Virus record (IMG/VR): IMGVR_UViG_3300017991_000048
Coordinates: 186,001-250,000 of that record
Direction: 5' to 3' (one strand)
DNA length: 64,000 nucleotides
The position numbers and the translations under genes are program-made. How positions within the stretch are numbered: position 1 is the first letter of the stretch; every line of letters starts with the position of its first letter. The notes beneath the pieces were generated by a model, which worked only from the letters and a program-made list of their open reading frames with translations, did not search any database and was not told the DNA's origin. Positions 1 to 64,000 of this stretch are shown in pieces.

Positions 1-747
1 AGTTTCTATAAGTTTGTCCACAGCATTTTCCTTAATCACATCTTTCGGAATGTGACGTCCTGGCCATGTTTTCTCAAGCTCGATCAAATCTTCGTATAGA
101 GGGAAGTAATCTACACCATTATTTTCCTCGGCCAATTCCTTACACGCTGTTACCAATATAGCTTTCGATTCGGGTGTGGTTGCAGTGTTCACTGGAGCAA
201 GAGGGGATACCATCAATATGAACGATGTATCGGCTTTCACTGATCGGAGGGTGTTTATTGAATCTTGTATATAACTTTTGCATTCTGGCACCGATAACAT
301 TTTCGCTGTGGTATTGGCTTTCTTAAACCCTCTAGCTGGCACTTGCCAAAAACAATCATCAGCGTCTTGCCAAACTTCTGCCATACCGAAAATGAATATT
401 ATGTTTTGAGCATCAAACATATGCCGCAAAACATTATTGTAAAGCCATCGCCTACGGTCAAAGAAATGCTCTTTTGTGAACGGCATGAGGCCAGCTAATT
501 GTATATCAATATACTGCCCCAAGTAGCTGCGGCAAAACTTTTCATAATCTTCATCGTGAACGACTCCGCCTCGATGATAAATTTTCGTCGCTATCTCTAT
601 TTCACAGTAAATACCGGGCGGAGAATATTTATTGAAGTCGCCTGGGGTTTTCACTACTTTGAGAACCCCATCTAAATGGTTTTCCATCTGTCTTGCTATA
701 CAACTCCCGAACAAAAATAGCTTTGTGTCTTGAAAATCAGTAGCCAT
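1..747 (-). CDS. GSCFA-family (SGNH-like) protein, partial (runs off the window)
   Basis: Not in the ORF track. Hand translation from ATG 747 gives MATDFQDTKLFLFGSCIARQMENHL...IFIFGMAEVW...FILMVSPL...SKAILVTAC...VDYFPLYE, matching GSCFA-family motifs. The frame is open to position 1. Confidence 0.75.
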   Translation of the reverse strand, partial: MATDFQDTKLFLFGSCIARQMENHLDGVLKVVKTPGDFNKYSPPGIYCEIEIATKIYHRGGVVHDEDYEKFCRSYLGQYIDIQLAGLMPFTKEHFFDRRRWLYNNVLRHMFDAQNIIFIFGMAEVWQDADDCFWQVPARGFKKANTTAKMLSVPECKSYIQDSINTLRSVKADTSFILMVSPLAPVNTATTPESKAILVTACKELAEENNGVDYFPLYEDLIELEKTWPGRHIPKDVIKENAVDKLIET

Positions 748-1414
748 ACTTCTTCGCCAGTGTTTTCAGGCCCTCTTGTAGTGGCGCACTCAGACCGCTC
801 AAACTCAGCCCCTCAACAGTGTTTTTCAGATCAGGGTCTGAGTGCCACCATCCTATATTTACAGTGGTCGGGGTACTATCTAATGCTTTCCTTGCGTCAT
901 CCAATGATCTATGGTGCCCTACCAAATCAGCTATCTTTGTCAGTTTTTCAGCACTAAGAGTTTCTAATTGGTATCTAAAATGTGCGTGGTCTTCTATTTG
1001 TTTGTTCCAATCCAGCCAAAACGCGACGGATTTAGATACCTCGTCAGTGTAGTTATGAACACCAAGCGCGTACTCTTCAATCACATCGATGTACCCCTTA
1101 TTTCGTGGGTTCCCGGTAAATAGTTCTCTGCCTACCAGCGACTTTAAAGCTGCCATTGGGTGTCGCACTTGGTGGATAACGATCACGTCTTTCGGAAGTA
1201 CGGGTAGAAAAGGAACGGCGAGCCAAGACGAATCTCCAAGGGTATCAGGCAGAGAAAGGTCCGCACCGGCCTCTAAAGAACCTCTGAACCGCCCTCGTGC
1301 CTCTCCAAGCCCAAACACCGACTCATGCCCACAAGGTATACCAAGATTTGTGAGAAGTTTTGCTATATATCCTGTGCCGCTTCTAGGCACAGCGCATATC
1401 AGAAACCGTTTCAT
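737..1414 (-). CDS. sulfotransferase-fold protein
   Basis: 5'-PAPS loop ICAVPRSGTGY and 3'-PB-like VRHP...S. ATG 1414 makes an ATGA overlap with the upstream stop (track start 1435). Confidence 0.7.
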   Translation of the reverse strand: MKRFLICAVPRSGTGYIAKLLTNLGIPCGHESVFGLGEARGRFRGSLEAGADLSLPDTLGDSSWLAVPFLPVLPKDVIVIHQVRHPMAALKSLVGRELFTGNPRNKGYIDVIEEYALGVHNYTDEVSKSVAFWLDWNKQIEDHAHFRYQLETLSAEKLTKIADLVGHHRSLDDARKALDSTPTTVNIGWWHSDPDLKNTVEGLSLSGLSAPLQEGLKTLAKKYGY

Positions 1415-2133
1415 CCGACTGGACAGATCGCGCAATAAGGGTACTTTTTCCGACCACCGGGTTTCCCTAAAGTTAGTATTATCTCCTGGTGCTTTTCGCT
1501 ATACCACAAATCTTCTACTGAAGTGTCTGAGACACTGCCCAAATCAAACTCGCCAAGAGGGTCTTGACAGCACAATCGCATCTTGCCGTCAAATCCGATG
1601 ATCATGTTTTGCCGACATCCAGCAAAGCAAGGCTTCGAACTTTGACGCCTGATCGCCTCATTCAAAGTCTCTCTGGGGTCATAATGAGTCAGATGATGTA
1701 CACTTCTAAAGGCTACTTTAGCCGACTTGAACAGGCCACCAATGTATTTTCTACGCTTAAAAGCTGCTTGGTCATTTAAAGAGATATTCAATTGATGGAA
1801 ATATGGGTCAATACTCTCCGCTATTTCTGGAGTCAGAATATCTCCATTGCTACATGCTACCACCGGGTCAAAGCCCTTTTCCATTGCATACTTTGCGAAA
1901 TCTGGAAGACGTTTATCAAACAATGGCTCATTGAAGAACTGTAGGACAACCATCTTCCGGTGTCCCATGTCCCAAGCCTGATCTAAGATGTCATACACCA
2001 TCTCAGATGGCATCTCTCCTTTCAGCTTCTCACGCTGAGGGTGGGTCTGACGCAAACAAGTCGGGCACTTTCTGTTACAAACAGATTGCGTTTCAATAAC
2101 TAAGCGTGGAAATTCTCTAATCTTTCGTTCCAT
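1411..2133 (-). CDS. radical SAM protein with SPASM/twitch domain
   Basis: CNRKCPTC (CxxxCxxC), FFNEPL, C-terminal PCFAGC...LCCQD...LGSV...CAICP. TGATG overlap with the upstream gene. Confidence 0.9.
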   Translation of the reverse strand: MERKIREFPRLVIETQSVCNRKCPTCLRQTHPQREKLKGEMPSEMVYDILDQAWDMGHRKMVVLQFFNEPLFDKRLPDFAKYAMEKGFDPVVACSNGDILTPEIAESIDPYFHQLNISLNDQAAFKRRKYIGGLFKSAKVAFRSVHHLTHYDPRETLNEAIRRQSSKPCFAGCRQNMIIGFDGKMRLCCQDPLGEFDLGSVSDTSVEDLWYSEKHQEIILTLGKPGGRKKYPYCAICPVG

Positions 2134-2699
2134 CACTCACCCTTTAGCCACATAACAAAACTGCCGCCTATAGGCATACTATCAACCACCAAGCCGTCGT
2201 AGAATTTCAAAAGGTTTTCCGTGGTCACCTCTTCCCACTCTACACAACCCGGCTCGTACCTTAAGTCTTCCCGTACTTTCCCAAACGTGTGCATATCATC
2301 AACCACAACTATATCATTATGTTTCCGCTCTTTGAATAATTCCAACTCTTTCCACAAAGGAAAGGGAGACTTTTGTATCGCCGGTTTCATTAGACAATAA
2401 TGTGCATCTAAATAGGCAAACACCGGAACGTCAGAGTACACGTCTCTCAACAAGAAGGGTAAGAACGTTGTAGTGCTCCCTCGATGTGACCTTACATTCT
2501 GAAGACCGCCAATCTTTTTCTGTGCAACTTGCCACATACCTTGATCAAGCTCTATAGTTTCGACCGTCTCGAAATGTTTAGCTGCAATTTCTGTCTGAGC
2601 GCCTGTTCCTGTCCCAGTCTCGATAAAGACCTTTATATCTGAATAGTCTTTTTGGCGTTCAGCGATGATACTAAAATGTTTGTCGTTCCAACGTCCCAT
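2133..2699 (-). CDS. class I SAM-dependent methyltransferase-like protein
   Basis: FIETGTGTG, TIELD, AYLDAH, VVVDD. GGAG RBS precedes ATG 2699 (track start 2753). Confidence 0.7.
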   Translation of the reverse strand: MGRWNDKHFSIIAERQKDYSDIKVFIETGTGTGAQTEIAAKHFETVETIELDQGMWQVAQKKIGGLQNVRSHRGSTTTFLPFLLRDVYSDVPVFAYLDAHYCLMKPAIQKSPFPLWKELELFKERKHNDIVVVDDMHTFGKVREDLRYEPGCVEWEEVTTENLLKFYDGLVVDSMPIGGSFVMWLKGE

Positions 2700-2703
2700 G
2701 ATT

Positions 2704-4758
2704 TTACTCCGCAACTGAAAAATGCTTCTGATGGCCAATATATCTACGTACACGTCTGTTTTTGGTTCTTCCGTACTCTTCCGCTACCTCCATCTCGTGC
2801 CAGCGGTGCGTGTCATCAAAAATGAGAGGCACGTCATGTCTGAATAAATCGAGGTGATGTAAAAACCCTCTTCGCCCTCCGTCTTGTTCGGTCAAAGCAT
2901 CCAAAATAATCAGGCTGTACTCTTCCGGTATCTTTATCTTATTTACATCGAACCAAATATGATCGCCATAGTCCTTGAGAGGCGCGTGAATAAAAGTCGC
3001 GTCTTTGGCAAGCATCCATTTCTCATGACACTCTATGGAAACGACATTATAAAATTTGCACAGTTCGGTTGTCCCGATTCCAGTGCCTATCTCTATAATG
3101 GTAGATCCACGAGGGATATTTTCGAGTATCCAATAGAGACACTCCTCTGAAAGCGCGAAGTTGTTGAGATTGCACTTGGCCACCTCTGGTGGAAACTCAC
3201 CAATCTTATACCTCAAAAACTCTTGTTCAGCTTTGTCAGCTTTTGCGAGATTTTCCTTACCCTCAGCAAAGGCTCTATCTTGTGGAGTAATGGATGAACC
3301 CCACCCAGGCTCAGCTTCATGGAAATCAAAGTCAGGCCAATAGGGGCTGTTCTCACCTCCCCTTCTGATTAAATCCAAGCAACAGATAAGCTTTCTCACA
3401 TTTTTAACTGTCACATACAGGCCAAATGGTGAATAGCCCTGATTGTAGATCTTTTGAGTCACGCAGAAATGCCAATCTGATAACATTGGCAAGTTTTTGT
3501 TAAAGTTTTCAAGTTCCCCGTAGACGCTTTTATCAAAAGCCATCAAACACCCTGTAGCGCCTTTGAATTGCACCAGATCATCTATGGTTTTGAAATACCT
3601 TATGTGAGTAAGACGTCCTTCAATAAGGAAGAGTAGATGCTTTTGGCCTTTGTTCATGCCTTCAATGAAAGGGGTGTGCCAGTTGGGGTGTACCGGAAAA
3701 GTGTCATCGTCGAACCAAAACTGATAATCACAGTCTTTGAGCATTTGGAAAGCTTTATGCTTGGAGTGTGAAACCCCCATTCTCTCCTCGTTATAAACAT
3801 AATCAATGTAGCCCAACCTCTCACAGAACTTTTCTTTGTGTCGGGCTTCCGCTGGCTTTGAGTTGTCATCTATTACGACTACCTTAGTTTTATAGTCTGT
3901 AGGCAAGAATTTGTTTAGGTACCTCAACGCATGTTTAAACACTCTCAACCGATTTCTAGTGGTATAGCTTATTCCAATTTTCATATGCTTGTCCTCTATA
4001 TCCTTTATTTGCTTGCGAAGACGTTTGCTACAGTCGCCGTAGGTCGCCCCGATAAGCTTTGTGAAAGCTTCATACGATGCTCGTTTTCCCTCAGGAGACT
4101 TCTTACGCTCTGCTAAAGTGTAAGCTGATCGATGCCGTTGTATTTTACAATCGGCGGGGACGCCGTCTAAATCAAAAGAATATATATACCCACCTGGATT
4201 TGCGATAGTGGCACACCACCAAATGGTATGACCTCGATCATACATCTTTGTAGTAAGGCCGAAATGCCAAACTCCGTAGATGCCAAACCCTTCGTTAAAC
4301 CCTTCGATATCCTTATACGTGTCCTTGTGGAAAGTCATTAGACACGCAGTGACCCCATTAAATACCTCAAGACCGTCCACACGTTTTACGCATTTGAAGT
4401 TTAACCATTTACGCATATAGAGCAGATGTTTTTGCCCTTTATCCATTTCGTCGATAAACGGCTCATGCCACCCCTCACAAATTGGATAACAATCATCGTC
4501 AAACCAAAACTGGTAATCACAGTCCTTGAGTAACTGAAAAGCCTTGTGCTTGGAATGTGGTATACCTAACCACTCTTCGTTGTACGCATATTCAAAACCA
4601 CGGCTGAGTTCAGCGTTTCTGTCACGGTGTACGCTATCACTGTTGTCATCAATAACTACAACTTTTGCGCCTTGAGGTAAAAACTCGCGCACCTTCGTTA
4701 ATGAATATTCAAGAGCATCAGGGCGGTTCCTGGTAGTATAACTTATGCCAATCTTCAT
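2704..4758 (-). CDS. tandem GT2 + GT2 glycosyltransferase with C-terminal methyltransferase domain
   Basis: Two copies of MKIGISYTTRNR...VVVIDDNS...DCDYQFWFDDD (GT-A DxD). C-terminal IEIGTGIGT...SIE...IILDA...IFDDT. Confidence 0.85.
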   Translation of the reverse strand: MKIGISYTTRNRPDALEYSLTKVREFLPQGAKVVVIDDNSDSVHRDRNAELSRGFEYAYNEEWLGIPHSKHKAFQLLKDCDYQFWFDDDCYPICEGWHEPFIDEMDKGQKHLLYMRKWLNFKCVKRVDGLEVFNGVTACLMTFHKDTYKDIEGFNEGFGIYGVWHFGLTTKMYDRGHTIWWCATIANPGGYIYSFDLDGVPADCKIQRHRSAYTLAERKKSPEGKRASYEAFTKLIGATYGDCSKRLRKQIKDIEDKHMKIGISYTTRNRLRVFKHALRYLNKFLPTDYKTKVVVIDDNSKPAEARHKEKFCERLGYIDYVYNEERMGVSHSKHKAFQMLKDCDYQFWFDDDTFPVHPNWHTPFIEGMNKGQKHLLFLIEGRLTHIRYFKTIDDLVQFKGATGCLMAFDKSVYGELENFNKNLPMLSDWHFCVTQKIYNQGYSPFGLYVTVKNVRKLICCLDLIRRGGENSPYWPDFDFHEAEPGWGSSITPQDRAFAEGKENLAKADKAEQEFLRYKIGEFPPEVAKCNLNNFALSEECLYWILENIPRGSTIIEIGTGIGTTELCKFYNVVSIECHEKWMLAKDATFIHAPLKDYGDHIWFDVNKIKIPEEYSLIILDALTEQDGGRRGFLHHLDLFRHDVPLIFDDTHRWHEMEVAEEYGRTKNRRVRRYIGHQKHFSVAE

Positions 4759-5534
4759 ATACTACCCTCTTTTATTTTTTGGGTATCTAGTCGAAAACGC
4801 TGGACACACGAGGCATAACCTTCGCCCACAAACCTTTTAAATGCCTCATGCGCCTCCGTTCTGTTTTTCCAGTTATCAGTGCGATCCTTTTTTGTGAAAG
4901 ATGAACCGCGCCGTTTTGCCTTATAGTCAGCAGGACATCCATTAATGTCAAAAGCATGGATGTAACTTCCAGCGTCAGCAACGGTAGCCACCCACAAAGC
5001 CGAATGACCTTTATCATACATTTTTGTGGTCAGCGCAAAATGCCACATTCCATAAAGAGTAAACCCTTCATGAAACCCCTCAACATCTACATAAGTGTCT
5101 TTATGGAACGTTAGTAGACATCCCGTACAACCGGAGAATCTTTCGAGGTTACCAATGCGAGCTACACATTCAAACTTCATCCATTTGTGCATATAGAGCA
5201 AATGCTTTTGATCACCTTCCATTGCATCAATAAATGGCAGATGCCAGCCTTCGCACATAGGGTAACAATCATCATCAAACCAGAACTGGTAATCGCAATC
5301 TTTAAGCCTCTGAAAGCCTACATTCTTAGAGTGCGGGACACCTAATCGCTTTTCGTTGAACACATACTCAAAGCCATGGCTAAGGTCTGCATTTTTATTA
5401 CGGAATATATCATCGCTATTATCGTCAACAATTACGACTTTTGCCTCTGGGGGCAAAAATTGACGCATCTTCGTTAATACATATTCAAGAGCCTCAGGGC
5501 GGTTCCGGGTAGTATAACTGATTCCTATGCTCAT
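4755..5534 (-). CDS. GT2 family glycosyltransferase
   Basis: ISYTTRNRP, VIVDDNS, FWFDDDC. Close paralog of the first domain of 2704..4758. Confidence 0.85.
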   Translation of the reverse strand: MSIGISYTTRNRPEALEYVLTKMRQFLPPEAKVVIVDDNSDDIFRNKNADLSHGFEYVFNEKRLGVPHSKNVGFQRLKDCDYQFWFDDDCYPMCEGWHLPFIDAMEGDQKHLLYMHKWMKFECVARIGNLERFSGCTGCLLTFHKDTYVDVEGFHEGFTLYGMWHFALTTKMYDKGHSALWVATVADAGSYIHAFDINGCPADYKAKRRGSSFTKKDRTDNWKNRTEAHEAFKRFVGEGYASCVQRFRLDTQKIKEGSI

Positions 5535-5650
5535 GTCTCTTTACTCTCAACAAGAAAAGATGTACCGGCCCAAGAGAAATTCGCATAGGGTAAGAAGTTG
5601 AACTGGGGGTGCTGCTTGTCCTTCTTAAATAATGCCAACTTTTCTGCCAT
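5531..5650 (-). CDS. small hypothetical protein (39 aa)
   Basis: MAEKLALFKKDKQHPQFNFLPYANFSWAGTSFLVESKET*. Starts just after the upstream stop and ends in an ATGA overlap with the GT2 start. Confidence 0.5.
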   Translation of the reverse strand: MAEKLALFKKDKQHPQFNFLPYANFSWAGTSFLVESKET

Positions 5651-5651
5651 T

Positions 5652-6524
5652 TTAGCGACCTAAAGTTCCAGCAGTGTACAACTCACTGGCATCAAGATGA
5701 CTATCCTCTAAGCAATAGGTTTCGTTGATCTCAAAAAGCCGTCCGAGATAAGCCTCTACACCATGAGACGACGGGTGTACGTTATACCACTCCTTTGAGA
5801 ACAACTTCGCATGGTTTACCCACCAAAATGTTCCAGAGTAATGCCACATAGAATCCAACGGTAAAGGGATTCTCGGTTCACAAATTTGGAAAGAACCGGC
5901 ACACGCAAACTGTGAAAGAACCGCTTCAATTAGCTCCATGTTGTGTAGACACAACTCATACATCTTGTCCCGCCAAACTCTGACGGCATCCAAAACAACC
6001 GGGTCATCGTGTGTCACGCCTTTTGTGTGAGCAAAAAATGTGATCTCGTCTTCACGTTCAGATTTAAGCCGTGCTAACGCCTCCGTAAAGCCAACAACTT
6101 CCCGCAGTTCTGGTACGTTGGTGCAACGTATAAATTCAGCTTCAAAAGTGAACGCAGCTTCAACTGTAGCCGGGTCCACTATGCCCTCTCCTGTCATTAT
6201 TATTACAATACGCCGTCCATTGAATATATCTGCATACCCGTTTATTTGCTCAATATTTCTTTTCCACTCATTAGACTTTTGGAAGGCACCGCAGCTATAT
6301 ATAAGGTTTCGCTTCATTAAGGCCGAAGACTCTGTGCGCGGGACTTCAACCTCTGGCCGAACACACGTTAGCCTCTCTATTATTACTGCCTTTCGTTTGA
6401 AGCAACGTTCACAAACTTGAACGCTCTTAGCGTTGGGTTTTATCTTCTTCTCGTAAGTATGCCCACAAGCTTCACATTCAAAGCGAGCATTGGCAGCATA
6501 TAAATCTATGTCATGCAGCGGCAC
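5652..6524 (-). CDS. Zn-ribbon + putative glycosyltransferase-like (HTKG/GxFWW) protein
   Basis: N-terminal CEAC...CERC; FAHTKG, WRDKM, HYSGTFWW, EAYLG. GAGGA RBS before GTG. Confidence 0.5.
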   Translation of the reverse strand: MPLHDIDLYAANARFECEACGHTYEKKIKPNAKSVQVCERCFKRKAVIIERLTCVRPEVEVPRTESSALMKRNLIYSCGAFQKSNEWKRNIEQINGYADIFNGRRIVIIMTGEGIVDPATVEAAFTFEAEFIRCTNVPELREVVGFTEALARLKSEREDEITFFAHTKGVTHDDPVVLDAVRVWRDKMYELCLHNMELIEAVLSQFACAGSFQICEPRIPLPLDSMWHYSGTFWWVNHAKLFSKEWYNVHPSSHGVEAYLGRLFEINETYCLEDSHLDASELYTAGTLGR

Positions 6525-6546
6525 GATTCCTCACCGCTTTCTACAC

Positions 6547-7365
6547 CTATCGGACGCCGAAATTCGTGCCTATATCAACTACATCTAACGATCCTGACAG
6601 GGAAAAGTTGATGCCGCCGACAGCCCCTACAGAGGTCCACGTTGCAGGGGCGCTGCTCGTTCCGACATCCATTGCTTGTTTCACTGACCAAACGTGGTCA
6701 GGGACCGTACCCCCCAGTTTACTCGTTGTCGGAAGATCCTTAAGAATTTCAACATCTTGTCTCAACAAAAATAACTCATCCTGAGTCATAGCCTCAGTGT
6801 GATAAAAGAAGCCTACAATCCAGTCAAAAGTGGAACCATAACTATCCGCTGGAGTTCCCCTTCCTAGAAAAAGATCTTGGCTGGACGGGTTCCCTGCTGT
6901 CCAGGCTGGATTGCCATGATCACGACTATTAATATGAAAAGCGTCTCCAGGGTATAGATCATCATCCACAACTATCGCTGTAAGTTGCAGTTCACAAGCA
7001 ATTATATGGTGAGCAGGTGATACGAATGTAGGGTCGCTAAAATCTACGGGGTCGCTGGACGCTGTTACAGCTTCAACGTCCGCTGTGTATAGACCTGTAA
7101 GTCCCGGAGGAACCGCGCCAAGGTTCGCAGCACGGTAGCCTAAACTGGCATTGTCATGGCAATCAAACAGAGCCGCAGGGGTTGCTTCAAAGTTCGTATG
7201 CTTTCGAACCAAATGAAGCAACCCGACTGTAAACTGCGTGTCAGCCCCCCGGATAGTCGGATCTGCTGTTGAGTAATAGTTGGCGAGATACCCGGTTGAC
7301 GGATGAGGCCTAAGACCCTTATACCCGGCAACTCGTGTTTTCTCTGGGACGGGGATGTAAGTCAT
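6547..7365 (-). CDS. virion/fibre-associated protein, paralog 2 (possibly LamG/ConA-like)
   Basis: 272 aa, aligns end to end with 7368..8186. GFFYHTEAMTQDEL resembles the LamG C-terminal strand/helix. Confidence 0.45.
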   Translation of the reverse strand: MTYIPVPEKTRVAGYKGLRPHPSTGYLANYYSTADPTIRGADTQFTVGLLHLVRKHTNFEATPAALFDCHDNASLGYRAANLGAVPPGLTGLYTADVEAVTASSDPVDFSDPTFVSPAHHIIACELQLTAIVVDDDLYPGDAFHINSRDHGNPAWTAGNPSSQDLFLGRGTPADSYGSTFDWIVGFFYHTEAMTQDELFLLRQDVEILKDLPTTSKLGGTVPDHVWSVKQAMDVGTSSAPATWTSVGAVGGINFSLSGSLDVVDIGTNFGVR

Positions 7366-7367
7366 CT

Positions 7368-8186
7368 CTATCGGACCCCAAAAGCTGTTCCAATATCCAC
7401 CACATCAAGTGCGCCGGTTAGACTGAACGCCAAACCGCCTATCGCACCCAAAGAGATCCATGTTGAAGGAGCGCTCCCGACCCCTACATCCATCGCTTGT
7501 TTCACTGACCAAACATGAGCGGGAACAATACCTCCCAATGGGCTTGACGTTGGAAGATCTTTCAGAATCTCGATGTCCTGTCTGAGTGTAAACAATTCAT
7601 CCTGCGTCATAGCGTCAGTATGATAAAAAAAGCCTACAATCCAGTCAAAAGTTGATCCATACCCGTCAGTCGGAGTGCCTCGCCCCAAGTAAAGATTTTC
7701 GGCTGACGGGTTGCCAGCCGACCAAATCGGCTCTCCGTGGTTTCGGCTGTTTATATGAAAAGCGTCTCCAGGAGTAGGGTCGTCGTCCACAATAATCGCC
7801 GTAAGTTGTAACTCGCAAGCATACAAATGATGAGCAGGGGAAGAAAACGCTGGATCACTTATGTCCACCGGATCAGCATTCTGGTTTACAGCCTCTACGT
7901 CTGATGAATAATACCCGTTCATTCCTCCCGGCACCGCCGCTCCAATAAGATGAGCGCGGTAACCGAAAAAGGTATCGTGGCAATCAAATAAAGCGGACGG
8001 CACTGGCTCATAATTGGTTTGCTTTCTAACTAAATGGAGCATCCCCACTGTAAACTTAGTTTCCAGTCCGTGCAACGGCGGATCAGCATTGACATAATAA
8101 TTAGCCATGTACCCCGTGGTGGGGTTCGGCTTCAGACCTTTGTACCCGGCAACTCGTGTCGATTCCGTTACTGGTATATGAGTCAT
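7368..8186 (-). CDS. virion/fibre-associated protein, paralog 1 (possibly LamG/ConA-like)
   Basis: 272 aa paralog of 6547..7365. GGGAG RBS. Confidence 0.45.
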   Translation of the reverse strand: MTHIPVTESTRVAGYKGLKPNPTTGYMANYYVNADPPLHGLETKFTVGMLHLVRKQTNYEPVPSALFDCHDTFFGYRAHLIGAAVPGGMNGYYSSDVEAVNQNADPVDISDPAFSSPAHHLYACELQLTAIIVDDDPTPGDAFHINSRNHGEPIWSAGNPSAENLYLGRGTPTDGYGSTFDWIVGFFYHTDAMTQDELFTLRQDIEILKDLPTSSPLGGIVPAHVWSVKQAMDVGVGSAPSTWISLGAIGGLAFSLTGALDVVDIGTAFGVR

Positions 8187-8196
8187 TTACATCTCC

Positions 8197-9852
8197 CTAA
8201 ATAACGTGCCAAGCGCCATTTATGAACTGGAAGTCTACCGCGACGAGGCCAATGCCAATGGTGAAGCTTGCCACCAAAGCTCCAGCTACCGGGTCTTCTA
8301 TATTATTACCGTTACCGGAAATGGTTATTACAGTTGTGTTTGTCGTAACATTCTTAACAGAGAAATGATCACCGCTACTGGGTGTTGCCGGGGCATTAAT
8401 AGTAAACGTGCCGCCGCTAGGATCATAAGCTTCTCTATAGCCGATCTTTGCGGTGCCTGTTGTGGTACGCACGGCACTTGGTTGCAGTTCCCCTACGTAA
8501 CGCCACCCGTTATAAGCAGCTATTCGTAATAGTCCTTGAACCTGAGCCGGGTGATCCAAGTCTGTAACCATAAGACCACCGAAAGCGACATCCGTGGGAT
8601 CGTCGTCTTGCGGTACGATACGCAATGCCGGGTAAGCAGGGTTGGTGAAATCGCCTTCGGCCTCTACGCCTATGCCTGTTGCGGTACTACCCTTGACACC
8701 ATATCTGACACCTGTTCCATAGACTCCTATGCTACTCGCCCCAGTGCCTATACCATGGACACCATGAAAACCTGTGCCCTGGACACCATAGCCTATTGAT
8801 CCACCAGCTACACCTTCAACGCCTGGAGTATTACCACTCGCTCCGCCTGTACCTTTGACACCAATACCAGTGGTGCCACCACCTTGTCCTTCAACACCAG
8901 TACCATTGCCTGTAGTACCGCCTAATCCGTAAACGCCCTGGCTTGCAGGAGTTGGTGCCGGGTCTGCAAAATCACCGCCGCCTATGACACCAATTCCGTT
9001 ACTGCCACCGCCCCTACCTTTGACTCCGGTGCCCGCTGCTAGGCCGCGCCCTTCAACACCGACTTTATTACTCGCGCCCTGGCCGAAAACACCCTGACCG
9101 TCAGCCGTGGGGCTAGGGACTCCTCCGCTTCCCCCAATAACACCAATACCAAGGCTGGCACCGCCTGCGCCTATGACTCCAGTACCGTTACCAGCGGATT
9201 CACCTAAAATAGCATTATACCCAGATCCGCATGTGGCGTACACGGCTCTGGCGGTTGTCGATTGTGCCCGCACACCGATGCCAGCACCAGTACCAACGCC
9301 TTGCACACCTATGCCGTTAGTTCCGCCTGTGCCCTTGACGCCAACGCCGTTAGACCCGCCGCCCGTGCCTTCAACACCAGATCCGGTACCAGCACCGATT
9401 CCTTCAACACCGATACCATTTGTAACACCGCCTGTACCTTTCAGTCCGGTGGAATTGCTGCTGCCGCCTGTACCCTCAACTGCAATATTCGCGTCATCAG
9501 GCGTAAAAGTCTGTTTCTTAGTCCAGGTGTTCGCAACATCTAACTGAACGCCGCCTGCAATTGACACCTGAGTCTTGCCACCAACATCAGCCGCTGTGAC
9601 ACCAGGACCCACGAAATTCATAGCGGATCGTTGAGTTAACGGGGTGCCTTCATCCTCAACTGTAGTGTACCCACCAGCTATGGGGGTTTGCCATTCATAT
9701 TCAGTAGCGCTGGTAGCTGTGGGAACCTGCCCTGCTGTGGGAGGGGCAGCGGTTTTACTGGATACCGGATCTCCAGTGGTGGCTAATTCGGTAGCACCAT
9801 ACTGTCCGGGATCGGGTTGTTCTTTACTGGCCTGATTATAGCGTGTGGTCAT
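8197..9852 (-). CDS. Gly-rich tail fibre-like protein
   Basis: Many G(V/I)xGxG repeats, the fibre motif ANTWTKKQTF, and a C-terminal DPSGGTFTINAPATPSSGD domain of the kind seen in phage fibres. GGGAG RBS favours ATG 9852. Confidence 0.65.
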   Translation of the reverse strand: MTTRYNQASKEQPDPGQYGATELATTGDPVSSKTAAPPTAGQVPTATSATEYEWQTPIAGGYTTVEDEGTPLTQRSAMNFVGPGVTAADVGGKTQVSIAGGVQLDVANTWTKKQTFTPDDANIAVEGTGGSSNSTGLKGTGGVTNGIGVEGIGAGTGSGVEGTGGGSNGVGVKGTGGTNGIGVQGVGTGAGIGVRAQSTTARAVYATCGSGYNAILGESAGNGTGVIGAGGASLGIGVIGGSGGVPSPTADGQGVFGQGASNKVGVEGRGLAAGTGVKGRGGGSNGIGVIGGGDFADPAPTPASQGVYGLGGTTGNGTGVEGQGGGTTGIGVKGTGGASGNTPGVEGVAGGSIGYGVQGTGFHGVHGIGTGASSIGVYGTGVRYGVKGSTATGIGVEAEGDFTNPAYPALRIVPQDDDPTDVAFGGLMVTDLDHPAQVQGLLRIAAYNGWRYVGELQPSAVRTTTGTAKIGYREAYDPSGGTFTINAPATPSSGDHFSVKNVTTNTTVITISGNGNNIEDPVAGALVASFTIGIGLVAVDFQFINGAWHVI

Positions 9853-9894
9853 GTTATCACTCCCACACATAGGGAATAATAAATGGAATTCCGC

Positions 9895-10314
9895 TTAAAT
9901 CTGGGCAGATTCTAATGAACTGTTATCAGGGTTGAAAGTTATTCGGTTAACCCGCATGAAGGAATCACCGGTCAAAACGCCCCGATCGACGTGAATTAGC
10001 TCATAATTAGACGCCTGAAGCCCCACTAAAAGCACCTCGTGGGCCGCTTCTGGCTTCCCTTGGCCGCACGTAAAAAAGTCCACCGCCGCGTAATTGTGTT
10101 CAGGCCAAGTGTGGATAGATAAATGGGATTCCTCGATAACCACCACACCGCTGACGCCTTGGGGCTTAAAAGGGTGGAACACAGAGGCTACAACCTTACA
10201 GTTTGCGGCGACGGCAGCCTGTTCCATTAGATTCTGAATCTGAGGGATATCGTTAAGTAAGGATTTATTACATCCTATGTACTCGACCAGAAGATGTCTG
10301 CCCCGCGTATCCAA
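9895..10314 (-). CDS. speD: S-adenosylmethionine decarboxylase proenzyme (pyruvoyl-dependent)
   Basis: GRHLL, HPFKPQGVSGVVVIEESHLSIHTWPEHNYAAVDFFTCG with the E/SH self-cleavage site. TTG start with GGAG RBS. Confidence 0.95.
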   Translation of the reverse strand: MDTRGRHLLVEYIGCNKSLLNDIPQIQNLMEQAAVAANCKVVASVFHPFKPQGVSGVVVIEESHLSIHTWPEHNYAAVDFFTCGQGKPEAAHEVLLVGLQASNYELIHVDRGVLTGDSFMRVNRITFNPDNSSLESAQI

Positions 10315-10332
10315 TTTCTAACTCTCCGGTAA

Positions 10333-10986
10333 TCATGGCTGGTAAACCAAAGCCCAAGAACCTAAGTGCATACGAGAAACGCCTGGATTAGCGAGCGTGA
10401 TTATGAAAGAAGTGCCCTGGTCTGGCGCTGGTATATTCAGAACTGACCCGTTAGTCGTAACATTAGAAGTGGCACCGTTATTAAAAGACGCAAGGCATAA
10501 TAGATTTGAGCCAGACTCTTCGGTGTAACTTCTTTGAAGTCTCCCAGTCTTATCGTCCGAGTCGGCAAAAGAATACTCTTCCCACGCTATCACACATTGG
10601 GACGGAGCATACCCAAGAGGGAATGCGACCGAAATAAGAATACCACCCAAAGGAAGCAGACAATGGTTAACAAATCCAGCATTTGGAGGACCGGGAACCG
10701 AAGCGGTTCCAGCCAACAAGCCGATGGTCGAAGGGGTATTAACCGTAAGGGCGTCCGTACACGAGTCGCCAATTATGTCAGTAAATCCAGCATAGAAAGC
10801 CAATAAACCCGCATACTTATCTATAAGCAAAGTAGTGATGTCGGACGGATTGCCAGCAATGGCGACACCATCAGGCACACGGACAATGCTGCTCCCTGTG
10901 GAGTTTGTCACACCGCTTTCAGCCGTGACAACATCTATAATATCGCCGTTTGTCGTGAAGGGGTCTATTAGATAATGAATGGACAT
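10333..10986 (-). CDS. hypothetical virion protein
   Basis: 217 aa, beta-rich composition, inside the fibre module. Confidence 0.5.
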   Translation of the reverse strand: MSIHYLIDPFTTNGDIIDVVTAESGVTNSTGSSIVRVPDGVAIAGNPSDITTLLIDKYAGLLAFYAGFTDIIGDSCTDALTVNTPSTIGLLAGTASVPGPPNAGFVNHCLLPLGGILISVAFPLGYAPSQCVIAWEEYSFADSDDKTGRLQRSYTEESGSNLLCLASFNNGATSNVTTNGSVLNIPAPDQGTSFIITLANPGVSRMHLGSWALVYQP

Positions 10987-10994
10987 GATTCTTA

Positions 10995-11318
10995 CTATTC
11001 GTTGTTTGGCTTTGGACCTTCAGGCGGATCAATCACCGCCGTAAAGCTAAAATCATTATTATTATATTGCCATCTATCTGTTGGATTATGGCCAAGCTCA
11101 GTTGCGATCTCATTGACCGTATTGGCATGTTCCATCTCCGCTTCTCTTAAGAGCAAGCGAGCTTTTGACTCTTCCTCTTCCGCCGTCTTGAGTTGATCAT
11201 GTATCTCGCCTCTTCGTATAGCGGCTTGCGTATAAGCTTTTGCCAGAGTTTCAATCCGACGCACACCCGCTTTAACAAGAGAAATTTGTTCATCATTCAT
11301 CTGGATTTTATCGTTCAT
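10995..11318 (-). CDS. small coiled-coil protein (possible fibre chaperone)
   Basis: Heptad-like helix, AAGGA RBS, downstream of a fibre gene. Confidence 0.5.
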   Translation of the reverse strand: MNDKIQMNDEQISLVKAGVRRIETLAKAYTQAAIRRGEIHDQLKTAEEEESKARLLLREAEMEHANTVNEIATELGHNPTDRWQYNNNDFSFTAVIDPPEGPKPNNE

Positions 11319-11351
11319 TTTTGTCCTTTGATTTATTTAATTTGATTTTAG

Positions 11352-11543
11352 TCACTCTTCTGAATCTTCCAACGCCACAGTCAAGCCTTCAGGCTGTGGC
11401 GGAGTAAGAGTTCCCTCAATCTTACCATTCAGGGTGGTAAGATCAAAACCGACTACTCTCCCTGCTGTAATATCAGCCGCGAGATTGGTCAGCCAAGCGG
11501 CCAGTGCCGCAGCATCGGCGTATGTCTTTTCTACGTTTATCAT
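11352..11543 (-). CDS. small hypothetical protein
   Basis: 63 aa with AGGAG RBS, fills the operon gap. Confidence 0.55.
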   Translation of the reverse strand: MINVEKTYADAAALAAWLTNLAADITAGRVVGFDLTTLNGKIEGTLTPPQPEGLTVALEDSEE

Positions 11544-11558
11544 TTTCTTCTCCTATTT

Positions 11559-14018
11559 CTAGGGGTATGGCCAGAGGCTCGGAGTCTGGGTTCCAAACAC
11601 AATAACTTCGATGGTAATGGCCACAACCGAAAGATCGATGGGTGTGGCTAGACTTGCTAAGAGACTGAACGCGGAAACATCAAAACTCCCATTAGCTTTA
11701 TTCAATGTTACAGTGCTATAAGCCCCACCAGCCGCGCTCTCTACACCATGAGCAACTGCATAAGCTGTGCTATCCATTCCCGATCCAAACGTAAATGTCA
11801 GCCTGTTATTAGCTCCAGCATAAGCAACGCTACCTATATTAAACCCATTACGGATAGTCGGACCACCACCACCGCACTCAATGAGCGCCCACATCTTAGG
11901 GATACTTGATCCAGCCAGAGTGTTCCCGAAACCCTGAGTCGGAAGAGGATTACAAGCAACATCCGATCCATCACCCCCGGCCCAAAAACCCATGACACCA
12001 CCAACTCCAAGTGCGTAACTGTAATTCTGAGCATATGTATGATTAAAAGCGCCTCCAATTCCAGTCTCAGCTTTGCCAGCTACACCGGGTCCTAAACCAT
12101 GGTGAAAACCATAAATCCCGGCCTTGTTCTGTTGGGCACCACCACTGTTACGCCTACATTCCCCGTATATACCGTGATGCCCTCTGTTGCCAAGATTGCC
12201 TGACTGTGCATAGATGCCCATATTCTGAGTGGACTGAGCGTGAAGGGCGACTCCAGCAGGAGCTGTATAAGCGGTAGTAGTAGGCGAGTATGCGTAGAGC
12301 GCAGTACCACCACCAGTATATGTAATAGCTTGAATACCTTTTCCTGCCTGCGTCGTACCACAGACGCCAACACCCGCATCGTTTCGACCATACACCCCAA
12401 AAGCCGCAACATCGTAGGCCATCCCGAAAACGCCATAGCCAACACCCGCAACGTCATTCTTTCCGTAAACCCCAACCATGTCAGCCGAATGCGAAAGACC
12501 TAAGATTCCAGTGTTCTTGGCGGACTCGGCATAAATCCCATATCTATCAGTGCCATAAAAATAACCGCCGTCAGTACCCCGGAAAATTCCACCGTGCCCC
12601 ACATATAGATCTACTGTAATCGCCCCGTTATTAGCGTCTGGTAGCGCCCCCAACGGAGAACCTGCCTTTACCGCCGTCGCGCTCACATACTGCGTTATAG
12701 TGTACAACCCATCATTGCCGCTACCACTTCCGTTGATCTCAACATTAAACCCGACATGCCCTGCGACAAAAGAAGGAGTACCAACGGTAATCAGCATATC
12801 CGGACCATCAGCAGTGAGATCGGCAGTGGTGGATAACTGTTTTGGTCCGCCACCTATACCGATCGTACCCGCGTTTTCTGATTCTGTTACAAGAGACTCT
12901 GTAGCGCCTTCGCCATAAAAAACGCCGCCTGCTCCTTCGACAGTTGGAAAAGCTACGGGCGGTCCAGAGTTTGCTGCGCCAAAGACGCCACACCCTACTC
13001 CTGGTCCTGCTTCACCAACTACTCCGGGCTTACCAGTATCACCGCCCCCAAAAACTCCAACACCTCCCATAGTTCCTGGTGCCCAAACAGGAGAAGCCGC
13101 GCCAGAAAAGAACCCGCCTGGACCAGTTAAACCTAAACCAACAACGCCAGCACCGCCTGAAAAAGTTGCCCAGTGGTCCGCTGCTCCGTCGCCCCAGAAG
13201 ACACCGCCCACACCTACTACAGTTGGAGGGGGAAACGGCATAGTTCCCCCTATCCCCCACACGCCCATTTTAGCCGTAACTGGAAGAAGTCCAGTCGCCG
13301 CACCGACAACTCCAATTCCTGGTTCAGCAGTTGTAGCACCTCCGTCTCCCTGTGCGGCAATACCAATGGCCGGGAACCCCAATCCAGGGTTAGACGCAAT
13401 TGATGTAATTCCGGTTACGTTAGCCGCAGCCGCTCCATTGGCGAATGCTTGAATGCCTACCTCTGTCCCTCTTCCAAATACACCCGCCTTCGATGTAGTT
13501 CCTATGCCAACGACACCCGCGCCGTCAGGCCCGGTCCCGCCAACTCCCATTACGCCTGAGTTATTAAAGCCTACTACAGGAGAAGGTTCGGTAGCGCCAA
13601 CGCCCCAGAAGACACCGCCAGTGCCCTCAACAGTAGGGGAGCCAACGGTTTGTGACCCAAACACGCCTACTTTAGATCCTCTGGCGGAAAGGGCTACATC
13701 ATCACCGGTTGCTGTTATAGTTTGTTTACCGCCCCAAGTGTTGTCTCTGGAGTCGAGCATCAAGTTGATGAAATCAGTGATGTCTGTCACCTGAGTCATC
13801 GTGGGGTCAGCGCCCAGGCTTATATTGGTGCCAGCTACTGCCGCCCCACCTATGGCGGTTGCCATGTGAGCATTTACAGGATCAGTAATATGGGCTTGTA
13901 AAGCCGCGTCTGAGCCACCACCGGCTGGAAAGAGCAAAGCACTTGCAGGGACCGTACCCCCTGGCAAACGACCGGGACCGGGTTGAACAACTGTTACTGG
14001 ATCTCTTGAAGATGGCAT
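11559..14018 (-). CDS. Gly-rich tail fibre-like protein
   Basis: LQAHITDPVNAHMATAI anchor motif, DNTWGGKQTI, many GVxG repeats, C-terminal GFNIGSV...TFTF...YAV domain resembling fibre tips. Confidence 0.7.
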   Translation of the reverse strand: MPSSRDPVTVVQPGPGRLPGGTVPASALLFPAGGGSDAALQAHITDPVNAHMATAIGGAAVAGTNISLGADPTMTQVTDITDFINLMLDSRDNTWGGKQTITATGDDVALSARGSKVGVFGSQTVGSPTVEGTGGVFWGVGATEPSPVVGFNNSGVMGVGGTGPDGAGVVGIGTTSKAGVFGRGTEVGIQAFANGAAAANVTGITSIASNPGLGFPAIGIAAQGDGGATTAEPGIGVVGAATGLLPVTAKMGVWGIGGTMPFPPPTVVGVGGVFWGDGAADHWATFSGGAGVVGLGLTGPGGFFSGAASPVWAPGTMGGVGVFGGGDTGKPGVVGEAGPGVGCGVFGAANSGPPVAFPTVEGAGGVFYGEGATESLVTESENAGTIGIGGGPKQLSTTADLTADGPDMLITVGTPSFVAGHVGFNVEINGSGSGNDGLYTITQYVSATAVKAGSPLGALPDANNGAITVDLYVGHGGIFRGTDGGYFYGTDRYGIYAESAKNTGILGLSHSADMVGVYGKNDVAGVGYGVFGMAYDVAAFGVYGRNDAGVGVCGTTQAGKGIQAITYTGGGTALYAYSPTTTAYTAPAGVALHAQSTQNMGIYAQSGNLGNRGHHGIYGECRRNSGGAQQNKAGIYGFHHGLGPGVAGKAETGIGGAFNHTYAQNYSYALGVGGVMGFWAGGDGSDVACNPLPTQGFGNTLAGSSIPKMWALIECGGGGPTIRNGFNIGSVAYAGANNRLTFTFGSGMDSTAYAVAHGVESAAGGAYSTVTLNKANGSFDVSAFSLLASLATPIDLSVVAITIEVIVFGTQTPSLWPYP

Positions 14019-14028
14019 ACCCTAACTC

Positions 14029-16599
14029 CTACGTCTGTCTCTTGTTGAGTAAGTTGCCTTTGAGTCTAAATACACTCGCGGTGGTCGTATTGTTATTTAA
14101 ATCTGCATCAAAAAAGACACCGTTAGTTTCATCAAAGAGAGCGTACCGAATAAGCAATATAAGCACCAACTGCCCTTTGTAACCTAACGGGGTGTCCGCC
14201 GCTAATTCCGCAAGCACGGGAAGAATATCTTTGTGCCTGTCTGGATTACTTAGATCCTGAGCATAAGCGTTTGGTATATAGCCAGCGGGAACCGTCTTGA
14301 AATATGTCCGCCCTTCAACGTCAACATCACCCAAACCCCGTGTAAACTCCAAAGATTCCGGGTTGGCTACCATTGGAATATAGACCGGCAAATGTAATAA
14401 ACCAGTTTCAGCGTTGAAGTCAGCTACAGAGACTTCCGCTCGCGCCGACAGTTCAGATTCCCCTGAATAGGTATGCAAGTTACTTGGGAAAACCCCTCCG
14501 GTTTGAACATAAGCCGCCGAGAAAGGATAGCCTTCGTCCTGTGACCCGGAACCCGTTGTAAGAGCAAACATACTCTTGTTGGTTATCTTTGGAACAACAG
14601 TTAGTGTCCCGCTGAGCAGCGCATTACGGGCTGTCTGAGAAACTGCCGTCCGAAAATAAATTGTCATCTGCTCATCGTTTTGAGGCAGCGGTCGTCGGGC
14701 TGTGTAATCAACCTGCACAGTGTCTCCCGGAATAGTAGGTACTGCCAGGGTGATAACGATGCCAGAACTGTCCAAGGTGTAGGCGGCTGGAGCGGCATTA
14801 ACCAAAACGGAGATAATACTCTCGGCTCGTTCTGGGAGATAAACCGTCACACCTCCCACTTCAGTATCCCCTGCCACGATGAGAGTCAGAGGGACTGTTT
14901 CGTACTCAAGCTCAACCTCTCGATGTGGATAATCTAACGCTTGGTTGGCGAAAGCACTAAATGATACAGGAGGGGCTGCCGGTAATTGCGCTGGATTATT
15001 TACATAATAGCTGCCTGCCCCAAAATCATCAGTAGGAGTGTGAGACAAGCCCATACCCGTGGGGTAGCCCACAAGAAGCGTCACGTACAGAGGCTCATTG
15101 GTCAAGGCAGGGATCGCAGGCGGCAGAATTGTAAGGGTCATCGTCAATGGTGTGATAGGAGCCGCGCCCAAGCCGGTGACATTATAGAGTGGTACTTGAG
15201 CCGTTGAAGAACCAGGAGCCCCTACCCATTGCGCCCTTACTATATCCAAGAAACGTACATCAGCAGGAGCACGAGAAGCCCAATTAAATGCTGGATACGG
15301 ATAAACAGGGAGTGCGGTTGGATCGATTACAACCACATCCCCTGGTGCCCATCCGGGACCAGGAGCAGGTATTTCGACAGTAACCAACTCAAAAACTGAC
15401 CGATCCGAAAATCGTCTGCGAACTGCATCGAACTGTCCAGCGAAGTAACCAGCAGTGGTATCTCCAGTGGTAATCCCGTCGCCTGGAAGAACACCAATCT
15501 CATTGGCCATAAAGACAGTGGTGCCATTGTACCCACCGCCGCTTGGCGAAGTGGTGCCGATTTCTGAACGCAAAGTGTTATCGAGTAAGAAATTGGTGTT
15601 CTTTTCTAACAGTTCTGACAATGACCAGCCGCTAGGACTAACACCCGACCTAAGATCCACAAGATCTTCGGCTACAATCATGTCGTAAAACAGACCGTCA
15701 GGGCGGTCGGAGGGTCCAGGGGAAGCCACACCGCCGTTATGATTATCCAAACGAGCAAAAGCGTTGGTATTACGCCTGAACACCCCAAACAATGGAAGGG
15801 CGTACATATACCCATCAACTGTGTCCAAGGTGTTAGCCGGGTTTCCATCTCCCGCAATCCATAGTCCAGGATCGCCGTTGGCAGACTGGTTTACATATGC
15901 AAATGCTGTTGGGGCTCCATCCGGTGTCAGAGCATCCGGTGGGACGGTGTTCGCCACGACTATGGGGTCGTCAAGAGCGTAAGGATACGCAAAAAGATCC
16001 ACACCCTGTATAACCCGGAGTCGATATTGAATCTGCACACGCTTCGTTGTCTCGGCTCCGACATTGGTATCCAAAATGTCATCAGAATAGTTAAGGACCA
16101 AATCATTGGCCGGGTCGGTCTTGACGTTACCCTCTTGCCAGATACGTCCTGTTGCCGACTTGCCATCCGTGTCAGGAGAAGCGGAAATAAGTTTACGCCA
16201 AACTTCCAAGAGAACTACATCGGTACGGAGAGCACCCACGCCTGCTGGACTGGCTCCAAGATCCACCTCATTATGCCCTGTCGCGTTTGTATGGCGGAGT
16301 TTGACCAGCCAGCCGTTAACATGAGCAAGAATATCGTTGGGGATCTCAACATAATTGGCTGTGGCACTAGGGGCAAAAATAGCTCCAACTGAATCAGAAG
16401 TGTTAACAAAGTCGTTCGACAACCAACCTGACGGCATGGCGCGTCTCAAGTTGGCTTGGGCTGCACCTCCGTCCACGTCTTGGAGAAGATTATTCTCCTT
16501 GTCGAGAATAGGCTTACCGGATTGGTATACTACCGTCTCCCAAGCTCTGCCTTCGGGAACGTCGTAACCGCTAACGCCGGGACCAAAATCTTTTGTCAT
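14029..16599 (-). CDS. baseplate/fibre-attachment structural protein
   Basis: N-terminal VVYQSGKPILDKENNLLQD (DUF4815/DUF6519-like), RTDVVLLEVWR, ETTKRVQIQYRLRV. Confidence 0.6.
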   Translation of the reverse strand: MTKDFGPGVSGYDVPEGRAWETVVYQSGKPILDKENNLLQDVDGGAAQANLRRAMPSGWLSNDFVNTSDSVGAIFAPSATANYVEIPNDILAHVNGWLVKLRHTNATGHNEVDLGASPAGVGALRTDVVLLEVWRKLISASPDTDGKSATGRIWQEGNVKTDPANDLVLNYSDDILDTNVGAETTKRVQIQYRLRVIQGVDLFAYPYALDDPIVVANTVPPDALTPDGAPTAFAYVNQSANGDPGLWIAGDGNPANTLDTVDGYMYALPLFGVFRRNTNAFARLDNHNGGVASPGPSDRPDGLFYDMIVAEDLVDLRSGVSPSGWSLSELLEKNTNFLLDNTLRSEIGTTSPSGGGYNGTTVFMANEIGVLPGDGITTGDTTAGYFAGQFDAVRRRFSDRSVFELVTVEIPAPGPGWAPGDVVVIDPTALPVYPYPAFNWASRAPADVRFLDIVRAQWVGAPGSSTAQVPLYNVTGLGAAPITPLTMTLTILPPAIPALTNEPLYVTLLVGYPTGMGLSHTPTDDFGAGSYYVNNPAQLPAAPPVSFSAFANQALDYPHREVELEYETVPLTLIVAGDTEVGGVTVYLPERAESIISVLVNAAPAAYTLDSSGIVITLAVPTIPGDTVQVDYTARRPLPQNDEQMTIYFRTAVSQTARNALLSGTLTVVPKITNKSMFALTTGSGSQDEGYPFSAAYVQTGGVFPSNLHTYSGESELSARAEVSVADFNAETGLLHLPVYIPMVANPESLEFTRGLGDVDVEGRTYFKTVPAGYIPNAYAQDLSNPDRHKDILPVLAELAADTPLGYKGQLVLILLIRYALFDETNGVFFDADLNNNTTTASVFRLKGNLLNKRQT

Positions 16600-16615
16600 G
16601 TTCTAAGCTCCCGAA

Positions 16616-17260
16616 CTAAAAGGTCAATCGCCACACAATCGTGATCGTTGAGGTCGCTGGCTTGTTGATAACTGGAAAGGTCAAGTAATTGACCTGTGTG
16701 TCGAACGCCGTCAGATCCACAGTTGCATCATAAGGTCCATTCGGAGGTAACACGGGCTTTCTGACACTCATGTTTGTGTCAACATTACCTCCGAAAAGAC
16801 CCATCTCCACCAAAGGCCCTACAGCTTCTGATTCAGCGAATGTGGTTGTAAAATCGACCACCTTCGTTGGGACTGCTGTTGGAACCCCACCCGCGTCAAT
16901 AAACTCTGTGTCAGCGAAAGTCTTACGGGCCAGTTCTGAGTAAAGCGACCTTTGGGTGTCCGTTGGAGCCGGTGGGTTCATCGGGTCCCACCCTGAATCT
17001 CCTGTGCCCACTGCCAACACAAAAATCCCGTGCGGTGGTTCCGCGTTATCCTTCATTAGACGGGCGATCAAAATTGAGGCATCTAAAACCACCAGATTGA
17101 TTTCCCGTTCTTCTTGTATCTCGCCGGTAGCCCCGTCCCGTAAGGTTATGAAAACATCGCCCCTAATCTTATAACCAGAAAAATCCTCTGTATATCTATT
17201 GCCCAAAGCAACTGACAGGAATCTTTCTTTAAACGCTCTGAAAAGTTCGATTTTCTTCAT
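16616..17260 (-). CDS. baseplate wedge/tail-collar-like protein
   Basis: LAVGTG...LYSELARK...FTTTF...EMGLFGG...FPVINK...IVWRLTF pattern. Confidence 0.6.
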   Translation of the reverse strand: MKKIELFRAFKERFLSVALGNRYTEDFSGYKIRGDVFITLRDGATGEIQEEREINLVVLDASILIARLMKDNAEPPHGIFVLAVGTGDSGWDPMNPPAPTDTQRSLYSELARKTFADTEFIDAGGVPTAVPTKVVDFTTTFAESEAVGPLVEMGLFGGNVDTNMSVRKPVLPPNGPYDATVDLTAFDTQVNYLTFPVINKPATSTITIVWRLTF

Positions 17261-17323
17261 CTACATCTCCCTTAAGATGAACCTTGCAATCCAGGTATTC
17301 CATAAGAGAAAACAAAAGCTGAA

Positions 17324-18517
17324 TTATGGCTGCAAGTTGATAGTTACAACTGCACCGGGTGGGATTGGAGCCAGATTTTTAGCCGTAATAAAATACTCTG
17401 GCGGGGTTGCACCGTTATCAAATATTTTCCAAGCATCGCTGTTTTGCAGCGAGACGTAAGATAGATCCCAAATTTCCCTGACAGTGGCATCGCAAGGTCC
17501 GTCAACTGGCGGCACAACCGTATCACTCTGACGGTCCTCTAAAGTTATTGTGGCGTCCACAAGCCTTGGAAAAGCTGCCCACAGCACGTCATCCACGTTA
17601 TTCAAGGTGGTGACTCTGGTTGTCGGGACAACCCCGGCTCCATGTGTATGCAAAACGTAAGGATCTATGGGCTCTGGGAAATGGTATTCGTCGTAAGCCT
17701 TGGTGCAGACATGAACATCGTCTACCTGGATTATGGAGTTGGCAGCGGCTGTCTCAAGAGCCGGGGAAAAGAATACCAACCCTCCATGAATCCCATATAA
17801 TCCAGTTTGGACTTCCCCCGAAAACTGCTCCACTGGAATTTGGGTCCGTAATGTATTTTCGACCCACTGAAAGATATCGGTGGACGGAGATAACGGCTTT
17901 CCGGTCGCTGTAACGACCCCTGAACCTATCGTTAGCTGATAATGCCGCTCATCAACTAGGTCTTCACCTAACGTTAGGACCACAGACCGAACATCTGTGG
18001 ATTGTTCCGCCTGGACCGACGAGACAGTAATAGGATCAAGGCTCAGATCCGTTAGAATGTACTCCGATGGGTCTGTGAGAGCCGCGTTCTGAAACATTGC
18101 CTCAGTGAACACAGCGCGAACACGAGTTTTCCTAGTGGCAACAGCGAAAAATGTAGGAGAGACCGGGAAGCCCAAAAAAGTGGCAGAGTCCAGGAGAGGG
18201 TCTAACGGCTGTCCGAAATACCCCCTGGCTTGATCAACTGTAACCGTGTAAAGAACATCCGTCTGAGGGTCCGTAATCAGAATGACCGTCTGGGCTGTTT
18301 CTTGGATTACTGAATGAACAGTCAGTGCCGGGAAGATGGAATAATTAGCTGGAGTCAGAAGGGGCGGGAATACCTCATCAAACAGAGTCGTATAACGAAC
18401 CCGGACAAGCGTAGGCCCAAGTGAAGTAGCTGATTCCAAGCCGTAAGGCGGGAAAGCACTTCCATACGGCCCCGAACCGTATTCACCACTACCATATGGG
18501 CCTATTGTATCAACCAT
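17324..18517 (-). CDS. structural protein with N-terminal YG repeats and Ig-like domains
   Basis: GPYGSGEYGSGPYGS; two Ig-like segments (VRVRY...ANYSI; VRAVF...SEYIL). Confidence 0.5.
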   Translation of the reverse strand: MVDTIGPYGSGEYGSGPYGSAFPPYGLESATSLGPTLVRVRYTTLFDEVFPPLLTPANYSIFPALTVHSVIQETAQTVILITDPQTDVLYTVTVDQARGYFGQPLDPLLDSATFLGFPVSPTFFAVATRKTRVRAVFTEAMFQNAALTDPSEYILTDLSLDPITVSSVQAEQSTDVRSVVLTLGEDLVDERHYQLTIGSGVVTATGKPLSPSTDIFQWVENTLRTQIPVEQFSGEVQTGLYGIHGGLVFFSPALETAAANSIIQVDDVHVCTKAYDEYHFPEPIDPYVLHTHGAGVVPTTRVTTLNNVDDVLWAAFPRLVDATITLEDRQSDTVVPPVDGPCDATVREIWDLSYVSLQNSDAWKIFDNGATPPEYFITAKNLAPIPPGAVVTINLQP

Positions 18518-21500
18518 TAAGAGTCCACATAAATCTGAATAGAAGCCGTTCCCGGATCTCGAACCAATCTATAATCGTGATACGCGCCGTCATAAAAATC
18601 GAACGGTATACCACCTACTGTCTTTCCATTGTTCAGGTCCACTGCGAGAACATAACGCTCTCCTAGAGGTGTGGTTACAAAAGCTAATCCAACCGTTACA
18701 CCAGGAGATGAGAATCCGAGCCGAATCTGACTGTCTCCAAGTCCGCCTGTGGAGTCTTGGAGCACCTTGAGCCTGAACAACACTTCTGTCTGAAGACTGA
18801 TTGCGTCCGGTAACGGAGTATTGTTCCGGTACGTGGTCCGTGTTCCCACGATATCGGTGCCGTAGGTCAAGATCCCGGCAAAAGCGGTAGCAAACTGATG
18901 GGATGGATCATCGCTGACTCTTGACCAGGGAGTTATAGCCGTGGGGTCGTCCTCTGGTAAAACACTACCATCGTAGTTCAAACAAACCCGATCATTGAAA
19001 TACAGCGTATCGTATCGTGGATTACAAGCATCGCTGAAAGGAGCGATCAAATCCGGAGTACCTGTGCTTGTTTCAATAACCTTCAAACAGTTATACAGCA
19101 CATCGTCAGGAACAATAATTTCGATCTTCTGTGATGCCTCATTCAGCAAAAACCCTTGGCTATTTAACACGTCTTCAGGGCGATTAAGACCGACAGTTGA
19201 GGTCAGAACCGGCGTGGGGTTTCTAACTTCATACGTTTGAGTTGACGGGACCAGGGGCGTATCGTCGTTCAACAGAGTAAAAGCTACAAGATTTGGATCA
19301 CGAAGGAAGTCTGGCTCAGTTTGAGGCGGAATGCCCTGTGACTCGCTCCAGAAGTTTGTATGAGTATGTGGGATAGTAGTCCGATGGTGCTCATAAGACG
19401 CCATTATGTTCCGTTGATTAAGAACTTGATGGTGTGGAACAATTCCCAACTCAGACTGAAAGCGTACAGCGCCCAAACGTACATAATCCCATGAAGTCTG
19501 AGAAATATTTGTAGGGTCAAAAGCGCCCCACAAAACAGACGGTAGACGATTGGCGACGGTCCAGGCAATTCCGTTTATGCTCCGGGGAAGATCCAGGCTG
19601 CTGTAATCGGCATGAATCCAAGGGTCAACAAGAGAGTCAAGAAAGACTGAAACTCCACCAGAAGAGCTTTTTACAATCCTATACTTATGGAAAGCAGACC
19701 AATCTGTCTCAATTACTATTCGATAGTCTACTTCCGAAGGTTGGACTGCGAAAGCTGTTGAAGTAGTAAGCTTCGTTACGTCTGCACCAGGGGCAACAGC
19801 GGCAATGGTATAAACACCTTTGTTTGATCCGTCATCAACAACTAGCTGCTCGCCAACCAGAACACCCGCTGCTATAAAATCAGCTTGTGGGTCTGTGAGG
19901 GTGTTCCCGGCAACAGCAGCCCCGCGTCCCGTTGTTCTCAAAGGAAGATGATACCCAATCAAAGAATCTGAGTCAGTGCCCTTCCAGATACCAGCAAACT
20001 TTTTGACATTATCGCTTGCTTGCCAAACTCGCCAAAAGTTCGAGTACGCCCACAGCACTGTGGATCTTGCCAGCACACTAAGCGGAGTAGCCGAGCCGAA
20101 AGACACCACGCCCACTGCTGAGAAGGGCGGGACATCGAAATCACTATAATCTATGGAGCCTGTAAAAACGCCATCGATGAACAAACTTACCAGATTACCC
20201 GACGTGGATTTGATAGCGCGGTAAGTATGAAACTCGTTATCAAACCAATCAAAAGCGAATCTACCGGCCACTTTAGGAACGCCATCGGAATGAAATGTAA
20301 CATACCGTTGGCCCGTGATCTCTTCAAACATGACTCCAACAGACCGTAAGCTGTCATACACAGAGGCCATAACTCCAGTGTAACCAGCAATGTCTGCTGT
20401 ATAGCTCAACACCTGGGTTCTGAACTCAAAGATATAATCGGTGTCATGGCCGACTGTTCTGGTGTCTGTGCTTACCGGTTCCGAATCGTCCAAATGATAA
20501 ACAAGACCATCGGTAGTCGTTGTATCCTCTATCCGCAGGTGTTGGCCGACCATGGTTGCTGAGGCACCACCGGTCTTGTTCCACAAGTAAGGCTCAAACT
20601 CTTCCGGAAAAGCTCTGCCCCCATAGCTAAACTTAGGGGCAGCCCGGTCCGGAAAAAAGCAAAGCTGAATTAAGCGATTCCCATCGTCGATAGCCGCCAA
20701 AACTGCGTTCGGCGTGATACCGTGAGTATGAGTATACAAAGCTAAGTTTACATCTAAAACCGTATCATAAGCTTCTTCAAGAAGAGGCTCGATACGTGAA
20801 TACCCTTTAAAATCCCCGCTGATAAGACCCGCTGCACTTGACGAAGGCAGATCCGTTGCACTGGTAGAGTCAAGCAGTAAGAAATCGCTGCTCAGAATGG
20901 TTTCTGTCCCGTGGAACCCTACCGGAGTCCATGGTTGGGAAGCGTCTTCTGGCGGCGTTGTGGCCTCATAAGAAATATAGATCGAAGGGGCCGTTTGCAA
21001 TGGATTGATCGGAATCGAGGTGTATCTAACAAAATTCCATGTAGACGTGTTTTGCGCCTCTCGTGACAGGGAGCCAAAAAAGGCACCTTGCAGTTCATTG
21101 AAGGGGTCATTCAGTTCCTCAAGAAACGGCAACTCATCGGGAGTCACTTGTAAAACGGGAGTAATCGAACCATTTATATATACGGTGATAACCCCGGTTC
21201 GATCCCGGAATATACGATAGCTACTGAGAACACTCCAATCTTGATCGGTCGGCGCATCTGTGGGACTGCCAGAGGCATCCAACCCTCCTGTCCAGGCTGA
21301 GATGTCTGAAGGGTCGTTTCCCGACCCGGCTTTCAAAATCCCTATCTTCTTAACTCCACCTTCATCTAAAAATCCGACTACAGTAGCCTTTTCATCGTCC
21401 GCATAGCCGACTGCAACCCCTGTGAATACTCCTTCTGCCGTCAAAACAGCATCAACCATCATTCGCCACGCAATGGCAAAAACATGCTGGTATGTCAGAT

Positions 21501-23691
21501 CGATAGATCTGGTCCAGTACATGGGGTGCCCACTTGGGAAAGGCCCAGTAGTAGTGTCAACCACCACAAGTTGAGTGCCGACAATCGAGGCAGTGCCCAT
21601 GCCCTTTCTTTCCCACGGGGCGGTCGGGTCGGATTCCGGTAGTGTGATAGGCTGGTAATTGACAAATTCCTCCGCCAATGTGCGTGACATAGGCGGGAAA
21701 GCGATTTTATGAACCGGAGAGTTCAGTAGCAGCAGGTTTGGGTCGTTCAAAGCAACCGAGTAGGCCCTCTCATAGGCCCGGTACTTGAGATCCCGTTGTA
21801 ATGGTTGGTCAATCCCTGCCCTGATATCCAAAGGCACAAAAATGTCCGGTTGGACAAGCGTATTGTTATAACGGTACTTGTGCTGAGTGGAGTCTACCGG
21901 ACGGTTATTATCTCGGTTCCAATTGTTCAGCCTAAACTCTTTTGAATTCAATCGGCGGAGATCAACGACGGGATTACAGATATAACAATAGTCCACATCC
22001 ACGGTATCCGTTGGATCAGGAACCGTGGACAATACGATTTGACCCATCAGCCCTACAACGGCATCAGGAGCAACCGGAGCGCCATTGATTCTAACTGTAA
22101 CATCGGTGGGGTCGTCAGCAATTTCACCATTTCTAGGGTCAAAAAGTTCCCACGTGATAGACCCACTCGCCGGGTCCGGTATGCTAAAGCTTGCCACTAC
22201 CTTAATGACTGTGGCCGAAACTCGTTGGGTGATCTTGAATGTACCAGCGTTAATAACGGTTCCCGTCAATGTAATGTAAAGACCTACATGTGACGGTAGG
22301 ATAGCCGCTGTTGGAAGGGTTAGCTGAGTGGCGCTGTTTACCGTGGCTGTGGTGCCACCTTGTATACTTTCCGCTGGTTTCGTAATCGGACCCCGATCTG
22401 TAAAAATACTACGAGCCGTTATCGCCGGGGTGCCTGTGAAAATCGCTTTATTAAACACAGGACTGAGAGGGTTGCCAGCCGCGTCGTAAGGCGTGGATGT
22501 GGCGTTTACGGTCAACTCATAAGAGCCAGACCCTATTCCCGCTGTCGTCAACATTACTTCTGTGGAAGAGACGGTTTGGACAGTTTTAACTAATACTGTA
22601 CTAGGCCCTGTGATTCCATATTCTCCGGAATCTAACAGTACGGAATCGATCCGCATGTCGTCCGAAAAAGTGACAATTATCTGACCGTCTTCTAACTGTT
22701 CAGCCTGTGTTACCTGGGGCCGATCCGCTACCGCTGTATAAGTCTGAGAATCCTCATAAACCGCTCCAGAACTGTCGTAGAGCCCCTCAACTTCTAAGGT
22801 ATAATCTTTACCTCCGGTGGGCTTTGAGGTTGTTAGAAAGACGCCTTCGAGCCCTCTGGTATGAATCCAGGGGATAGCACCGTTCTGCGGGTCCAACACC
22901 ATCAAATCCCGGTCTAACTCTACCGAACCGTCAGAATAAACCTGAACGACCTGAGCAAACGGAATGTTGTTGGCAGCGCTTTGTAAGGATATGAAGTCTC
23001 CGACCTGGATCGGCATAGAGGCTTCGACCAGGGTAAGCTTCCGGGAAAAAGTGGAGATATGCCTCAGGTCCGCCTGAAAGCTGGAGTCGCCTTCGAGGAC
23101 TGCCGATGGTTCGGGAGCCGCTACAAGTCCAGATTCCCCAGAAAGTGATGCCTGAATCTCCTTGGCAATAGTAGGGGTTGCCGAGAAAGAAGAGTCTCCG
23201 CTGAAAACATCAGCACGATAAAGCTCGCCCTGATCAGTTATAGACGAAGAAGCCGCCATGGTGCTTTCAGCAGCCAAATCTTGATTTACGGTTGCCGAGA
23301 AACTAGAAGCACCTTCAATTATCGGTATCGGTTCGGGGTATGCCGATAGCTCAGACTCCCCGGAAAGTCCAGCTTCAATAACATTTGTAGCTAAGGGTAC
23401 AGCCGTAAACGAGGACTCTCCTTGCACCTCCATCTCAAGTGGCGTGGTCGAAGACAACTCCGCTGTCATGGACGAAGAAGCTACCATCGCGCTCATATTG
23501 TCAGAGTAGTCTCCGACAAAGCCCACGCCTGATTGGATTACCGTATACTTTAGTCCCACCTCTTGGATGGTCACGGGAACAGCATCCGTCCCTGGTTGAA
23601 TCTGATAATTGGACACATTTTGAGCGTCTTGGAAGGACAAGAGACTTCCGAACGTTACATCCAATACAATATTGTCGCTGACTACAATCAT
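18517..23691 (-). CDS. large multidomain baseplate/receptor-binding structural protein (1724 aa)
   Basis: N-terminal Ser/Ala repeats, an Ig-like unit, and four repeated lectin-like units ending (F/Y)HxYR. Confidence 0.6.
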   Translation of the reverse strand: MIVVSDNIVLDVTFGSLLSFQDAQNVSNYQIQPGTDAVPVTIQEVGLKYTVIQSGVGFVGDYSDNMSAMVASSSMTAELSSTTPLEMEVQGESSFTAVPLATNVIEAGLSGESELSAYPEPIPIIEGASSFSATVNQDLAAESTMAASSSITDQGELYRADVFSGDSSFSATPTIAKEIQASLSGESGLVAAPEPSAVLEGDSSFQADLRHISTFSRKLTLVEASMPIQVGDFISLQSAANNIPFAQVVQVYSDGSVELDRDLMVLDPQNGAIPWIHTRGLEGVFLTTSKPTGGKDYTLEVEGLYDSSGAVYEDSQTYTAVADRPQVTQAEQLEDGQIIVTFSDDMRIDSVLLDSGEYGITGPSTVLVKTVQTVSSTEVMLTTAGIGSGSYELTVNATSTPYDAAGNPLSPVFNKAIFTGTPAITARSIFTDRGPITKPAESIQGGTTATVNSATQLTLPTAAILPSHVGLYITLTGTVINAGTFKITQRVSATVIKVVASFSIPDPASGSITWELFDPRNGEIADDPTDVTVRINGAPVAPDAVVGLMGQIVLSTVPDPTDTVDVDYCYICNPVVDLRRLNSKEFRLNNWNRDNNRPVDSTQHKYRYNNTLVQPDIFVPLDIRAGIDQPLQRDLKYRAYERAYSVALNDPNLLLLNSPVHKIAFPPMSRTLAEEFVNYQPITLPESDPTAPWERKGMGTASIVGTQLVVVDTTTGPFPSGHPMYWTRSIDLTYQHVFAIAWRMMVDAVLTAEGVFTGVAVGYADDEKATVVGFLDEGGVKKIGILKAGSGNDPSDISAWTGGLDASGSPTDAPTDQDWSVLSSYRIFRDRTGVITVYINGSITPVLQVTPDELPFLEELNDPFNELQGAFFGSLSREAQNTSTWNFVRYTSIPINPLQTAPSIYISYEATTPPEDASQPWTPVGFHGTETILSSDFLLLDSTSATDLPSSSAAGLISGDFKGYSRIEPLLEEAYDTVLDVNLALYTHTHGITPNAVLAAIDDGNRLIQLCFFPDRAAPKFSYGGRAFPEEFEPYLWNKTGGASATMVGQHLRIEDTTTTDGLVYHLDDSEPVSTDTRTVGHDTDYIFEFRTQVLSYTADIAGYTGVMASVYDSLRSVGVMFEEITGQRYVTFHSDGVPKVAGRFAFDWFDNEFHTYRAIKSTSGNLVSLFIDGVFTGSIDYSDFDVPPFSAVGVVSFGSATPLSVLARSTVLWAYSNFWRVWQASDNVKKFAGIWKGTDSDSLIGYHLPLRTTGRGAAVAGNTLTDPQADFIAAGVLVGEQLVVDDGSNKGVYTIAAVAPGADVTKLTTSTAFAVQPSEVDYRIVIETDWSAFHKYRIVKSSSGGVSVFLDSLVDPWIHADYSSLDLPRSINGIAWTVANRLPSVLWGAFDPTNISQTSWDYVRLGAVRFQSELGIVPHHQVLNQRNIMASYEHHRTTIPHTHTNFWSESQGIPPQTEPDFLRDPNLVAFTLLNDDTPLVPSTQTYEVRNPTPVLTSTVGLNRPEDVLNSQGFLLNEASQKIEIIVPDDVLYNCLKVIETSTGTPDLIAPFSDACNPRYDTLYFNDRVCLNYDGSVLPEDDPTAITPWSRVSDDPSHQFATAFAGILTYGTDIVGTRTTYRNNTPLPDAISLQTEVLFRLKVLQDSTGGLGDSQIRLGFSSPGVTVGLAFVTTPLGERYVLAVDLNNGKTVGGIPFDFYDGAYHDYRLVRDPGTASIQIYVDS

Positions 23692-23697
23692 AACCTT

Positions 23698-24513
23698 CTA
23701 AAAGTCATCGGAGTGGTCCTCTCCGGTGACACACACGTTTACTTTCTTTCCAAGCCGGTCACGGTCCCGAATACCCTGCCAGTAAGACCGGAAATCATCG
23801 TAATAATAAATACCCATTCGCCAACGCATTGCGTCAAGAACCTTTCCAATAGGGTCATTTGGAAAGTACTCGTCAGAAAAGATATAACGGATACGGAAAA
23901 GTGTGTGCGCTGGACGTACAAGATCCAAGATTTGACGGATTGCTGAGTCCGCGTTGAACACGTCAGGCGGGAAACCACCGCCAGCCGGGACTATATAATC
24001 GATGTTAAAACCAAACTGATCCGAAATGTCCAACCCGCTTGCGCCCTGACGGAAGAGTAAAAAGTTCTCGGTGACCTCGATGTCTCCTGTTAAGAAGAGA
24101 TCAACAGTGTCACTCATTGATTCCGGGACCGAGCCTTGGAAATAAATCCGGATTAGGTTCAAGAAAAAGTTGCGGAACTCTTCATCCGAGAATCCCAACT
24201 CCGGTAGCTTGCTGTTGACAAGCACCAAGTACCCTACAATAGACCACAGAAAATCCGACCGGGTAGTCGCATACTCACGGTCACGGTCAACATCTTCCAA
24301 AGCCAACTCCAAACGAGCTATCTCAACAGCCACGGCTTTGAGAGCTTGCGTATAGTTGGGGCCTTGCACACTTGACAGGTAATTAGAGGGCAAGAGATTC
24401 AGTAATGTGGTGAAGATAGTCTGCGCTCGCTGGACAAGACGAAGATTATACTCTTTGCCTTTTTGCTCCAACGTCGAGTTGAGACGGTCATCACCGAAAA
24501 CAAATCTAGCCAT
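23698..24513 (-). CDS. baseplate wedge protein (P2 gpI/XkdU-like)
   Basis: Follows baseplate J; LLPSNY and ILDLVRPAHTLF motifs. Confidence 0.65.
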   Translation of the reverse strand: MARFVFGDDRLNSTLEQKGKEYNLRLVQRAQTIFTTLLNLLPSNYLSSVQGPNYTQALKAVAVEIARLELALEDVDRDREYATTRSDFLWSIVGYLVLVNSKLPELGFSDEEFRNFFLNLIRIYFQGSVPESMSDTVDLFLTGDIEVTENFLLFRQGASGLDISDQFGFNIDYIVPAGGGFPPDVFNADSAIRQILDLVRPAHTLFRIRYIFSDEYFPNDPIGKVLDAMRWRMGIYYYDDFRSYWQGIRDRDRLGKKVNVCVTGEDHSDDF

Positions 24514-24520
24514 TACCGCC

Positions 24521-27500
24521 TCATACTTCCGTATAAGCCCTATACGTTATAGTGAATACACCCAAGTTCAGAACTTCCATCGAAGCCACGGTAATATCAT
24601 TAGCCCCTGTCTGGCCTCGAATTACATAACTTACCGCGTAAACATGATCCTCAGGATTATCCGGAGGTGTTCCAGAGCCCAACAATGACAAGACTATATG
24701 ATTTGCCGTTCGACGGAGCCGTTCAGCCTCATACTCACTGGGCAAAAACCCTTCCGCCGCAAGCGTGGCGTCGTCGGAGTATCCCATAATCACAGCGCCA
24801 CCAGAACCAATTATGTAAGCTTGATTATCCGCCGAACACACGAGAGCTAAAGTGCTCGAAAGGGTCATCGCCTCATCGTCTTGAAAGACCCCCTTATGCT
24901 CTGTCTCAAGACCACCGCCGTCAGTTGTAGGTGACCCTACAGGATTGCTCAAAATGTAAGCCAGATTGCCACCAAGATCGAGAGACTTCACAGCCGACTC
25001 TCCGGTGGTCGTTTTGGCATATGTTGAAAGAACCGACTCTCGGAGCTTTTGACTGCCGTCTGTGTAAGCCATCAGCGCCATGGGCAACACATTAAACTGA
25101 ACGCCTGTGCTATCGTTGATCGCTGCGTCCACATTCGACTGGGCCACATCTTCTCCGATGAGCTTCTTGTTCAAATCGAGAGACACATTGTTACGGATGA
25201 TTGGATCGCTCTTATCTTTAGAGGCTCCCTGTTCCAACTGGACCGTAGTCTCGATAGCAATTGAGTTCAAAACCGCCTGTTTGACAAGCACGTCAGCAGT
25301 CACATGCCGTTTGTTATTAATTATGTCTTGTAGTTGCTGGATGAGGTCATTGATTACATAAGTGACGATGAAGTTTTCATCATGCACATAGTCAACTGAC
25401 ACCTCTTGGCCATTGGCAATCTGGGACGCTGAAGTCCTCACAATTCGAGCCGGGGTTGTCGCTGTGCCCTCAATAATCTCAAAATCAGGCGCTGCGGCTG
25501 TAGGCCCGTCATACTCAACGGTCCGCTGCTCATTATACACGCGGAGTGTTGCCGTGTTGACACCAATAGAGCTTAGAGGCTCCTGCTCAAACCCTATAAG
25601 CACGTGAAGCTCATCATTGACTTGAATAGTATCACCACTTGGAATACCGCCCGATGGAGTAATCGCCACGTAGTTTTGGGCAATTGTGCTCTCCCCGTCC
25701 AAAAGAGGGTCATCTGTCTTATATAGTTGGTAGTGGGTACTTGGGTCTAATGCTCCTGATACCTCTCCTACGACAGAAACCACACGACGCACCGGCTGAA
25801 GCGTCATATAAAACCGATTGACAACCTGGAATCGATAGTCCGCAAAGATTATATCGTCGATCATTGTCACAGGCTGAGGGATACTCGTATCGATCTGAAA
25901 GGTCTGATAGTCTAAAATCGCCACACCGGTTAGGTCATAATCAGCCCCTACGGTGGCGTTACGTACCCCAAGCCCCTGAGAAGGATTGTTCAAAATCTCA
26001 ATTATAGGAGTCGTGGGGGTTACACGAGAGTCCAGAACACGGAAAATCAAATTAGTAAGGTCGATAATCTGGCACTGGGTATCGCGAGCTACATCAAATG
26101 TGAAAGCAAAAGTGTCTTGGACCTGTCTTTCCTGGACTCCCTGAATCCAAACATCAACCTTACCTCCAATGTGCTTTTTCCGCACATCGTCATAATCTCG
26201 CATCATTAAATCGTCGCCGCTTTTGACAATCTTATTCTTTATGACCCCGATTTTGGCGGCGGCAGTTGCGGCGTAGCCCGTCTCAGTTCCAGTATCAACA
26301 GAAGCAAATGCCAGTATGGAGCGAGAGGCTAAGTTTGCGTTGGATTCCTGGTCATCTCCAAAGACGGTGGCTGACTCATTAATAGCCTGGAGCCCACTGA
26401 TTCCTACCAATGTTGTGATAGATCCAGCCGGGACATTTCCTGCTGAACCCGCTGCTTCCGCTATAATGGAAACTCGTAGCTCGTAGCGTCTGGCGTCAAA
26501 GTTATAATAAGCCTCAGCATTGTCAGCGGGGAGTACAAAAGAGCCGCCAATTCTAAAACGTTGTGCCGTGACGCCTGTCTCTTCATCCGCCGACGATACT
26601 GCAAAAGATCCCGCTGGCACCGTTATATCAGTACTTGGCCGGGTCGCGGTATAAAGAGTCAGTGTCCCAGTAGCTTGTCGGCCTGCCAGTCGTGTCAAAT
26701 TGACGTTAGCTGCCAACTTATCAAACTGCTGGTCAATCAATGACTGTACGGACGAATCGTTTGTGTAGCCGAGAGCCGCTTTGAGCGCCTGCTTATAAGC
26801 ACTGCTACCAACAGGGTCCGAAACCCCATCGCCACCTACGTTATCAATAGCGAGCAATGTCAGGAAACTCTGGCTCCGATGGACGAAATCCAGCAAGAAC
26901 CAGATACGCTCAGCTTCCGACGCAAACGGGTCAATGTTTACATCTCTGGAAATCGAACCGGGAATCAGAGAGATTTCAGCATTAACTCTTAGAACCGCAT
27001 TCACGTAATCTGTAACAATTTGGGCTTGAGTCCTACCCGGTAAATCCCGGATCGTTGTGTCGATAACCAACGGAGATCCGAGAACCTCTTGTGAGTACGG
27101 AGTCTCTATCTCTGCGTTTATCGTGGAATCCCAATAAACCCCCGTCGTCACGTAATAAAGAGGGTCTGAGTCTGGGACACTGATAAACTGGTCCGTATTA
27201 ATGATCCCAGTCCCACCGGCTCTGTCGTGCGTAAAGACCAGAAACTCGTTGAACTCAAAGTTTTGAATAACGCTCGTAAACCTCAGACGACCCGCCAGGG
27301 CTGCATTATCATGGTAAGCATCCAGGCGTACTTCTAACTCATTACCGAACTCGTCTTCCTCAGAAAGCCTCAGACGCAAGTTCTTAGAAGCGCTCACTTC
27401 CCACTCGGCTATATCATCATAAGCCGTAATATCATCTTCTTCATACTCAGTGGGGCTCGTTATGGGCTTTTCATTGATCTTGTAATACCCGCTCGTACCA

Positions 27501-28018
27501 GCCGGTTCCACTGAAGCATAGAAGTTGAACCCCAGAAAGGTCGCTGCGTCCGCAGTGACGACAATGAGGTCACCGTTTTCGTCCTGAATCACATTTGTCA
27601 AAGGCTCTGGTTTAGCGACAAGAATGTCTATAGTGTTACGATTCCGCCTGACCCGGATGCCTGTAGGTGTAGGTGTGTTTACTTCATCTATCTCTGGCAC
27701 CCGCGTTACAACGACCGATGAGGTAGCCGAGACACTGCCTACAATATCGATGGTACGGATGAGAATTGTATTGACCCCAAACTCCAACGGAAGCCCTGTA
27801 GGGTAAACCGTTAGATTCGGAATCGTGAAAGCCTGTAGATTAAAACTGACCAAATCCGGATCAGTTACAAAGGCCCCACCGTTTATCGAGATCTGTATCG
27901 AGACAGTTGGTACGTCTACCGTACCTTCAATGAAAATTGCTTCTTCATTCGTGGTAAATACGAGATTTGTTGTATAACCACTACCGTCCCGGAGCGCAAT
28001 TTGTGGTGCTGTAGCCAT
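24521..28018 (-). CDS. baseplate J-like wedge protein with extensions
   Basis: FDKLAANVNLTRLAGRQATGTL, AEAAGSAGNVPAGSI, GDDQESNANLASR, GGKVDVWIQG. Confidence 0.85.
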   Translation of the reverse strand: MATAPQIALRDGSGYTTNLVFTTNEEAIFIEGTVDVPTVSIQISINGGAFVTDPDLVSFNLQAFTIPNLTVYPTGLPLEFGVNTILIRTIDIVGSVSATSSVVVTRVPEIDEVNTPTPTGIRVRRNRNTIDILVAKPEPLTNVIQDENGDLIVVTADAATFLGFNFYASVEPAGTSGYYKINEKPITSPTEYEEDDITAYDDIAEWEVSASKNLRLRLSEEDEFGNELEVRLDAYHDNAALAGRLRFTSVIQNFEFNEFLVFTHDRAGGTGIINTDQFISVPDSDPLYYVTTGVYWDSTINAEIETPYSQEVLGSPLVIDTTIRDLPGRTQAQIVTDYVNAVLRVNAEISLIPGSISRDVNIDPFASEAERIWFLLDFVHRSQSFLTLLAIDNVGGDGVSDPVGSSAYKQALKAALGYTNDSSVQSLIDQQFDKLAANVNLTRLAGRQATGTLTLYTATRPSTDITVPAGSFAVSSADEETGVTAQRFRIGGSFVLPADNAEAYYNFDARRYELRVSIIAEAAGSAGNVPAGSITTLVGISGLQAINESATVFGDDQESNANLASRSILAFASVDTGTETGYAATAAAKIGVIKNKIVKSGDDLMMRDYDDVRKKHIGGKVDVWIQGVQERQVQDTFAFTFDVARDTQCQIIDLTNLIFRVLDSRVTPTTPIIEILNNPSQGLGVRNATVGADYDLTGVAILDYQTFQIDTSIPQPVTMIDDIIFADYRFQVVNRFYMTLQPVRRVVSVVGEVSGALDPSTHYQLYKTDDPLLDGESTIAQNYVAITPSGGIPSGDTIQVNDELHVLIGFEQEPLSSIGVNTATLRVYNEQRTVEYDGPTAAAPDFEIIEGTATTPARIVRTSASQIANGQEVSVDYVHDENFIVTYVINDLIQQLQDIINNKRHVTADVLVKQAVLNSIAIETTVQLEQGASKDKSDPIIRNNVSLDLNKKLIGEDVAQSNVDAAINDSTGVQFNVLPMALMAYTDGSQKLRESVLSTYAKTTTGESAVKSLDLGGNLAYILSNPVGSPTTDGGGLETEHKGVFQDDEAMTLSSTLALVCSADNQAYIIGSGGAVIMGYSDDATLAAEGFLPSEYEAERLRRTANHIVLSLLGSGTPPDNPEDHVYAVSYVIRGQTGANDITVASMEVLNLGVFTITYRAYTEV

Positions 28019-28026
28019 TCGAAAAC

Positions 28027-29142
28027 CTAACTCGAAGTGGTCAATTGTTGAGTAGTGACCGAACTTGTTAACTCTAACGCTTCTGGTAGCTTCAACCCAC
28101 GAGTGAGTTGAATAGGGTTATTGGACCGATTTTGAACAGTGACCGTAACAAATATCACGGTCGGATCTTCATTATTCTGCTCCAAAACCACCGATAAAAG
28201 CCTAAACGGAAACTCTCTATCCGTTACGATTTGACCTACATTATCCTCTTGCTGGCGTTTGATGGATTGCCAACGATTGAAAGCCTGATGAAGGTCAGAA
28301 GTAATTAGATTCTGAGCAAAACCGCCCTCTACTATCTTCTTACCGATGGCCTCTATAAGTTGAGTGCCGTACCACGTATGGAATGGATTGCTTCCCTGGA
28401 TTGTGTAGAAATCCTTCTGTAGCTCTTGTATGAGCAAGTCTTCATTACGGATTTGAATGATCTTTCCGTCCAGGTCATAACGCCAGTCGTTTTCCAGCCC
28501 GACTCCCCCACATCGTCGGCATTCCTCTCGTACCGTGACATACGAAATCTCAACAAAATCCGAATCACTTCTCAGAGGTTCATCAAATATGATCAATCTT
28601 GTAGGCCGGTCTTCAAGAGTAGACGGGTCGCTGACCAAAGCCCAACCGGGTGTAAGCTGCTGTCCTCTGTAATTACGCTGAGTTGCGAAGCCAAAGACCT
28701 CCGCAGCCGTACTCGTATCTTTCAAGAAGATGCTATTTGCGGGACCGGCTTCTTGAGTGGACAGGGCCAGACGTTCATTTATAACGGAAAACGACGCCCC
28801 TGTAACTTGACGATTCAACAAAGCCGCGACCCGCGTAGCAGCCATTTTATCCAAAGTTGGGAGTGTGAGCCTCTGGACATCACCCTGGTTCACAGTCATT
28901 TCTAAGATGTCATTAACTCCAGTTGTGACGCTGAAAGGCCCTCTTTTGGTGCCTGACGTCTTCGCCGGGAGAAACACGCCAGAAGACGGAACAGAAATCT
29001 CGTTGTTAAGTAGGACTTTGACCGACGTTGTAGACGAGATTGGGCGTAACGGACGGACAGTTATACGATCATCGGCTATAAATAGAGCCTCTTCAGTCAC
29101 TTCGTGTGGGCACAACTGATCTATCCGCAAATCAAATGACAT
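28027..29142 (-). CDS. gp25/GPW-like baseplate protein with N-terminal extension
   Basis: C-terminal DLLIQ...GSNPFHTWYGTQL; directly upstream of baseplate J; CPH...CRRC possible Zn site. Confidence 0.65.
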   Translation of the reverse strand: MSFDLRIDQLCPHEVTEEALFIADDRITVRPLRPISSTTSVKVLLNNEISVPSSGVFLPAKTSGTKRGPFSVTTGVNDILEMTVNQGDVQRLTLPTLDKMAATRVAALLNRQVTGASFSVINERLALSTQEAGPANSIFLKDTSTAAEVFGFATQRNYRGQQLTPGWALVSDPSTLEDRPTRLIIFDEPLRSDSDFVEISYVTVREECRRCGGVGLENDWRYDLDGKIIQIRNEDLLIQELQKDFYTIQGSNPFHTWYGTQLIEAIGKKIVEGGFAQNLITSDLHQAFNRWQSIKRQQEDNVGQIVTDREFPFRLLSVVLEQNNEDPTVIFVTVTVQNRSNNPIQLTRGLKLPEALELTSSVTTQQLTTSS

Positions 29143-29144
29143 AA

Positions 29145-29876
29145 CTACTCTTGAGGTTTTACAAGACCATCCAAAGTACGTTCATACGATCGTGCTGTGG
29201 CACCCTTCTCACCCGGCATGTAAGGTGCCACAGGAGCCCGTGCGAACTTCCCATGGGGATCACGCTCTTTATCATCCCTTGTGATCGCCATATATTGACG
29301 ATCATTCGCCAGCGTCTCCATCTCACGGATGTAAAACTCCAAAGATCCGTCTGTTTCCGCACTGGCCTTAAGTAGCGTTAATTCGCTAATTTCAGCTTCT
29401 AACTGTTCTGCATAATCTATGGCTCGTTTAATCTTACGCTCCAGGGCATCCTTCCGCCGCTGGAGATCCCCACTGACCCACTTTCTCATACTCTGCATCA
29501 GAAGCGAGGATTCAGCGTCAGAAAGCCCTAAAACACCCACAACCTCGCCGTTGCTCAAAAGCTGAGGGGCCGAAGTCTCGTCTCCAGCCAACTGGAACAC
29601 AGGTTGTGAAGTGGTGCGAACCTGTAAATCGTACTCAGCATCGCCACCTAAAACCTGATAAGTCGCGAAAAGCTTCCCAATGTAGGTAGTTGGATCGTAC
29701 TCGAAAGCTGTGGGTATCCCACCATCGTCATAAGCAAAGGCCAAGCTGCCAATACGGTTGTGCTCCGCTGTAAGATGAGCAATCCTAGCATCTATCAATT
29801 CAACCTGATCCTGTACATATTCCTTGAACCGGTTGAACTGACTGACTGTAAAAGTGCCGTTGAACTCGAAAGCCAT
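29145..29876 (-). CDS. hypothetical coiled-coil structural protein
   Basis: 243 aa, AGGAG RBS, in the baseplate operon. Confidence 0.55.
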   Translation of the reverse strand: MAFEFNGTFTVSQFNRFKEYVQDQVELIDARIAHLTAEHNRIGSLAFAYDDGGIPTAFEYDPTTYIGKLFATYQVLGGDAEYDLQVRTTSQPVFQLAGDETSAPQLLSNGEVVGVLGLSDAESSLLMQSMRKWVSGDLQRRKDALERKIKRAIDYAEQLEAEISELTLLKASAETDGSLEFYIREMETLANDRQYMAITRDDKERDPHGKFARAPVAPYMPGEKGATARSYERTLDGLVKPQE

Positions 29877-29903
29877 TTTAGCTCCTACTGTTAGACCGCA
29901 CTA

Positions 29904-32063
29904 TTAGAAGATCAGCTTAAAAGCAGTCGCGAAAGGCCCCACATCAGGTGCCACATACGCCAAGCCAATACCGCCCGTGTAACCCCCTGGACCACTTGGA
30001 GGAGGAGTCCCACCCGCATTATCAATAAGGGAGATCCACTCATTAACATCCCCACTCGTCTCAGGTACGCTGAGAATGTAAAAGCCTACGGATAGGCTGA
30101 GGACAAAATCCAGGATGGAGATCAGATAAGCCAGGAACTTTTCTAGGGTGTCAATCTTCCTTATAATGAGGTCGATGAACGCCTTAATTTCATCAATTAC
30201 GCCTTTATAGGCATCCAAAAGAGCCTGCATCTTAGCCAACAAATCATACAGAAGTTGCCCTGACCAAGGCACAATATCCCGCAAAAGGCTAAGCTGAATC
30301 CAGTCCGGGGGTGTCCCGCCCAACGTGAAGGACTTACAGAAGTTCACAGCCGCCAATATATTATCTCGAACATCAGCGTTTCCAAAAACATTACCGTACA
30401 GCACTCCCGCTTGGTGAACCTCTCCGCTGATATCTAACACACCAGGGTCTTGGGGCGTTGTAATTTCAAATACAAGCTCTGAGATTGTAGTGGCCGTCAA
30501 ACCTTCAACACTAGGGGTTCCCTCAGGATATGGACCTTCCATAAGTGTTTTGAAAGCCACAGCATTGTTGGCATCCAACATCGCTCCAGAGACGATTATG
30601 GACAGACGTGCAGAATTTCTTTGAACAAGCGAGTTGTTCCAGGGAAGTTCTGGTAGCCGCCCTGTGACCGGACTGGGCTGGAAAATGGTCGTTACATCAA
30701 TGGCCGAACCCGCCACCTCTTCCCCTACCAGCGGTATAGCCTCAAAGGATGAAAGAGGTCCGGATAACGAGGTAAGAGAACCTTTCCCGATATCTACATC
30801 CTCGATAGGTTCGTCGGGTCTAGGTAGGTGGAAATTCAGGGAAAAAGCCGACTGAAACAACCGGTTGAGATTTTCAATGACGTCGAAATCTGCCGGGTAA
30901 GTGGGTATGCGTATAGGGATCACCGGAGAGGGTTTACCCATGACCGGAGCGTCGTTAGGGTCAGTACCGGGCCACTTTATATACTCCGTGGAATCTACTA
31001 CATTAGTTTCTGGGGGTTTAAAGTTTACAGTCGTGCCTGTAACGTCCAAGTTTCCACTGTATGCACGGACCCTATAGAAATAGGTCTTGTCTAACTCCAC
31101 ATCGTTGTCAATATACCGGTACGTCCCAAGCTGACCCAAAATGAATGTAGATGTGTTTGTAGTAGCATCGATGACAATGTACTTCTGAAACTTGAAAAAC
31201 GGGTCGCCGTATTGGTCAACCAACTTAACCTTACGCTTTATGGTTTCTCCGGGTTGACCACGAGACTCAAACTCTGTGGGAATAACGGCAGTAACTTGCC
31301 CCGCTGCGTCGGCATCCCCTAGTTCTGTTACATCAACTTCTCCGACTGCCGGGTTGAGTTCGCTCTTCTCGATTAGAAATCTTGGTGGTATGAACTGCGT
31401 TGCTATCGCTCCAAATAAATCAGAGAAACCAGGATCGCCCGGAACGGTACTAGGGGGTAAAGCCCACTCAACCACCACAGACTCAGGTTGGTCTTGGAAA
31501 AGTTGTACGACGGAAAGAACAGGATCACCGTCATCGCCAAGGGGCAACACCTTGAAATTGGCAGGCGGCAGATACTGAGGGGTCAGGAACTCCTTGCCAA
31601 AGAAATCAAGTAAGACCTGGAGCAACCGCATCAGACCCAAAGGGCCTTCCGCGTCCGCCACAATAAGAGTGAAGCCACTCTTACTTAACCCTGGAACCGG
31701 TTGGGGTCGATTTGGATCTCTGGAGTCGAATAGCCCTGCTTTGAACCGTGTCGTAAAAGCCGGGAAACCTCCAACAAAACGGTTGAAATTGGGGTCTACT
31801 GAAGGGTCCGGGATATCGAACCAACCATAGATTCCCGTCTTTTGCAAAGTTTCAAACAGTTGTTGAATCAGTGCTATCAACGCTTCGACAAGCGCTTTGA
31901 TCGGGTTACCGAAATCTATAAGAAAGACTTTTACAGTTTCCAGAATGGTCTTGAGAACCTCCAAAAAGACCATCAAGGTCTCCAGGATGTTCCTTGCCTT
32001 TTCCAGTAACTCTTGGCCTGGAAGTTTGATCGAAAAGGATTCCCAGTCTGGATTTGCTGCCAT
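29904..32063 (-). CDS. structural protein with terminal amphipathic helices and a central FN3-like segment
   Basis: Leu/Ile-rich N- and C-terminal helices; TYFYRVRAYSG. Confidence 0.5.
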   Translation of the reverse strand: MAANPDWESFSIKLPGQELLEKARNILETLMVFLEVLKTILETVKVFLIDFGNPIKALVEALIALIQQLFETLQKTGIYGWFDIPDPSVDPNFNRFVGGFPAFTTRFKAGLFDSRDPNRPQPVPGLSKSGFTLIVADAEGPLGLMRLLQVLLDFFGKEFLTPQYLPPANFKVLPLGDDGDPVLSVVQLFQDQPESVVVEWALPPSTVPGDPGFSDLFGAIATQFIPPRFLIEKSELNPAVGEVDVTELGDADAAGQVTAVIPTEFESRGQPGETIKRKVKLVDQYGDPFFKFQKYIVIDATTNTSTFILGQLGTYRYIDNDVELDKTYFYRVRAYSGNLDVTGTTVNFKPPETNVVDSTEYIKWPGTDPNDAPVMGKPSPVIPIRIPTYPADFDVIENLNRLFQSAFSLNFHLPRPDEPIEDVDIGKGSLTSLSGPLSSFEAIPLVGEEVAGSAIDVTTIFQPSPVTGRLPELPWNNSLVQRNSARLSIIVSGAMLDANNAVAFKTLMEGPYPEGTPSVEGLTATTISELVFEITTPQDPGVLDISGEVHQAGVLYGNVFGNADVRDNILAAVNFCKSFTLGGTPPDWIQLSLLRDIVPWSGQLLYDLLAKMQALLDAYKGVIDEIKAFIDLIIRKIDTLEKFLAYLISILDFVLSLSVGFYILSVPETSGDVNEWISLIDNAGGTPPPSGPGGYTGGIGLAYVAPDVGPFATAFKLIF

Positions 32064-32231
32064 CTAACTACCGTACTGAAGCTTTTCCAGCTTCCGTTTT
32101 AGACCTGAAATCTCCGCTTTGGTTGCAGCGATCGCAAGTTCACATACTTCTTTCATTCGTTTATTGATTTCGAAATCCCGTTTTTCCCATTCGGGTTGGG
32201 GTTTCTCTTCTTGCTCTTTCTCTTCTTGCAT
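32064..32231 (-). CDS. small coiled-coil protein (55 aa)
   Basis: MQEEKEQEEKPQPEWEKRDFEINKRMKEVCELAIAATKAEISGLKRKLEKLQYGS*. TAATG overlap upstream; its TAG abuts the next ATG. Confidence 0.65.
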   Translation of the reverse strand: MQEEKEQEEKPQPEWEKRDFEINKRMKEVCELAIAATKAEISGLKRKLEKLQYGS

Positions 32232-35200
32232 TAGCTTTCCTCAACAGCTAGTAGTTTGATTAGCTGATTGTAAAAATCCTCTTGGGCCTGAACCCGGTTT
32301 TCTTCCGCTGTAGCTTGCTGTACGATCAAACCGCTCTTCAAGTTGATTCTCGTATCTATCCACGCATATCGACCATCATAGAACTTATCCGTATTAGCCA
32401 AGACGTCCTCAACAGTTATAACATCCGCTGGTAAGGTGTTGTTTATACGGTCGTCCACAAGAACATCTCTGGCATCTAAGTCGGAGGTCAAAGTTCCACG
32501 TGCGAACGTGTCTGGGTCCGGGGCTCCTAATCGAATGACGGGAACCGACGTTGTAATAAGAGTCTGAAAAGCTGCGGCACTATTAATCAACGCCTGGATA
32601 CTCTGGTAGATAGCAAAAAGTGCCTGTGCTGTTTCTCTGGATGCTCCAAACAAACTCACAATCCGATATGACATTCCCACTTGAGTGGCAGGAAAGACCG
32701 GATCAACCTTTAACTGTGTCTCGGAAATGACGTCCGTGATTTGATAGACATTGGCGTTGGCCCCTGTCTCAACGTACACACAGTACGCTAATGATACCCC
32801 TGAGGTAATAAAGGTTCCATTGACGTCATCAAGCTCCGGTTGTGTAGCTGTAGTTTGACCAGTGGCACTCGTAAAGACGTCCGTAAAAACTTGATTGAGA
32901 AAGTCTAAAATATAGGTCTGTTCATCTGGATAAAGGGCCAACTGGCCTGATAAAGCATCGTCTAACGCCTTCAGGTAATCGCCAGAAGAGCCGCCGTAAG
33001 TAGCTAACGAGTCATCAATTCGATAAGAACCACCCAGTAAAGACGGCATGGCGGGGTCTAAAGTCAGATCAGTGTTGCTCAGAACAGCGACAATCTGGCG
33101 GCGTACTCCAACATTCAAACCCCCTGTCATAACCACCGTGTACCCGACTTTTGCAGTAGTTAAAAATGAGGCACCAGCGTCATTGAGTGTTATGGGGTCT
33201 GGGAACGCCGCCACGCCTGTTACTGTCGAAGCACTGACAGCAATTTCATATGTAAAGTTAAAGTCTTGAACGGGGAAAGGCGTATCGACCGTGATTGTGT
33301 TGGGAGTGACAGCGGTAACCCGCACAAACGGCGACGGTCCATTCGGCCCTGTAAGGATGCGAACCAAATCGTGTACTTCTGGTAATGGGGGAGGGTAAGC
33401 CCCCAATAGATCTGTAATGGTGGTTCTGGCCGGGTCGAGATCTCCCTGGCTTACAAGAGGGGGTGTTGTTATACTACGTAAGATCCCCGTAGGATTGTGT
33501 ATAATCAAATCCTCTGTAAGCAGATAGCCATTTGATTCACTGTTAGGGTCTGGAGATTGGATGGGGAAACTCAAATCTCCGTCATCATCTGCGACACCAC
33601 CGTAGAGGGCTGGAAACTTATCAGGTGCGGTCAAAGTATTGACCAAATTAATGACACCCGAAAGAGCTTGTTCCTTTATCAAAGGCGTATTCGAAAGTGC
33701 TGCAATCGCTTCAATATAAACAATCTGTCCGGTCTTGCTGTTGAAAGCGTAATCCCTACCAAAAAGATAATAGGTTAGATTATCCGGGTCGCCTGGAGTG
33801 GAGGTATCAATTGGTGACCTGTATATAGTTGTTCCCACATCTGCAACGTCTGCCAACCCGGTGATAGTAAGAGCGTCTGGTAATCCAGGACCGCCCGGTG
33901 TGATCCCTGTGACGGTAACTGGCGAAGACGAGTCATTTATAAAAGTACCGTCTCGTCGTCTAACAAGACATTCCATACCCGTTTGAAAAGGTGGCCGCGC
34001 AAAATCTTGACTCCCTTCCGCCTCATCCACCACAAGAGTGCCCGAACCCGAATATACCGTGGATTCAACTACAGTTGCCCAAGCCAATCTTGTGTGCAAC
34101 CGCAACACTGTCGTAATGTCCGTAGAACCTGTATCTAGTACTTCATCTCCGGTTTCTGTATCATCCGTAACCGCTGAAACTCCGTAAAAGGCTTTTGAGG
34201 TGGGGTAAAAACGGCTCAAAGAGCCTGAGATGTAATATTTCTGGTAAGTACCAATAGACGTAACTTCAAATGGCGGGTACGTTATTTCATAAGGAGCCGG
34301 GGATATTTGAATAGCGTCATCTATCTGGTTGGCAGCCAAGACTCTGTATTTCCCATCCGTGGCTGGCGGAGGGGCCGGTAATGGAGGGGCCAAAGTGAGG
34401 GTTAGAGAGGTGGGCACCCCTACGATCTCTCGCTTTTCATACTTATTTGCCCCACTCAAAACCTCAAGAGTTCGTCCGATCAAATCAGTTGTAAACTCTG
34501 CGTCAATATCGAGTAGGGTCGTATTGTTTGGAAATGTGCCTTTACCAGAAGGATTGACAATGCCCGTAGTCCCGTCAAATAGCAACTCCCCGTCATTGTT
34601 GCCAACCACTCGACCATCAAGAGCCCTCAGATAAGCCTCAAGCAAGTTAACACTATCGTTATAAAAGAGAAGAGTTGACCGTGCTATAATATCCTGATTG
34701 GCAAGATGCTTTTCGTCAAAGTATAATGAGGGGCGTCCCTGTTCATACAACTGAGGCTGTGACGCATTTGAAGTTTGTGGTCCGGAAGATCCGCTACTCG
34801 CTTCTGCCGATATCTCCTGAGCGTACTCCGCCCGGAAGTTGGTCATTGTCTCTACCCGGTAATAGAAAGTATCGGAGGACAAGATGTAATAATCGGCACG
34901 TAATATTTGACCGGCCAGTCCATTAAGAGTGTTTGGAACGACTTGATGAGTATACGATGCCCGTAAGTTTATACCTGTCTCATATACTTGACGCCCCGTG
35001 TAGAAGATGGAGAACTCTTCACTTGGGCCAAGAGCTTCCGCAAAAACAACTCGCCCGGACTCATCGATTGTGAACTCCAAAGGAGCGCTGAGAATGACCC
35101 CCGGTTCATTTTCAACTCGCCTATAAACAACATAAGGTTCTGTCAAAACCGGGTCTTGACTTGTTTTGACCTCTACTGTGGGCGGCTCAAATACAGGCCG

Positions 35201-38200
35201 CACTGAGTACATTAGTATCTGAGAACCCGATATATATTGGCGAAGCGCGTTCGCGGTCATTGTAACCGTTGTCCGATCCATATCAGGATCATAATCTGCA
35301 CCGGACACTTGCAAAAAGTCTGTAAAAGAAGAGGTTCCGTCTGTAAACATCAAGACGGTGCCGGTGCGGTAAGCTAAAGTCCGATCCCCAGAAACAAAAA
35401 ATGAGTTACTACCCCGTGCGACAGCTTCATAAGCTTGGAGTTCCACAGTGAAATACGCCGGGACTAACGGAGCGCTTACAATTGGAGTTACGCCAGAGGT
35501 AGTATAGAGCGTCGGATCGTTGTAAGAATTCTGAAACTCCTGGTTTCCATAAAGTGTGACTGTTGTCTCATCCGTGGTCGGGTTATAGACAGAACTCCCG
35601 ATAAGATAGATTTCTTCATTCTCTATACGAAGCAAATAGTCAGGTGGAAAGCTAGCCGTATGATCCCCATGCACTGTGAACTCATTATTAGGATTCCCAG
35701 TGTCGTCCAACTCACTGATATTGACTTCCGACGTTAGAATAGGTGGATTAAGTACCGTGATCGTCTTTTCGCCACCCACAGCTTGAGTCACATGGTAATC
35801 TATATAAACTCGTTCACTCGGTTCCACCGTTGCCCCATGAGGCAAAGCGTCTGTAATTTGATCATCAGCCAAAAAGGTGATGGTAGATGCCGTTGTATCA
35901 ACCGTACATTGAACGCCAAGCTCTTGAGGACGACCCCCTCTGAAAACCGCTGGCACCGGATCATCGGCCACGTCTAACCCGGCGATGTTAAAACTCAATG
36001 TAGAGGTCGGAAGTGGGTGATCTTGAGTAACCTCTTTCCGAATCAAAAACGTGCCATACTCCTGAACAGGCGGATCAGGGGATGTCGGAGGGTCCGTTGA
36101 GGGCGGTTGTGTTGTATACGTGACCAGTATCTCTTCCAGCGATAGCATCCGATCCGTGAACTGGATCAAGCCAAGCCCCGCTGACATTGTATAGTCAACT
36201 TTAGGGACCAACTCTCGCATCCAAAATACTTCCAGCCCTAGATCTGCCGTTGAGAAGTTCAGATTACCGGTAGCTTCGCTTATCTCTACTGTTCCAGCAG
36301 GAGGACTCGTAAAGTCTCCGTCTGTCGGCACCAAAACAACCGTCGCAAAATAAGCAGCGGAAGCAGCCCCAAACCGAAAACCTGAAGACGTGATGTAAAT
36401 TACAGGTATATTTAAACGAGGGGCATTGGTCGCAGTTCCAATGGACCGGAGCCGCTCAACCTTGGTTGAGGGGTCGGGGAGGGTCAATTCATCGAAGTAA
36501 CGGTCTGCAAGGATTTCCCGACTTCGCCTGACGTTATAAATAGCACCCACAACAGGAGCCGGGGCCGGTACATCCGTCTCTAACTCTGTCGGAGAAACAA
36601 CATTGACGACCGTATAAACGCCTTCAGCAGCGCTGGAAGCCACTTCTATCAAGTACCCAGGCTGCACTCCAACAGCTACAAAGTCCGCTGCCGGGTCCAC
36701 AAACGCAGTACCTGAGAACGCGGCAATTCCTTCGGCTACAATCTGACCATGGTTATTGATCAAAGAAACAACACCGGGGATTGGATCAAAGAGAGCGGAA
36801 TCCCCAAGCACCAGGGGTGTGTAAGTTCCAGTTCCCGGTCCGGTTTCAATCTCAAGGACAAGATTACTGGACAGTACCAACGGGTCCGGTAATGCAACGT
36901 CAGAAGAAGGCTGGACCAGCGGAACCAAAAGCTGGTTCTTACGCTGAGCAAAGTACAAAGTCCGCTCATCAAAATCTATATAATAACCAAGTCCCACCGG
37001 AGGTGAAGCTACGTCGAGTCGAGGAAAAGGGTCGGCTGTATATGTTCCGGTTCCCTGCTCGACCCGAACCACAAGCGGGTAAGTCGTAGCGTCATCGATA
37101 GGGGTAGACGGTAAAAATACTTGAGGGCTTTCGATTATAGGGTCAGCCCATGTCGCATTTTCAACGGAATAGATTGCCGTAACGTCCTTGAGTTCCAGAG
37201 AAGCGTCAAGATTCACAGGAGTACGTAAGAGCCTTACTGAAATCCCGCGCTCAATCGGAAGGTCGCCAAACACAACCGTTACAGTTTCACCGGAATGCCT
37301 GGATTGGTCTGAGTTTGAAAACTTAACATCACCAGTTACCGGGTCAACCTGGACCACACCGGTCTTTCCTGAGTTGAACAAAGCAGCCGGTATATAGCTG
37401 AACCGGGGGAACTGGTAGTAAGGTGTGGCATTAGGGAGTGAGAAAATCAGGTCCACGCCTTCAGGCGGTAACCCCGTTATGGCCGATGGTGTTGCGATAT
37501 CCCCCAAATTCTGCCGGGGCAGAGTCAAGTCCCTGGCAAAAAGAACACCGTCATAATAAACCGGAACGTCTGTGTAGGTAGTTATGTCTGTCGCATTGAA
37601 GTTCAACCGGCCTGTGTCCAAAGCCCACTGAACCGTTCCCTGCGGTGGTGGGGTAAAAGAAGACTCGTTTGGAACCTCAACGGTTGTAAGGTATAGGCTG
37701 AAGCCAAACCGTAAGAGTGGGTATTGCCCGGTCCCTGGTATCGGGTTCAATAACACTACCGTGTCATTCGGCACCCCTACGCTTCCGCCGTCTCTGAACC
37801 CAAAAAACTGCTGTTGCTGCCAACGGACAAGTTGACCGGAGTAGGTAATCAAATCCGTGTCGTGCCAATTCAAGTGCCCTGTTTGCAAAGACAATTCAGC
37901 GGTTCCTGATGGGACAGCCGCTGGCGGACTGAAATCGGTATCAAGGGCTACAATTGTTACAGTCCAGGCTGTACCGCTGCCTGTTGACCCCACTGAGAGC
38001 CGGTAAGGAGACGCCGCCACGGGAGCCGTTGGGTCAGGGGCACGGGCGACAAACCGGTTTGTATTGGCATCTACCGTGAGCAGTCCCAACTCAGTGACAG
38101 CGTTACCGGGTAGGGGCCGAAAACGACCAGCCTCAGCTTCGTAGTCAAACCGCTGTGTGATCTCATTTTTGGTCCAACCGAACTCTGCATTCACCAACAA

Positions 38201-38392
38201 ACCGGCTTGAGGCGTTCCCTCAGAGGTGAGTAAGACCAGATAATCGTTTCGAGGTTCCGATTCATCGGACGGGTAAGCAGCATCAAAAGCCACCTGATTT
38301 GAGATATAATTATCTGGCGTCTGCGTATAAGGCGAGTTGGCCTGACCTACGCGAATTGGCTCCAAAACATATCCGCTGATTTGAAACGCCAT
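32231..38392 (-). CDS. very large virion structural protein (2053 aa)
   Basis: Repeated GTV...TGxLNF units and about five D-x-x-A-x-F...G-x-N...I-x-x-V units; lies in the baseplate operon. Confidence 0.65.
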   Translation of the reverse strand: MAFQISGYVLEPIRVGQANSPYTQTPDNYISNQVAFDAAYPSDESEPRNDYLVLLTSEGTPQAGLLVNAEFGWTKNEITQRFDYEAEAGRFRPLPGNAVTELGLLTVDANTNRFVARAPDPTAPVAASPYRLSVGSTGSGTAWTVTIVALDTDFSPPAAVPSGTAELSLQTGHLNWHDTDLITYSGQLVRWQQQQFFGFRDGGSVGVPNDTVVLLNPIPGTGQYPLLRFGFSLYLTTVEVPNESSFTPPPQGTVQWALDTGRLNFNATDITTYTDVPVYYDGVLFARDLTLPRQNLGDIATPSAITGLPPEGVDLIFSLPNATPYYQFPRFSYIPAALFNSGKTGVVQVDPVTGDVKFSNSDQSRHSGETVTVVFGDLPIERGISVRLLRTPVNLDASLELKDVTAIYSVENATWADPIIESPQVFLPSTPIDDATTYPLVVRVEQGTGTYTADPFPRLDVASPPVGLGYYIDFDERTLYFAQRKNQLLVPLVQPSSDVALPDPLVLSSNLVLEIETGPGTGTYTPLVLGDSALFDPIPGVVSLINNHGQIVAEGIAAFSGTAFVDPAADFVAVGVQPGYLIEVASSAAEGVYTVVNVVSPTELETDVPAPAPVVGAIYNVRRSREILADRYFDELTLPDPSTKVERLRSIGTATNAPRLNIPVIYITSSGFRFGAASAAYFATVVLVPTDGDFTSPPAGTVEISEATGNLNFSTADLGLEVFWMRELVPKVDYTMSAGLGLIQFTDRMLSLEEILVTYTTQPPSTDPPTSPDPPVQEYGTFLIRKEVTQDHPLPTSTLSFNIAGLDVADDPVPAVFRGGRPQELGVQCTVDTTASTITFLADDQITDALPHGATVEPSERVYIDYHVTQAVGGEKTITVLNPPILTSEVNISELDDTGNPNNEFTVHGDHTASFPPDYLLRIENEEIYLIGSSVYNPTTDETTVTLYGNQEFQNSYNDPTLYTTSGVTPIVSAPLVPAYFTVELQAYEAVARGSNSFFVSGDRTLAYRTGTVLMFTDGTSSFTDFLQVSGADYDPDMDRTTVTMTANALRQYISGSQILMYSVRPVFEPPTVEVKTSQDPVLTEPYVVYRRVENEPGVILSAPLEFTIDESGRVVFAEALGPSEEFSIFYTGRQVYETGINLRASYTHQVVPNTLNGLAGQILRADYYILSSDTFYYRVETMTNFRAEYAQEISAEASSGSSGPQTSNASQPQLYEQGRPSLYFDEKHLANQDIIARSTLLFYNDSVNLLEAYLRALDGRVVGNNDGELLFDGTTGIVNPSGKGTFPNNTTLLDIDAEFTTDLIGRTLEVLSGANKYEKREIVGVPTSLTLTLAPPLPAPPPATDGKYRVLAANQIDDAIQISPAPYEITYPPFEVTSIGTYQKYYISGSLSRFYPTSKAFYGVSAVTDDTETGDEVLDTGSTDITTVLRLHTRLAWATVVESTVYSGSGTLVVDEAEGSQDFARPPFQTGMECLVRRRDGTFINDSSSPVTVTGITPGGPGLPDALTITGLADVADVGTTIYRSPIDTSTPGDPDNLTYYLFGRDYAFNSKTGQIVYIEAIAALSNTPLIKEQALSGVINLVNTLTAPDKFPALYGGVADDDGDLSFPIQSPDPNSESNGYLLTEDLIIHNPTGILRSITTPPLVSQGDLDPARTTITDLLGAYPPPLPEVHDLVRILTGPNGPSPFVRVTAVTPNTITVDTPFPVQDFNFTYEIAVSASTVTGVAAFPDPITLNDAGASFLTTAKVGYTVVMTGGLNVGVRRQIVAVLSNTDLTLDPAMPSLLGGSYRIDDSLATYGGSSGDYLKALDDALSGQLALYPDEQTYILDFLNQVFTDVFTSATGQTTATQPELDDVNGTFITSGVSLAYCVYVETGANANVYQITDVISETQLKVDPVFPATQVGMSYRIVSLFGASRETAQALFAIYQSIQALINSAAAFQTLITTSVPVIRLGAPDPDTFARGTLTSDLDARDVLVDDRINNTLPADVITVEDVLANTDKFYDGRYAWIDTRINLKSGLIVQQATAEENRVQAQEDFYNQLIKLLAVEES

Positions 38393-38970
38393 TAAATCAC
38401 ACTCCCAAAGCCGACTCCCGCACCACCAGCAGGAGACACCGCGCCCACAATAGGAACAGGTTGAGTGAAAGCTGTAAAAGTTATATCCAAAGCCATACCA
38501 ATAGCTGTTGCCGTTTTAACAGGGCCGTCACCTGACATCCCTACTGACGAAAGCCCCTGAATCATCATAGGGACCGCTGTTCCTCCTATAATACGGGCTA
38601 CACCTGAGCCGGTGCCGATTACCGGGTGATTCGTCTGTAAAAGTGCCAACGCAGTCCATCCTGTGACAAGGCCATTTGTAAGGCCGGTAATCACCGTTGG
38701 AGCCATTGGCCCCATAATGTTCATTGATGCATAACCAGAAAATAGAGATGCCCTCAAAAGTGGCGGCGGCACAAACACAGGAATGATACTCGTGCCTACT
38801 CCCAAAGTACCAACGTCAGCCGTTATTACCTTGGCAGCGGTCAAAAAGTATTGACACACACCAATTGCCACCCCCAAGGCAAACTTCGGCACTCCAGGCC
38901 CAACATTACCTGTGGCAAGCAAATTCGGGGCAATAAACCCTGTAGCAAGTGCCGGTGGATTAAGAGGCAT
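38392..38970 (-). CDS. hydrophobic Gly/Ala-rich spike-associated protein
   Basis: 192 aa, nearly uncharged; next structural gene after the spike. Confidence 0.5.
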   Translation of the reverse strand: MPLNPPALATGFIAPNLLATGNVGPGVPKFALGVAIGVCQYFLTAAKVITADVGTLGVGTSIIPVFVPPPLLRASLFSGYASMNIMGPMAPTVITGLTNGLVTGWTALALLQTNHPVIGTGSGVARIIGGTAVPMMIQGLSSVGMSGDGPVKTATAIGMALDITFTAFTQPVPIVGAVSPAGGAGVGFGSVI

Positions 38971-39478
38971 TAGGCGAGTGGCTCCTGAGAAAAGCGGCCC
39001 ACCTACGAAATAGAGACGGGTCAGTGCAATTGTTTTTCATTGTGTTAGCAAGAAAACTGATCACAGCAATATTACCAGGGACATACCCTAACTGTGGATT
39101 AACACGGTCTAGTGACATAGACTGTGGGACGGCTTTACCAACACCAACCTCAAACGGTTGGCGGGTAATCGGACAACACCGGTCTTTTGGAACGGCCCTT
39201 CTTATATCCTCAACGCTAATTTCGAATGGAAGCCCTTTCTTACGTGCTCGTAGACGTGCTCCTTGAAACATTGCGGACTCAATATTACGCACATACTTGG
39301 CCCTGTCTTGGGCCTTGGCTTTTTCCGAAGACTCTAAACGTTGTTGCTTACCATATTCAGTAGCACGTGCCCTCAGTTTATCTGCGTTTACTGCGTAATA
39401 ACGTTTCCAATAAGCTGCACTTTTTTTGCGTTGTTGTTCAGCCTCTTCCACAGTTAAATCTGAGAGTTTTTTAGTCAT
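38960..39478 (-). CDS. HNH-like (His-Me finger) putative homing endonuclease
   Basis: CPIT...SLDRVNPQLGYVPGNIAVISFLANTMKN, preceded by a basic helical N-terminus. Confidence 0.75.
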   Translation of the reverse strand: MTKKLSDLTVEEAEQQRKKSAAYWKRYYAVNADKLRARATEYGKQQRLESSEKAKAQDRAKYVRNIESAMFQGARLRARKKGLPFEISVEDIRRAVPKDRCCPITRQPFEVGVGKAVPQSMSLDRVNPQLGYVPGNIAVISFLANTMKNNCTDPSLFRRWAAFLRSHSPNAS

Positions 39479-39912
39479 ACCCCCTCCATATAATCAACCA
39501 ATCTGTCAAAAACTTCGGGGTCAGCACAACTTTGTTTAATAGTATTGGCCAACCTGCTAACTACTACGACATTGCCAGGGACATACCCCAACGATGGAAT
39601 AATTTTATCCAAAGTCATTGATTGAGGCTGCGGCTTTCCTCTTCCACGCTTAAATGGCAAAAGAGTAATTGGACAAATCTCTGGAATAATTTGTCGCACA
39701 TATTCTACCGTTAACGTGAAAGGCAAACTGTTTCGTTTGGCTCGTTGTTTGGCCAGCTTAAATAACAAGCGCTCAGGTGAGGCTTCTAAAATAAGCCGCT
39801 CTTTTTTACGTATCTCCTCTCTGTGTGTTTGTCTATACTTTCTAGCATAAGCTTGCAACTCACTCGCATGAGAATCGTAATAAGTCCGATTATATTTTTT
39901 ACGATCTAACAC
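39475..39912 (-). CDS. HNH-like putative homing endonuclease, paralog of 38960..39478
   Basis: CPIT...TLDKIIPSLGYVPGNVVVVSRLANTIKQ. GTG 39912 lies just after the spike stop (track start 39939). Confidence 0.7.
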   Translation of the reverse strand: MLDRKKYNRTYYDSHASELQAYARKYRQTHREEIRKKERLILEASPERLLFKLAKQRAKRNSLPFTLTVEYVRQIIPEICPITLLPFKRGRGKPQPQSMTLDKIIPSLGYVPGNVVVVSRLANTIKQSCADPEVFDRLVDYMEGV

Positions 39913-39914
39913 TA

Positions 39915-42068
39915 TTAAACACTGCGTATTGTGGCACAACCCATCAAAGGAAGGCCAGTGATCCAGTCCAATGAAGGACTGCCCGGTGGGAGCATCGGTG
40001 TGCCTCTAGACACGCCCAAAGGCGCTACAGGAGCACCCAGAAGAATCTGCGCTGAAGTCAATGTAATCGCGGCGGGTGCTGTCAAAGTCATAGCCGCTCC
40101 TGCTGTCAAACTCAGAGCCAAACCCGCTGACACTGATATCGCCCCGGCTGCTGCTGCCAAAGACAAAGCCCCACTTGCTGTTGAAATCGAAATGGCACCG
40201 GAGCCCACAGCCACCGAATATGCCCCGGCTGGTACATTTGTGGTCATTGCACCACTGGCGACAGTTGTGGTTTTAGCTCCCACAGTTAGAGTTTCTGTAA
40301 CACCTCCTGCCAAAACAGTTGTAACCCTACCCCCAAGCACAATAGTTTCCAAAACCTGCAACGCATAGTGATATTGGGTCTTTCCCGATACGAGCACGTC
40401 ATAACCACCCGCATTTACCCCCATCCCCGATTGAGCATTGACGCTGAAACGGTCGGCCAAAACCCCATAACCACCGTTTACAGTTGTAGCTTTGGCTCCA
40501 GCTACATTTTCTATGCTGTCACCAGCCGCAAACGCCTCTCGATTACCCTGGAGATTCTCGCTGTAGGCTACATTGTTATTGTCCTGGACGCCTTGAGCTT
40601 CAATTACATACGATGAATGAGTGCGAAACTGTAAACCTGCTCCCGAAGCTGCACCACGAAAGTCAAAAACCGCTCCCCCTTCCAATGTCAAATGCAGAGC
40701 GATGTTGTCCGGGGTGGCGGCTCCAAGCTGCATCTTGAGAGCCCCTTCCATGTTGATCTCGGCTGACACGTTTTTTGTGCCAGAGGCGTACTTCTCAACG
40801 CGAGACCCCGGAATATTCAAAAACAGCTTGCCTTGCTTGGAGACAGCCGCAGCAAAAACGCTTGTCGTATCTGAACGTCCAGCAGGGCTTGGCGGTGGAA
40901 CCAGACGGAAAAGGTAAGCTCCCGCTGTGGTATACGATTCCATGTCATCAAGAGGTGATCTTGGGATAGCTTCCACCGCAAAGTTAGATTTCGCTGTAGC
41001 CTGGAAGTCTTCGAAAATCTTGGGACGAAGTAGCTGCCCGTACTGCTGTAGCCCGGTGCTAGAAGAAGTATCATTTCCAACCACAGTACCCAACACACGT
41101 TCAATGTAGACGGGGTTCCGATCCATCTGAAACCCATCAATTTCTTCCCGCACTTCTTGAGTCAAATCCGTCAAGTGGGTCAACTCAACTCGGTCTTCTG
41201 TGTAAACCTCTGCTGGTGTCTTCGGGTTCTCAAAGTTTACGCCAGGAGACTCAGCAGGGTAAAAAGCCTGACGCCCGTTAGAAAATACAATTGGGGGAAA
41301 CTCTGTCTCATTGTTAATACTACTTATGACCGTGGTGCCGTCATCGTCAACCGTAAAACGTTTGAGAGTTGCACCTCCGAAGTAACGATCCTCAGAGGTC
41401 TTGAGAGTCTTGCCCTCCTTGAAAATATCAGGCGGTAGATAAAGCCCACTTCTTCGTGTCGGACCGGAGGTGCGAAACACCCCAGAATCACTTTCCACAC
41501 GGTGGATGGTTTGAGACACCAGAGTTCTATCCTCATCTCGAAGCTCGAAAAGGTCACCCGCTCTATTAACTATCTTGACGTCTTTTGACAGAGCGAACTC
41601 AGCCCCAGAGGACGACATACCCCCTACGTCGCCCGGTTGGAGACGCAAACGCTTGTAACGGGTCTGAGGTGAAAAAACTTTACTATATAAATCTGCGTCT
41701 TCCGGATCGATCCCAGATGGGTCAGAAGTGGCCAATGGGTCAAAACGCATGGCCGTTCGTTTGCCAACCGGGATATACCCCAGAATCATAGCCTCGTGGA
41801 GTTGCTTATGTCTTCTACGGTAGCCAATGATTACCATCGAGTTGACCTCTGGGACACCGCCCCAAAAGCTACGTGGGCCTGCCTGAGCTTGAGTCAGATC
41901 AATCTCAAATCTTTCACCGCCCCCTGTGAGCACTCTTATATCGCACTTCAACTCTATTTCATCGACACGAGTTATCATACCGAGTTTGAGCCCCCAAGGG
42001 TCGCCCATATCGGTAAACTCAGCCCCTGGCACATAACCGGAAGGATTCTTTGGAGTAAAATCAGCCAT
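39915..42068 (-). CDS. central spike protein (gp5/gpV-like)
   Basis: N-terminal OB-fold-like GMITRVD...GGVPEVNSMVIIGY; C-terminal Ala/Gly/Thr beta-helix repeats; follows the hub. Confidence 0.75.
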   Translation of the reverse strand: MADFTPKNPSGYVPGAEFTDMGDPWGLKLGMITRVDEIELKCDIRVLTGGGERFEIDLTQAQAGPRSFWGGVPEVNSMVIIGYRRRHKQLHEAMILGYIPVGKRTAMRFDPLATSDPSGIDPEDADLYSKVFSPQTRYKRLRLQPGDVGGMSSSGAEFALSKDVKIVNRAGDLFELRDEDRTLVSQTIHRVESDSGVFRTSGPTRRSGLYLPPDIFKEGKTLKTSEDRYFGGATLKRFTVDDDGTTVISSINNETEFPPIVFSNGRQAFYPAESPGVNFENPKTPAEVYTEDRVELTHLTDLTQEVREEIDGFQMDRNPVYIERVLGTVVGNDTSSSTGLQQYGQLLRPKIFEDFQATAKSNFAVEAIPRSPLDDMESYTTAGAYLFRLVPPPSPAGRSDTTSVFAAAVSKQGKLFLNIPGSRVEKYASGTKNVSAEINMEGALKMQLGAATPDNIALHLTLEGGAVFDFRGAASGAGLQFRTHSSYVIEAQGVQDNNNVAYSENLQGNREAFAAGDSIENVAGAKATTVNGGYGVLADRFSVNAQSGMGVNAGGYDVLVSGKTQYHYALQVLETIVLGGRVTTVLAGGVTETLTVGAKTTTVASGAMTTNVPAGAYSVAVGSGAISISTASGALSLAAAAGAISVSAGLALSLTAGAAMTLTAPAAITLTSAQILLGAPVAPLGVSRGTPMLPPGSPSLDWITGLPLMGCATIRSV

Positions 42069-42069
42069 A

Positions 42070-45000
42070 TCAACCTGTTCTTATCTTGGCTTGATTGTCG
42101 TCTACCCTTTGCCGAAGATCCGCAATTTGTTCATCGATAGAAGCTATGGCTTCCGGTACATTTATACCAACTACTACCGCTGAAGATTCTTGTTGCTGTA
42201 TTAGCTGGTCGCGTGTTTGTGTAAGGCGTTGTATACTAGCCTGATCTCGCTCAATCTGTTTCGTTAATGAAGTCCGTCTTGCGTTCTCTCGGAGCTTTTT
42301 CGAAAAGTCCTTCCACGATTTCTGAATATTTTCCGCGTTTGTCTTTATAGCTCCCACCGCCGCTTCAGGATCACCCAAAGAAGCTCGCCTTGGGGCTGAA
42401 AATGGCGGGGCAAGCTCAGAGGGACGGACTATCTGCTCTGATTTAGTGGCTGTGTCTCTTGGAGTCTTAGGTAAATAATCGCCTCTAATGGCTTTCTCAA
42501 ACTCTTGGTGTGGCTTGTCCAAAGCAGTATATAGGTTAACCAAAAACTCATCTATTTTAGACACCAACTCCGATGGCGGCTGAGCAAAAATAGAGTTCAC
42601 TGTCCTATACTTGACTTGTAACTCATCCAACTTATATTGGGCTGCTTCTAACTGTTCTTTTAGCCGGTCTACAACCTTTAACTGATCTGCATACTCTTGG
42701 CCGTCTGCGTAAGTTCCTTCGGGTCGTTTAGACTTCTTATCAAGAACGTCCAACTTCCACTGAGCCTCATTAAGTTCTGCTTGAATCAGGTCCACGGCTC
42801 CCGCTGCTTGTTGAGTAGCTCCGCTATTAACTGGCCCTCCCGCTGCCTCTAAAGAAGCTAAAACAGTAGTTTCCTCTTCTGCTCCGGGGCTGGACAACGT
42901 TTTAACTTGATACCCGGTGTTGATAAAAACCAAATCTTGCCTGCCTGTAAGACAGATACAGTTCTCCTGTGTTGTAGAAGAGTCTCTTACCGACATCTCT
43001 TGTAATGTCAGCGCTCTTGATAACTGAGCAGCTTCAACTTCCGAAGAGCCTTGCTGCTGTTGTGAACCAAGAGGGGCAGAATCAATAAAGTTATCGCCTA
43101 CCTCTTGAAACTCCGGGCTCTTAGTGTCCGGATTTAAAATTGCTGCCGTCTGCCGATCTTCAGTGGTTAAAGTAGCTATCGTTCTTGCGGGGTCAGCGTA
43201 TCCGGTTGAAACCGTTGTCAATCCCTGTGAAGCTCCCGTTAACATCTCTTGCATTCTACCCGATAGAGCAAGCTGAACATCAACAGTGGCGCGAGTTTGA
43301 GTCCCGGCGTTTGTGATCAAACGACCATCTTTTAAAGAAACACGTCTTCCGTACCGGTAATGGCCAATAACTTCAAACCCTCTCTCATCACTTATCGGAC
43401 GAATTAAAGTGGTCTGTGCTTTGAGAGCCTTCAAAGTAGCGTCGTCCTCAGGAGTAACTTTGATGTTATCTTTTCGTAAAGTTAAAAGCTCACTGATAGC
43501 CCCACCTCTTGCAGAAGAGTCGTGGGCGTATATATAAACACCAGCAGAATTCAAACCATACTGATAACGATTGTTCGCATACTTATCGATTAGGGTATCC
43601 TCTTCATTGGCTTTAGCCGCGCTAAAAGATCTCTCATTAAACTCTTTCAGTGTCTCGCGCTGTTGAGCCTGCCTCCTCTTCGCTACATATGGTCTTTTTC
43701 TGGAAGGCGATTTTTGTCCTGCCTGATTACTGATATCAGCCGGGGCAAAAGCACGTGTATATGCCATGACTACATTTGGATAGCCCACCACCCTGCCTGT
43801 TTTCGGGTGCCGTAACACAAGAGGCTCGTATGGATTGTCCGCTCCTGGTTCCATATTTGTGAAAGCCTCATCATCAGGCGGTAAAGTAGCGGCGTTTCTC
43901 TTTTCCAATGTGAACACGCCTGATTTGGCGAGTTGACGAGAGCTATAATGAAAAGTTCTCGGAGTTCCCTCTTTGTTGGCTTCCGGTTCGCCAGCGAAGT
44001 CCTTGAGCTTCAAATCTCCCATACCACGAGGCGCAACGAATTTAGAACGCTTGGCAGTCAAGTTTAGAGTCGTCGTCGCCCGACTCCCGAACGACATACT
44101 ATGGCTTATCCCAGACAAGTACCAAATCTGATCTTTCGGAGCGACATAAACTGGGAATCCAAGCCGTAATTCAGGGCGCATTGGAACGGATATACTTCCC
44201 CGGTGACGGCGAGAATTGATCCGGTCTAACAAATCCAGACCGTGGTAAAACATCGCATGGGTGCTACTTAAAAACTCAGAGTTTAACGGTCTGGACCTCC
44301 AACCGTACTTTCGTAGTAGGTGGTAATCCGTGACCGAAGCAAAAGGACTTATATCCCCCGGTGCCCCTACATCAGTAAGGCCGAAAGCCTGACCTTGCAT
44401 AATGATTTGCGTAACAACTTCAGACTCCGAATCCCCAAAGTCCCAATCTATAATATCAATGTCCTGAATCCAAGACAGCGGTTTATTCCCCAAAACATCT
44501 AGGTTATAAAAAGGCGGCTTGAATACAATATCCCCTGTCGCATCCATATAGAACTCAAAACCGATAGCCTCTTTTGCAGCGTTAGCTAACTCCAGCTTGG
44601 TTTGAAACTCTGACTGCCACAAATCAACATTCATGGACTGAAGTTGCTCTCGAATTGCAGACACTCTATTGGAAGTCGGGTCATAAACCATCTGACCTCC
44701 ATCTTTACCCCCATTGGCATATTGCACCGCTGTAGAGGCATAAGCACGTTTTGGCACTGTCCCAGGCGGATTATTTCTAGAATAGGCTTGATACAAAGTA
44801 TCCCCACGAACCGCAACTCCCTGTGTCCCATAAAGAACGAGGTTACTCCGCATCCGTTGGAAACGCTGCTCCCAGTACCCCATTATGTCCGACAGAGCAG
44901 CGTCAAACGTGCCCCGTTGGCTACCTCGTTCCTTCACTAACTGATTAAGAGATCCCGTCCCAACAACCACATCGCCAAACGACTGAAACGCCAAGGTAAA

Positions 45001-45537
45001 GATCATGTCATACGGGTTGGTCCTGTTATAAACATTAAGACCCATATTCCAACTACGTGACCCGGAAGGAGCCAAATAAGCTGGATTGATATTCATTTGA
45101 CACAGTTCCCACCACTTGAGAATGTCAGAACAACTGATACTTACCGTGTGCTCCCCCGCTGAATAGTTATCCGAAACCTCAGTGATAAGACCCCAGAAGA
45201 TTGGATAGTACTGAGGTATACCTTCTACCAAATAATAGCCTTTGGCAAAGATCTCGATTTCCATCATCGGAGTAATGACGGGGGTGCCGTCAAAATAAAA
45301 ATCATCAATAGAGTGTCTAGGGACAGATAATTGGATAGAGGCGCTCCCCGGCACACTTTCCACACTCAAATCGGTCTGAATGGATGTTATATACTTATTA
45401 AAATCGAAAGAGCGCGAGCACTGAGGGCAACCTATTATCTCCTGCTCACCATTGATATAGACAATAGCGTCCGGGGCCGTAACCACAGTGGGGCGGATAT
45501 TTGGAATAAAAGTGCCTTGGTATGGGCCACGAGCCAT
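42070..45537 (-). CDS. baseplate hub protein (gp27/gp44-like)
   Basis: PGSASIQL, IFWGLITEV, FEFYMDATGDIVFKPPFYN, MRPELRLGFPV, YLSGISHS. Confidence 0.75.
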   Translation of the reverse strand: MARGPYQGTFIPNIRPTVVTAPDAIVYINGEQEIIGCPQCSRSFDFNKYITSIQTDLSVESVPGSASIQLSVPRHSIDDFYFDGTPVITPMMEIEIFAKGYYLVEGIPQYYPIFWGLITEVSDNYSAGEHTVSISCSDILKWWELCQMNINPAYLAPSGSRSWNMGLNVYNRTNPYDMIFTLAFQSFGDVVVGTGSLNQLVKERGSQRGTFDAALSDIMGYWEQRFQRMRSNLVLYGTQGVAVRGDTLYQAYSRNNPPGTVPKRAYASTAVQYANGGKDGGQMVYDPTSNRVSAIREQLQSMNVDLWQSEFQTKLELANAAKEAIGFEFYMDATGDIVFKPPFYNLDVLGNKPLSWIQDIDIIDWDFGDSESEVVTQIIMQGQAFGLTDVGAPGDISPFASVTDYHLLRKYGWRSRPLNSEFLSSTHAMFYHGLDLLDRINSRRHRGSISVPMRPELRLGFPVYVAPKDQIWYLSGISHSMSFGSRATTTLNLTAKRSKFVAPRGMGDLKLKDFAGEPEANKEGTPRTFHYSSRQLAKSGVFTLEKRNAATLPPDDEAFTNMEPGADNPYEPLVLRHPKTGRVVGYPNVVMAYTRAFAPADISNQAGQKSPSRKRPYVAKRRQAQQRETLKEFNERSFSAAKANEEDTLIDKYANNRYQYGLNSAGVYIYAHDSSARGGAISELLTLRKDNIKVTPEDDATLKALKAQTTLIRPISDERGFEVIGHYRYGRRVSLKDGRLITNAGTQTRATVDVQLALSGRMQEMLTGASQGLTTVSTGYADPARTIATLTTEDRQTAAILNPDTKSPEFQEVGDNFIDSAPLGSQQQQGSSEVEAAQLSRALTLQEMSVRDSSTTQENCICLTGRQDLVFINTGYQVKTLSSPGAEEETTVLASLEAAGGPVNSGATQQAAGAVDLIQAELNEAQWKLDVLDKKSKRPEGTYADGQEYADQLKVVDRLKEQLEAAQYKLDELQVKYRTVNSIFAQPPSELVSKIDEFLVNLYTALDKPHQEFEKAIRGDYLPKTPRDTATKSEQIVRPSELAPPFSAPRRASLGDPEAAVGAIKTNAENIQKSWKDFSKKLRENARRTSLTKQIERDQASIQRLTQTRDQLIQQQESSAVVVGINVPEAIASIDEQIADLRQRVDDNQAKIRTG

Positions 45538-47357
45538 TAGATTTCCTCACCAAACTCTCCGCCAGCAGCAAACCCTTCCTCTTCTATTTGCCGTTCTGTC
45601 AACTCCACTTCTGGTGGGAAGTTCACTTCTGCGATTGGCTGTTCATTATCTCCCCCGGTCAAAGGCGGGGTATCCGCACCAATAGGCACCGCTGGAACAG
45701 TGGGTTTTCCGTATGTATATTGACGGTCATCCAAACGATCCAAAAGAAACCAAGCCCGGACAACAAACGAAAACGAGTACTCCAAAGTAAACGGGTTCTC
45801 CTCTGTCTCATCCAACGTGAAATTGTCAAAAGACCCCACATACAAAATTCCATCGTAATACAGGTACACCGAGCCCACTACAGAGAGATTCTTAGCCTTG
45901 GACCCGGAAGGTACTAACGGATCGGGAAAATATATCCCTCCGTTGTTCTTGTAGATGAGCCAGAGTGACAATAGATTTTGATAACTTGCGGAAAACTGGC
46001 GAGCAGTGCGGGTAAGACCGGGGCTGTTGCCCTCGTGAGCATCTAATGAGAAAAACGCTGCAACCTTACCAGAGCCTTCTATTCTATCTTGGTTTTCGCC
46101 CCAGTGTTCGATAATATGCCCGGTCCTGCCCCAGTTACCATCTGATATGAGCTTATCCGCAGCTACTCTAAAGGATTGAGGGTTGATCAAAAGTCTAAGC
46201 GGTGGCGTTCTCGCCATCTGATCCAAGGCATTGATAGTCTGATTGATCATGTGCTCTTGGTGAGCCATAAACTTTTTGCCCAAGTCGGTTTGATTCAAAT
46301 CCTTGTTTGCCACTTCCCATGCGGTCTTAAATGCTTTGTTGGCATTCTTCGCTCCAGATTTGGACCACCCCTCACTGCTAGAACCGTCTGGCTGAAACGG
46401 CTCGTACCCAACAGCCATCCCCAACTTACGTCTGGCCCTATCGATCTGCTTCCGAAATCCTTTACGTAACGGTTTTGAGGCCAGACGGCGGTTTAAATCC
46501 ACTGCCGTAAGGTAGCCTTTAGGTGGTGGCGGAACGTCAAGGTGCTGGTTGCCCAAGTAAGCTTGTTTTTGCTTCTCCGGGTTCTTATACTCTGGCGGGG
46601 TCGCGTTACTGTTATAGATAGAGCCGTCCGGATTATTGAAGCCACCAAGCGTCATCGCTTTAAGCTCAAAAGCATTTCTGCCTTCAGCCCGACCCGCATA
46701 AAACCGCTCCATGTATATAAGTTGTTCGTTTCTGGGCATTTCTTGAAGGTTGTCCCACTGCTCTTGTGTCATACCGACTCTTTTGCCTGTGGCAGTGCCT
46801 TCGATAAATTGATTCAACCCTTTCGCAGTCACCACTCCAGTCTTACTTTTAAACCCTATTGTTGGGTTGAATCCGCTCTCGGTTTGGATGACCCGCGCCA
46901 ACTCTTCTGGCTGACACTTCAACCGATTACACATTACAACAAACCGCACCCAAAAATCGTCACTACCTGTTGATGTGGGACCACCCGGCTCTGTTGTACT
47001 TGTCGGAACTCCCCCTATCTGGCCTGGAAGATCGCCCGTAGACGATGAACCTACATCAGGATTCTCTTCAGTAAGCTGTTCAGGCGTCCCTTCAAGAGTC
47101 CGTATTGAGGCTGTCCGGTCAAGAAGGTTACGAGTGACATTCGAAGAGGGCGGAATCAGGCCCACCGCAAACATCAATGTTCTTTTTTGCTCGTAAGGTT
47201 GAGCCGTTGTTAGTGGTATAAACTGCCCATCAAGAGTCTCTTCGTGAAGTTCCAGAGCATGATAAAACTTCAGTAGCTCGTAGACAGCAGGCTGGTAAAA
47301 ATCAGCCGACTGCTCGATTTCCTGATATATCTTCTGATCTGGATTCTCGACAACCAT
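45537..47357 (-). CDS. lytic transglycosylase fused to a tube-initiator-like domain
   Basis: IQTESGFNP...AKGLNQF (SLT catalytic Glu); C-terminal LLINPQS...EHWGE domain paralogous to 47357..48031. Confidence 0.75.
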   Translation of the reverse strand: MVVENPDQKIYQEIEQSADFYQPAVYELLKFYHALELHEETLDGQFIPLTTAQPYEQKRTLMFAVGLIPPSSNVTRNLLDRTASIRTLEGTPEQLTEENPDVGSSSTGDLPGQIGGVPTSTTEPGGPTSTGSDDFWVRFVVMCNRLKCQPEELARVIQTESGFNPTIGFKSKTGVVTAKGLNQFIEGTATGKRVGMTQEQWDNLQEMPRNEQLIYMERFYAGRAEGRNAFELKAMTLGGFNNPDGSIYNSNATPPEYKNPEKQKQAYLGNQHLDVPPPPKGYLTAVDLNRRLASKPLRKGFRKQIDRARRKLGMAVGYEPFQPDGSSSEGWSKSGAKNANKAFKTAWEVANKDLNQTDLGKKFMAHQEHMINQTINALDQMARTPPLRLLINPQSFRVAADKLISDGNWGRTGHIIEHWGENQDRIEGSGKVAAFFSLDAHEGNSPGLTRTARQFSASYQNLLSLWLIYKNNGGIYFPDPLVPSGSKAKNLSVVGSVYLYYDGILYVGSFDNFTLDETEENPFTLEYSFSFVVRAWFLLDRLDDRQYTYGKPTVPAVPIGADTPPLTGGDNEQPIAEVNFPPEVELTERQIEEEGFAAGGEFGEEI

Positions 47358-48031
47358 CAGGTCTTAAGCTCCTTAATGTTATTGTTGTTGCCGCCAAAAT
47401 ACTTCACAGTGGGGTTATAAGTGCCCCGTGCCACGGGGTTAATACCCATCCCAGGAATCTTCATAATCTCTTCTTCGACCTTGAAGGTCCAAGACACCTG
47501 AAACGCAAAAGGCTGGTCGTCTGACTCCTGCACATCGAGCGACTGGAAATATCCTATATAAGTCCCACGGTCGTACATCAGCATTATGTGCCCCTGAAGT
47601 ACAATGCTGCCATACGGATCATAGACACTCCCATTGTTCCTATATAGGTCATGCAAGTCTCGGTACCGGTCCCATGCAATCGTCTTTTGTCGTAAAACAG
47701 AAGACAGGCCCGTATAGATGTTCATAAAGGCTCCGGTAGAACCGTCACCGTTGATCTCCGTAAGCTCATCACCCCAGTGTTGCTCTACAAACCCACCACG
47801 AGTTTGGATGCGTTCAACCCTTTTCACATGGTTCTCTGAATAGTTCTGAGGATTGACATGCATAACGAGCGCATGTGGAAGCAAGGCTCTTCTACTATTG
47901 AAAGGGCTCGTGACTTGAAACGCCATTGGGATATAAGTTTTACGCTTTTCAAGCCCATGGGTATAGTTGGGGTTCTCGGTAGGAACCTGCAACTGGTCAA
48001 AGTTAGGATTGGCTGACGGAATACGCGGCAT
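47357..48031 (-). CDS. tail tube initiator-like protein (gp48/gp54-like)
   Basis: MHVNPQNY...TRGGFVEQHWGDELTEI...YIGYF...PF.F...F.V; follows the tape measure. Confidence 0.65.
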   Translation of the reverse strand: MPRIPSANPNFDQLQVPTENPNYTHGLEKRKTYIPMAFQVTSPFNSRRALLPHALVMHVNPQNYSENHVKRVERIQTRGGFVEQHWGDELTEINGDGSTGAFMNIYTGLSSVLRQKTIAWDRYRDLHDLYRNNGSVYDPYGSIVLQGHIMLMYDRGTYIGYFQSLDVQESDDQPFAFQVSWTFKVEEEIMKIPGMGINPVARGTYNPTVKYFGGNNNNIKELKT

Positions 48032-48038
48032 TCAAACC

Positions 48039-51000
48039 TCACCGAAGACGTTTATTACGCTCAAATTCAGCCGCGCCTTCTACCACACGGGCAGTAATAA
48101 AGCGGCTAAGGTCACCTCTCAAAGCCAGTTCAACCTTCACGTTACCGGCTCGACCGCCGCCAGCGGGTATAATTCTTTCTCCCACGCCTATCGGGGTCCA
48201 GCCTTCTCCGGGTGGCAACCGGGCAACATTAGCCTGACCATTAACTATACTGGTAACAAGACCACCGGCTTGCTTGGGTTCGGCTGTGGTGACCTTTGTC
48301 TTCTTCTTGCCACCGCCCAATAGCTCTGCGGCAATTCCTGTTGGAGCAACTCCCTTTTCCGTAGCGCCTTTGACTAACTTTTCCCCTATATTCTCAGGCG
48401 TCCAGGCTCCTGTTTTTAGCCCTTTCGCTACGTCTGCGCCCTCCAACTGCGAATACATATAATATTCAAAAAGTCCTGTACGGATAGCATCGAGTGTTGA
48501 GGACGTGACAGCTTTTGTGTAGCCGCTTGTGGGCTTGCCTTGCACCACACCCTTTTTAAGAACCTTTGTAGTTTCTTTGGCCGCTTTCGTCGCTTCTTTT
48601 TGCTCCCCCTCTGTAGGCGGATCTTTGAGTTTGGGCTGTTCGGTAATTTCTGCTTTGGCTTTAGCCTTGGCTTCAGCTTTTGCTTCAGGTGTTGCCCCTT
48701 TTATCCCGGCCTTCTCTTGAAGGGCTCCCATCTTTTTGTACCGCTTCAGCGCTTCTTCAGGCGCAACATCGTATATCCCTGTGCCACCTACCCCTTCTTT
48801 TGTAATTTCATCCTCAGCCCATATTATTTCATCTAACAGCAGCTTTTGCTTATGCAGGGCCTCTATTTCTTCCTTACCCTTAGCCGTCTTTATCTTCTTT
48901 ATTATTTCCTCTCTTTCCTCCTCTGCTGCCTTTACGCCTTCTAACAATTTTTGACCAGCCGTGGCGACAATCTTATTTCTAGCTTCCCATATATTTCCTT
49001 CGGCGTCTGTGATAGCTTTCATAACTTCCGGATCTCTTAGTCCCTGAGCTTGCATCTCAAAACGCTTTTCCCGCACTCTCTTTTCTTTTTCGGCACTGTC
49101 ACCAAACGGAAGAGCCTTCCAAACATCTAGCACTGAATCCCAAACCCCCTTTAGTGTGTTGTAAATCTCGTTCATTAAAATATCGACGATCATTCCTAGC
49201 TTATCTACTATACTAACCTGATGTTCAGCTATCTTCTTTTGGAAGTTTATTTGTTTTTCACCTCCTTGTAATAATTCTTGTTGATCAGCAGACAAAGCGT
49301 TCCAAGTTTTCCGCATGTTTTTATCCTCGTCGAATATATCCTTTAGTTGCTCCAGTAGATCCCCTTTCGTCATGTCCACGCCTAGCTTTTCCAAAGCTAG
49401 TTTAGTTTTTTCATCGAACTCACCCCCTTTTGCGATTCCTTCTTCAGTGGCATTGAGTAATTCTTGTTGGTAAGTCATAAGACCTAGCTGTAGCTTTTGA
49501 AAACCTCGAATTTCTTGGACTGTGGCGATCCCTGTCGCCTCTACAGCAGCAAGTTGGCGTCCGCTAAGTTCTTCTAACCGTTTACCGTTAAACATCTTCA
49601 TCGACTCCGCCTGTGCCATCTGTATCTTGCCCATCGGACTTAATTGATCGAGAATTGCAGCCGTATTGATTGCCCCTCCTTTGGCGAGTTTTTGCTGCAT
49701 ATTTGCTGCATCTTGAATAGCCTCTACCATTCCCCCAGTAACCTTCTCCCGATGGTCAGCCGTCCATTTTGCAATCTCCTTTGGATTTGCCCTTTCAATC
49801 ATCTCACGGATTTCTTTAGCAGACTGTCCTGTCTGATTCGCGATATCAGCACTTAATCCTTCTAACCGCGCCCCTAAATCTGCCTGGGCCACGCCTTTAG
49901 CCTTCCCCGGTCCAGCCATCATAACGTGCCTTACATTCTCTAGAACACCACCAGCAAACTTACCTGTAACGGATTGCATAAACTTCATCGCGTTTCTAGG
50001 CTGCATGGTCTTTCCGAGAACTCCCATTACTTTTGTCAAATCTGCCATGCGAAGTGTGAACAATGACAAATCTGCCGAAAAGCTTCTGACCATCCCAAAA
50101 AACTTATTGGACGCCATACCAGCTTCTTCGGCTCCCCTCGTTATTGACTGAAAACCAGCTTGGACTGAATCTAACCCCATACCCATTTCAGCCATCATCT
50201 CGCCTTGCAGAAGCGTGGTTTCTTGCAAACTCACACCGAAGGCTCGTGAGTAAGCCACTGACATTTGGATTACTTTCGCATGTTCTGTAGCATATCCAGT
50301 GGCGCGTTTTGTCTCATCCCCCAAACGCTCCAGAGTTACGCCTTCATTCGTAAGAGCGGCGATAAACTGCGCGGCTGTGTCTCTGGAAATGCCCCACTGG
50401 ACATTACTTAAATTCATTGCACCTTCACGCACATCCTTGAGCGTTTGTTCTAATTCTGCTGACGCGGCATCCGCATCTCCCATATTACGAGCTAAAAGAG
50501 CTGATGTACTGGCCGTCTCTAATATTCTCTTGTGGAAATCTTTTGCAGCCGCCTCCGTATCCATGAAGAGCTTTATAAGGCCCATTATTGCGGAACTCAC
50601 CAAGCCAATTATAGGGCCGAGTTTTCCAAGCACCTTTATCACAGGCATCAGCGCTTTACCCATCCCTGCGATTCCTTTGACTGCGGCTCCCCCGGCCCCG
50701 GCTTTCCCTGCTGTAGGTATCAGGCTCATCTTCTTGACCCCTTTACCCATCTTTCTAAAAGCGCCCGTTAGTCCTTTGCCTAATAAGTCGCTGCCTTCAT
50801 CAAGAGCGCTCTTAAAATCTCGCCCCATAAATGCCGAAAGAGGCTTAACAAGCGTCTCGCCGCCTTCACGGGCAGCGGCTGCCAAGAGTTTAAGGTTGGG
50901 GCCACCGCCTTTAACTTGTTCCATTCCTTTCCTAACAGCATCTCGCCGTTTAACAAGCTCTTCTTTCTCTTTCTCCTTCGCCCTTATAGCTATCGTTTTT

Positions 51001-51389
51001 TCTTTTGCCAGATCCCTTTGTAACCTAATCCTTTGTTTAATCTCCTCTTTTTCATCCCCGCCTGCTGCCGCCGCCCGTTTGTTTAACTCGCCCAAAACCC
51101 TTTCCGTGTCCATTAACCCCTTTTTCATATCCCCGATAGCGTTAGTCGTCTCTCCTATGGCTGCTCGAATATTACCGTAAACCTTGGCCTGCTTTGCAAG
51201 AATCGGACCTAAGATCTTTGTCGTCTTTGTCGCGTGTATATACTTACCAATAGCGGTGTTGACCTGTTCTTCGCTCTTTTTGATAAGACCAAAGCGCTTG
51301 GACAATTCACTCTGAAACCGCTTGGACTCTTTGAGTGCAGCACTTGGGTCAATCCCTATCTTTACAGTTACGACTTCTTCTTCAGCCAT
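48039..51389 (-). CDS. tape measure protein
   Basis: 1116 aa, helical and Ala/Gly/Lys/Glu-rich with a hydrophobic segment; sits between chaperones and baseplate genes. Confidence 0.8.
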   Translation of the reverse strand: MAEEEVVTVKIGIDPSAALKESKRFQSELSKRFGLIKKSEEQVNTAIGKYIHATKTTKILGPILAKQAKVYGNIRAAIGETTNAIGDMKKGLMDTERVLGELNKRAAAAGGDEKEEIKQRIRLQRDLAKEKTIAIRAKEKEKEELVKRRDAVRKGMEQVKGGGPNLKLLAAAAREGGETLVKPLSAFMGRDFKSALDEGSDLLGKGLTGAFRKMGKGVKKMSLIPTAGKAGAGGAAVKGIAGMGKALMPVIKVLGKLGPIIGLVSSAIMGLIKLFMDTEAAAKDFHKRILETASTSALLARNMGDADAASAELEQTLKDVREGAMNLSNVQWGISRDTAAQFIAALTNEGVTLERLGDETKRATGYATEHAKVIQMSVAYSRAFGVSLQETTLLQGEMMAEMGMGLDSVQAGFQSITRGAEEAGMASNKFFGMVRSFSADLSLFTLRMADLTKVMGVLGKTMQPRNAMKFMQSVTGKFAGGVLENVRHVMMAGPGKAKGVAQADLGARLEGLSADIANQTGQSAKEIREMIERANPKEIAKWTADHREKVTGGMVEAIQDAANMQQKLAKGGAINTAAILDQLSPMGKIQMAQAESMKMFNGKRLEELSGRQLAAVEATGIATVQEIRGFQKLQLGLMTYQQELLNATEEGIAKGGEFDEKTKLALEKLGVDMTKGDLLEQLKDIFDEDKNMRKTWNALSADQQELLQGGEKQINFQKKIAEHQVSIVDKLGMIVDILMNEIYNTLKGVWDSVLDVWKALPFGDSAEKEKRVREKRFEMQAQGLRDPEVMKAITDAEGNIWEARNKIVATAGQKLLEGVKAAEEEREEIIKKIKTAKGKEEIEALHKQKLLLDEIIWAEDEITKEGVGGTGIYDVAPEEALKRYKKMGALQEKAGIKGATPEAKAEAKAKAKAEITEQPKLKDPPTEGEQKEATKAAKETTKVLKKGVVQGKPTSGYTKAVTSSTLDAIRTGLFEYYMYSQLEGADVAKGLKTGAWTPENIGEKLVKGATEKGVAPTGIAAELLGGGKKKTKVTTAEPKQAGGLVTSIVNGQANVARLPPGEGWTPIGVGERIIPAGGGRAGNVKVELALRGDLSRFITARVVEGAAEFERNKRLR

Positions 51390-51402
51390 GCTTTTCTCCT
51401 AC

Positions 51403-52686
51403 TCACTTCCGGAACGGCTTCCCTGGTGGCGTCTGACGTCTGGGCAAAGGGATAGCTTCTGAAGTGTCCCGGTCTGTAGTAGCAATCTCAGTAGAGATTT
51501 CTGGCCCTTTGACGCCCCATTTGTCCAAAAAAGCATCCGTTTTTTCATCCATGGGATGAACTTGCATACGTGCGGCGTTTTGAGCCTCGATTTGCTTTGT
51601 ACGTCGAATTCTCTCTTCTACCTCTTGTGGGCTCAAACCATGTATCTCGGAGCTTCCGACAACATTCTTGTTTCCAAACTGCTCCGCATGAGCTTTTGCC
51701 GCTTCCTGCTGTTGTCTCTGTCTGGCTCTATACTGGTTCTGAATTCGCTTCTCATGCTCTTCGACCACCTTGTCGTGCCAGTCCTGGTCGCCTCTTAGAT
51801 CCTTCTCCAACTGATCCGCCAGTTCCTCAACACTGCGCGGCACCGTAACAACTGCACCGGGGAGTACAGCACTCTTTTCCGGTACTTTCTCCCCAAGCAC
51901 TATTTCCCGTAAAAGCTTGTCTTTCCGTGATATCCGCTCTTCTTTCTCCTTGTTTCTCCGATCAGTGTCCTGGCTGTAAACTTTGGACAAACCCTTCCCG
52001 GCAAAGCATGAGCCGATAAACTTGGCATTTTCCCAGTCCCTCTCATGCTGCTCATTACGGTCTTCTGCCAAATTCAAGGCTCTCCATACCTGTTGTGCCC
52101 AGTTGAGCCCCAAAGCTTGTGTTCCAACGACTCCAGTGACCGCCGTGGATGTAAGATCCAGCCCTTTAAGCTGCATCCAACGGTATCGAGAAGCTGATTC
52201 TGTAGCATAAGCTTCCGTTAGAATGGTCGCACTTGAGGCCCTCCGGTTGATTTCGGAGACGTGCCGAATGATCTTGGCTTTGCCTTGTTTGGGAAGCTCT
52301 GAGAAGGTGTCCGCTATTTTGGGTATCCATTGATCGCGGTCAGCCAAGACATTGACGCCATCGACCATAAACACCTCGTAAGCCAAAAAGATGTCCCAAA
52401 ATCTATGACTTGAGTCCTCTCGCTCCTGTTCCTTGAGAAGCCCTGCAAACCTGAGCAAGTCGAACTCATGGTGGTTCACACTTTTGAAAACAAAGTAGAC
52501 GTTATTAATTTCCGCCGCTACTGTAAGAAACCCACGGAACAGCAGGGGTTCAACGTCCTTGTAAACTTCCGGGTTTACCTCCGGAGCTTGAGGGGGAGTG
52601 ACACGGATATCTTCTTTAGGCTTTCCGTCATACTCACTCTTAAGCCGTCCTTGTTCCAGTTCATAATTTCTAGCTGCATCAGTCAT
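51403..52686 (-). CDS. probable tail assembly chaperone 2
   Basis: Position between chaperone 1 and tape measure; TGATG overlap. Confidence 0.5.
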   Translation of the reverse strand: MTDAARNYELEQGRLKSEYDGKPKEDIRVTPPQAPEVNPEVYKDVEPLLFRGFLTVAAEINNVYFVFKSVNHHEFDLLRFAGLLKEQEREDSSHRFWDIFLAYEVFMVDGVNVLADRDQWIPKIADTFSELPKQGKAKIIRHVSEINRRASSATILTEAYATESASRYRWMQLKGLDLTSTAVTGVVGTQALGLNWAQQVWRALNLAEDRNEQHERDWENAKFIGSCFAGKGLSKVYSQDTDRRNKEKEERISRKDKLLREIVLGEKVPEKSAVLPGAVVTVPRSVEELADQLEKDLRGDQDWHDKVVEEHEKRIQNQYRARQRQQQEAAKAHAEQFGNKNVVGSSEIHGLSPQEVEERIRRTKQIEAQNAARMQVHPMDEKTDAFLDKWGVKGPEISTEIATTDRDTSEAIPLPRRQTPPGKPFRK

Positions 52687-53753
52687 CAAACTTTAGCTGG
52701 CGGCTTAAAGCGCGGGTTGATTCCCGCCGCTGGTGGTCGATCAATAATCTCACTGATCTTTTTCGTGTCCACAGGCTCTTGTTTCCGAAGCTCTGCAACC
52801 TCTTGGTCAGCCGGTCGCTGAACCGGGATTTGCCCATTTCCTTCTTCAACTTTAACACCTAGTGTTCTTCCCGCCTCTGCCTCAAGAGCCGCAATCTTGT
52901 CAGTGCGGCCTTTAGACGTGTCTCCCTCTTGGCTTTGAGACGGGGCTACTCTCCGTGCCTCAATAGCTTGTTCCAGAGTCTGGTGAGGGTCGGTTGGCTC
53001 CGGTGTTGCCCGATTCATGGGTTGTCTCGCCGCCTCTGGCTCAGGCTTCGGTTCGGCTTTGGGCTGCGGCTTAGGTTGTTCAACTTCGGCTTTGGGCTGC
53101 GGCTTAGGTTCCGGTGTCTTGGCGGCATCGTCTTCACGAGCCATCCGGTCTATACGTTCAGTCGCCGCTTTTACTTCCTCAGTGGTGCTTCTCCGCATAA
53201 ACCCTTGCTCTTCCAGGATATGGTCAATGAGAGAGTCTGGCAGATTACCTTCGCTCTCTTTGGCTTCCAGTAATAAGCGGCGATATTTCTCTTCGTCAGT
53301 CTCATCTGGCAGTAAAAACTCGATCCCCTCTTTGGCCTTCCGCTCTGCCATTTCCACCACGTCTAAGAACTTACGGTAAGCTGTGTAAACAGCCTCTTTG
53401 CCCCAAGTGTTCACCACATGCTTGAGCAGGTATGAGTGAAGTTCTGTTTTAACAATGCGTGTTCCCCCTGGATTCTTGGGGTCCGGTTCTTCCTCTTCGA
53501 TATACTTAACACCTTGCAGGTCCATGCCATTGACCTGGGTGATAGACCGGGCAAGGTGCTCAGTTTGGTAGACATGAAGATACGACACGTCATCAAGCTC
53601 TTCACAAGCCTGTAGAATGGCGACGTACTCTTCAGGGCGTAAGTTACGTAATGTAACTTCGCAGTCCTCTATTATGAACGACTCTTTGATTAGCCCTATA
53701 TCTTTGGCCTTATCAAGAGCCTCGTTGAGTTTCTTCGCTGCTAATGTGCTCAT
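52686..53753 (-). CDS. probable tail assembly chaperone 1
   Basis: Follows the tube gene; VTLRNLRPEE...LARSITQVNG; Pro/Glu/Lys-rich C-terminal half. Confidence 0.6.
   Translation of the reverse strand: MSTLAAKKLNEALDKAKDIGLIKESFIIEDCEVTLRNLRPEEYVAILQACEELDDVSYLHVYQTEHLARSITQVNGMDLQGVKYIEEEEPDPKNPGGTRIVKTELHSYLLKHVVNTWGKEAVYTAYRKFLDVVEMAERKAKEGIEFLLPDETDEEKYRRLLLEAKESEGNLPDSLIDHILEEQGFMRRSTTEEVKAATERIDRMAREDDAAKTPEPKPQPKAEVEQPKPQPKAEPKPEPEAARQPMNRATPEPTDPHQTLEQAIEARRVAPSQSQEGDTSKGRTDKIAALEAEAGRTLGVKVEEGNGQIPVQRPADQEVAELRKQEPVDTKKISEIIDRPPAAGINPRFKPPAKV
53052..53110. repeat. 26-bp exact direct repeat (period 33) encoding PKPQPKAE twice
   Basis: ttcggctttgggctgcggcttaggtt at 53052-53077 and 53085-53110. 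Confidence 0.9.
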
Positions 53754-53913
53754 ATCATCCTCACAAATTGAGGATGACAGCGTTAGAACTCGACGTGATC
53801 TACATTTGAGTCTGGGTTTCTTACCGCGCTACAACAAAATTTACATTTGGTCGGATCTAATCTGATTCACATCTAGTTAACCGCTGTCATCAAAGCGGTC
53901 AGTTAGACCGCTT
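53751..53913 (-). promoter_or_regulatory. candidate cis-regulatory RNA with four mutually exclusive stems, one hiding the RBS
   Basis: Inverted repeats 53906-53913/53893-53900, 53894-53901/53878-53885, 53882-53891/53773-53782 and 53769-53777/53755-53763. Confidence 0.7.
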
Positions 53914-54613
53914 GTATTGTATTACTGCTCTGAGCGAACCGGAGTGAGTAACCACTGCCAGGACCGCCGTTGTCCTCCACCGGAGCAAGTCCAGTGTCGA
54001 TAAATTCGCCGTATTCTGATACACCATCAATAATGTCAGTGACTGTTATGGAGCTAGTCTCAGCTACCACTGCTGTGTCAGAAACGAAACTTGCTGAATA
54101 TGAATTCATCCAACAGCCCTCAAAAAAGGTCAGCAACGCACGAGGGGTTACTATCGGATTATCAGCGTCCGTAGGGCCTGTTGTAACAGTGGCCGCAACG
54201 GATGTACCACTCGGATCTTGGAGAGAAGATAACTCCGAAAAAACCAATTCCTGCTTGATGTCGAAAGGCCAACGGTGGTGCTTCAAGCTCCGGACAAGAC
54301 CATCGATGCCGCCCTTATAACCGAGAATTTGGAACAGATTTGCTGTATACAGCAATGTCTTGTTCACACTCAGAGTCATCGGATCTGTAACATTAGGCAC
54401 TAGCTCAGCGATTTGATCACCGAAGCCCACGCCACGGATCGGATCAATCGTGCGGGACTCGTCAAATGTGAACTCCGAAATCACGCCCAACTGCTGGAGT
54501 CCCTCCGCTCCGACCGTGTAGCCATAAATCTTATTTTTCTGACTCACGGCGGCACGGGTGTTCGGAGCCGTACCCTGCCGGTAGATATAATTAGCTGTAG
54601 TTACGTTCGCCAT
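53903..54613 (-). CDS. tail tube protein
   Basis: GVISEF...ESRTIDPIRGVGFGDQIAELVP, PFDIKQE, FEGCWMNSYS...VAETSSITVTD; strong GGGAG RBS; upstream of chaperones and tape measure. Confidence 0.8.
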   Translation of the reverse strand: MANVTTANYIYRQGTAPNTRAAVSQKNKIYGYTVGAEGLQQLGVISEFTFDESRTIDPIRGVGFGDQIAELVPNVTDPMTLSVNKTLLYTANLFQILGYKGGIDGLVRSLKHHRWPFDIKQELVFSELSSLQDPSGTSVAATVTTGPTDADNPIVTPRALLTFFEGCWMNSYSASFVSDTAVVAETSSITVTDIIDGVSEYGEFIDTGLAPVEDNGGPGSGYSLRFAQSSNTIQAV

Positions 54614-54636
54614 ATTATCTTACATCTCCCATTTTG

Positions 54637-54657
54637 TAGTCAAACAATGTCTGACTA
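54637..54657 (-). other. stem-loop between the upstream stop codon and the tube RBS
   Basis: mRNA UAGUCAGAC-AUU-GUUUGACUA, 9 bp with one GU. No U-tract, so not a classic terminator. Confidence 0.5.
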
Positions 54658-55236
54658 GCTTTTTGGCTCAAACAGACTATGAATCTCGGTCGCCTGCTTG
54701 GAAAGTTCCGTCAGGTCAGTCTCAACCCACGGCTGAGCCATATCCACGTTCTGAGCAATCTCAGAAACCTTGGAAGCAATCTTATGAAGGTCGCCTTTGG
54801 CCCGATTCGAGTCAAATTGCTTACCCTCAGCTATGAGAGCATCAATTCTTGAGTTCGTCTCTGCCACCTTTGTGACGATACCCTCAGCTAGCTCCATGTT
54901 TGAGCTAAAAGTTTCGTAAGAAGCACTCTTGAGCATGATTTTCTCCAAATCCGAAAAGGGAAAACTACGATCTTCCCTTTTCATAAAAGGGTTAGTGGTA
55001 GATGAATACCGAGCCCGTCGAAACGGCAATAAAGTCCACATTTTATCAAGATCCACAGAGAGCATTACTTGATTATTCTCTGTAAATTCCTTCAAAGCCT
55101 CTCTTGCGGTCCGGACTGGCACCAGACCAGTAATTAACTTGAGGACCGAAACCGGTCCCAACATATGCCTCTGACCATCCGGTGTCTGGACATAATCGAC
55201 ATTCCCGTCAGTCCCAATTGTTACAAGTTTAGGCAT
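54655..55236 (-). CDS. hypothetical protein (possible internal start at 54936)
   Basis: ATG 55236 overlaps the upstream stop (track start 55305). Internal GGAG-N6-ATG at 54936 is in frame. Confidence 0.6.
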   Translation of the reverse strand: MPKLVTIGTDGNVDYVQTPDGQRHMLGPVSVLKLITGLVPVRTAREALKEFTENNQVMLSVDLDKMWTLLPFRRARYSSTTNPFMKREDRSFPFSDLEKIMLKSASYETFSSNMELAEGIVTKVAETNSRIDALIAEGKQFDSNRAKGDLHKIASKVSEIAQNVDMAQPWVETDLTELSKQATEIHSLFEPKS

Positions 55237-56035
55237 AATCTTCTGACTCAGAAGCGTAACGCTCGAACTCAGCGTCCTCCTCTTCAGAGGCGTACTTTCT
55301 GCCAAAACCAGCCTCTAAAAGGATCTCAATAATCATACTGGCCTGTTGCTTTGTAAGCGCCTGTCTCTCATCCCTGGTAAGGATATGATCGATGCCAGTC
55401 ACATCGTACAGGTTCAACTCATGCCAGTCGTCATGCTTTATTTTACTCAATAAGCCATTAACATATCTAAGTTGCGGCGGGGTAACATCTCCTGTCATCC
55501 TCTTTTGCTTCGGGAACCTTCTAAGCATTTCAGGGGTCGGAAATCCTTTGATGCCTGTATCCTTGAGTTCCTCTTGACGCCTTTCGCTTTCCTGTTGTTC
55601 CCTCTCTTCTTCCCGCTCCTGACGTTCCATTTCTCTTTCAGGATCAGCGGGACGTGAACGAGTTAAAGCTAACTTTTCCCAGAACTCCTCGCCGTCATCA
55701 TACTTCTCAACAAGCTCCCCGACCCTATCTTTTATGCTATCTTTCCAGTTTGTTGTACGTTTGACAGGAGTCGGCTGCTTCTCTTTCCTCATTAATAAGC
55801 CGCCGTCTCTCAGACTGACAAGTTGGACCTTCATCGTTTTAACCCCGCGTCCAGCACCCACTCCAGAACGGGTTTTAACGGAGGTCATAATCCGAATTCC
55901 AACATTAGGGCCAAGTGTCAGTATGTAATAATACTCGTTGCCCTTAAATATTCCCTGTTTTGGACGAAAGGCGCGGAAAGCTCTTTTCAAGAACTTTTCC
56001 ATCTCCTCTAAAGGTATTTCTACGTAAGTTCCCAT
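55229..56035 (-). CDS. hypothetical protein with C-terminal TxxQ...LTKxxAS (DUF3072-like) motif
   Basis: VTPPQLRYVNGLL...LTKQQASMIIEIL; basic N-terminal domain. Confidence 0.55.
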   Translation of the reverse strand: MGTYVEIPLEEMEKFLKRAFRAFRPKQGIFKGNEYYYILTLGPNVGIRIMTSVKTRSGVGAGRGVKTMKVQLVSLRDGGLLMRKEKQPTPVKRTTNWKDSIKDRVGELVEKYDDGEEFWEKLALTRSRPADPEREMERQEREEEREQQESERRQEELKDTGIKGFPTPEMLRRFPKQKRMTGDVTPPQLRYVNGLLSKIKHDDWHELNLYDVTGIDHILTRDERQALTKQQASMIIEILLEAGFGRKYASEEEDAEFERYASESEDYA

Positions 56036-56038
56036 AGT

Positions 56039-59000
56039 TTAATCCCAATCGCCTTCCGGTAAACTCCAGGCATCGTCTTCGAAATCGTAAGCCGCCGTTC
56101 TAACAATTTCCTCTTCGATCATTTCTTCTCCCGGCTCAACGACCTCTTCCTCAACTATGGTTTCGTCTTCGGTCTCACCGGGTCTTTTGACATTCTCGCC
56201 AACGTGAAGACCGGCTTCAGCCACAAATTGACTGACTCCAGCCGGTTTCCCGCCCACAGTAGAAGGACACACAATAGTAAGATTCATCTCTGCCCGTGAT
56301 AAAGCCACATAACCGAGCCGTCTTTCCGATTCTAACTCTTCTTGTAACTCTTCTGGGTCGCGAGGTGGTGCCCCTGGCTTCTTTGGAGGTTCTATGGGGA
56401 ACTTACCTCTTGGCATGGCGACATAACAATTTCGCCACTCTGCTCCTTTGACTGAATGCACGGTTCCAATGTAAACACCGGGCGGAGGTTTTTGTTCCGC
56501 TTCTGGAAGCTCTTTTTGTTTCTCTTCCCACTTATCAATGTCAATCCGCAGTTCCTCAGTCTTGGCAGCATAACGATCCATTTTAGCTTTATAGCCTATT
56601 GGTGTATTTGGATCGGCAATCAAGTCATCGGGGTCTGTTGGATCTTTTTCCATTAGTTTATATAAGAAACTAACATTCCCCAGATTTTCTTCCTCTTCAT
56701 CCTCATCGTCCTTCGCATCGTCATCCTCATCAGAGATGCTATCTCTGATAGTAGCCTGAAGGCTCTCACGGAAAGACTGCTCTACGTACTTGATGTCGCC
56801 AGTTCCAGGCTCAACTATTGTCGTTGTCCCTCTCAACATAAGGATTTCGTCAAAAAGATCTCTCGTTGTATAGTCGGGGTCCATCGCGTTAGCTTTCATT
56901 TCAGCTACCGCATCACGCATTTCCTGGAGAGCCCTCACAGCCTTTCGCCATAACCCTCCTTTTTTACCCAAAGCTCCAGCCAAGATACCTAAAAATTCAT
57001 CGTCAGCTAAAGCGGCAAGAGGGTTTATTGTTTTAACATCTTGGCCTGTCTCGGTAGCCCACTTTTTAAGCGCATACTTAACTCCGTTCGGTCCTTTATC
57101 CCCAGTGAGGAAAAAACGGTTTGGTTTGTTTATGACCTCCCCCAAGGCTTCTTGCATTTTGGCAAAGTCATTACCTATAGCAAGATCAACATACCCCAAC
57201 ACCGCCTTTGTCTCTGGTGAGCCCAAAAAGCTTGAGGTGCCTTTACGGGCGTAAGGAACGCCGCGAATAATACAGGCTGTCTCGTAAGCGTGTTGTTCCT
57301 TATTTGTCCGGGTAAGAATGGCATTATCACTTACGTCAGCACCCGCTACCATGTCGCCTTTGATCTTCTCTACGACATCTAAAGCAGCTTGCGCCTCATC
57401 TCCGGGAGTTATGACATCAAGAGTCGCAACTCCTTTTTGCGCCCCTGGACGCGGAACGGACTTCATCGGGATCTGCTTTGTGTTATGATCAATTAACGTA
57501 TTGGCGGCTTCAACGATTTCTGGCTCACACCGATAATTAGTCCGGATAAATTTGGTTTCCCAACTCTTTTCTTCGTCGTCGTTCAACTCCGTAAACATAT
57601 CCGGACGCGCCCCGCGAAAACCATAAATACTATTTGATGAAAGAACCCCACCACCAAAAAAGTTAGAAGCATCGTTTATATCAAGATCAAGAAAGGTGTC
57701 TTCTACTTGTTCAACCTTCACAACTTGGTCTAAAACTAACTCACCGTCATCTATAACAGCCACCGACATACCTGGAAACAAAGCTGTTGCTGTGATCTTC
57801 CTAAGAGGTAGTTCATTCGCTACTGACAAACGATGTGATAAATTAAAACCTGTTACATCTTGTAGAGTTTCTGCAAACTCTAAACCTTCTCGATAATTTG
57901 TAAACCATTTACGAATTCTGCGTCTATTCTGACCAAAAAGCTTAAATTCAACTTCTACTTTATCGTCTAACGCCTCGTCTTGATCCCATTCAAGAGTTAC
58001 TTGAGTGCCTTTCGGCCCATGAGCAATAAGCTGGATCGTGCGAGACGCAAGAAGGCGGGAGTTTCGACACATCCAATTAGGGTAAGATAACTTAAGCCCT
58101 TTAGCCTCTAACAGCTTGCGTCCGTTTTCACCAAACTCTTTATAAACCGCTGCAATCTTTTCAACTGGAAATGTTCGATTCCACTCACTATGATATACCG
58201 CAGTTGGTATCTGGTAGCGCAATGAATAAAGAGCTTCTGCCGTATAAGCCTCTTCTTTAGAATTATAAATACCAAGAATCCAAAGACGTTCTGCTCTTTC
58301 TGTTTGTGGTCTTTGTCCATAGAGAAGACGAGAATCTTTCTCGCAAAAACCCTTATTTGTAACCCCGATCCGAAAACCTAAATCTCGTCGATGCATCAAA
58401 TAAAGAAGATGCTGCTCCTCTTTTAGCAATGGGTCAGAGGCCCAAATTTTATGATTTGGACTCATCGTGAGAACACGACCACCTTCTGTGGTCATTTTAA
58501 ATCCATTACTCCAATTAGATGATACAATGTGTTTAACTTGCTGAGGGGTAATCCCACCATTTCGATAAGCTAAAACTTCATCCCCCTCACAAAGATCCTT
58601 TGCCGCCTTTTCACCAGAAGGGGTAAGTATAGGAGTGTCAGAGGCCACACACTGCTTGTCATCCCCTACGATCCATAAAGACTTCCCATCACTGCCGTCT
58701 GTAACCTTACCCGCTATCTGGGAGATGACAGAATACTGGACAGCATTAAGGTCTTGAGCCTCATCAACAATGACATGATCAAACATGTCCTGTACGGTTT
58801 TACGGACACCAGCGTCTCGTTTCAGAATGTTATCAAAAATAGCTAACTGATCATCAAAGTCGCCCAAACGTTTAGCCTTACTACCGGCACCCCTGGACAT
58901 AAAATTTTCATACGCTTTGGAACGACAGGGCGGCTCCCAACCGGGAATGGCTCCCTTCACTCCTTCATACATCTCATACCAGTCTGCATGGTCGGCCTGT

Positions 59001-60346
59001 TCCTGAGTTTTAGCTAGCTCTTTAGCCTCTGCCGGGGTTATTCTATTACCTTTCCATTTTGACTTTGCTAAATTGGCGTCCTTGATTCTCGGTACTTTTC
59101 TTTCCGCTGAAGTGTTTGCTGGAAAACACTGTTGCCACATATTTTGAACAACTCTGGCCACTGAAGTACCTTTTCCAGTGAACCCTCGATTCATGGCCAG
59201 TTTCTCTGTTTTTGTACCAAACTTCTCTATAAAACTACGAAACAGCGAATGGGTAGTTCCAGCAAACATCTGCTTCAACGTGTCAGTGCTTGTCAGTCTG
59301 GCAATTTTCCGTTTAAGTTCATTAGCCGCCTTGGTATTGAAACTGGTTACCAAAATCCGACTCGGACTGACGCCTCTGTCCTTAACCAAATATTCGACTC
59401 TATGAACAACAGTACGGCTCTTCCCTGATCCTGCTCCAGCAGCCACCAGGACACGTCCATCAGTCACTGACGCTGCATACTGTTCAGGGTCTAAATCTCT
59501 CAAAGGAGCCGGTCGATTATTCGGACTGGAAGGATCAGTTGTAACGGACACCGCAGCCGCTGTAGCAATACCTACAACCTCAGACTTTGTTGGCGGCTCA
59601 TCTACTTCCCCGGATACCGCCATGGCTCTCTCGGCAGCGTCTTGAGCTTTTTCTTGCACATCCAGCAGACGTTCATTCTTTTCGGCTTCAGCATTTAGAT
59701 GATCTTCTGAAGCGGCCTCAGCGCCAGTTTCTTTGGCTCTCGCTGTAACTATAGGCTGAACATCGTCATCAGTCTCATCCGATGCGACTGCCACCGCATT
59801 CTGAAAAGTGCCAGACCCGGCTGTCTCTGCCGCTTTATCAATCCAGCCACGAAGCCTTATGTTCTTAAGGGGGATAACGGCGAACTTGTCAAGAGCGGCA
59901 TCAGCGTCCGCCTCATCAGCCGCTGCCATAGCTGCCCTCATCTCTCGCAGCGCTTTGTTGGACCTAAAAATCTTTCTCATGGTGGACGCGCCACCCTGAC
60001 GAAGAGCGATTTTCATCTGAAGACTACGCTTGCCCAAAGTTGTAGAGTTAGAAGGCAGAAAGCGAAACGCTTTGTCCATTATCTTTCTCTGGCTACTTGT
60101 CGGCATGGAATCGCCCAAGAAAGCTTGAATAACACCTAAATGCTGACGATCGGCCATTCTAACAAGCGTTAGACCCTTACGGATTAAGTCATCGTCGGAT
60201 TCCGAACCCGTCGCTTCTTCGAGGTAACGTGAGTATGTTTCCAGTGCGAGCAGGAATACAACGTACTCAGCAATTTCTAACTCGCCAATATCCTCATCGT
60301 CCACACCGACAGCGGCCTCGACAACACGCTTCGCAGAAATTGTCAT
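56039..60346 (-). CDS. uvrD: UvrD/PcrA/Rep SF1 helicase, intein-containing, with N-terminal extension
   Basis: AGAGSGKS, SFNTKAANEL, VDEAQD, VGDDKQ|SIYGFRGA, NYRC, TVHSVKGAEW, ERRLGYVALSRA. AGGAG RBS favours ATG 60346. Confidence 0.92.
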   Translation of the reverse strand: MTISAKRVVEAAVGVDDEDIGELEIAEYVVFLLALETYSRYLEEATGSESDDDLIRKGLTLVRMADRQHLGVIQAFLGDSMPTSSQRKIMDKAFRFLPSNSTTLGKRSLQMKIALRQGGASTMRKIFRSNKALREMRAAMAAADEADADAALDKFAVIPLKNIRLRGWIDKAAETAGSGTFQNAVAVASDETDDDVQPIVTARAKETGAEAASEDHLNAEAEKNERLLDVQEKAQDAAERAMAVSGEVDEPPTKSEVVGIATAAAVSVTTDPSSPNNRPAPLRDLDPEQYAASVTDGRVLVAAGAGSGKSRTVVHRVEYLVKDRGVSPSRILVTSFNTKAANELKRKIARLTSTDTLKQMFAGTTHSLFRSFIEKFGTKTEKLAMNRGFTGKGTSVARVVQNMWQQCFPANTSAERKVPRIKDANLAKSKWKGNRITPAEAKELAKTQEQADHADWYEMYEGVKGAIPGWEPPCRSKAYENFMSRGAGSKAKRLGDFDDQLAIFDNILKRDAGVRKTVQDMFDHVIVDEAQDLNAVQYSVISQIAGKVTDGSDGKSLWIVGDDKQCVASDTPILTPSGEKAAKDLCEGDEVLAYRNGGITPQQVKHIVSSNWSNGFKMTTEGGRVLTMSPNHKIWASDPLLKEEQHLLYLMHRRDLGFRIGVTNKGFCEKDSRLLYGQRPQTERAERLWILGIYNSKEEAYTAEALYSLRYQIPTAVYHSEWNRTFPVEKIAAVYKEFGENGRKLLEAKGLKLSYPNWMCRNSRLLASRTIQLIAHGPKGTQVTLEWDQDEALDDKVEVEFKLFGQNRRRIRKWFTNYREGLEFAETLQDVTGFNLSHRLSVANELPLRKITATALFPGMSVAVIDDGELVLDQVVKVEQVEDTFLDLDINDASNFFGGGVLSSNSIYGFRGARPDMFTELNDDEEKSWETKFIRTNYRCEPEIVEAANTLIDHNTKQIPMKSVPRPGAQKGVATLDVITPGDEAQAALDVVEKIKGDMVAGADVSDNAILTRTNKEQHAYETACIIRGVPYARKGTSSFLGSPETKAVLGYVDLAIGNDFAKMQEALGEVINKPNRFFLTGDKGPNGVKYALKKWATETGQDVKTINPLAALADDEFLGILAGALGKKGGLWRKAVRALQEMRDAVAEMKANAMDPDYTTRDLFDEILMLRGTTTIVEPGTGDIKYVEQSFRESLQATIRDSISDEDDDAKDDEDEEEENLGNVSFLYKLMEKDPTDPDDLIADPNTPIGYKAKMDRYAAKTEELRIDIDKWEEKQKELPEAEQKPPPGVYIGTVHSVKGAEWRNCYVAMPRGKFPIEPPKKPGAPPRDPEELQEELESERRLGYVALSRAEMNLTIVCPSTVGGKPAGVSQFVAEAGLHVGENVKRPGETEDETIVEEEVVEPGEEMIEEEIVRTAAYDFEDDAWSLPEGDWD
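57632..58651 (-). mobile_element. intein (340 aa) in helicase motif III
   Basis: Starts CVASDTPIL after GDDKQ; block B MSPNHKIW; ends FLDLDI...NFFGGGVLSSN before SIYGFRGA. Confidence 0.92.
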
Positions 60347-60385
60347 AATCAATAGCTCCTACTCGTCAATTAAACCAAAGGATAT

Positions 60386-61000
60386 TCAACAAGGTGGCAG
60401 GCTCCCTGGTGGAGCGCACGGAACAGGACTTGAAGGGATTCCGTAAGGTTCACAATCAGGGCCTACTATCGGTGCTGGCTGTGGGTCGCATGGCGGGGAA
60501 GAGGTCACCGGCTGAGGTGTCATCGGGACATTAGGGAACACACGAATCTTACGGGGTCTGAAATTCGGCTCTAAGGCGTACTCAGTCAGAAACCTTTTTC
60601 CAGCCGCAATGCATACACGAGACTGTGTACACCCCCACGCATTCACCGGTATTGGAATAGTGTTATTTTCCCACCCCTGCACCGTGGCGAGAGGGACACC
60701 CATTAGGGTTGCATAATCAGCCTGAGACAACTGTAGAGCTTCGCGTAAGAACGTCAGAGTCTCACCTCGTATAAGGCCCATATGAGCCAAAGTAGACGCT
60801 GCACTCAGCTTCGCGGCCTGCTGTACTTCCGGAGTAAACGTCGGTCCCTGTAGGTACAGTGTGCCGGGTACAGCCGCGACAAACACAATGCCGGTATTGC
60901 CGACCGGCATGATAATATCAAAAAGACCGACCTTCCCCACCTGTTCAGGAAAGTCGGCTTCTAATACTACGATTGGAAAATCTGGAAGGTCATCGGCCAT
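60386..61000 (-). CDS. XRE-family HTH protein (MqsA/HigA-like) with Pro/Cys-rich tail
   Basis: GETLTFLREALQLSQADYATLMGVPLATVQGWEN. Likely ATG at 61000 (track start 61015). Confidence 0.7.
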   Translation of the reverse strand: MADDLPDFPIVVLEADFPEQVGKVGLFDIIMPVGNTGIVFVAAVPGTLYLQGPTFTPEVQQAAKLSAASTLAHMGLIRGETLTFLREALQLSQADYATLMGVPLATVQGWENNTIPIPVNAWGCTQSRVCIAAGKRFLTEYALEPNFRPRKIRVFPNVPMTPQPVTSSPPCDPQPAPIVGPDCEPYGIPSSPVPCAPPGSLPPC

Positions 61001-61046
61001 TACTACAGTAATCAAATAACAAAGAAATTACGGTGTATTTAGGAGC

Positions 61047-61910
61047 ATGGATCTAAACGTCCGCATTGAGAAAGATTTACCCCCGGTTGTCCCGGATGCC
61101 ATTTCCTTTGAAACGGGGCTCTCCAAGGCTCAAATTGAAGACCCCTCAATCCTTGGGTACGAGCACCACGGGTCAGACTTTTCCACTTCTGACACCGGAG
61201 CACTGCCTCGATTTTATGAGGATCTTATTCTCGGACGGCCTATGCCCACGACCTTGGCTACGCCTAAAGTTCAGGATATTGACACCCTTTTCGCCATTGC
61301 TCTATTTTTACACCGGGATCTAGCCACGCATCCGTCCACCGCCAGCATCGTGTATACGGTAGACTTTGTACATCGGCTTGGCTTACCGGCTCTAGCCCAC
61401 CTGGACGACAACCTTGCCCGGTTCTTCTCTTCCCTCAGGGCTTATTTCCCTGAAACTGGGCTTAGCCAACGTGAACTCAGTGAACGAATCCAGAACGCAG
61501 TCGGATGGCTGCGCGATTACATTCAGAACGGAAAAATAGCACTCGTTGGTTCCCGGCCACGAATAAATATCAGAATCCTGGACCAGGGAACCAGTGGGTT
61601 TGTCGCCGCCTCGTGTAACGATGAAGCGCCACTACTCGACGGATGGGTCGAACTATACCGCCTTGGTTTCTTGAAAGGCATACTGATCAAAAGAGCATCA
61701 GAAGATAGAAATCATGTTCTAATAGCCCGGAAAAGCCATTTTATGCCTTTTGATCTGCTCAAGGCGAACGTTATCTTAAATCAGATGGAAGCCGCCATGG
61801 GGGAGCACCCAGGCTGGAAAATATGGCCTGACAACCTATGGCTCCAGAGCCCACAAGAAGGAACCTTACTGCTTCTCCAGCACATTATAGAGGTACTCGT
61901 GCGAGTGTGA
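61047..61910 (+). CDS. hypothetical protein, possibly DHH-phosphoesterase-like
   Basis: AGGAG RBS; EHHG, QDIDT and VDFVH motifs. The only credible plus-strand gene. Confidence 0.5.
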   Translation: MDLNVRIEKDLPPVVPDAISFETGLSKAQIEDPSILGYEHHGSDFSTSDTGALPRFYEDLILGRPMPTTLATPKVQDIDTLFAIALFLHRDLATHPSTASIVYTVDFVHRLGLPALAHLDDNLARFFSSLRAYFPETGLSQRELSERIQNAVGWLRDYIQNGKIALVGSRPRINIRILDQGTSGFVAASCNDEAPLLDGWVELYRLGFLKGILIKRASEDRNHVLIARKSHFMPFDLLKANVILNQMEAAMGEHPGWKIWPDNLWLQSPQEGTLLLLQHIIEVLVRV

Positions 61911-61913
61911 GCC

Positions 61914-62210
61914 TCACTCTAGCCGGTAATCGGGATGTGCCTCTAAGTCTTCCAGCACAGGGAAACTTGATGCTTTAAATAAAGTCTTTTCAGCGTTCGA
62001 CGCTAGCCTGATGACACTTCCGAGAGAACTCTTTTGGAAAGGCTCTAAATCGACATCTCTCTTCGCGTCTTTAACCTCTTCAAGATAAGCTCCAATTGTA
62101 CCCCAGGCTTCCTCACACCTCGCTTGGAGCGCTTGCACATGAGACCTCAGGACATCTACCGGCGGTCTGTCTCTACCTACCGCTTTTTTTGTTTTCCATT
62201 TCTGATCCAT
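61914..62210 (-). CDS. hypothetical protein (98 aa)
   Basis: GGAGGAG RBS before ATG 62210 (track start 62273). Confidence 0.6.
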   Translation of the reverse strand: MDQKWKTKKAVGRDRPPVDVLRSHVQALQARCEEAWGTIGAYLEEVKDAKRDVDLEPFQKSSLGSVIRLASNAEKTLFKASSFPVLEDLEAHPDYRLE

Positions 62211-62287
62211 AGCAATCTCCTCCGTCACTTCCCACAAACTATAGAAACTTTTTCCGAATCTCCCGTACAGCATCCGTTTTGGTCAAC

Positions 62288-63712
62288 TCACGCCCACGCC
62301 GCGTAATCATCAGCTAGTTCCAACAAGAACCTGCCAGCTTCCCCTACTACACGCCCTGGTTTGACATTCAAAGCCGTCATTATCTCCCTGCCATCCAAGA
62401 CAGGCTTTTTGGATACAGGCAAAGGCGACTCTTTGATCCGCTTGATCCGTTCCCTGAGTTGTTTAACATTGTGCTTTTGCGGGATAGATCCTAACTCATC
62501 TGCCTCAGATACATCTAAAGTAGCATCTACGAGTTCGTCACCAAGATCCCGAATAAACTTTCTTATTGCCTTGTCCGTAACTTCGGGACCAAGATAGTGC
62601 GGTCGCATGTGGTGACGGACCATACCCACAACTTTCTTGATAGTAGCAGCATCAAACTTGAGACGGTACAAGATAGCTTTTGCCATCTCCGCTCCCACCT
62701 CTTCATGTCCGTGGAAACTTATAGCACCCTCGACAATCTCTTGTGTCTTAGGTTTACCAACATCATGTAATAAAGCTCCCAGTTGCCCTTCAATAGTCGG
62801 CGGAGCATGACGAAGTACGTTCAGAGTATGTTTATAAACGTCACCCTCTGCGTGGTACTTCTTTCCCTGCTGGACGCCTTGCATGGCTTCGACTTCAGGT
62901 AAGATATACTTTAGCAAGCCCATGAGCTTCATCAGCCTGATGGCACGGTCTAACTTACCGAGTTTCATTACCTTTTTCAGTTCATCCATAATGCGTTCAG
63001 CGGATACTATTTCAATACGAGATGCATTCCGCCGCACTGTCTTTATTACGGACTTAGGTATCTGCCAGTTATATTTACATTGAAAACGGACCAATCGAAT
63101 CATACGAAGGGGATCGTCATTAAGAATCTTGTCCAATGATACTCGCGGGTGCCCTCGTAAGATGCCCTTTTCAATGTCATGCTTACTGGTGCCCGTAAGA
63201 TCGACAACCTCTCCCGATGTCAGATCCTTAAGGAGCATGTTAACGGTAAAGTCCCGCCGTTCAACATCCTCTTCAAGCGTAGCTGGCATTACTTTACGCT
63301 GGCGTGAAGTAGGATCAGTAAACTTTTCCTTCATGGTATCGGCAAACTCTATTACCGCTCCCTTTGTACGATAGGTCTGCCCTTTATATTCTATATTATC
63401 TTTGAATGTAATTTGCCAAATAGGGTACTGCGCTCCCATATGATGGGGCCGGGTTATCTCTCTGGAAAACATATTGTGAAGATAAGTTGTTATCTTCTTG
63501 GCCCCACCCCGCATGTCCACCACGATATCTAAGTCTTTAGCTTCCAGACCTATATATTCGTCACGAATGTACCCTCCGACCGCCATGGCTTTACCGGCAA
63601 ATGGTGTCCCAGGCAAGACACGCTTTAGAAGACGTTCAACTTCTTTTTCCGATATTGAGGCTACGCGGCTGTTTAGGTATCGCTGAACAACTCTGTGGTT
63701 ACAAGTTTCCAA
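62288..63712 (-). CDS. cca: CCA tRNA nucleotidyltransferase (class II) with HD domain
   Basis: VGGYIRD, DLDIVV, EEDVERRDFTVN, DDPLRMIRLVRF, SAERI; HD domain YHAEGDVYKHT...LLHDVGKP...HEEVGA. Start (TTG) uncertain. Confidence 0.9.
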   Translation of the reverse strand: METCNHRVVQRYLNSRVASISEKEVERLLKRVLPGTPFAGKAMAVGGYIRDEYIGLEAKDLDIVVDMRGGAKKITTYLHNMFSREITRPHHMGAQYPIWQITFKDNIEYKGQTYRTKGAVIEFADTMKEKFTDPTSRQRKVMPATLEEDVERRDFTVNMLLKDLTSGEVVDLTGTSKHDIEKGILRGHPRVSLDKILNDDPLRMIRLVRFQCKYNWQIPKSVIKTVRRNASRIEIVSAERIMDELKKVMKLGKLDRAIRLMKLMGLLKYILPEVEAMQGVQQGKKYHAEGDVYKHTLNVLRHAPPTIEGQLGALLHDVGKPKTQEIVEGAISFHGHEEVGAEMAKAILYRLKFDAATIKKVVGMVRHHMRPHYLGPEVTDKAIRKFIRDLGDELVDATLDVSEADELGSIPQKHNVKQLRERIKRIKESPLPVSKKPVLDGREIMTALNVKPGRVVGEAGRFLLELADDYAAWA

Positions 63713-63887
63713 GTGCTTTTCCGAGAGCTTTATAAGCTTTCTTCAAGTCGTCAACCGCTTTTTCCATATCCTCTGAGGCTCTGAGAACCGGATTGGCCAA
63801 CGTTTGGTAATCTTGCATCTCGATCAGAAGATTTTTCATCTTACCAGCCTGCTTATCTTCAGATACTTTCCAGCGTTTGTTGTCCAT
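63699..63887 (-). CDS. small helical hypothetical protein (62 aa)
   Basis: GAGG RBS before ATG 63887 (MDNKRWK); track start 63938 overlaps the upstream gene. Confidence 0.55.
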   Translation of the reverse strand: MDNKRWKVSEDKQAGKMKNLLIEMQDYQTLANPVLRASEDMEKAVDDLKKAYKALGKALGNL

Positions 63888-63900
63888 ATCTACCTCAGTC

Positions 63901-63999
63901 TCAAAATGATGTCTTTTCCCAGTCGCGGCCCCAGTCACGTCCCGTAAACTCGCCTGTCTCTGCGCTCAACTCTACCTGTACTTCCCACTCATCACCTTC
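63901..63999 (-). CDS. C-terminus of an upstream gene (partial)
   Basis: Open frame EGDEWEVQVELSAETGEFTGRDWGRDWEKTSF* ending at TGA 63901. Confidence 0.45.
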   Translation of the reverse strand, partial: EGDEWEVQVELSAETGEFTGRDWGRDWEKTSF

Positions 64000-64000
64000 G

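What the first reader, a model, noticed from the sequence alone, without database searches (positions are those of the whole stretch)
1..6524. Glycosylation, methylation, sulfation and radical-SAM cluster continuing from the tail-fibre genes
Seen: seven enzyme-like genes (HTKG GT-like, GT2, GT2-GT2-MTase, MTase, radical SAM/SPASM, sulfotransferase, GSCFA) with overlapping or near-abutting starts and stops, 22 bp after the fibre-module genes, with no obvious terminator between. Known: some phages and giant viruses glycosylate virion proteins with their own glycosyltransferases. Inference: a late pathway that builds a methylated/sulfated glycan on fibres or capsid, or modifies the host surface. 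This enzyme combination in a phage tail operon is unusual.
Basis: partly seen in the sequence, partly recalled or inferred. Interest (0 to 1): 0.75.

Follow-up and report, generated by a model that had tools for sequence, protein, structure and literature searches.

The report
Jumbo-phage gene cluster for decorated glycans
A 398-kb sediment phage carries, right after its baseplate and fibre genes, a tightly packed set of soluble enzymes that most likely builds a methylated, sulfated deoxy-sugar glycan, probably on its own fibrous virion proteins; the kind of cluster is known in phages and giant viruses, but this enzyme mix is unusual and its target is unproven.

Summary
The seven genes are real and mostly correctly named. 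From the fibre side they are: a zinc-ribbon plus GT-A-fold transferase (DUF8361-like), a GT2, a GT2-GT2 protein with a possible MTase tail, a small MTase, a BtrN-like radical-SAM enzyme, a sulfotransferase and a GSCFA/SGNH protein.

The window cuts the cluster. It runs on for 3.7 kb, with a second sulfotransferase, a 228-aa unknown, an RmlC-like cupin, an NDP-sugar SDR and a bona fide RmlD. That makes 14 abutting ORFs at the 3' end of a 65-kb co-directional block.

No enzyme has a membrane helix. The 398-kb genome lacks RmlA, APS kinase, integrase, and every known starter enzyme for DNA glycosylation.

Relatives of the GT2 domain are phage-specific. They often sit in head or tail modules, and include Cheoctovirus mycobacteriophage GTs. 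A second GT/MTase/sulfotransferase cluster follows a 2,267-aa GXT collagen-like protein.

Best reading (about 0.5): cytoplasmic O-glycosylation of fibrous virion proteins with a decorated 6-deoxyhexose glycan. Remodelling of host surface glycan remains a serious rival.

The 22-bp spacer holds a copy of the genome's recurrent promoter-like motif, so "continuing late operon" is not secure.

This is a new variant of a known kind, of moderate interest.

The parts
5652..6524 (-). 290-aa protein: N-terminal CxxC...CxxC zinc ribbon plus a DUF8361-like GT-A-fold domain with the conserved HTKG motif. Probably a 6-deoxyhexosyl (RgpF/WsaF-like) transferase. First gene of the cluster.
   Evidence: The zinc-ribbon hits are weak. 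Atlas matches are to DUF8361, RgpF and WsaF clusters, mostly viral. There are 1445 representative homologs, and H, K and G of HTKG are conserved. The AF2 model has pLDDT 92.6. It matches GT-A folds: VIA Z 12.1 to GlcAT-P, Foldseek E 9e-5 to DPMS. Family members are fused to sulfotransferases, MTases and GTs.
6541..6547 (-). GGTGTAG: a core copy of the genome's recurrent upstream (promoter-like) motif. It overlaps the TAG stop of the 272-aa gene by one base and lies 23 nt before the GTG start of the 290-aa gene.
   Evidence: The core is 13-fold enriched in noncoding DNA. It usually lies 15-16 nt before start codons. This is the only noncoding copy in the window, and its flanks fit poorly (PWM score 7.8, training range 8.8-22.1).
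5531..5650 (-). 39-aa ORF that fills the apparent 117-bp gap. Its ATG lies 1 nt after the upstream stop, and its TGA overlaps the GT2 start (ATGA).
   Evidence: Read from the sequence. JGI's gene caller also called it. Function unknown.
4755..5534 (-). 259-aa single-domain GT2 (GT-A) glycosyltransferase, a paralog of the two GT domains of the next gene.
   Evidence: Pfam GT2 E 5e-10; phrog_2456 and phrog_1579 E about 1e-27. It is 59% identical to domain 1 and 38% to domain 2 of the 684-aa protein. The FDDD motif is invariant. It is 32% identical to the N-terminal domain of Cheoctovirus Eish gp106 (E 4e-27).
2704..4758 (-). 684-aa protein: two tandem GT2 domains (1-258, 259-520) and a C-terminal domain (about 520-684) with a GxGxG motif, possibly a SAM methyltransferase.
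   Evidence: Pfam gives two GT2 stretches. AF2 gives D1 pLDDT about 90, D2 about 75 and D3 below 35. Foldseek best matches are two-domain GT-A enzymes: K4CP E 2e-13, heparosan synthase, COLGALT1 and ppGalNAc-Ts. For D3 there is only a weak MTase hit, 3d2l at E 0.06, and no Pfam hit.
2133..2699 (-). 188-aa (206 aa from GTG 2753) small class-I SAM methyltransferase-like protein.
   Evidence: Hits to Methyltransf_25, Methyltransf_11 and RrnaAD at E 1e-4 to 1e-3, below the cut-offs. It has the ETGTGTG motif. Gene callers start it at 2699.
1411..2133 (-). 240-aa radical-SAM enzyme with a C-terminal SPASM/twitch auxiliary-cluster domain, BtrN-like. Probably a sugar C-H oxidising or epimerising enzyme.
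   Evidence: Pfam Radical_SAM and SPASM. It aligns over its full length to BtrN (4m7t, residues 9-238, E 4e-9). CxxxCxxC lies at 19-26, and Cys 169, 173, 188, 189, 234 and 237 are present.
737..1414 (-). 225-aa PAPS-type sulfotransferase.
   Evidence: Atlas feature score 0.98 to sulfotransferase clusters, and structural TM up to 0.77 to Sulfotransfer_3/1 families. It has the PRSGTGY 5'-phosphosulfate loop. Its 69 homologs lie in bacterial polysaccharide loci and in phages.
1..747 (-). GSCFA-family protein (253 aa; its last 4 codons lie before the window start). Likely an SGNH-type acyl esterase or transferase.
   Evidence: Pfam GSCFA E 6.5e-20. The role is inferred from my recollection that GSCFA belongs to the SGNH clan.

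The cluster continues off-window at genome 182316-185993: Sulfotransfer_4 (214 aa, E 7e-19), a 228-aa unknown, an RmlC-like cupin, a 345-aa SDR, and RmlD (TIGR01214, 294 bits, above the cut-off of 224).
6547..8186 (-). Two tandem 272-aa paralogs (72.5% identical) just upstream of the cluster. Function unknown. They may be fibre-associated and are candidate acceptors or adaptors.
   Evidence: There are no hits in Pfam, PHROGs, PDB or cultured phages.
8197..9870 (-). 557-aa Gly-rich (23% G, 18% S+T) fibre-like protein with a Ser/Thr/Pro-rich N-terminal stretch (residues 27-56). Candidate glycan acceptor.
   Evidence: There is no homolog with a known function.

Best explanation
The cluster is a self-contained, cytoplasmic glycan-building and glycan-decorating pathway of a virulent 398-kb phage.

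Proposed mechanism (inferred):
1. Host NDP-glucose is converted to an NDP-6-deoxy-L-hexose, L-rhamnose or a close relative. The enzymes are the off-window SDR, the RmlC-like cupin and RmlD.
2. The DUF8361-type GT-A enzyme and the three paralogous GT2 domains add sugars one after another to a cytoplasmic acceptor.
3. The glycan is then tailored by O-methylation (the small MTase and perhaps domain 3 of the 684-aa protein), by sulfation with host PAPS (two sulfotransferases), by radical-SAM oxidation or epimerisation of a sugar carbon (BtrN-like enzyme), and perhaps by acylation or de-acylation (GSCFA).

The most likely acceptors are Ser/Thr residues of the phage's own fibrous virion proteins: the Gly-rich fibre proteins encoded just upstream and the 2,267-aa GXT collagen-like protein elsewhere in the genome. 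Virions would then leave the cell with a decorated glycan coat on fibres or fibrils.

Shown: gene content, folds, motifs, synteny, and the absence of alternative pathway parts. Inferred: the sugar identity, the order of steps, and the acceptor.
For: 1. Enzyme identities:
- GT2 domains with an invariant FDDD motif.
- A GT-A fold for the 290-aa protein.
- RmlD at equivalog level, 294 bits against a cut-off of 224.
- An RmlC-like cupin and an SDR.
- A BtrN-like radical-SAM enzyme.
- Two sulfotransferases with PAPS loops.
- GSCFA.

2. Fusions of the DUF8361 domain link these activities on one substrate. They join it to Sulfotransfer_2 (P0087 and P0090, 53% and 48% identical), to MTases and to GT2/GT8. 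In 80 IMG/VR loci the family sits with NDP-sugar SDRs (35 loci), MTases (21) and GT2s (19).

3. All 14 products lack membrane helices (maximum KD19 1.43). No flippase, polymerase or priming GT is present.

4. The cluster ends a 65-kb co-directional block. From window 53753 down through the baseplate and fibre genes to the cluster's end, no noncoding gap exceeds 63 bp. GC3 equals that of the fibre genes.

5. Relatives of the GT2 domain are phage-borne and often lie inside virion modules: between Mu_F and protease/MCP, before connector genes, and after Phage_cap_E. Of 403 cultured-phage hits, 366 are mycobacteriophages, for example Cheoctovirus Eish gp106. That genus contains Che8, whose capsid is glycosylated (PMC11256854 and PMC12363180). 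In Corndog the GT cassette lies directly before the major head gene.

6. The same genome has a second, unrelated GT4, MTase x2, sulfotransferase-MTase and GT2-GT2-TPR cluster. It lies directly downstream of a 2,267-aa protein with 422 GxT triplets. The GT2-TPR part resembles the peptide glycosyltransferase SunS (E 3e-18).

7. There is no integrase.
Against: - No glycoprotein has been observed, so the acceptor is pure inference.
- Soluble GTs also build Und-PP-linked glycans at the inner face of the membrane, so the lack of TM helices does not exclude a host lipid-linked acceptor.
- Sulfotransferase relatives lie mainly in bacterial polysaccharide loci.
- The GT2 domain shows no BLASTP similarity to the Che8 GTs gp108-110 and only marginal similarity to Corndog gp37. 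The link to proven virion glycosylation is therefore by genus and cassette position, not by orthology.
- A promoter-like motif of the class found mostly before non-structural genes heads the cluster. This fits expression apart from the fibre genes.
- The fibre identity of the upstream genes is weakly supported.
- RmlA and a clear RmlB are missing, so L-rhamnose is a guess.
Confidence: 0.5

Rival explanations
1. Host-surface remodelling. The soluble enzymes act on the host's lipid-linked or nucleotide-linked precursors. During infection the cell's LPS, capsule or S-layer glycan becomes rhamnosylated, methylated and sulfated. That could block superinfection, or stop progeny from sticking to debris.
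For: - This is the usual reading of the large GT and NDP-sugar gene sets of big cyanomyoviruses (PMC12801897).
- Sulfotransferase homologs P0037 and P0042 lie in bacterial polysaccharide loci next to GT2 and GT4 genes.
- Many O-antigen GTs are soluble.
- The promoter-like motif at the cluster head belongs to the class that dominates the non-structural regions, which would allow early expression.
Against: - The cluster has no flippase, polymerase, priming GT, GtrA/B-type protein or other membrane protein.
- The phage has no integrase, so lysogenic conversion is unlikely.
- Both glyco clusters sit directly behind genes for fibrous proteins, inside the long structural block.
- GT2 relatives lie in head and tail modules of other phages.
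Confidence: 0.25
2. DNA hypermodification. The GT-A enzymes glycosylate a hydroxylated pyrimidine in phage DNA, and the other enzymes tailor that glycan, as in phages with glycosylated 5hmC or 5hoC.
For: Phage GT-A enzymes with an R...DDD motif do hypermodify DNA with varied glycans, and some resemble capsid-glycosylating GTs (bioRxiv 10.1101/2023.12.21.572611). The GT2 domains here share the R...DDD pattern.
Against: All known routes need a ThyA homolog or a C5-MTase plus a TET/5mYOX enzyme to make the hydroxyl handle. The complete 398-kb genome has no match to PF00303, PF12851 or PF00145, while the control genomes do. The cluster lies among structural genes, not replication genes.
Confidence: 0.04
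3. Small-molecule product. The cluster makes a free, decorated (pseudo)oligosaccharide or glycoside, an aminoglycoside-like or signalling compound, rather than modifying a macromolecule.
For: The only solved relative of the radical-SAM enzyme is BtrN, of butirosin (aminoglycoside) biosynthesis. MTases, sulfotransferases and GTs are typical tailoring enzymes of natural-product clusters.
Against: There is no scaffold-forming enzyme such as an inosose synthase, aminotransferase, PKS or NRPS, and no exporter or resistance gene. The same combination of enzyme classes is repeated next to a collagen-like protein. The GT relatives are phage structural-module genes.
Confidence: 0.07

Closest known systems
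Virion O-glycosylation of mycobacteriophages (Che8, Corndog, Myrna; Freeman et al. 2023, as reported in PMC11256854 and PMC12363180)
   Same: - Phage-encoded soluble GT cassettes act in the cytoplasm on the phage's own structural proteins.
- In Corndog the cassette sits inside the structural operon, just before the major head gene.
- The GT2 domain here is homologous to a GT of Cheoctovirus phages: Eish gp106, 32% identity, E 4e-27.
   Different: - There is no detectable similarity to the GTs named as essential there. Che8 gp108-110 give no BLASTP hit and Corndog gp37 is marginal.
- This cluster is far larger. It adds sulfotransferases, a radical-SAM enzyme, GSCFA and its own deoxy-sugar genes.
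- It follows fibre genes, not capsid genes.
- The host and the modification itself are unknown.
Chlorovirus PBCV-1 A064R plus A061L (capsid N-glycan rhamnosyl- and methyl-transferases; PMC9614988)
   Same: - A064R is a 638-aa protein with two GT domains and a C-terminal MTase. The separate 209-aa MTase A061L adds the second methyl to the terminal L-rhamnose. Here a 684-aa GT-GT-(MTase?) protein is directly followed by a 188-aa MTase.
- The virus supplies part of the rhamnose pathway.
- The enzymes are soluble and cytoplasmic.
   Different: - There is no sequence match to A064R-D1, and it is not among the top 50 fold matches.
- Both GT domains here are paralogous GT2 domains, whereas A064R-D2 is a separate GT family.
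- Domain 3 here is not verified as an MTase.

The likeness is one of architecture, probably convergent.
Glycan ('LPS' or cell-wall) gene sets of large cyanomyoviruses (P-SSM2, S-SCSM1, S-SCSM2R; PMC12801897), and the DUF8361-centred clusters in IMG/VR contigs found here
   Same: These are environmental phages with many GTs, NDP-sugar epimerases or dehydratases, RmlC and MTases, and no proven function. The 290-aa protein's family co-occurs with these genes in 80 viral loci.
   Different: - Those sets carry carbamoyltransferases and 2OG oxygenases rather than sulfotransferases and a BtrN-like enzyme.
- They are usually read as host-surface modifiers.
- They are not reported as lying at the end of the fibre genes.
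Bacillus anthracis BclA exosporium nap (collagen-like GXT repeats carrying rhamnose and 2-O-methylated anthrose oligosaccharides; PMC6222408, PMC9614988 ref. 237; the link between repeat and glycan is from my own knowledge)
   Same: A Thr-rich collagen-like fibril protein is encoded beside GT and MTase genes, with a rhamnose pathway in the same genome. The phage's 2,267-aa protein has 422 GxT triplets and is followed by a GT/MTase/sulfotransferase cluster.
   Different: - This is an analogy only, and no homology was tested.
- The collagen-like gene lies 94 kb from the finding.
- Sulfation is not part of the BclA glycan.

Membership tests
Phage virion-protein glycosylation cassette (Che8/Corndog type) | Phage-encoded soluble glycosyltransferases located with or near virion genes | tested here: met
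   There are three GT2 domains plus a GT-A-fold protein with no TM helix. They lie at the end of the baseplate and fibre block.
Phage virion-protein glycosylation cassette (Che8/Corndog type) | Homology to the GTs shown to be needed for capsid glycosylation (Che8 gp110, Corndog gp38 and neighbours) | tested here: not met
   BLASTP against Che8 gp108, gp109 and gp110 gives E of 0.3 or worse. Corndog gp37 gives E 0.005 over 85 aa only, and gp38 was not compared. Homology exists only to another Cheoctovirus GT, Eish gp106.
Phage virion-protein glycosylation cassette (Che8/Corndog type) | Glycans covalently attached to capsid or tail proteins | not testable with these tools
   This needs mass spectrometry or glycan staining of virions or co-expressed proteins.
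A064R/A061L-type multidomain viral glycan transferase | GT-GT-MTase three-domain protein followed by a stand-alone MTase | tested here: inconclusive
   The two GT-A domains are clear. Domain 3 has a GxGxG motif and one weak MTase hit at E 0.06, but no Pfam hit and an AF2 pLDDT below 35. The downstream 188-aa MTase has only sub-threshold Pfam hits.
A064R/A061L-type multidomain viral glycan transferase | Sequence or fold kinship to A064R | tested here: not met
   Neither phmmer nor a profile search hits the A064R-D1 chains in the PDB. It is absent from the top 50 Foldseek matches.
dTDP-L-rhamnose pathway (RmlABCD) | RmlA glucose-1-phosphate thymidylyltransferase | tested here: not met
   PF00483 has no match in the complete genome, while all 14 control genomes match.
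dTDP-L-rhamnose pathway (RmlABCD) | RmlB 4,6-dehydratase | tested here: inconclusive
   The 345-aa extended SDR scores best to GalE (78 bits) and LegB (66 bits). dTDP_gluc_dehyt scores 45.7 bits against a cut-off of 365.
dTDP-L-rhamnose pathway (RmlABCD) | RmlC 3,5-epimerase and RmlD 4-reductase | tested here: met
   RmlD scores 294 bits on TIGR01214, above the cut-off of 224. The RmlC-like cupin scores 59 bits on Pfam dTDP_sugar_isom, above the cut-off of 27, but only 30.5 bits on NCBIfam rmlC, below the cut-off of 155.
BtrN-type radical-SAM (twitch/SPASM) carbohydrate dehydrogenase | CxxxCxxC radical-SAM cluster motif, C-terminal auxiliary-cluster cysteines, and BtrN-like length | tested here: met
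   CNRKCPTC lies at residues 19-26, and Cys 169, 173, 188, 189, 234 and 237 are present. Residues 9-238 align to BtrN 5-235 at E 4e-9, with a SPASM Pfam hit. The substrate and reaction are not testable here.
PAPS-dependent sulfotransferase | Sulfotransferase fold with a 5'-phosphosulfate-binding loop | tested here: met
   The off-window 214-aa protein hits Sulfotransfer_4 at E 7e-19 and has the KTGTT loop. For the in-window 225-aa protein, the atlas score is 0.98, TM is 0.77 and the PRSGTG loop is present, but the Pfam hit is only E 0.11. The 3'-phosphate motif and activity were not tested.
Phage DNA glycosyl-hypermodification pathway | An enzyme that makes the hydroxylated pyrimidine handle (ThyA homolog, or C5-MTase plus TET/5mYOX) | tested here: not met
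   PF00303, PF12851 and PF00145 have no match in the complete genome.
Surface-polysaccharide locus or gtr-type seroconversion module | Membrane components: priming GT, flippase or polymerase, or GtrA/GtrB | tested here: not met
   No product of the 14 ORFs has a hydrophobic 19-residue window above KD 1.43, and there are no such Pfam families. The two small TM proteins after RmlD are 71 and 84 aa and unrelated to these families.

The most novel reading that the evidence does not exclude
The phage coats its fibres and a giant GXT collagen-like 'hair' protein with sulfated, O-methylated 6-deoxyhexose O-glycans, made entirely by its own two enzyme clusters. This would be a BclA-like glycoprotein nap on a bacteriophage, and the first sulfated glycoprotein of a phage virion. 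It might serve adhesion to particles or host glycans, or shield the virion in sediment.
Probability: 0.3. Interest if true: 0.8.

Novelty: new variant of a known kind. Interest (0 to 1): 0.55.

Why it matters
Phage virion glycosylation has been shown experimentally only in a few mycobacteriophages, and there it changes immune recognition. Large glycan gene sets of environmental phages have stayed unexplained for twenty years.

This locus gives a compact, testable case:
- a complete-looking, soluble pathway with rare tailoring chemistry (sulfation and radical-SAM sugar editing);
- obvious candidate acceptors next door;
- an independent second cluster beside a collagen-like protein in the same genome.

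If the acceptor is a virion protein, glycan coats on tailed phages would extend well beyond actinophages, and sulfated glycans would join phage biology. The DUF8361-type GT-A family (about 1,400 representative clusters, mostly viral) would also gain a first functional context.

Tried and rejected
- DNA search of the cluster against cultured phages gave no match.
- Peptide-pattern search of IMG/VR with the 684-aa protein gave none. Word-index homolog searches gave only 5 and 7 distant relatives.
- Sequencing runs: only DNA runs hold the phage, and contigs from four further runs are 100% identical at low depth. This gave no variation and no transcript data.
- Generic sigma-70 promoter and terminator scans gave no more sites than shuffled sequence.
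- The PDB sequence search for the 290-aa protein gave only weak zinc-ribbon matches, and the DUF8361 profile gave only chance-level matches. The 225-aa sulfotransferase, the 272-aa and the 557-aa proteins gave nothing usable.
- tblastn of the 290-aa, 272-aa and 819-aa proteins against cultured phages gave no match.
- AF2 failed on domain 3 of the 684-aa protein. BLASTP of domain 3 against the small MTase was not significant.
- The contigs holding the closest DUF8361 relatives were too short to give context.
- Foreign origin of the cluster, suggested by its lower GC, is rejected. GC3 matches the neighbouring fibre genes.
- A nucleotidyltransferase role for the 290-aa protein, as an RmlA substitute, was considered because GlmU and IspD also match the fold. 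It is kept as a minority option of about 15%. The family's fusions are with GTs, MTases and sulfotransferases, and the nearest predicted structures are RgpF/WsaF-type.
- Enrichment of collagen-like or Gly-rich ORFs next to DUF8361 genes in IMG/VR loci was too weak to use: a few adjacent cases against about one expected.
- No complex prediction was run, because no specific binding claim is made.

Full report
**Where the window lies.** The window is bases 186001-250000 of a 398,071-bp IMG/VR virus record. The record has direct terminal repeats and is estimated complete. It was assembled from a sediment metagenome. The same phage turns up, 100% identical and at low depth, in four other DNA runs, and no RNA run was found.

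All genes of the finding are on the minus strand, so transcription runs from high to low coordinates. The finding sits at the 3' end of a block of 48 co-directional genes (genome 181770-247015). That block includes a baseplate-wedge homolog (window 24521-28018, PHROG E 2e-22), weak tail-fibre and virion-protein hits, and several giant ORFs.

**The observation.** The seven ORFs are there. Pfam, PHROGs and NCBIfam confirm these points:
- GT2 for the 259-aa protein;
- two GT2 stretches in the 684-aa protein;
- Radical_SAM plus SPASM for the 241-aa protein;
- GSCFA for the truncated last gene.

The 232-aa "sulfotransferase" has no Pfam hit. It is nevertheless well supported:
- Language-model score 0.98 and structural TM up to 0.77 to sulfotransferase clusters.
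- A PRSGTGY phosphosulfate loop.
- 69 homologs, some lying beside GT2 and GT4 genes in bacterial polysaccharide loci.

The "HTKG GT-like" 290-aa protein is a zinc ribbon joined to a domain of a large, mostly viral family. The family has 1445 representative clusters and is named DUF8361 in newer Pfam, and the HTKG motif is conserved in it. An AF2 model of that domain (pLDDT 92.6) has a GT-A nucleotide-sugar transferase fold. It is not close to any solved protein: the best matches are GlcAT-P at Z 12.1 and DPMS at E 9e-5.

The small MTase has only sub-threshold hits. Domain 3 of the 684-aa protein is not verified as an MTase.

Gene junctions overlap or abut. The only apparent gap, 117 bp, holds a 39-aa ORF that is translationally coupled to the GT2 gene.

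**The cluster is longer than the finding.** Beyond the window start the same strand encodes, without spacers:
- a Sulfotransfer_4 protein (E 7e-19);
- a 228-aa unknown, possibly a beta-sandwich;
- a 153-aa RmlC-like cupin;
- a 345-aa extended SDR of unclear specificity;
- RmlD at equivalog level (294 bits against a cut-off of 224).

After an 89-bp AT-rich spacer come two small membrane proteins, and then a convergent gene. The unit is therefore 14 ORFs over 10.2 kb. It couples synthesis of a 6-deoxyhexose donor to four GT-A domains and at least five tailoring enzymes.

**What the enzymes say.**
- The 259-aa GT2 is 59% identical to domain 1 and 38% identical to domain 2 of the 684-aa protein. 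All three copies keep the FDDD metal and nucleotide-sugar motif. Three diverged copies fit three different linkages.
- The two-domain model matches bifunctional two-GT-A enzymes (chondroitin polymerase, heparosan synthase, COLGALT1) and polypeptide GalNAc-transferases.
- The radical-SAM enzyme aligns end to end with BtrN, a carbohydrate-oxidising twitch-domain enzyme, and keeps both cysteine sets.
- DUF8361 domains occur fused to carbohydrate sulfotransferases, MTases and GT2/GT8 domains.
- In 80 viral loci, DUF8361 genes are accompanied by NDP-sugar SDRs (35 loci), MTases (21), GT2s (19), 2OG oxygenases and carbamoyltransferases.

The activities in this cluster therefore belong together on one glycan.

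**What is missing.**
- No product has a membrane helix. There is no flippase, polymerase, priming GT or Gtr protein.
- The complete genome lacks RmlA and APS kinase, so NDP-glucose and PAPS must come from the host.
- It lacks an integrase.
- It lacks ThyA homologs, Tet/JBP and C5 DNA methylases. Every known DNA-glycosylation route starts from one of these.

**Evidence on the target.** Relatives of the GT2 domain are few, and all lie on phage contigs. Several lie inside virion modules: between Mu_F and protease/capsid, before connector genes, and after a Phage_cap_E capsid gene. The closest relative (49% identical) sits in another phage glycan cluster with UDP-galactopyranose mutase and an MTase.

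Among cultured phages, 366 of 403 hits are mycobacteriophages. One example is the N-terminal domain of Eish gp106, from the genus Cheoctovirus (32% identity, E 4e-27). Che8 belongs to that genus, and its capsid and tail tube are glycosylated by phage GTs (PMC11256854, PMC12363180). In Corndog the GT cassette lies directly before the major head gene.

The Che8 GTs themselves are not similar to the protein here. The link is therefore suggestive, not orthology.

**A second cluster.** The same genome holds another cluster at 279.6-284.5 kb. It is unrelated in sequence to the first and encodes a GT4, two MTases, a sulfotransferase-like/MTase fusion and a GT2-GT2-TPR protein. Part of the last protein resembles the peptide glycosyltransferase SunS.

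This cluster lies directly downstream of a 2,267-aa protein with 23.5% Gly, 23.4% Thr and 422 GxT triplets, which is collagen-like. Two independent GT/MTase/sulfotransferase sets, each placed behind genes for fibrous proteins, is the strongest internal argument that the acceptors are the phage's own fibrils. The parallel with the rhamnose and methyl-sugar glycans on the GXT repeats of BclA is an analogy from my own knowledge (glycan structure in PMC6222408).

The pairing of a 684-aa GT-GT-(MTase?) protein with a following small MTase mirrors PBCV-1 A064R plus A061L (PMC9614988). There is no detectable homology.

**Transcription.** From window 53753 down to the end of the cluster, no noncoding gap exceeds 63 bp. 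Codon-third-position GC matches the fibre genes. Read-through from the fibre genes is therefore plausible.

However, the genome has a recurrent upstream motif:
- Its core is GGTGTA[AG].
- It is 13-fold enriched in noncoding DNA.
- Its typical distance to the start codon is 15-16 nt.
- It is dense in the non-structural regions.
- It has only 8 noncoding copies in the 171-kb structural block, all in gene orientation, against fewer than one expected by chance.

One of those eight lies in the 22-bp spacer at the head of this cluster (window 6541-6547), with weak flanks. Another, with strong flanks, heads the second cluster. The glyco clusters may therefore have their own promoters of a non-late class. 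This does not contradict virion glycosylation, since enzymes and sugar pools must be ready before the fibres are made. It does weaken the "continuing late operon" claim, and it keeps the host-surface rival alive.

**Verdict.** The cluster is real, coherent and larger than reported.
- Best explanation (about 0.5): cytoplasmic O-glycosylation of fibrous virion proteins with a methylated, sulfated 6-deoxyhexose-containing glycan.
- Rivals: host-surface remodelling (about 0.25), a free small-molecule product (about 0.07) and DNA glycosylation (about 0.04).

The kind of system, phage-encoded glycan clusters and virion glycosylation, is known. The combination and placement here make it a new variant. 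It comes with a concrete and cheap experimental test.

Noticed in passing
genome 279573-292915 (outside the window; L016 5573-18000 and beyond): A second, sequence-unrelated glycosylation cluster: GT4, two MTases, a sulfotransferase-like/MTase fusion, and GT2-GT2-TPR with SunS-like similarity. It lies directly downstream of a 2,267-aa GXT collagen-like protein (422 GxT triplets), with two paralogous small proteins (195 and 340 aa) in between.
   Followed up: partly
window 9895-10314 (-): A bona fide S-adenosylmethionine decarboxylase gene (TIGR03330, 135.6 bits, above the cut-off of 75.65; Pfam E 2e-38). It sits among the fibre-module genes, between the 557-aa Gly-rich protein and small unknown ORFs. 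Its role there is unexplained.
   Followed up: partly
whole genome; e.g. window 6541-6547 (-), genome 284491 (-), 81843 (+), 103136 (-), 152000 (-): A recurrent upstream motif, T-n-C-GGTGTA-A/G-T-A. It is 13-fold enriched in noncoding DNA and mostly lies 15-16 nt before start codons with no Shine-Dalgarno sequence between, which suggests a -10-like element driving leaderless or near-leaderless mRNAs. It is dense at 0-170 kb and 340-398 kb and rare in the structural block.
   Followed up: partly
L002 11770-12226 (-) = genome 181770-182226, just past the cluster's end: Two overlapping small ORFs after RmlD. One is 71 aa with an N-terminal TM helix and a strong RBS. The other is 84 aa with a C-terminal TM helix. 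They may be a lysis or membrane pair. A strong copy of the GGTGTAAT motif lies inside the first ORF.
   Followed up: no
window 5531-5650 (-): A 39-aa ORF translationally coupled between the 290-aa gene and the GT2 gene. One public gene caller also called it. It has no homologs and no known function.
   Followed up: no
window 6547-8186 (-): Two tandem 272-aa paralogs, 72.5% identical, with differences concentrated around residues 70-95. They have no homolog in Pfam, PHROGs, PDB or cultured phages.
   Followed up: partly
proteins P0087, P0090, P0086, P0096, P0107, P0188 (relatives of window 5652-6524): The DUF8361-type GT-A domain occurs fused to Sulfotransfer_2, to MTases and to multi-GT proteins. 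In 80 IMG/VR loci it also neighbours carbamoyltransferases, 2OG oxygenases and peptide deformylase. This is a large, uncharacterised viral glycan toolkit.
   Followed up: partly
L044 12153-19340 and L047 5859-20627 (IMG/VR jumbo-phage contigs of 235 kb and 467 kb): Collagen-like ORFs lie within a few kb of the DUF8361-type GT gene in two other very large phage contigs: one of 2,395 aa in L044 and four smaller ones in L047. Across all 80 loci the association is too weak to call.
   Followed up: no
window 56039-60352 (-) and 62288-63712 (-): A 1,437-aa DNA helicase homolog (PHROG E 1e-81) and a tRNA nucleotidyltransferase (E 2e-57) lie at the upstream end of the same co-directional block. The block therefore mixes replication and RNA genes with structural genes.
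   Followed up: no
L002 479-1732 (-) = genome 170479-171732: A 417-aa protein with a DnaJ J-domain (E 2.7e-7), a phage-encoded co-chaperone candidate.
   Followed up: no

What the first reader, a model, noticed from the sequence alone, without database searches (positions are those of the whole stretch)
53751..53913. Four-stem RNA relay linking the tail-tube stop codon to the chaperone RBS
Seen, in mRNA sense. Stem A: AAGCGGUC/GACCGCUU (53913-06/53900-893, 8 bp) with the tube UAA in its loop. Stem B: UGACCGCU/AGCGGUUA (53901-894/53885-878). Stem C: GAUGACAGCG/CGCUGUCAUC (53891-882/53782-773, 10 bp perfect, extendable, enclosing about 100 nt). Stem D: UCAUCCUCA/UGAGGAUGA (53777-769/53763-755, 9 bp perfect, 11 with flanking pairs), burying the GAGGA SD and reaching the AUG. 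A excludes B, B excludes C and C excludes D, giving two states: A+C (RBS open) or B+D (RBS closed). This is the longest non-coding gap in an otherwise tightly packed operon. Inference: an attenuator-like switch in which ribosomes terminating on the tube gene, or a bound protein, set the tube-to-chaperone/tape-measure ratio. I do not recognise it as a known RNA family.
Basis: partly seen in the sequence, partly recalled or inferred. Interest (0 to 1): 0.9.

Follow-up and report, generated by a model that had tools for sequence, protein, structure and literature searches.

The report
Conserved RNA switch before tail-chaperone gene

Summary
All four complementarities are in the sequence as stated. 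Only two carry evidence of selection. Stem C (long-range, 10 bp, encloses 99 nt) and stem D (hairpin over the Shine-Dalgarno sequence and start codon) recur in at least 33 related giant-phage contigs, always at the same gene junction, with compensatory changes. One nucleotide covaries with both of its partners.

C and D compete for 5 nt here and a median of 7 nt across relatives. Blocking C's 5' arm raises the predicted cost of opening the ribosome-binding site in 33 of 33 loci, from a median of 6.1 to 13.5 kcal/mol.

Stem B is negligible thermodynamically (probability about 1e-5) and is not conserved. Stem A is a real local hairpin in this window but is not a family feature. A ribosome parked on the stop codon has no consistent predicted effect.

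The enclosed domain carries ARAUG/AGAU repeats at ten times chance, perhaps a binding platform for an unknown factor. Rfam has no match. The upstream protein has a tail-tube fold.

Verdict: a new, well-supported cis-regulatory RNA of a known mechanistic kind. Its input signal is unknown.

The parts
53903..54613 (-). Upstream gene, 236 aa, with a tail-tube fold. Stop codon TAA at 53905-53903.
   Evidence: ORF. tblastn matches Bacillus phage G gp180 (E 7e-6) and Tunturiibacter phage Tunturi_5 gp329 (47% identity). AlphaFold2 model has pLDDT 70. Foldseek top 50 PDB hits are tail-tube or Hcp-type proteins (best E 1.5e-6). The best viral hits are phage G gp180 and gp179. PMC8570332 names gp179 and gp180 as tail-tube candidates. 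Its own RBS is among the most open in the window (opening cost 0.8 kcal/mol).
53893..53913 (-). Stem A: an 8-bp hairpin with the tube stop codon in its 5-nt loop. It is a local hairpin specific to this phage.
   Evidence: Perfect complement. Pair probability is about 1. At -12.6 kcal/mol it beats 300 of 300 shuffles of the 3' flank. Across the family, enclosure of the stop codon is not above chance (22 of 32 observed, 24.8 expected). It is followed only by UUUG, so it is not a canonical intrinsic terminator on this strand.
53882..53891 (-). 5' arm of stem C (GAUGACAGCG), the anti-anti-RBS.
   Evidence: Blocking it raises the RBS-opening cost by 8.4 kcal/mol here and by 2.2-11.7 kcal/mol in 33 of 33 loci. 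That is more than any other window in 32 of 33 loci.
53783..53881 (-). 99-nt domain enclosed by stem C. It carries three copies of a YARAUGURRAUY motif at 53875-53864, 53849-53838 and 53808-53797, plus AGAU repeats. It may be a sensor or binding platform; that role is inferred.
   Evidence: Three of the five motif matches in the 64-kb window lie here. ARAUG occurs 2.85 times per element against 0.28 in shuffles, and at least twice in 29 of 33 elements. The 5-mers UAGAU and AUGUA are 38-39 times enriched over flanking coding sequence. Domain length varies from about 22 to 110 nt among relatives.
53787..53878 (-). Possible inner helix E: 53878-53867 pairs with 53798-53787, 11 of 12 positions in this window.
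   Evidence: It is present in the minimum-energy folds. Across relatives it is weak: 62% of cells pair, no better than column shuffles. Isolated compensatory cases occur in L008 and L013. Treat it as tentative.
53769..53782 (-). Anti-RBS segment. It is the 3' arm of C (53782-53773) and the 5' arm of D (53779-53769). The shared nucleotides are 53777-53773.
   Evidence: Alignment column 208 covaries with both partners (AU 9 / GC 3 in C; UA 9 / CG 3 in D). Shared nucleotides have a median of 7, and at least 3 in 32 of 33 loci.
53751..53763 (-). 3' arm of D, holding the Shine-Dalgarno sequence GAGGA (53761-53757) and the start codon ATG (53753-53751) of the downstream gene.
   Evidence: The CATCCTC...GAGGATG hairpin pattern occurs once in the window against 0.01 expected. 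The local RBS-opening cost of 14.7 kcal/mol is the highest of 38 gene starts in the window (median 5.35).
52686..53753 (-). Downstream gene, 355 aa, a probable tail assembly chaperone. It is the regulated cistron. Its stop codon overlaps the start of the next gene (TGATGA), so the 428-aa gene at 51403-52686 is probably translationally coupled to it.
   Evidence: ORFs; junction. Three of 29 family members hit PHROG tail-assembly-chaperone families (best E 5e-5). Synteny with phage G runs tube, 158-nt gap, chaperone, tape measure. Downstream lie a 1116-aa gene with strong purine skew, a weak tail-tube-initiator match and an SLT-domain protein.

Best explanation
This is a cis-acting translational switch in the mRNA leader of the gene after the tail-tube gene.

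A 10-14-nt anti-RBS segment has two partners. Paired with the ribosome-binding site (stem D), it buries the Shine-Dalgarno sequence and start codon. Paired with a distal upstream segment about 100 nt away (stem C), it leaves only a 4-bp stub on the RBS. The two helices share 5 nt here, so the balance is a graded branch migration rather than an all-or-none flip.

With the 5' arm available, the RBS is about as accessible as a typical gene in this genome. Without it, the RBS is the most closed in the window. The element therefore sets the output of the probable chaperone, and of the overlapping 428-aa gene, relative to the strongly translated tube gene.

Shown here: the helices, their covariation, their competition, and the predicted energetic effect. 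Inferred: C forms first during transcription, giving a default-on state. Also inferred: the C-enclosed domain with its conserved ARAUG/AGAU repeats is where an input acts to shift the C/D balance. That input is most likely a phage RNA-binding protein, possibly a product of the tail module, or alternatively a cleavage event. Termination on the tube gene is probably not the input.
For: - Location and spread: a covariance model built from 15 spacers finds the element in 33 loci at E<0.01. Every hit is on the sense strand, between the tube-like gene and the next gene. There is one significant hit in the 64-kb window, and none in 715 kb of unrelated viral DNA that shares a 14-mer with the element.
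- Stem C on a structure-blind MAFFT alignment: 95.7% of cells pair, against 34-68% when partners are slid. Three pairs show changes on both sides.
- Stem C on the 33-sequence model alignment: 10 of 11 pairs show changes on both sides and 93.8% of cells pair. None of 500 shuffles reaches the whole-structure measures.
- Stem D: 86% of cells pair, and two pairs show changes on both sides. One column covaries with both partners.
- Strand: G-U pairs outnumber A-C mismatches 38 to 14, which favours RNA of this strand.
- Competition: the nucleotides shared by C and D number at least 3 in 32 of 33 loci, median 7.
- Energetic effect: blocking the 5' arm raises the RBS-opening cost in 33 of 33 loci, from a median of 6.1 to 13.5 kcal/mol. 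That exceeds the effect of blocking any other window in 32 of 33 loci.
- Alignment-free test: the anti-RBS has a distal upstream partner better than 95% of dinucleotide shuffles in 35 of 59 loci.
- Within the window: the local RBS cost of 14.7 kcal/mol is the highest of 38 genes. It falls to 4.9 in the full leader, close to the genome median of 5.35.
- Motif: ARAUG is ten-fold enriched and sits at conserved positions, including the D loop next to the Shine-Dalgarno sequence.
Against: - No experiment has been done. All energetic effects are nearest-neighbour predictions.
- The model-fitted alignment leans towards stem C.
- Some covariation may reflect a few inherited events rather than many independent ones.
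- At equilibrium the RBS is still mostly paired (fully open probability 3e-4), so the element could be a fixed attenuator.
- No effector has been identified.
- The enclosed domain varies from about 22 to 110 nt and its inner helix is not supported, so a defined aptamer fold is unlikely.
- The ARAUG motif could be constrained for another reason, for example at the DNA level.
- About a third of related loci were not matched by the covariance model. Among them, about ten unique loci of another clade (L051, L060-L079) show the same architecture only by eye, and some loci with short spacers seem to have no room for it.
Confidence: 0.6

Rival explanations
1. Ribosomes terminating at the tube stop codon melt stem A. 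The freed 3' arm forms B, B breaks C, and D closes the RBS. This would give two states, A+C (open) and B+D (closed).
For: All four complementarities and their overlaps exist in this window. The stop codon is in the loop of A, and A is a significant hairpin here. With a long ribosome footprint (+15 nt), the RBS-opening cost in this window rises by 3.2 kcal/mol, because the ribosome touches the base of C.
Against: B has probability about 1e-5, lying 6.9 kcal/mol above the ensemble. A's 3' arm would be inside the terminating ribosome, and A refolds locally afterwards. Relatives have different A sequences and no B-like pairing. Stop-in-hairpin is not above chance across the family. The distance from the stop codon to C's 5' arm ranges from 2 to 49 nt. 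The median effect of a terminating ribosome is 0.1 / -0.1 kcal/mol over 33 loci.
Confidence: 0.07
2. A constitutive tuner with no input signal. D alone would silence the gene and C tempers it. The pair fixes a low, robust translation rate and insulates the RBS from upstream sequence context.
For: At equilibrium, partial C and partial D coexist. The resulting cost of 4.9 kcal/mol is close to the genome median. No effector or ligand-like fold is evident. The size of the enclosed domain varies widely.
Against: A weaker Shine-Dalgarno sequence would achieve the same result more simply. Maintaining two competing helices with three-way covariation, plus a ten-fold enriched sequence motif at conserved positions, suggests something acts on the element.
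Confidence: 0.18
3. Processing-dependent shut-off. An endoribonuclease cuts in the single-stranded, A/U-rich repeats of the enclosed domain. That separates the 5' arm from the anti-RBS, so D closes and the distal cistrons are silenced. The hairpin after the stop codon protects the 3' end of the tube mRNA, giving much tube protein and little chaperone.
For: Removing the 5' arm is predicted to close the RBS in all 33 loci. Strong G+C-rich hairpins without U-tracts follow the tube stop codon in many relatives, as in L005, L060, L067, L069 and L080. The repeats are predicted to be largely unpaired in the short forms.
Against: There is no transcript data. The motif is more specific than generic RNase E preferences. 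Stem C plus helix E reaches about 21 bp only in some clades, so an RNase III site is not a conserved feature.
Confidence: 0.12
4. A metabolite-sensing riboswitch. The C helix would act as P1 of an aptamer, and its 3' strand would be shared with the expression platform.
For: The architecture is that of a translational on-switch: a closing helix whose 3' strand also pairs with the RBS, and conserved nucleotides inside.
Against: The enclosed domain ranges from about 22 to 110 nt with no conserved internal helices. The conserved nucleotides are short repeats rather than a unique pocket. There is no Rfam match. A tail-assembly gene has no obvious metabolite logic.
Confidence: 0.04
5. A DNA-level feature: inverted repeats of a mobile mini-element, a protein-binding palindrome, or a promoter/operator built from AGAT(C) repeats.
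For: Inverted repeats flank about 100 bp of DNA. GATC-containing repeats are present.
Against: G-U pairs outnumber A-C mismatches 38 to 14, so pairing is strand-specific. The compensatory changes preserve pairing rather than sequence. There is a single copy per 64-kb window at a fixed gene junction. There is no sigma-70-like promoter in the spacer. The motif is absent from other gene starts in the window.
Confidence: 0.03

Closest known systems
Expression platforms of translational riboswitches, for example the Vibrio vulnificus add adenine riboswitch (from my own knowledge)
   Same: A closing helix (P1-like stem C) and an RBS-sequestering helix compete for one shared strand. When the closing helix forms, the RBS is freed.
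   Different: No ligand-binding fold is evident. The enclosed domain varies five-fold in length and is marked by short repeats. There is no Rfam match. The element lies between two cistrons of a phage structural operon.
Alternative mRNA structures of the phage lambda cIII gene, whose balance is shifted by RNase III binding (from my own knowledge)
   Same: A phage mRNA sits in equilibrium between two conformations, one exposing and one occluding the RBS. A protein sets the balance.
   Different: In cIII the alternative pairings lie around the start codon and early coding region. Here the activating partner is about 100 nt upstream and closes a separate domain. No factor is known for this element.
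Phage T4 lysozyme (e), gene 49 and I-TevI mRNAs, where RBS hairpins depend on which transcript carries them (from my own knowledge)
   Same: Translation depends on whether an upstream segment is present in the RNA. A local hairpin buries the RBS.
   Different: In T4 the upstream segment is the inhibitory arm, and late transcripts that lack it are active. Here the upstream segment is the activator, and RNAs lacking it are predicted to be silent.
Long-distance interactions in RNA phages, such as the MS2 Min Jou interaction and coat-replicase coupling (from my own knowledge)
   Same: Long-range base pairing governs access to the RBS of the next cistron and sets the ratio of structural to non-structural products.
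   Different: In MS2 the long-range pairing represses and is opened by ribosomes translating the upstream gene. Here the long-range pairing activates, lies wholly in non-coding RNA, and shows no conserved link to upstream translation.
Leaders bound at several short motifs by a repressor, such as CsrA GGA sites, T4 RegA operators and T4 gene 32 autoregulation (from my own knowledge)
   Same: Several copies of a short motif sit in unpaired regions and hairpin loops. One copy lies next to or overlaps the RBS (ARAUG in the D loop and GAUG in the RBS).
   Different: The motif is different. No binding protein has been identified. Here the motifs are embedded in a covarying alternative-pairing scaffold.

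Membership tests
Any curated Rfam family | Covariance-model match at or near the family's gathering score | tested here: not met
   The best hit in the region was STnc50 on the opposite strand: 23.8 bits against a gathering score of 55, E 0.36. There were no matches at gathering score in the whole window or in 20 related loci.
RBS-sequestering alternative-pairing translational switch (anti-anti-RBS / anti-RBS / RBS) | The Shine-Dalgarno sequence and/or start codon lies inside a helix | tested here: met
   Stem D has 9-11 bp over GAGGA and the A of the ATG. A local hairpin pairing the RBS was found in 59 of 63 tested related loci with spacers of at least 70 nt. The opening cost is the highest of 38 genes in the window.
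RBS-sequestering alternative-pairing translational switch (anti-anti-RBS / anti-RBS / RBS) | The anti-RBS has a second, mutually exclusive partner | tested here: met
   C and D share 5 nt here, a median of 7 nt across loci, and at least 3 nt in 32 of 33 loci. The distal partner is significant against shuffles in 35 of 59 loci.
RBS-sequestering alternative-pairing translational switch (anti-anti-RBS / anti-RBS / RBS) | Both helices are maintained by compensatory change | tested here: met
   One column covaries with both partners. Caveat: the controls do not fully correct for phylogeny.
RBS-sequestering alternative-pairing translational switch (anti-anti-RBS / anti-RBS / RBS) | Switching changes translation of the downstream gene | not testable with these tools
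   Only predicted: blocking the 5' arm adds 2.2-11.7 kcal/mol to the RBS-opening cost in 33 of 33 loci.
   B has probability about 1e-5. There is no conserved B-like pairing.
   Spacing ranges from 2 to 49 nt. The median effect is 0.1 / -0.1 kcal/mol.
Transcription attenuator (terminator / antiterminator) | One alternative helix is an intrinsic terminator, meaning a G+C-rich stem followed by a U-tract | tested here: not met
   D is followed by UAUGAGCACA, with no U-run. The scan found no terminator on the minus strand in the spacer.
Metabolite riboswitch | An aptamer with conserved architecture and length | tested here: not met
   The enclosed domain ranges from about 22 to 110 nt. Inner helix E is not supported.
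Metabolite riboswitch | Specific ligand binding | not testable with these tools
RNase III processing site (T7 type) | About 20 bp of near-continuous duplex, conserved | tested here: inconclusive
   C plus E reaches about 21 bp with internal loops in this window. E is not conserved and the short forms have only an 11-13-bp C helix.
Tail tube protein family (upstream gene) | Tail-tube / Hcp-like beta-sandwich fold | tested here: met
   The model has pLDDT 70 and pTM 0.61. All top PDB hits are tube proteins of contractile systems, lambda gpV or Hcp1 (E down to 1.5e-6, target-normalised TM-score up to 0.72). Whether it is the major tube protein or a second tube-like protein is open. Phage G has two such proteins, and no sheath gene lies next to it in this window.
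Tail assembly chaperone G/GT pair (downstream gene) | Sequence membership of a chaperone family | tested here: inconclusive
   The window protein has no PHROG or Pfam hit. Three of 29 relatives hit PHROG chaperone families (best E 5e-5). There is no PDB sequence match.
Tail assembly chaperone G/GT pair (downstream gene) | Programmed frameshift into an overlapping extension frame | tested here: not met
   The next ORF's frame is closed two codons upstream of its ATG. The two genes merely overlap at TGATGA. No fused product was built.

The most novel reading that the evidence does not exclude
The C-closed domain with its ARAUG/AGAU repeats is a sensor for a phage tail-assembly protein, such as free chaperone, tape-measure complex or unassembled tube protein. 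Tail assembly status would then feed back on translation of the chaperone and the genes coupled to it. That would be an assembly-coupled RNA switch conserved across a large clade of uncultivated giant phages.
Probability: 0.25. Interest if true: 0.75.

Novelty: new member of a known kind. Interest (0 to 1): 0.55.

Why it matters
How long-tailed phages set the large ratio between tube subunits and the few copies of chaperone and tape-measure protein is usually put down to promoter and Shine-Dalgarno strength. Here a whole clade of giant phages (contigs of 200-530 kb, known only from metagenomes, apart from distant isolates such as Tunturi_5 and phage G) keeps a dedicated RNA element at exactly that junction.

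The element looks better conserved than the protein it precedes. Mean column identity is 56-60% at nucleotide level across the 15 closest spacers. The downstream protein averages 34% at amino-acid level across a wider set of 29 relatives, so the two figures are not strictly comparable.

This gives a concrete, mutable handle on stoichiometry control in virion assembly. It adds a new covariation-supported RNA family for Rfam-type catalogues. It also provides a repeat motif that can be used to look for an RNA-binding regulator in phages whose genes are almost all unannotated.

Tried and rejected
- Megablast of the region against GenBank phages found no match.
- PHROG and Pfam scans of the four genes around the spacer found nothing.
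- The first AlphaFold2 model, from a shallow alignment, failed with pLDDT 36. A deeper alignment from the representative search fixed this.
- RNAalifold found no consensus structure inside stem C. Inner helix E, tested explicitly, was no better than shuffles.
- Stop codon in a hairpin loop as a family feature was rejected by shuffle control.
- Stem B was rejected on energy and on conservation.
- The motif as a general promoter or regulon signal was rejected, because it occurs only in this spacer within the 64-kb window.
- The start-stop mini-ORF idea (AUG followed by a stop codon inside the motif) holds for all three copies in this window. By eye it holds for only about half of the copies in relatives, so it was not adopted.
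- Gene-60-style bypassing was considered because of the stop codon in a hairpin. It was dropped because the downstream gene has its own conserved start, and the only nearby match to the last sense codon of the tube gene is out of frame.
- A G/GT frameshift between the 355-aa and 428-aa ORFs was rejected.
- An exact 14-mer scan of viral contigs returned only chance hits, with 0 of 80 confirmed by the model.
- A second, broader covariance model could not be built because the calibration forecast exceeded the limit. As a result, another clade (L051, L060-L079) was judged only by eye and by a partial alignment.
- The literature searches found no earlier description of this element.
Full report
**What is in the sequence.** All genes in this part of the window run on the minus strand. 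A 236-aa ORF (53903-54613) ends with TAA at 53905-53903. A 149-nt spacer follows, and then a 355-aa ORF starts at ATG 53753.

A, C and D are perfect, and B has one G-U pair. D extends to 11 pairs and reaches the A of the start codon. C encloses 99 nt. C and D share 53777-53773.

The 186-nt RNA folds better than shuffles (MFE -52.2 kcal/mol, z = -3.79). Other large apparent gaps in the window hold small ORFs. The spacer is therefore a real outlier among the tightly packed genes.

**What the window is, and what the flanking genes are.** The window is part of a 398-kb IMG/VR contig (locus L004, 100% identity). There is no close relative among GenBank phages.

The 236-aa protein matches:
- a virion structural protein of the 309-kb Tunturiibacter phage Tunturi_5 (47% identity);
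- a 485-kb uncultured phage genome;
- more distantly, Bacillus phage G gp180.

[quoted passage not shown] The literature treats them as tail-tube candidates (PMC8570332). A first structure model failed. A model from a deeper alignment reached pLDDT 70. Its best matches in the PDB are all tail-tube or Hcp-type proteins, and in BFVD they are phage G gp180 and gp179. The label 'tail-tube fold' is therefore supported. Whether this is the major tube protein or a second tube-like protein is open.

The 355-aa protein has no family match itself. However, 3 of 29 relatives hit PHROG tail-assembly-chaperone families. The genes that follow fit a tail module:
- a 428-aa gene overlapping at TGATGA;
- a purine-skewed 1116-aa gene;
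- a weak tail-tube-initiator match;
- an SLT-domain protein.

There is no overlapping extension frame of the G/GT kind.

**Conservation of the spacer.** The search returned 80 related loci (177 candidates confirmed). Most come from contigs of 100-530 kb. The tube-like protein is 51-85% identical across them. In most of these loci a 330-420-aa gene follows after a spacer of 47-245 nt. The downstream protein is much less conserved (34% mean column identity).

A MAFFT alignment of the 15 closest spacers shows invariant blocks, including the two arms of C and the two arms of D. RNAalifold recovers C and the inner part of D on its own.

**Covariation.**
- On the structure-blind alignment, stem C has 95.7% of cells paired, against 34-68% when partners are slid by 1-3 columns. 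Three pairs change on both sides.
- Stem D has 86% of cells paired, and two pairs change on both sides.
- The nucleotide just 5' of CAUCC changes from U to C in three lineages. When it does, both of its partners change from A to G, one in C's 5' arm and one in D's 3' arm. This is what selection on both pairings would produce.

A covariance model built from these spacers finds 33 loci at E<0.01. Every hit is on the sense strand at the same junction, and only one significant hit falls in the window. On that alignment, which is fitted to the model, 10 of 11 C pairs show changes on both sides.

G-U pairs outnumber A-C mismatches 38 to 14, pointing to RNA of this strand. The model gave no hit in 715 kb of unrelated viral DNA carrying an exact 14-mer from the element.

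In most other clades the 3' arm of D is GAGGAUGG, in which AUG is the start codon itself and a separate AAGGAG serves as the Shine-Dalgarno sequence. A further clade (L051, L060-L079) shows the same three-part layout with an interrupted 16-bp C, judged by eye only.

**Energetics.** In the window RNA:
- A is essentially always formed.
- B has probability about 1e-5.
- Full C and full D each have probability about 0.11.
- The minimum-energy fold splits the shared nucleotides between C and D.
- Opening the RBS costs 4.9 kcal/mol.

Blocking C's 5' arm raises that cost to 13.4 kcal/mol here. It raises the cost in all 33 loci, from a median of 6.1 to 13.5 kcal/mol. In 32 of 33 loci this exceeds the effect of blocking any other window of equal size, whose median effect is 0.0.

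The nucleotides that pair with the 5' arm when the RBS is held open overlap those that pair with the RBS when the 5' arm is blocked. The overlap has a median of 7 nt, and is at least 3 nt in 32 of 33 loci.

An alignment-free test finds a distal partner for the anti-RBS better than 95% of dinucleotide shuffles in 35 of 59 loci.

Among 38 gene starts in the window, the local RBS-opening cost of the 355-aa gene is the highest (14.7 kcal/mol, median 5.35). That of the tube-like gene is nearly the lowest (0.8). With its 5' arm the leader is therefore about average. Without it, the leader is the most closed in the window.

- B is negligible in energy and has no counterpart in relatives, whose A sequences differ.
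- A is significant in this window (better than 300 of 300 shuffles). Across the family, however, the stop codon is enclosed by a hairpin no more often than in shuffles (22 of 32 observed, 24.8 expected).
- The stop codon lies 2-49 nt from C's 5' arm.
- A modelled ribosome on the stop codon changes the RBS cost by a median of 0.1 / -0.1 kcal/mol. In this window only a long footprint has an effect, and it closes the RBS by touching C directly.
- D is not followed by a U-tract, so this is not a transcription attenuator.

**The enclosed domain.** Its length varies from about 22 to 110 nt, and no inner helix is supported. It is nonetheless rich in a short motif:
- ARAUG occurs 2.85 times per element, against 0.28 in shuffles.
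- Its copies sit at conserved offsets after the 5' arm and in the D loop next to the Shine-Dalgarno sequence.
- UAGAU and AUGUA are 38-39 times enriched over the flanking coding sequence.
- In the window, three of the five matches to the longer motif fall in this spacer.

Repeats of this kind in unpaired RNA next to an RBS are typical of protein-binding leaders. This is my own inference; no binding protein is identified. A fixed aptamer is unlikely given the length variation.

**Mechanism proposed.** The shown steps are these:
- The anti-RBS has two selected, competing partners.
- Availability of the distal partner decides, in prediction, whether the RBS is ordinary or tightly shut.

The inferred steps are these:
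- The 5' arm and domain are transcribed first, so C can form before the RBS exists. This gives a default-on nascent RNA.
- A factor acting on the repeat-bearing domain, or cleavage within it, then shifts the balance towards D.
- That lowers synthesis of the probable chaperone and of the overlapping next gene, relative to the tube protein.

I put 0.6 on the core claim of a functional C/D translational switch, and about 0.25 on a tail-assembly protein as the input.

**Comparison with known systems.** No Rfam family matches, whether in the region, the whole window or 20 relatives. The literature searches found no description.

In logic it resembles the expression platform of a translational on-riboswitch and the alternative structures of lambda cIII mRNA. 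It is the mirror image of the T4 lysozyme and MS2 replicase cases, where the distal element inhibits. I therefore file it as a new RNA family of a known mechanistic kind. The input and the role of the repeats remain unexplained.

Noticed in passing
window 56039-60352 (-): A 1437-aa UvrD/Rep-type helicase is interrupted by an intein-like insert. Hint and intein-splicing domain matches fall at about residues 566-905, between the two helicase halves.
   Followed up: no
window 38960-39478 and 39475-39939 (-): Two adjacent paralogous genes both match endonuclease VII / HNH-type PHROG families. They sit inside the structural gene block.
   Followed up: no
window 62288-63712 (-): A CCA-adding tRNA nucleotidyltransferase-like gene (PolyA_pol head, RNA-binding and HD domains) is present, although ARAGORN finds no tRNA gene in the 64-kb window.
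   Followed up: no
window 52686-52760 (-), and alignment A3: The 355-aa family ends in a nearly invariant C-terminal peptide (PP.AGINPRF+PP) after a variable proline-rich linker. It could be a docking motif for a partner such as the tube or tape-measure protein.
   Followed up: no
window 52684-52689 (-): The stop codon of the 355-aa gene and the start of the 428-aa gene overlap as TGATGA. Whatever controls the first gene's RBS probably also controls the second.
   Followed up: partly
window 48039-52689 (-): The 1116-aa and 428-aa genes show strong strand composition skew (GC skew about -0.23 and AT skew -0.22 to -0.27 on the plus strand). That would fit a purine-rich, possibly coiled-coil, tape-measure-like gene, but neither has any family match.
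   Followed up: no
L005, L060, L067, L069, L080, L081 at about 3710-3760: Many relatives carry a strong G+C-rich hairpin right after the tube-like stop codon, mostly without a U-tract. These could be 3'-end stabilisers or terminators for a phage polymerase. In this window only the weaker stem A occupies that place.
   Followed up: partly
window 32064-32230 (-): This apparent 167-nt gap reads as a small Glu/Lys-rich ORF of about 55 codons and shows no excess structure (z = -0.6).
   Followed up: partly
window 53864-53875, 53838-53849, 53797-53808 (-): In all three motif copies in this window the AUG is followed directly by a stop codon (AUGUGA, AUGUAA, AUGUAG). Another clade has tandem AUGUAR AUGUAR. 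By eye only about half of the copies in relatives keep this, and none has a Shine-Dalgarno sequence. It is left unexplained.
   Followed up: partly

Follow-up and report, generated by a model that had tools for sequence, protein, structure and literature searches.

The region analysed (the window) is a 64,000-nt stretch corresponding to bases 186001-250000 of a 398,071-bp virus record with direct terminal repeats (IMG/VR IMGVR_UViG_3300017991_000048), i.e. a huge phage. Genes at the locus run on the minus strand, and the feature of interest occupies a 149-nt gap (53754-53902) between a gene for a tail tube protein of 236 aa and a gene for a tail assembly chaperone (TAC) of 355 aa. The chaperone has more than 100 homologues, all unnamed, in contigs of up to 529 kb; its AF2 model (pLDDT 76.5, with the N-terminal ~140 residues above 90) has the HK97 tail assembly chaperone 2ob9 as its top Foldseek hit (probability 1.0, TM by target 0.58-0.60), and the Atlas gives TAC families as leads. 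For the 236-aa protein the Atlas places tail-tube families nearest (feature score 0.96; TM 0.61/0.65 to clusters carrying Phi812_tail_tube, with Phage_tube_2 and Phage_tail_2 also appearing; overall TM range 0.5-0.65), and PHROG 985 (virion structural protein) matches 25 of 42 homologues; an AF2 model of this protein was of low confidence (pLDDT 40) and was not used for a fold search. The protein is 60-85% identical among relatives, and its gene precedes the chaperone gene in 54 of 54 loci that could be checked. The features of the locus and its surroundings are collected in the table.

Features at and around the tube-chaperone gap (window coordinates unless stated; L227 and L228 denote the segments 250001-258000 and 273000-279500 of the same genome, numbered from their own first base)
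Feature	Position	Strand	Description
Tail tube gene	53903..54613	-	236 aa, directly upstream of the leader
GC-rich hairpin	53893..53913	-	Spans the tube stop codon; 8 pairs, 5-nt loop, then UUUG
P1 (stem C), 5' arm	53882..53891	-	GAUGACAGCG; pairs with 53782-53773
Array 1	53839..53880	-	8 RAY units at 5-6-nt steps (AAC, GAU, AAU, GAU, GAU, GAC, AAU, AAU); includes ARAUGURRAU copies 1 and 2
P2, 5' arm	53873-53867	-	GAUGUGA, inside copy 1
Variable centre	53815..53838	-	24 nt between the arrays, predicted to form small hairpins
Array 2	53797..53814	-	3 units (CAGAC, UCAAAU, GUAGAU), with ARAUGURRAU copy 3
P2, 3' arm	53792..53798	-	UCACGUC
P1, 3' arm	53773..53782	-	CGCUGUCAUC; last 5 nt shared with the anti-SD arm of the RBS hairpin
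RBS hairpin	53755..53777	-	UCAUCCUCA / UGAGGAUGA (53777-53769 with 53763-53755); holds the Shine-Dalgarno sequence, one base before the ATG at 53753
Tail assembly chaperone gene	52686..53753	-	355 aa, the gene the leader precedes
Chaperone stop/next start overlap	52680-52700	-	UGAUG; next ORF 428 aa, in the -1 frame
Antisense ORF	53617-53865	+	Mechanical ORF of 82 aa
Shared start regions	17261-17323, 8187-8200 and 54614-54640	-	GGGAG AUGUAR (R)AU(G), at the tube gene, a 214-aa gene and a 272-aa gene
T-rich motif	17308-17315; genome 277175, 256401 and 23852	-	TTGTTTTC
Helicase-like gene	56039-60352	-	1437 aa, PHROG 1967; between the sheath and tube genes
Tail sheath gene	L227: 2001-6287	-	1428 aa
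Sheath leader	L227: about 6288-6414	-	Five units at a 6-nt register (CCAGAC CCAGAU CCAAAC CCAGAU CGAAC)
Zinc-ribbon gene	L227: 6415-6840	-	~140 aa, immediately before the sheath leader
Third array-bearing intergenic region	L228: about 4080-4177	-	After a 370-aa gene (UAGAUG UAAAUG UAGAC UCAGAU ...)

The initial annotation had described periodic RRAU repeats every 5-6 nt in the loop of a stem C (53795-53876), including three ARAUGURRAU copies, and this observation is confirmed by the sequence. On the minus strand RRAT starts at 53874, 53868, 53863, 53858, 53848, 53842, 53807 and 53801 (spacings 6, 5, 5, 10, 6, 35 and 6), a ninth occurs in the RBS, and ARATGTRRAT sits at 53874, 53848 and 53807. 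Against 5000 dinucleotide-preserving shuffles of the 149-nt intergenic stretch, the 9 RRAT compare with a mean of 4.2 (P 0.0016), the longest chain of RAY triplets at 5-6-nt steps is 8 (P 0.0002), and three ARATGTRRAT copies occurred in 0 of 5000 shuffles (P <0.0002). ARATGTRRAT occurs only 10 times on both strands of the 398-kb genome, three of them here, and eight RRAT in 79 nt puts this stretch in the top 0.013% of minus-strand windows. If GAC and AAC variants are counted, the layout becomes 8 units, a variable centre and 3 further units. The near copy that the annotation had pointed out in the tube gene's own RBS is indeed present (GGGAG AUGUAAGAU AAU AUG), but only the nearest relative keeps it.

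The leader folds well (-52.2 kcal/mol, z-score -3.8), and the GC-rich hairpin, P1, P2 and the RBS hairpin appear in order along the RNA. The loop of stem C is thus not a plain open loop, as copy 1 pairs through P2 with the bases just after copy 3, a helix found in both the MFE and centroid folds. P1 and the RBS hairpin abut and share UCAUC, and the 5' arm of P1 repeats the GAUGA of the SD arm, so that the two helices can trade base pairs. The GC-rich hairpin, also present in MFE and centroid folds, has GC-hairpin counterparts after the tube stop in relatives; a terminator scan flags the same hairpin only on the plus strand, and its role as a 3' end stabiliser or weak terminator is inferred. 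The repeat units are slightly more often unpaired than the other loop bases (0.46 against 0.39, P 0.0007), a predicted accessibility only modestly higher than that of neighbouring bases.

A partial scan of viral contigs with a 14-mer (CGCTGTCATCCTCA) returned only chance hits, and relatives were instead collected by protein-guided locus searches, which gave 78 distinct upstream regions, or 66 after removal of near-duplicates (chaperones 31-64% identical). In the 19 closest the conservation is striking given that their chaperones are only 49-64% identical: the three long copies, P1 and the RBS hairpin align column for column, and the array 2 consensus CCAGACCCAGAUGUAGAUC is kept in most of the 19, whereas the sequence of the variable centre is not conserved. 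Across all 66 leaders TAGAT is enriched 24-fold, ATGTA 22-fold, AGATG 8-fold and CAGAT 6.5-fold, and the unit consensus is Y-A-R-A-U-S, the commonest units being CAGAUG, UAGAUG, UAGAUC and CAAAUG. RRAT distances peak at 5-6, 10-12, 15-16 and 20-21 nt and are almost absent at 7-9 nt, while coding DNA shows only a 3-nt rhythm. The longest periodic chain averages 4.5 units (maximum 8), against 1.7 in CDS and 1.9 in shuffles, and units in chains average 7.6 per leader, against 0.6 per CDS window; conservation of spacing, which had been named beforehand as a test, is therefore observed. The number of units varies from 0 to 13 with no sharp stoichiometric peak, a few relatives (those labelled L161 and L165) have lost the array in the chaperone leader, and in distant relatives the units run through the SD and the start codon.

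Several lines of evidence support an RNA-level element. P1 exists in most relatives in many sequence versions that stay complementary, as found by an independent search for its arms, and beats shuffles at P <= 0.05 in 33 of 63 leaders. A covariance model built from 19 sequences scores 124 bits on the sense strand and 19 on the antisense strand, finds further relatives only on the sense strand just upstream of the start codon, and has a single copy in this genome. In the 27-sequence model alignment 100% of P1 cells are paired, with double changes in 8-10 sequences at 3 of 6 pairs; 82% of P2 cells are paired, with compensatory GC/AU changes at one pair (18 against 6); and 96% of RBS-hairpin cells are paired. 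For P1, 0 of 500 shuffles reach the observed score and slid controls fall to 26-54% paired, although the alignment was fitted to the model and the counts thus lean towards the structure. Sense-strand G-U pairs in P1 (GGUGA with UCAUC) would be A-C mismatches on the other strand. An equivalent of the RBS hairpin with 6-11 bp is found in most of the ~30 closest relatives; the leader thus has the conserved hairpin of an SD-sequestering translational attenuator, in which the SD pairs with an upstream anti-SD next to the start codon. No promoter-like site was found in the gap. No Rfam family matches at gathering score over the whole window, the best hit at a permissive threshold being an unrelated sRNA at 23.8 bits against a gathering score of 55, and literature searches found no description of this element. 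The region is therefore inferred to act at least partly as RNA.

The arrays are not private to the chaperone. In this genome periodic chains of four or more units occur at five intergenic places, all on the gene strand within about 105 nt of a start codon, and the chaperone leader has the highest unit density of the 143 intergenic regions, the second-highest being that of the third region listed in the table. Another such place is the leader of the 1428-aa gene, which is the tail sheath by tblastn to annotated sheaths of Tunturiibacter phage Tunturi_5, Bacillus phage G and Gordonia phages; its homologues in 41 relatives also carry arrays, with a 5-6, 11-12 and 17-nt rhythm. Sheath leaders have arrays without an evident P1, and unit counts in the chaperone and sheath leaders of the same genome do not correlate (rho 0.10, n = 21), which is uninformative. 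A ~140-aa protein with an N-terminal zinc ribbon (PF09723, below the family cut-off) and a basic tail is encoded immediately before the sheath leader in about 37 of 41 relatives and is a candidate regulator by position only. The T-rich motif TTGTTTTC is over-represented in intergenic DNA (4 of its 16 minus-strand copies lie in 7% of the genome); it precedes the sheath leader and two other leaders and may be a late promoter or a terminator tail, but is lacking from the chaperone leader.

Blastn of the region against cultured phages found nothing. The closest cultured relative by tube and sheath proteins is Tunturi_5 (PP885688.1, 270441-283118; 309 kb, Acidobacteriota host, soil), in which the tube protein hits by tblastn a 'virion structural protein' (47% identity) lying in the same region as its tail sheath gene; it has neither the arrays nor a homologous chaperone after its tube gene, and gives only a weak hint about the host range of the clade. 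The placement of the helicase-like gene inside the tail module is unusual. The overlap of the chaperone's stop with the start of the next ORF, in the -1 frame, recalls the G/GT chaperone pairs of other phages; however, the -1 frame is closed two codons upstream and no slippery heptamer was seen.

The reading best supported by these results, to which a probability of about 0.45 is given, is that the stretch is the core of a conserved cis-regulatory RNA leader of the chaperone gene that would be transcribed together with the tube gene. In this view P1, with P2 inside it, encloses two arrays of Y-A-R-A-U-S units set head to tail, which would be the docking sites of an oligomeric or cooperatively binding RNA-binding factor, one unit per subunit as in TRAP on the trp leader; binding would change ribosome access to the chaperone's start site, either by shifting the balance between P1 and the RBS hairpin or by covering the start region directly. 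The repeats, their periodicity and conservation, the covarying helices and the identity of the flanking genes are established by the analysis, whereas that a protein binds at all, which protein it is and the direction of the effect are inferred. Because the sheath leader carries the same arrays, the putative factor most likely serves the tail module as a whole. Against this reading, no binder is identified: searches of the phage genome found no homologue of TRAP, Hfq, CsrA, RegA, S1 or S21. Part of the array is also base-paired, the unit number shows no sharp stoichiometric peak, a few relatives have lost the array in the chaperone leader, and the repeats alone cannot tell RNA binding from DNA binding.

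In geometry the element works most like the TRAP-binding sites of Bacillus trp leader and trpG/trpP mRNAs, where a run of about 9-11 short purine-rich triplets at 5-6-nt steps (triplet plus a 2-3-nt spacer) sits beside alternative helices, one of which hides the Shine-Dalgarno sequence; the 8 + 3 RAY units fit this register, and in some relatives the run overlaps the start region. However, the units have CAG and UAG followed by AU rather than GAG or UAG triplets (GAG-type units are a minority), no TRAP protein (PF02081) is matched in the phage genome at E <= 1, the element lies between phage tail genes, and there are two arrays split by a variable hairpin and partly paired. In logic it resembles the phage T4 gene 32 translational operator and T4 RegA targets, phage mRNA leaders in which a structured element flanks repeated short motifs reaching the start site and read cooperatively by a phage protein to repress translation; here the gene is a tail assembly chaperone and not a nucleic-acid-binding protein, the motif differs, and no RegA homologue is present in the phage. 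CsrA/RsmA targets and CsrB-type sponge RNAs likewise have many copies of a short motif (CAGGAUG in CsrB, CAGAUG here), with one copy at the Shine-Dalgarno sequence (GAGGAUGA), but the present repeats (AGAU or AAAU) lack the defining GGA, GGAU occurring only in the SD, the spacing is a tight 5-6 nt and not that of sites in separate hairpin loops, and no CsrA gene is in the phage. The register also differs from the 3-nt register of A-R-N triplets at an Hfq distal-face site, with almost no pairs at distance 3 and no Hfq gene in the phage. The phage P22 scaffolding protein offers a parallel only in the idea that an assembly chaperone absent from the finished particle limits its own synthesis after transcription; no periodic RNA array is known for P22.

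Two other explanations remain real rivals, although each is considered doubtful. In the first the element is RNA-only: the purine-rich units need no specific protein, and either keep a stretch weakly structured as a ribosome standby or enhancer site beside a closed RBS hairpin, or offer GAUG cores as alternative partners for the CAUC of the anti-SD arm, tuning how often the SD is free. Consistent with this, the 5' arm of P1 and the SD arm carry the same GAUGR, both can pair with YCAUC, and the three covary (GAUGA/UCAUC/GAUGA here; GAUGG/CCAUC/GAUGG in the relatives labelled L124 and L125); the strongest start sites in this phage read GGGAG AUGUAR AUG, so that the unit resembles a start region or the spacer of such sites; and units are somewhat less paired than their neighbours. 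However, a standby site needs neither a fixed hexamer nor a 5-6-nt register, yet both are conserved across very divergent phages; about a third of the units end in C (AGAUC, GAAUC) and cannot pair with CAUC; and the sheath arrays lack an evident P1. In the second, no less doubtful, the hexamers are direct-repeat DNA sites for a polymerising regulator of late tail-gene promoters, in the way Fur reads hexamer arrays or Ogr-type zinc-finger proteins activate late promoters, the zinc-ribbon protein being one candidate. The arrays stand in several intergenic regions ahead of tail genes, all in the gene's orientation, the zinc-ribbon gene adjoins the sheath leader, and the T-rich motif upstream of three such regions could be a promoter. 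On the other hand, in the chaperone leader the arrays lie inside covarying RNA helices with sense-strand G-U pairs, copy 1 itself takes part in P2, no promoter-like site lies between the arrays and the start, the T-rich motif is absent, and a 5-6-bp register puts successive sites on opposite faces of B-DNA.

The initial annotation's interpretation, a landing pad for an oligomer and possibly for unassembled tube rings or the chaperone in assembly feedback, is only partly supported. The conserved periodic spacing is what a docking array for an oligomeric or cooperative binder predicts, and the flanking genes are as proposed. That free tube rings or free chaperone bind the array and repress chaperone synthesis, like the autoregulation of the P22 scaffolding protein, is possible but unlikely on present evidence: the chaperone gene follows the putative operator and the tube gene precedes it, chaperones of this fold oligomerise, as does the HK97 chaperone, and the sheath, tube and chaperone start regions share the motif in this genome, but nothing shows that either protein binds RNA, the arrays in the sheath leader of this genome and of 41 relatives argue for a shared factor and against feedback private to the TAC, the tube RBS copy is not conserved, part of the array is base-paired and not displayed, and the phage encodes no TRAP or Hfq homologue. 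Smaller readings were also excluded: start-stop mini-ORFs in the three copies (AUG-UGA, AUG-UAA and AUG-UAG) are not conserved, relatives reading AUG-UGG or AUG-UAC; the loop letters of GNRA mini-hairpins (GAU-GUGA-AUC) vary freely; and mimicry of the 16S 790 loop (GAUUAGAUCC) is not conserved. Chance low-complexity sequence or the shadow of a coding frame (a leader peptide, or the antisense ORF) is refuted by the shuffle tests, the family-wide periodicity, the mix of 5- and 6-nt steps, the closure of all three sense frames, and antisense open frames that differ in length and overlap in every relative.

A bolder possibility, less likely than not but compatible with the evidence, is that a clade of huge phages uses an unrecognised RNA-binding protein of ring or helical geometry, encoded by phage or host, that reads arrays of YAGAUS hexamers in the leaders of the sheath, tube and chaperone genes, so that translation of the contractile-tail module would be set by one factor, possibly in response to the pool of unassembled tail parts; this would be a TRAP-like system evolved independently in phages. 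Huge phages are known almost only from metagenomes, and their gene regulation is essentially unmapped. The present work defines a compact RNA element of about 140 nt, with more than 60 natural variants, a working covariance model and clear helices and repeats, at the point where the ratio of tail tube to chaperone must be set, and the array could also help annotate tail modules in uncultured phages. If a protein reads the array, it would be a new periodic-repeat RNA-protein recognition system and a route to how megaphages balance tail components; if the array works without a protein, it is still a new class of phage leader RNA that is absent from Rfam.
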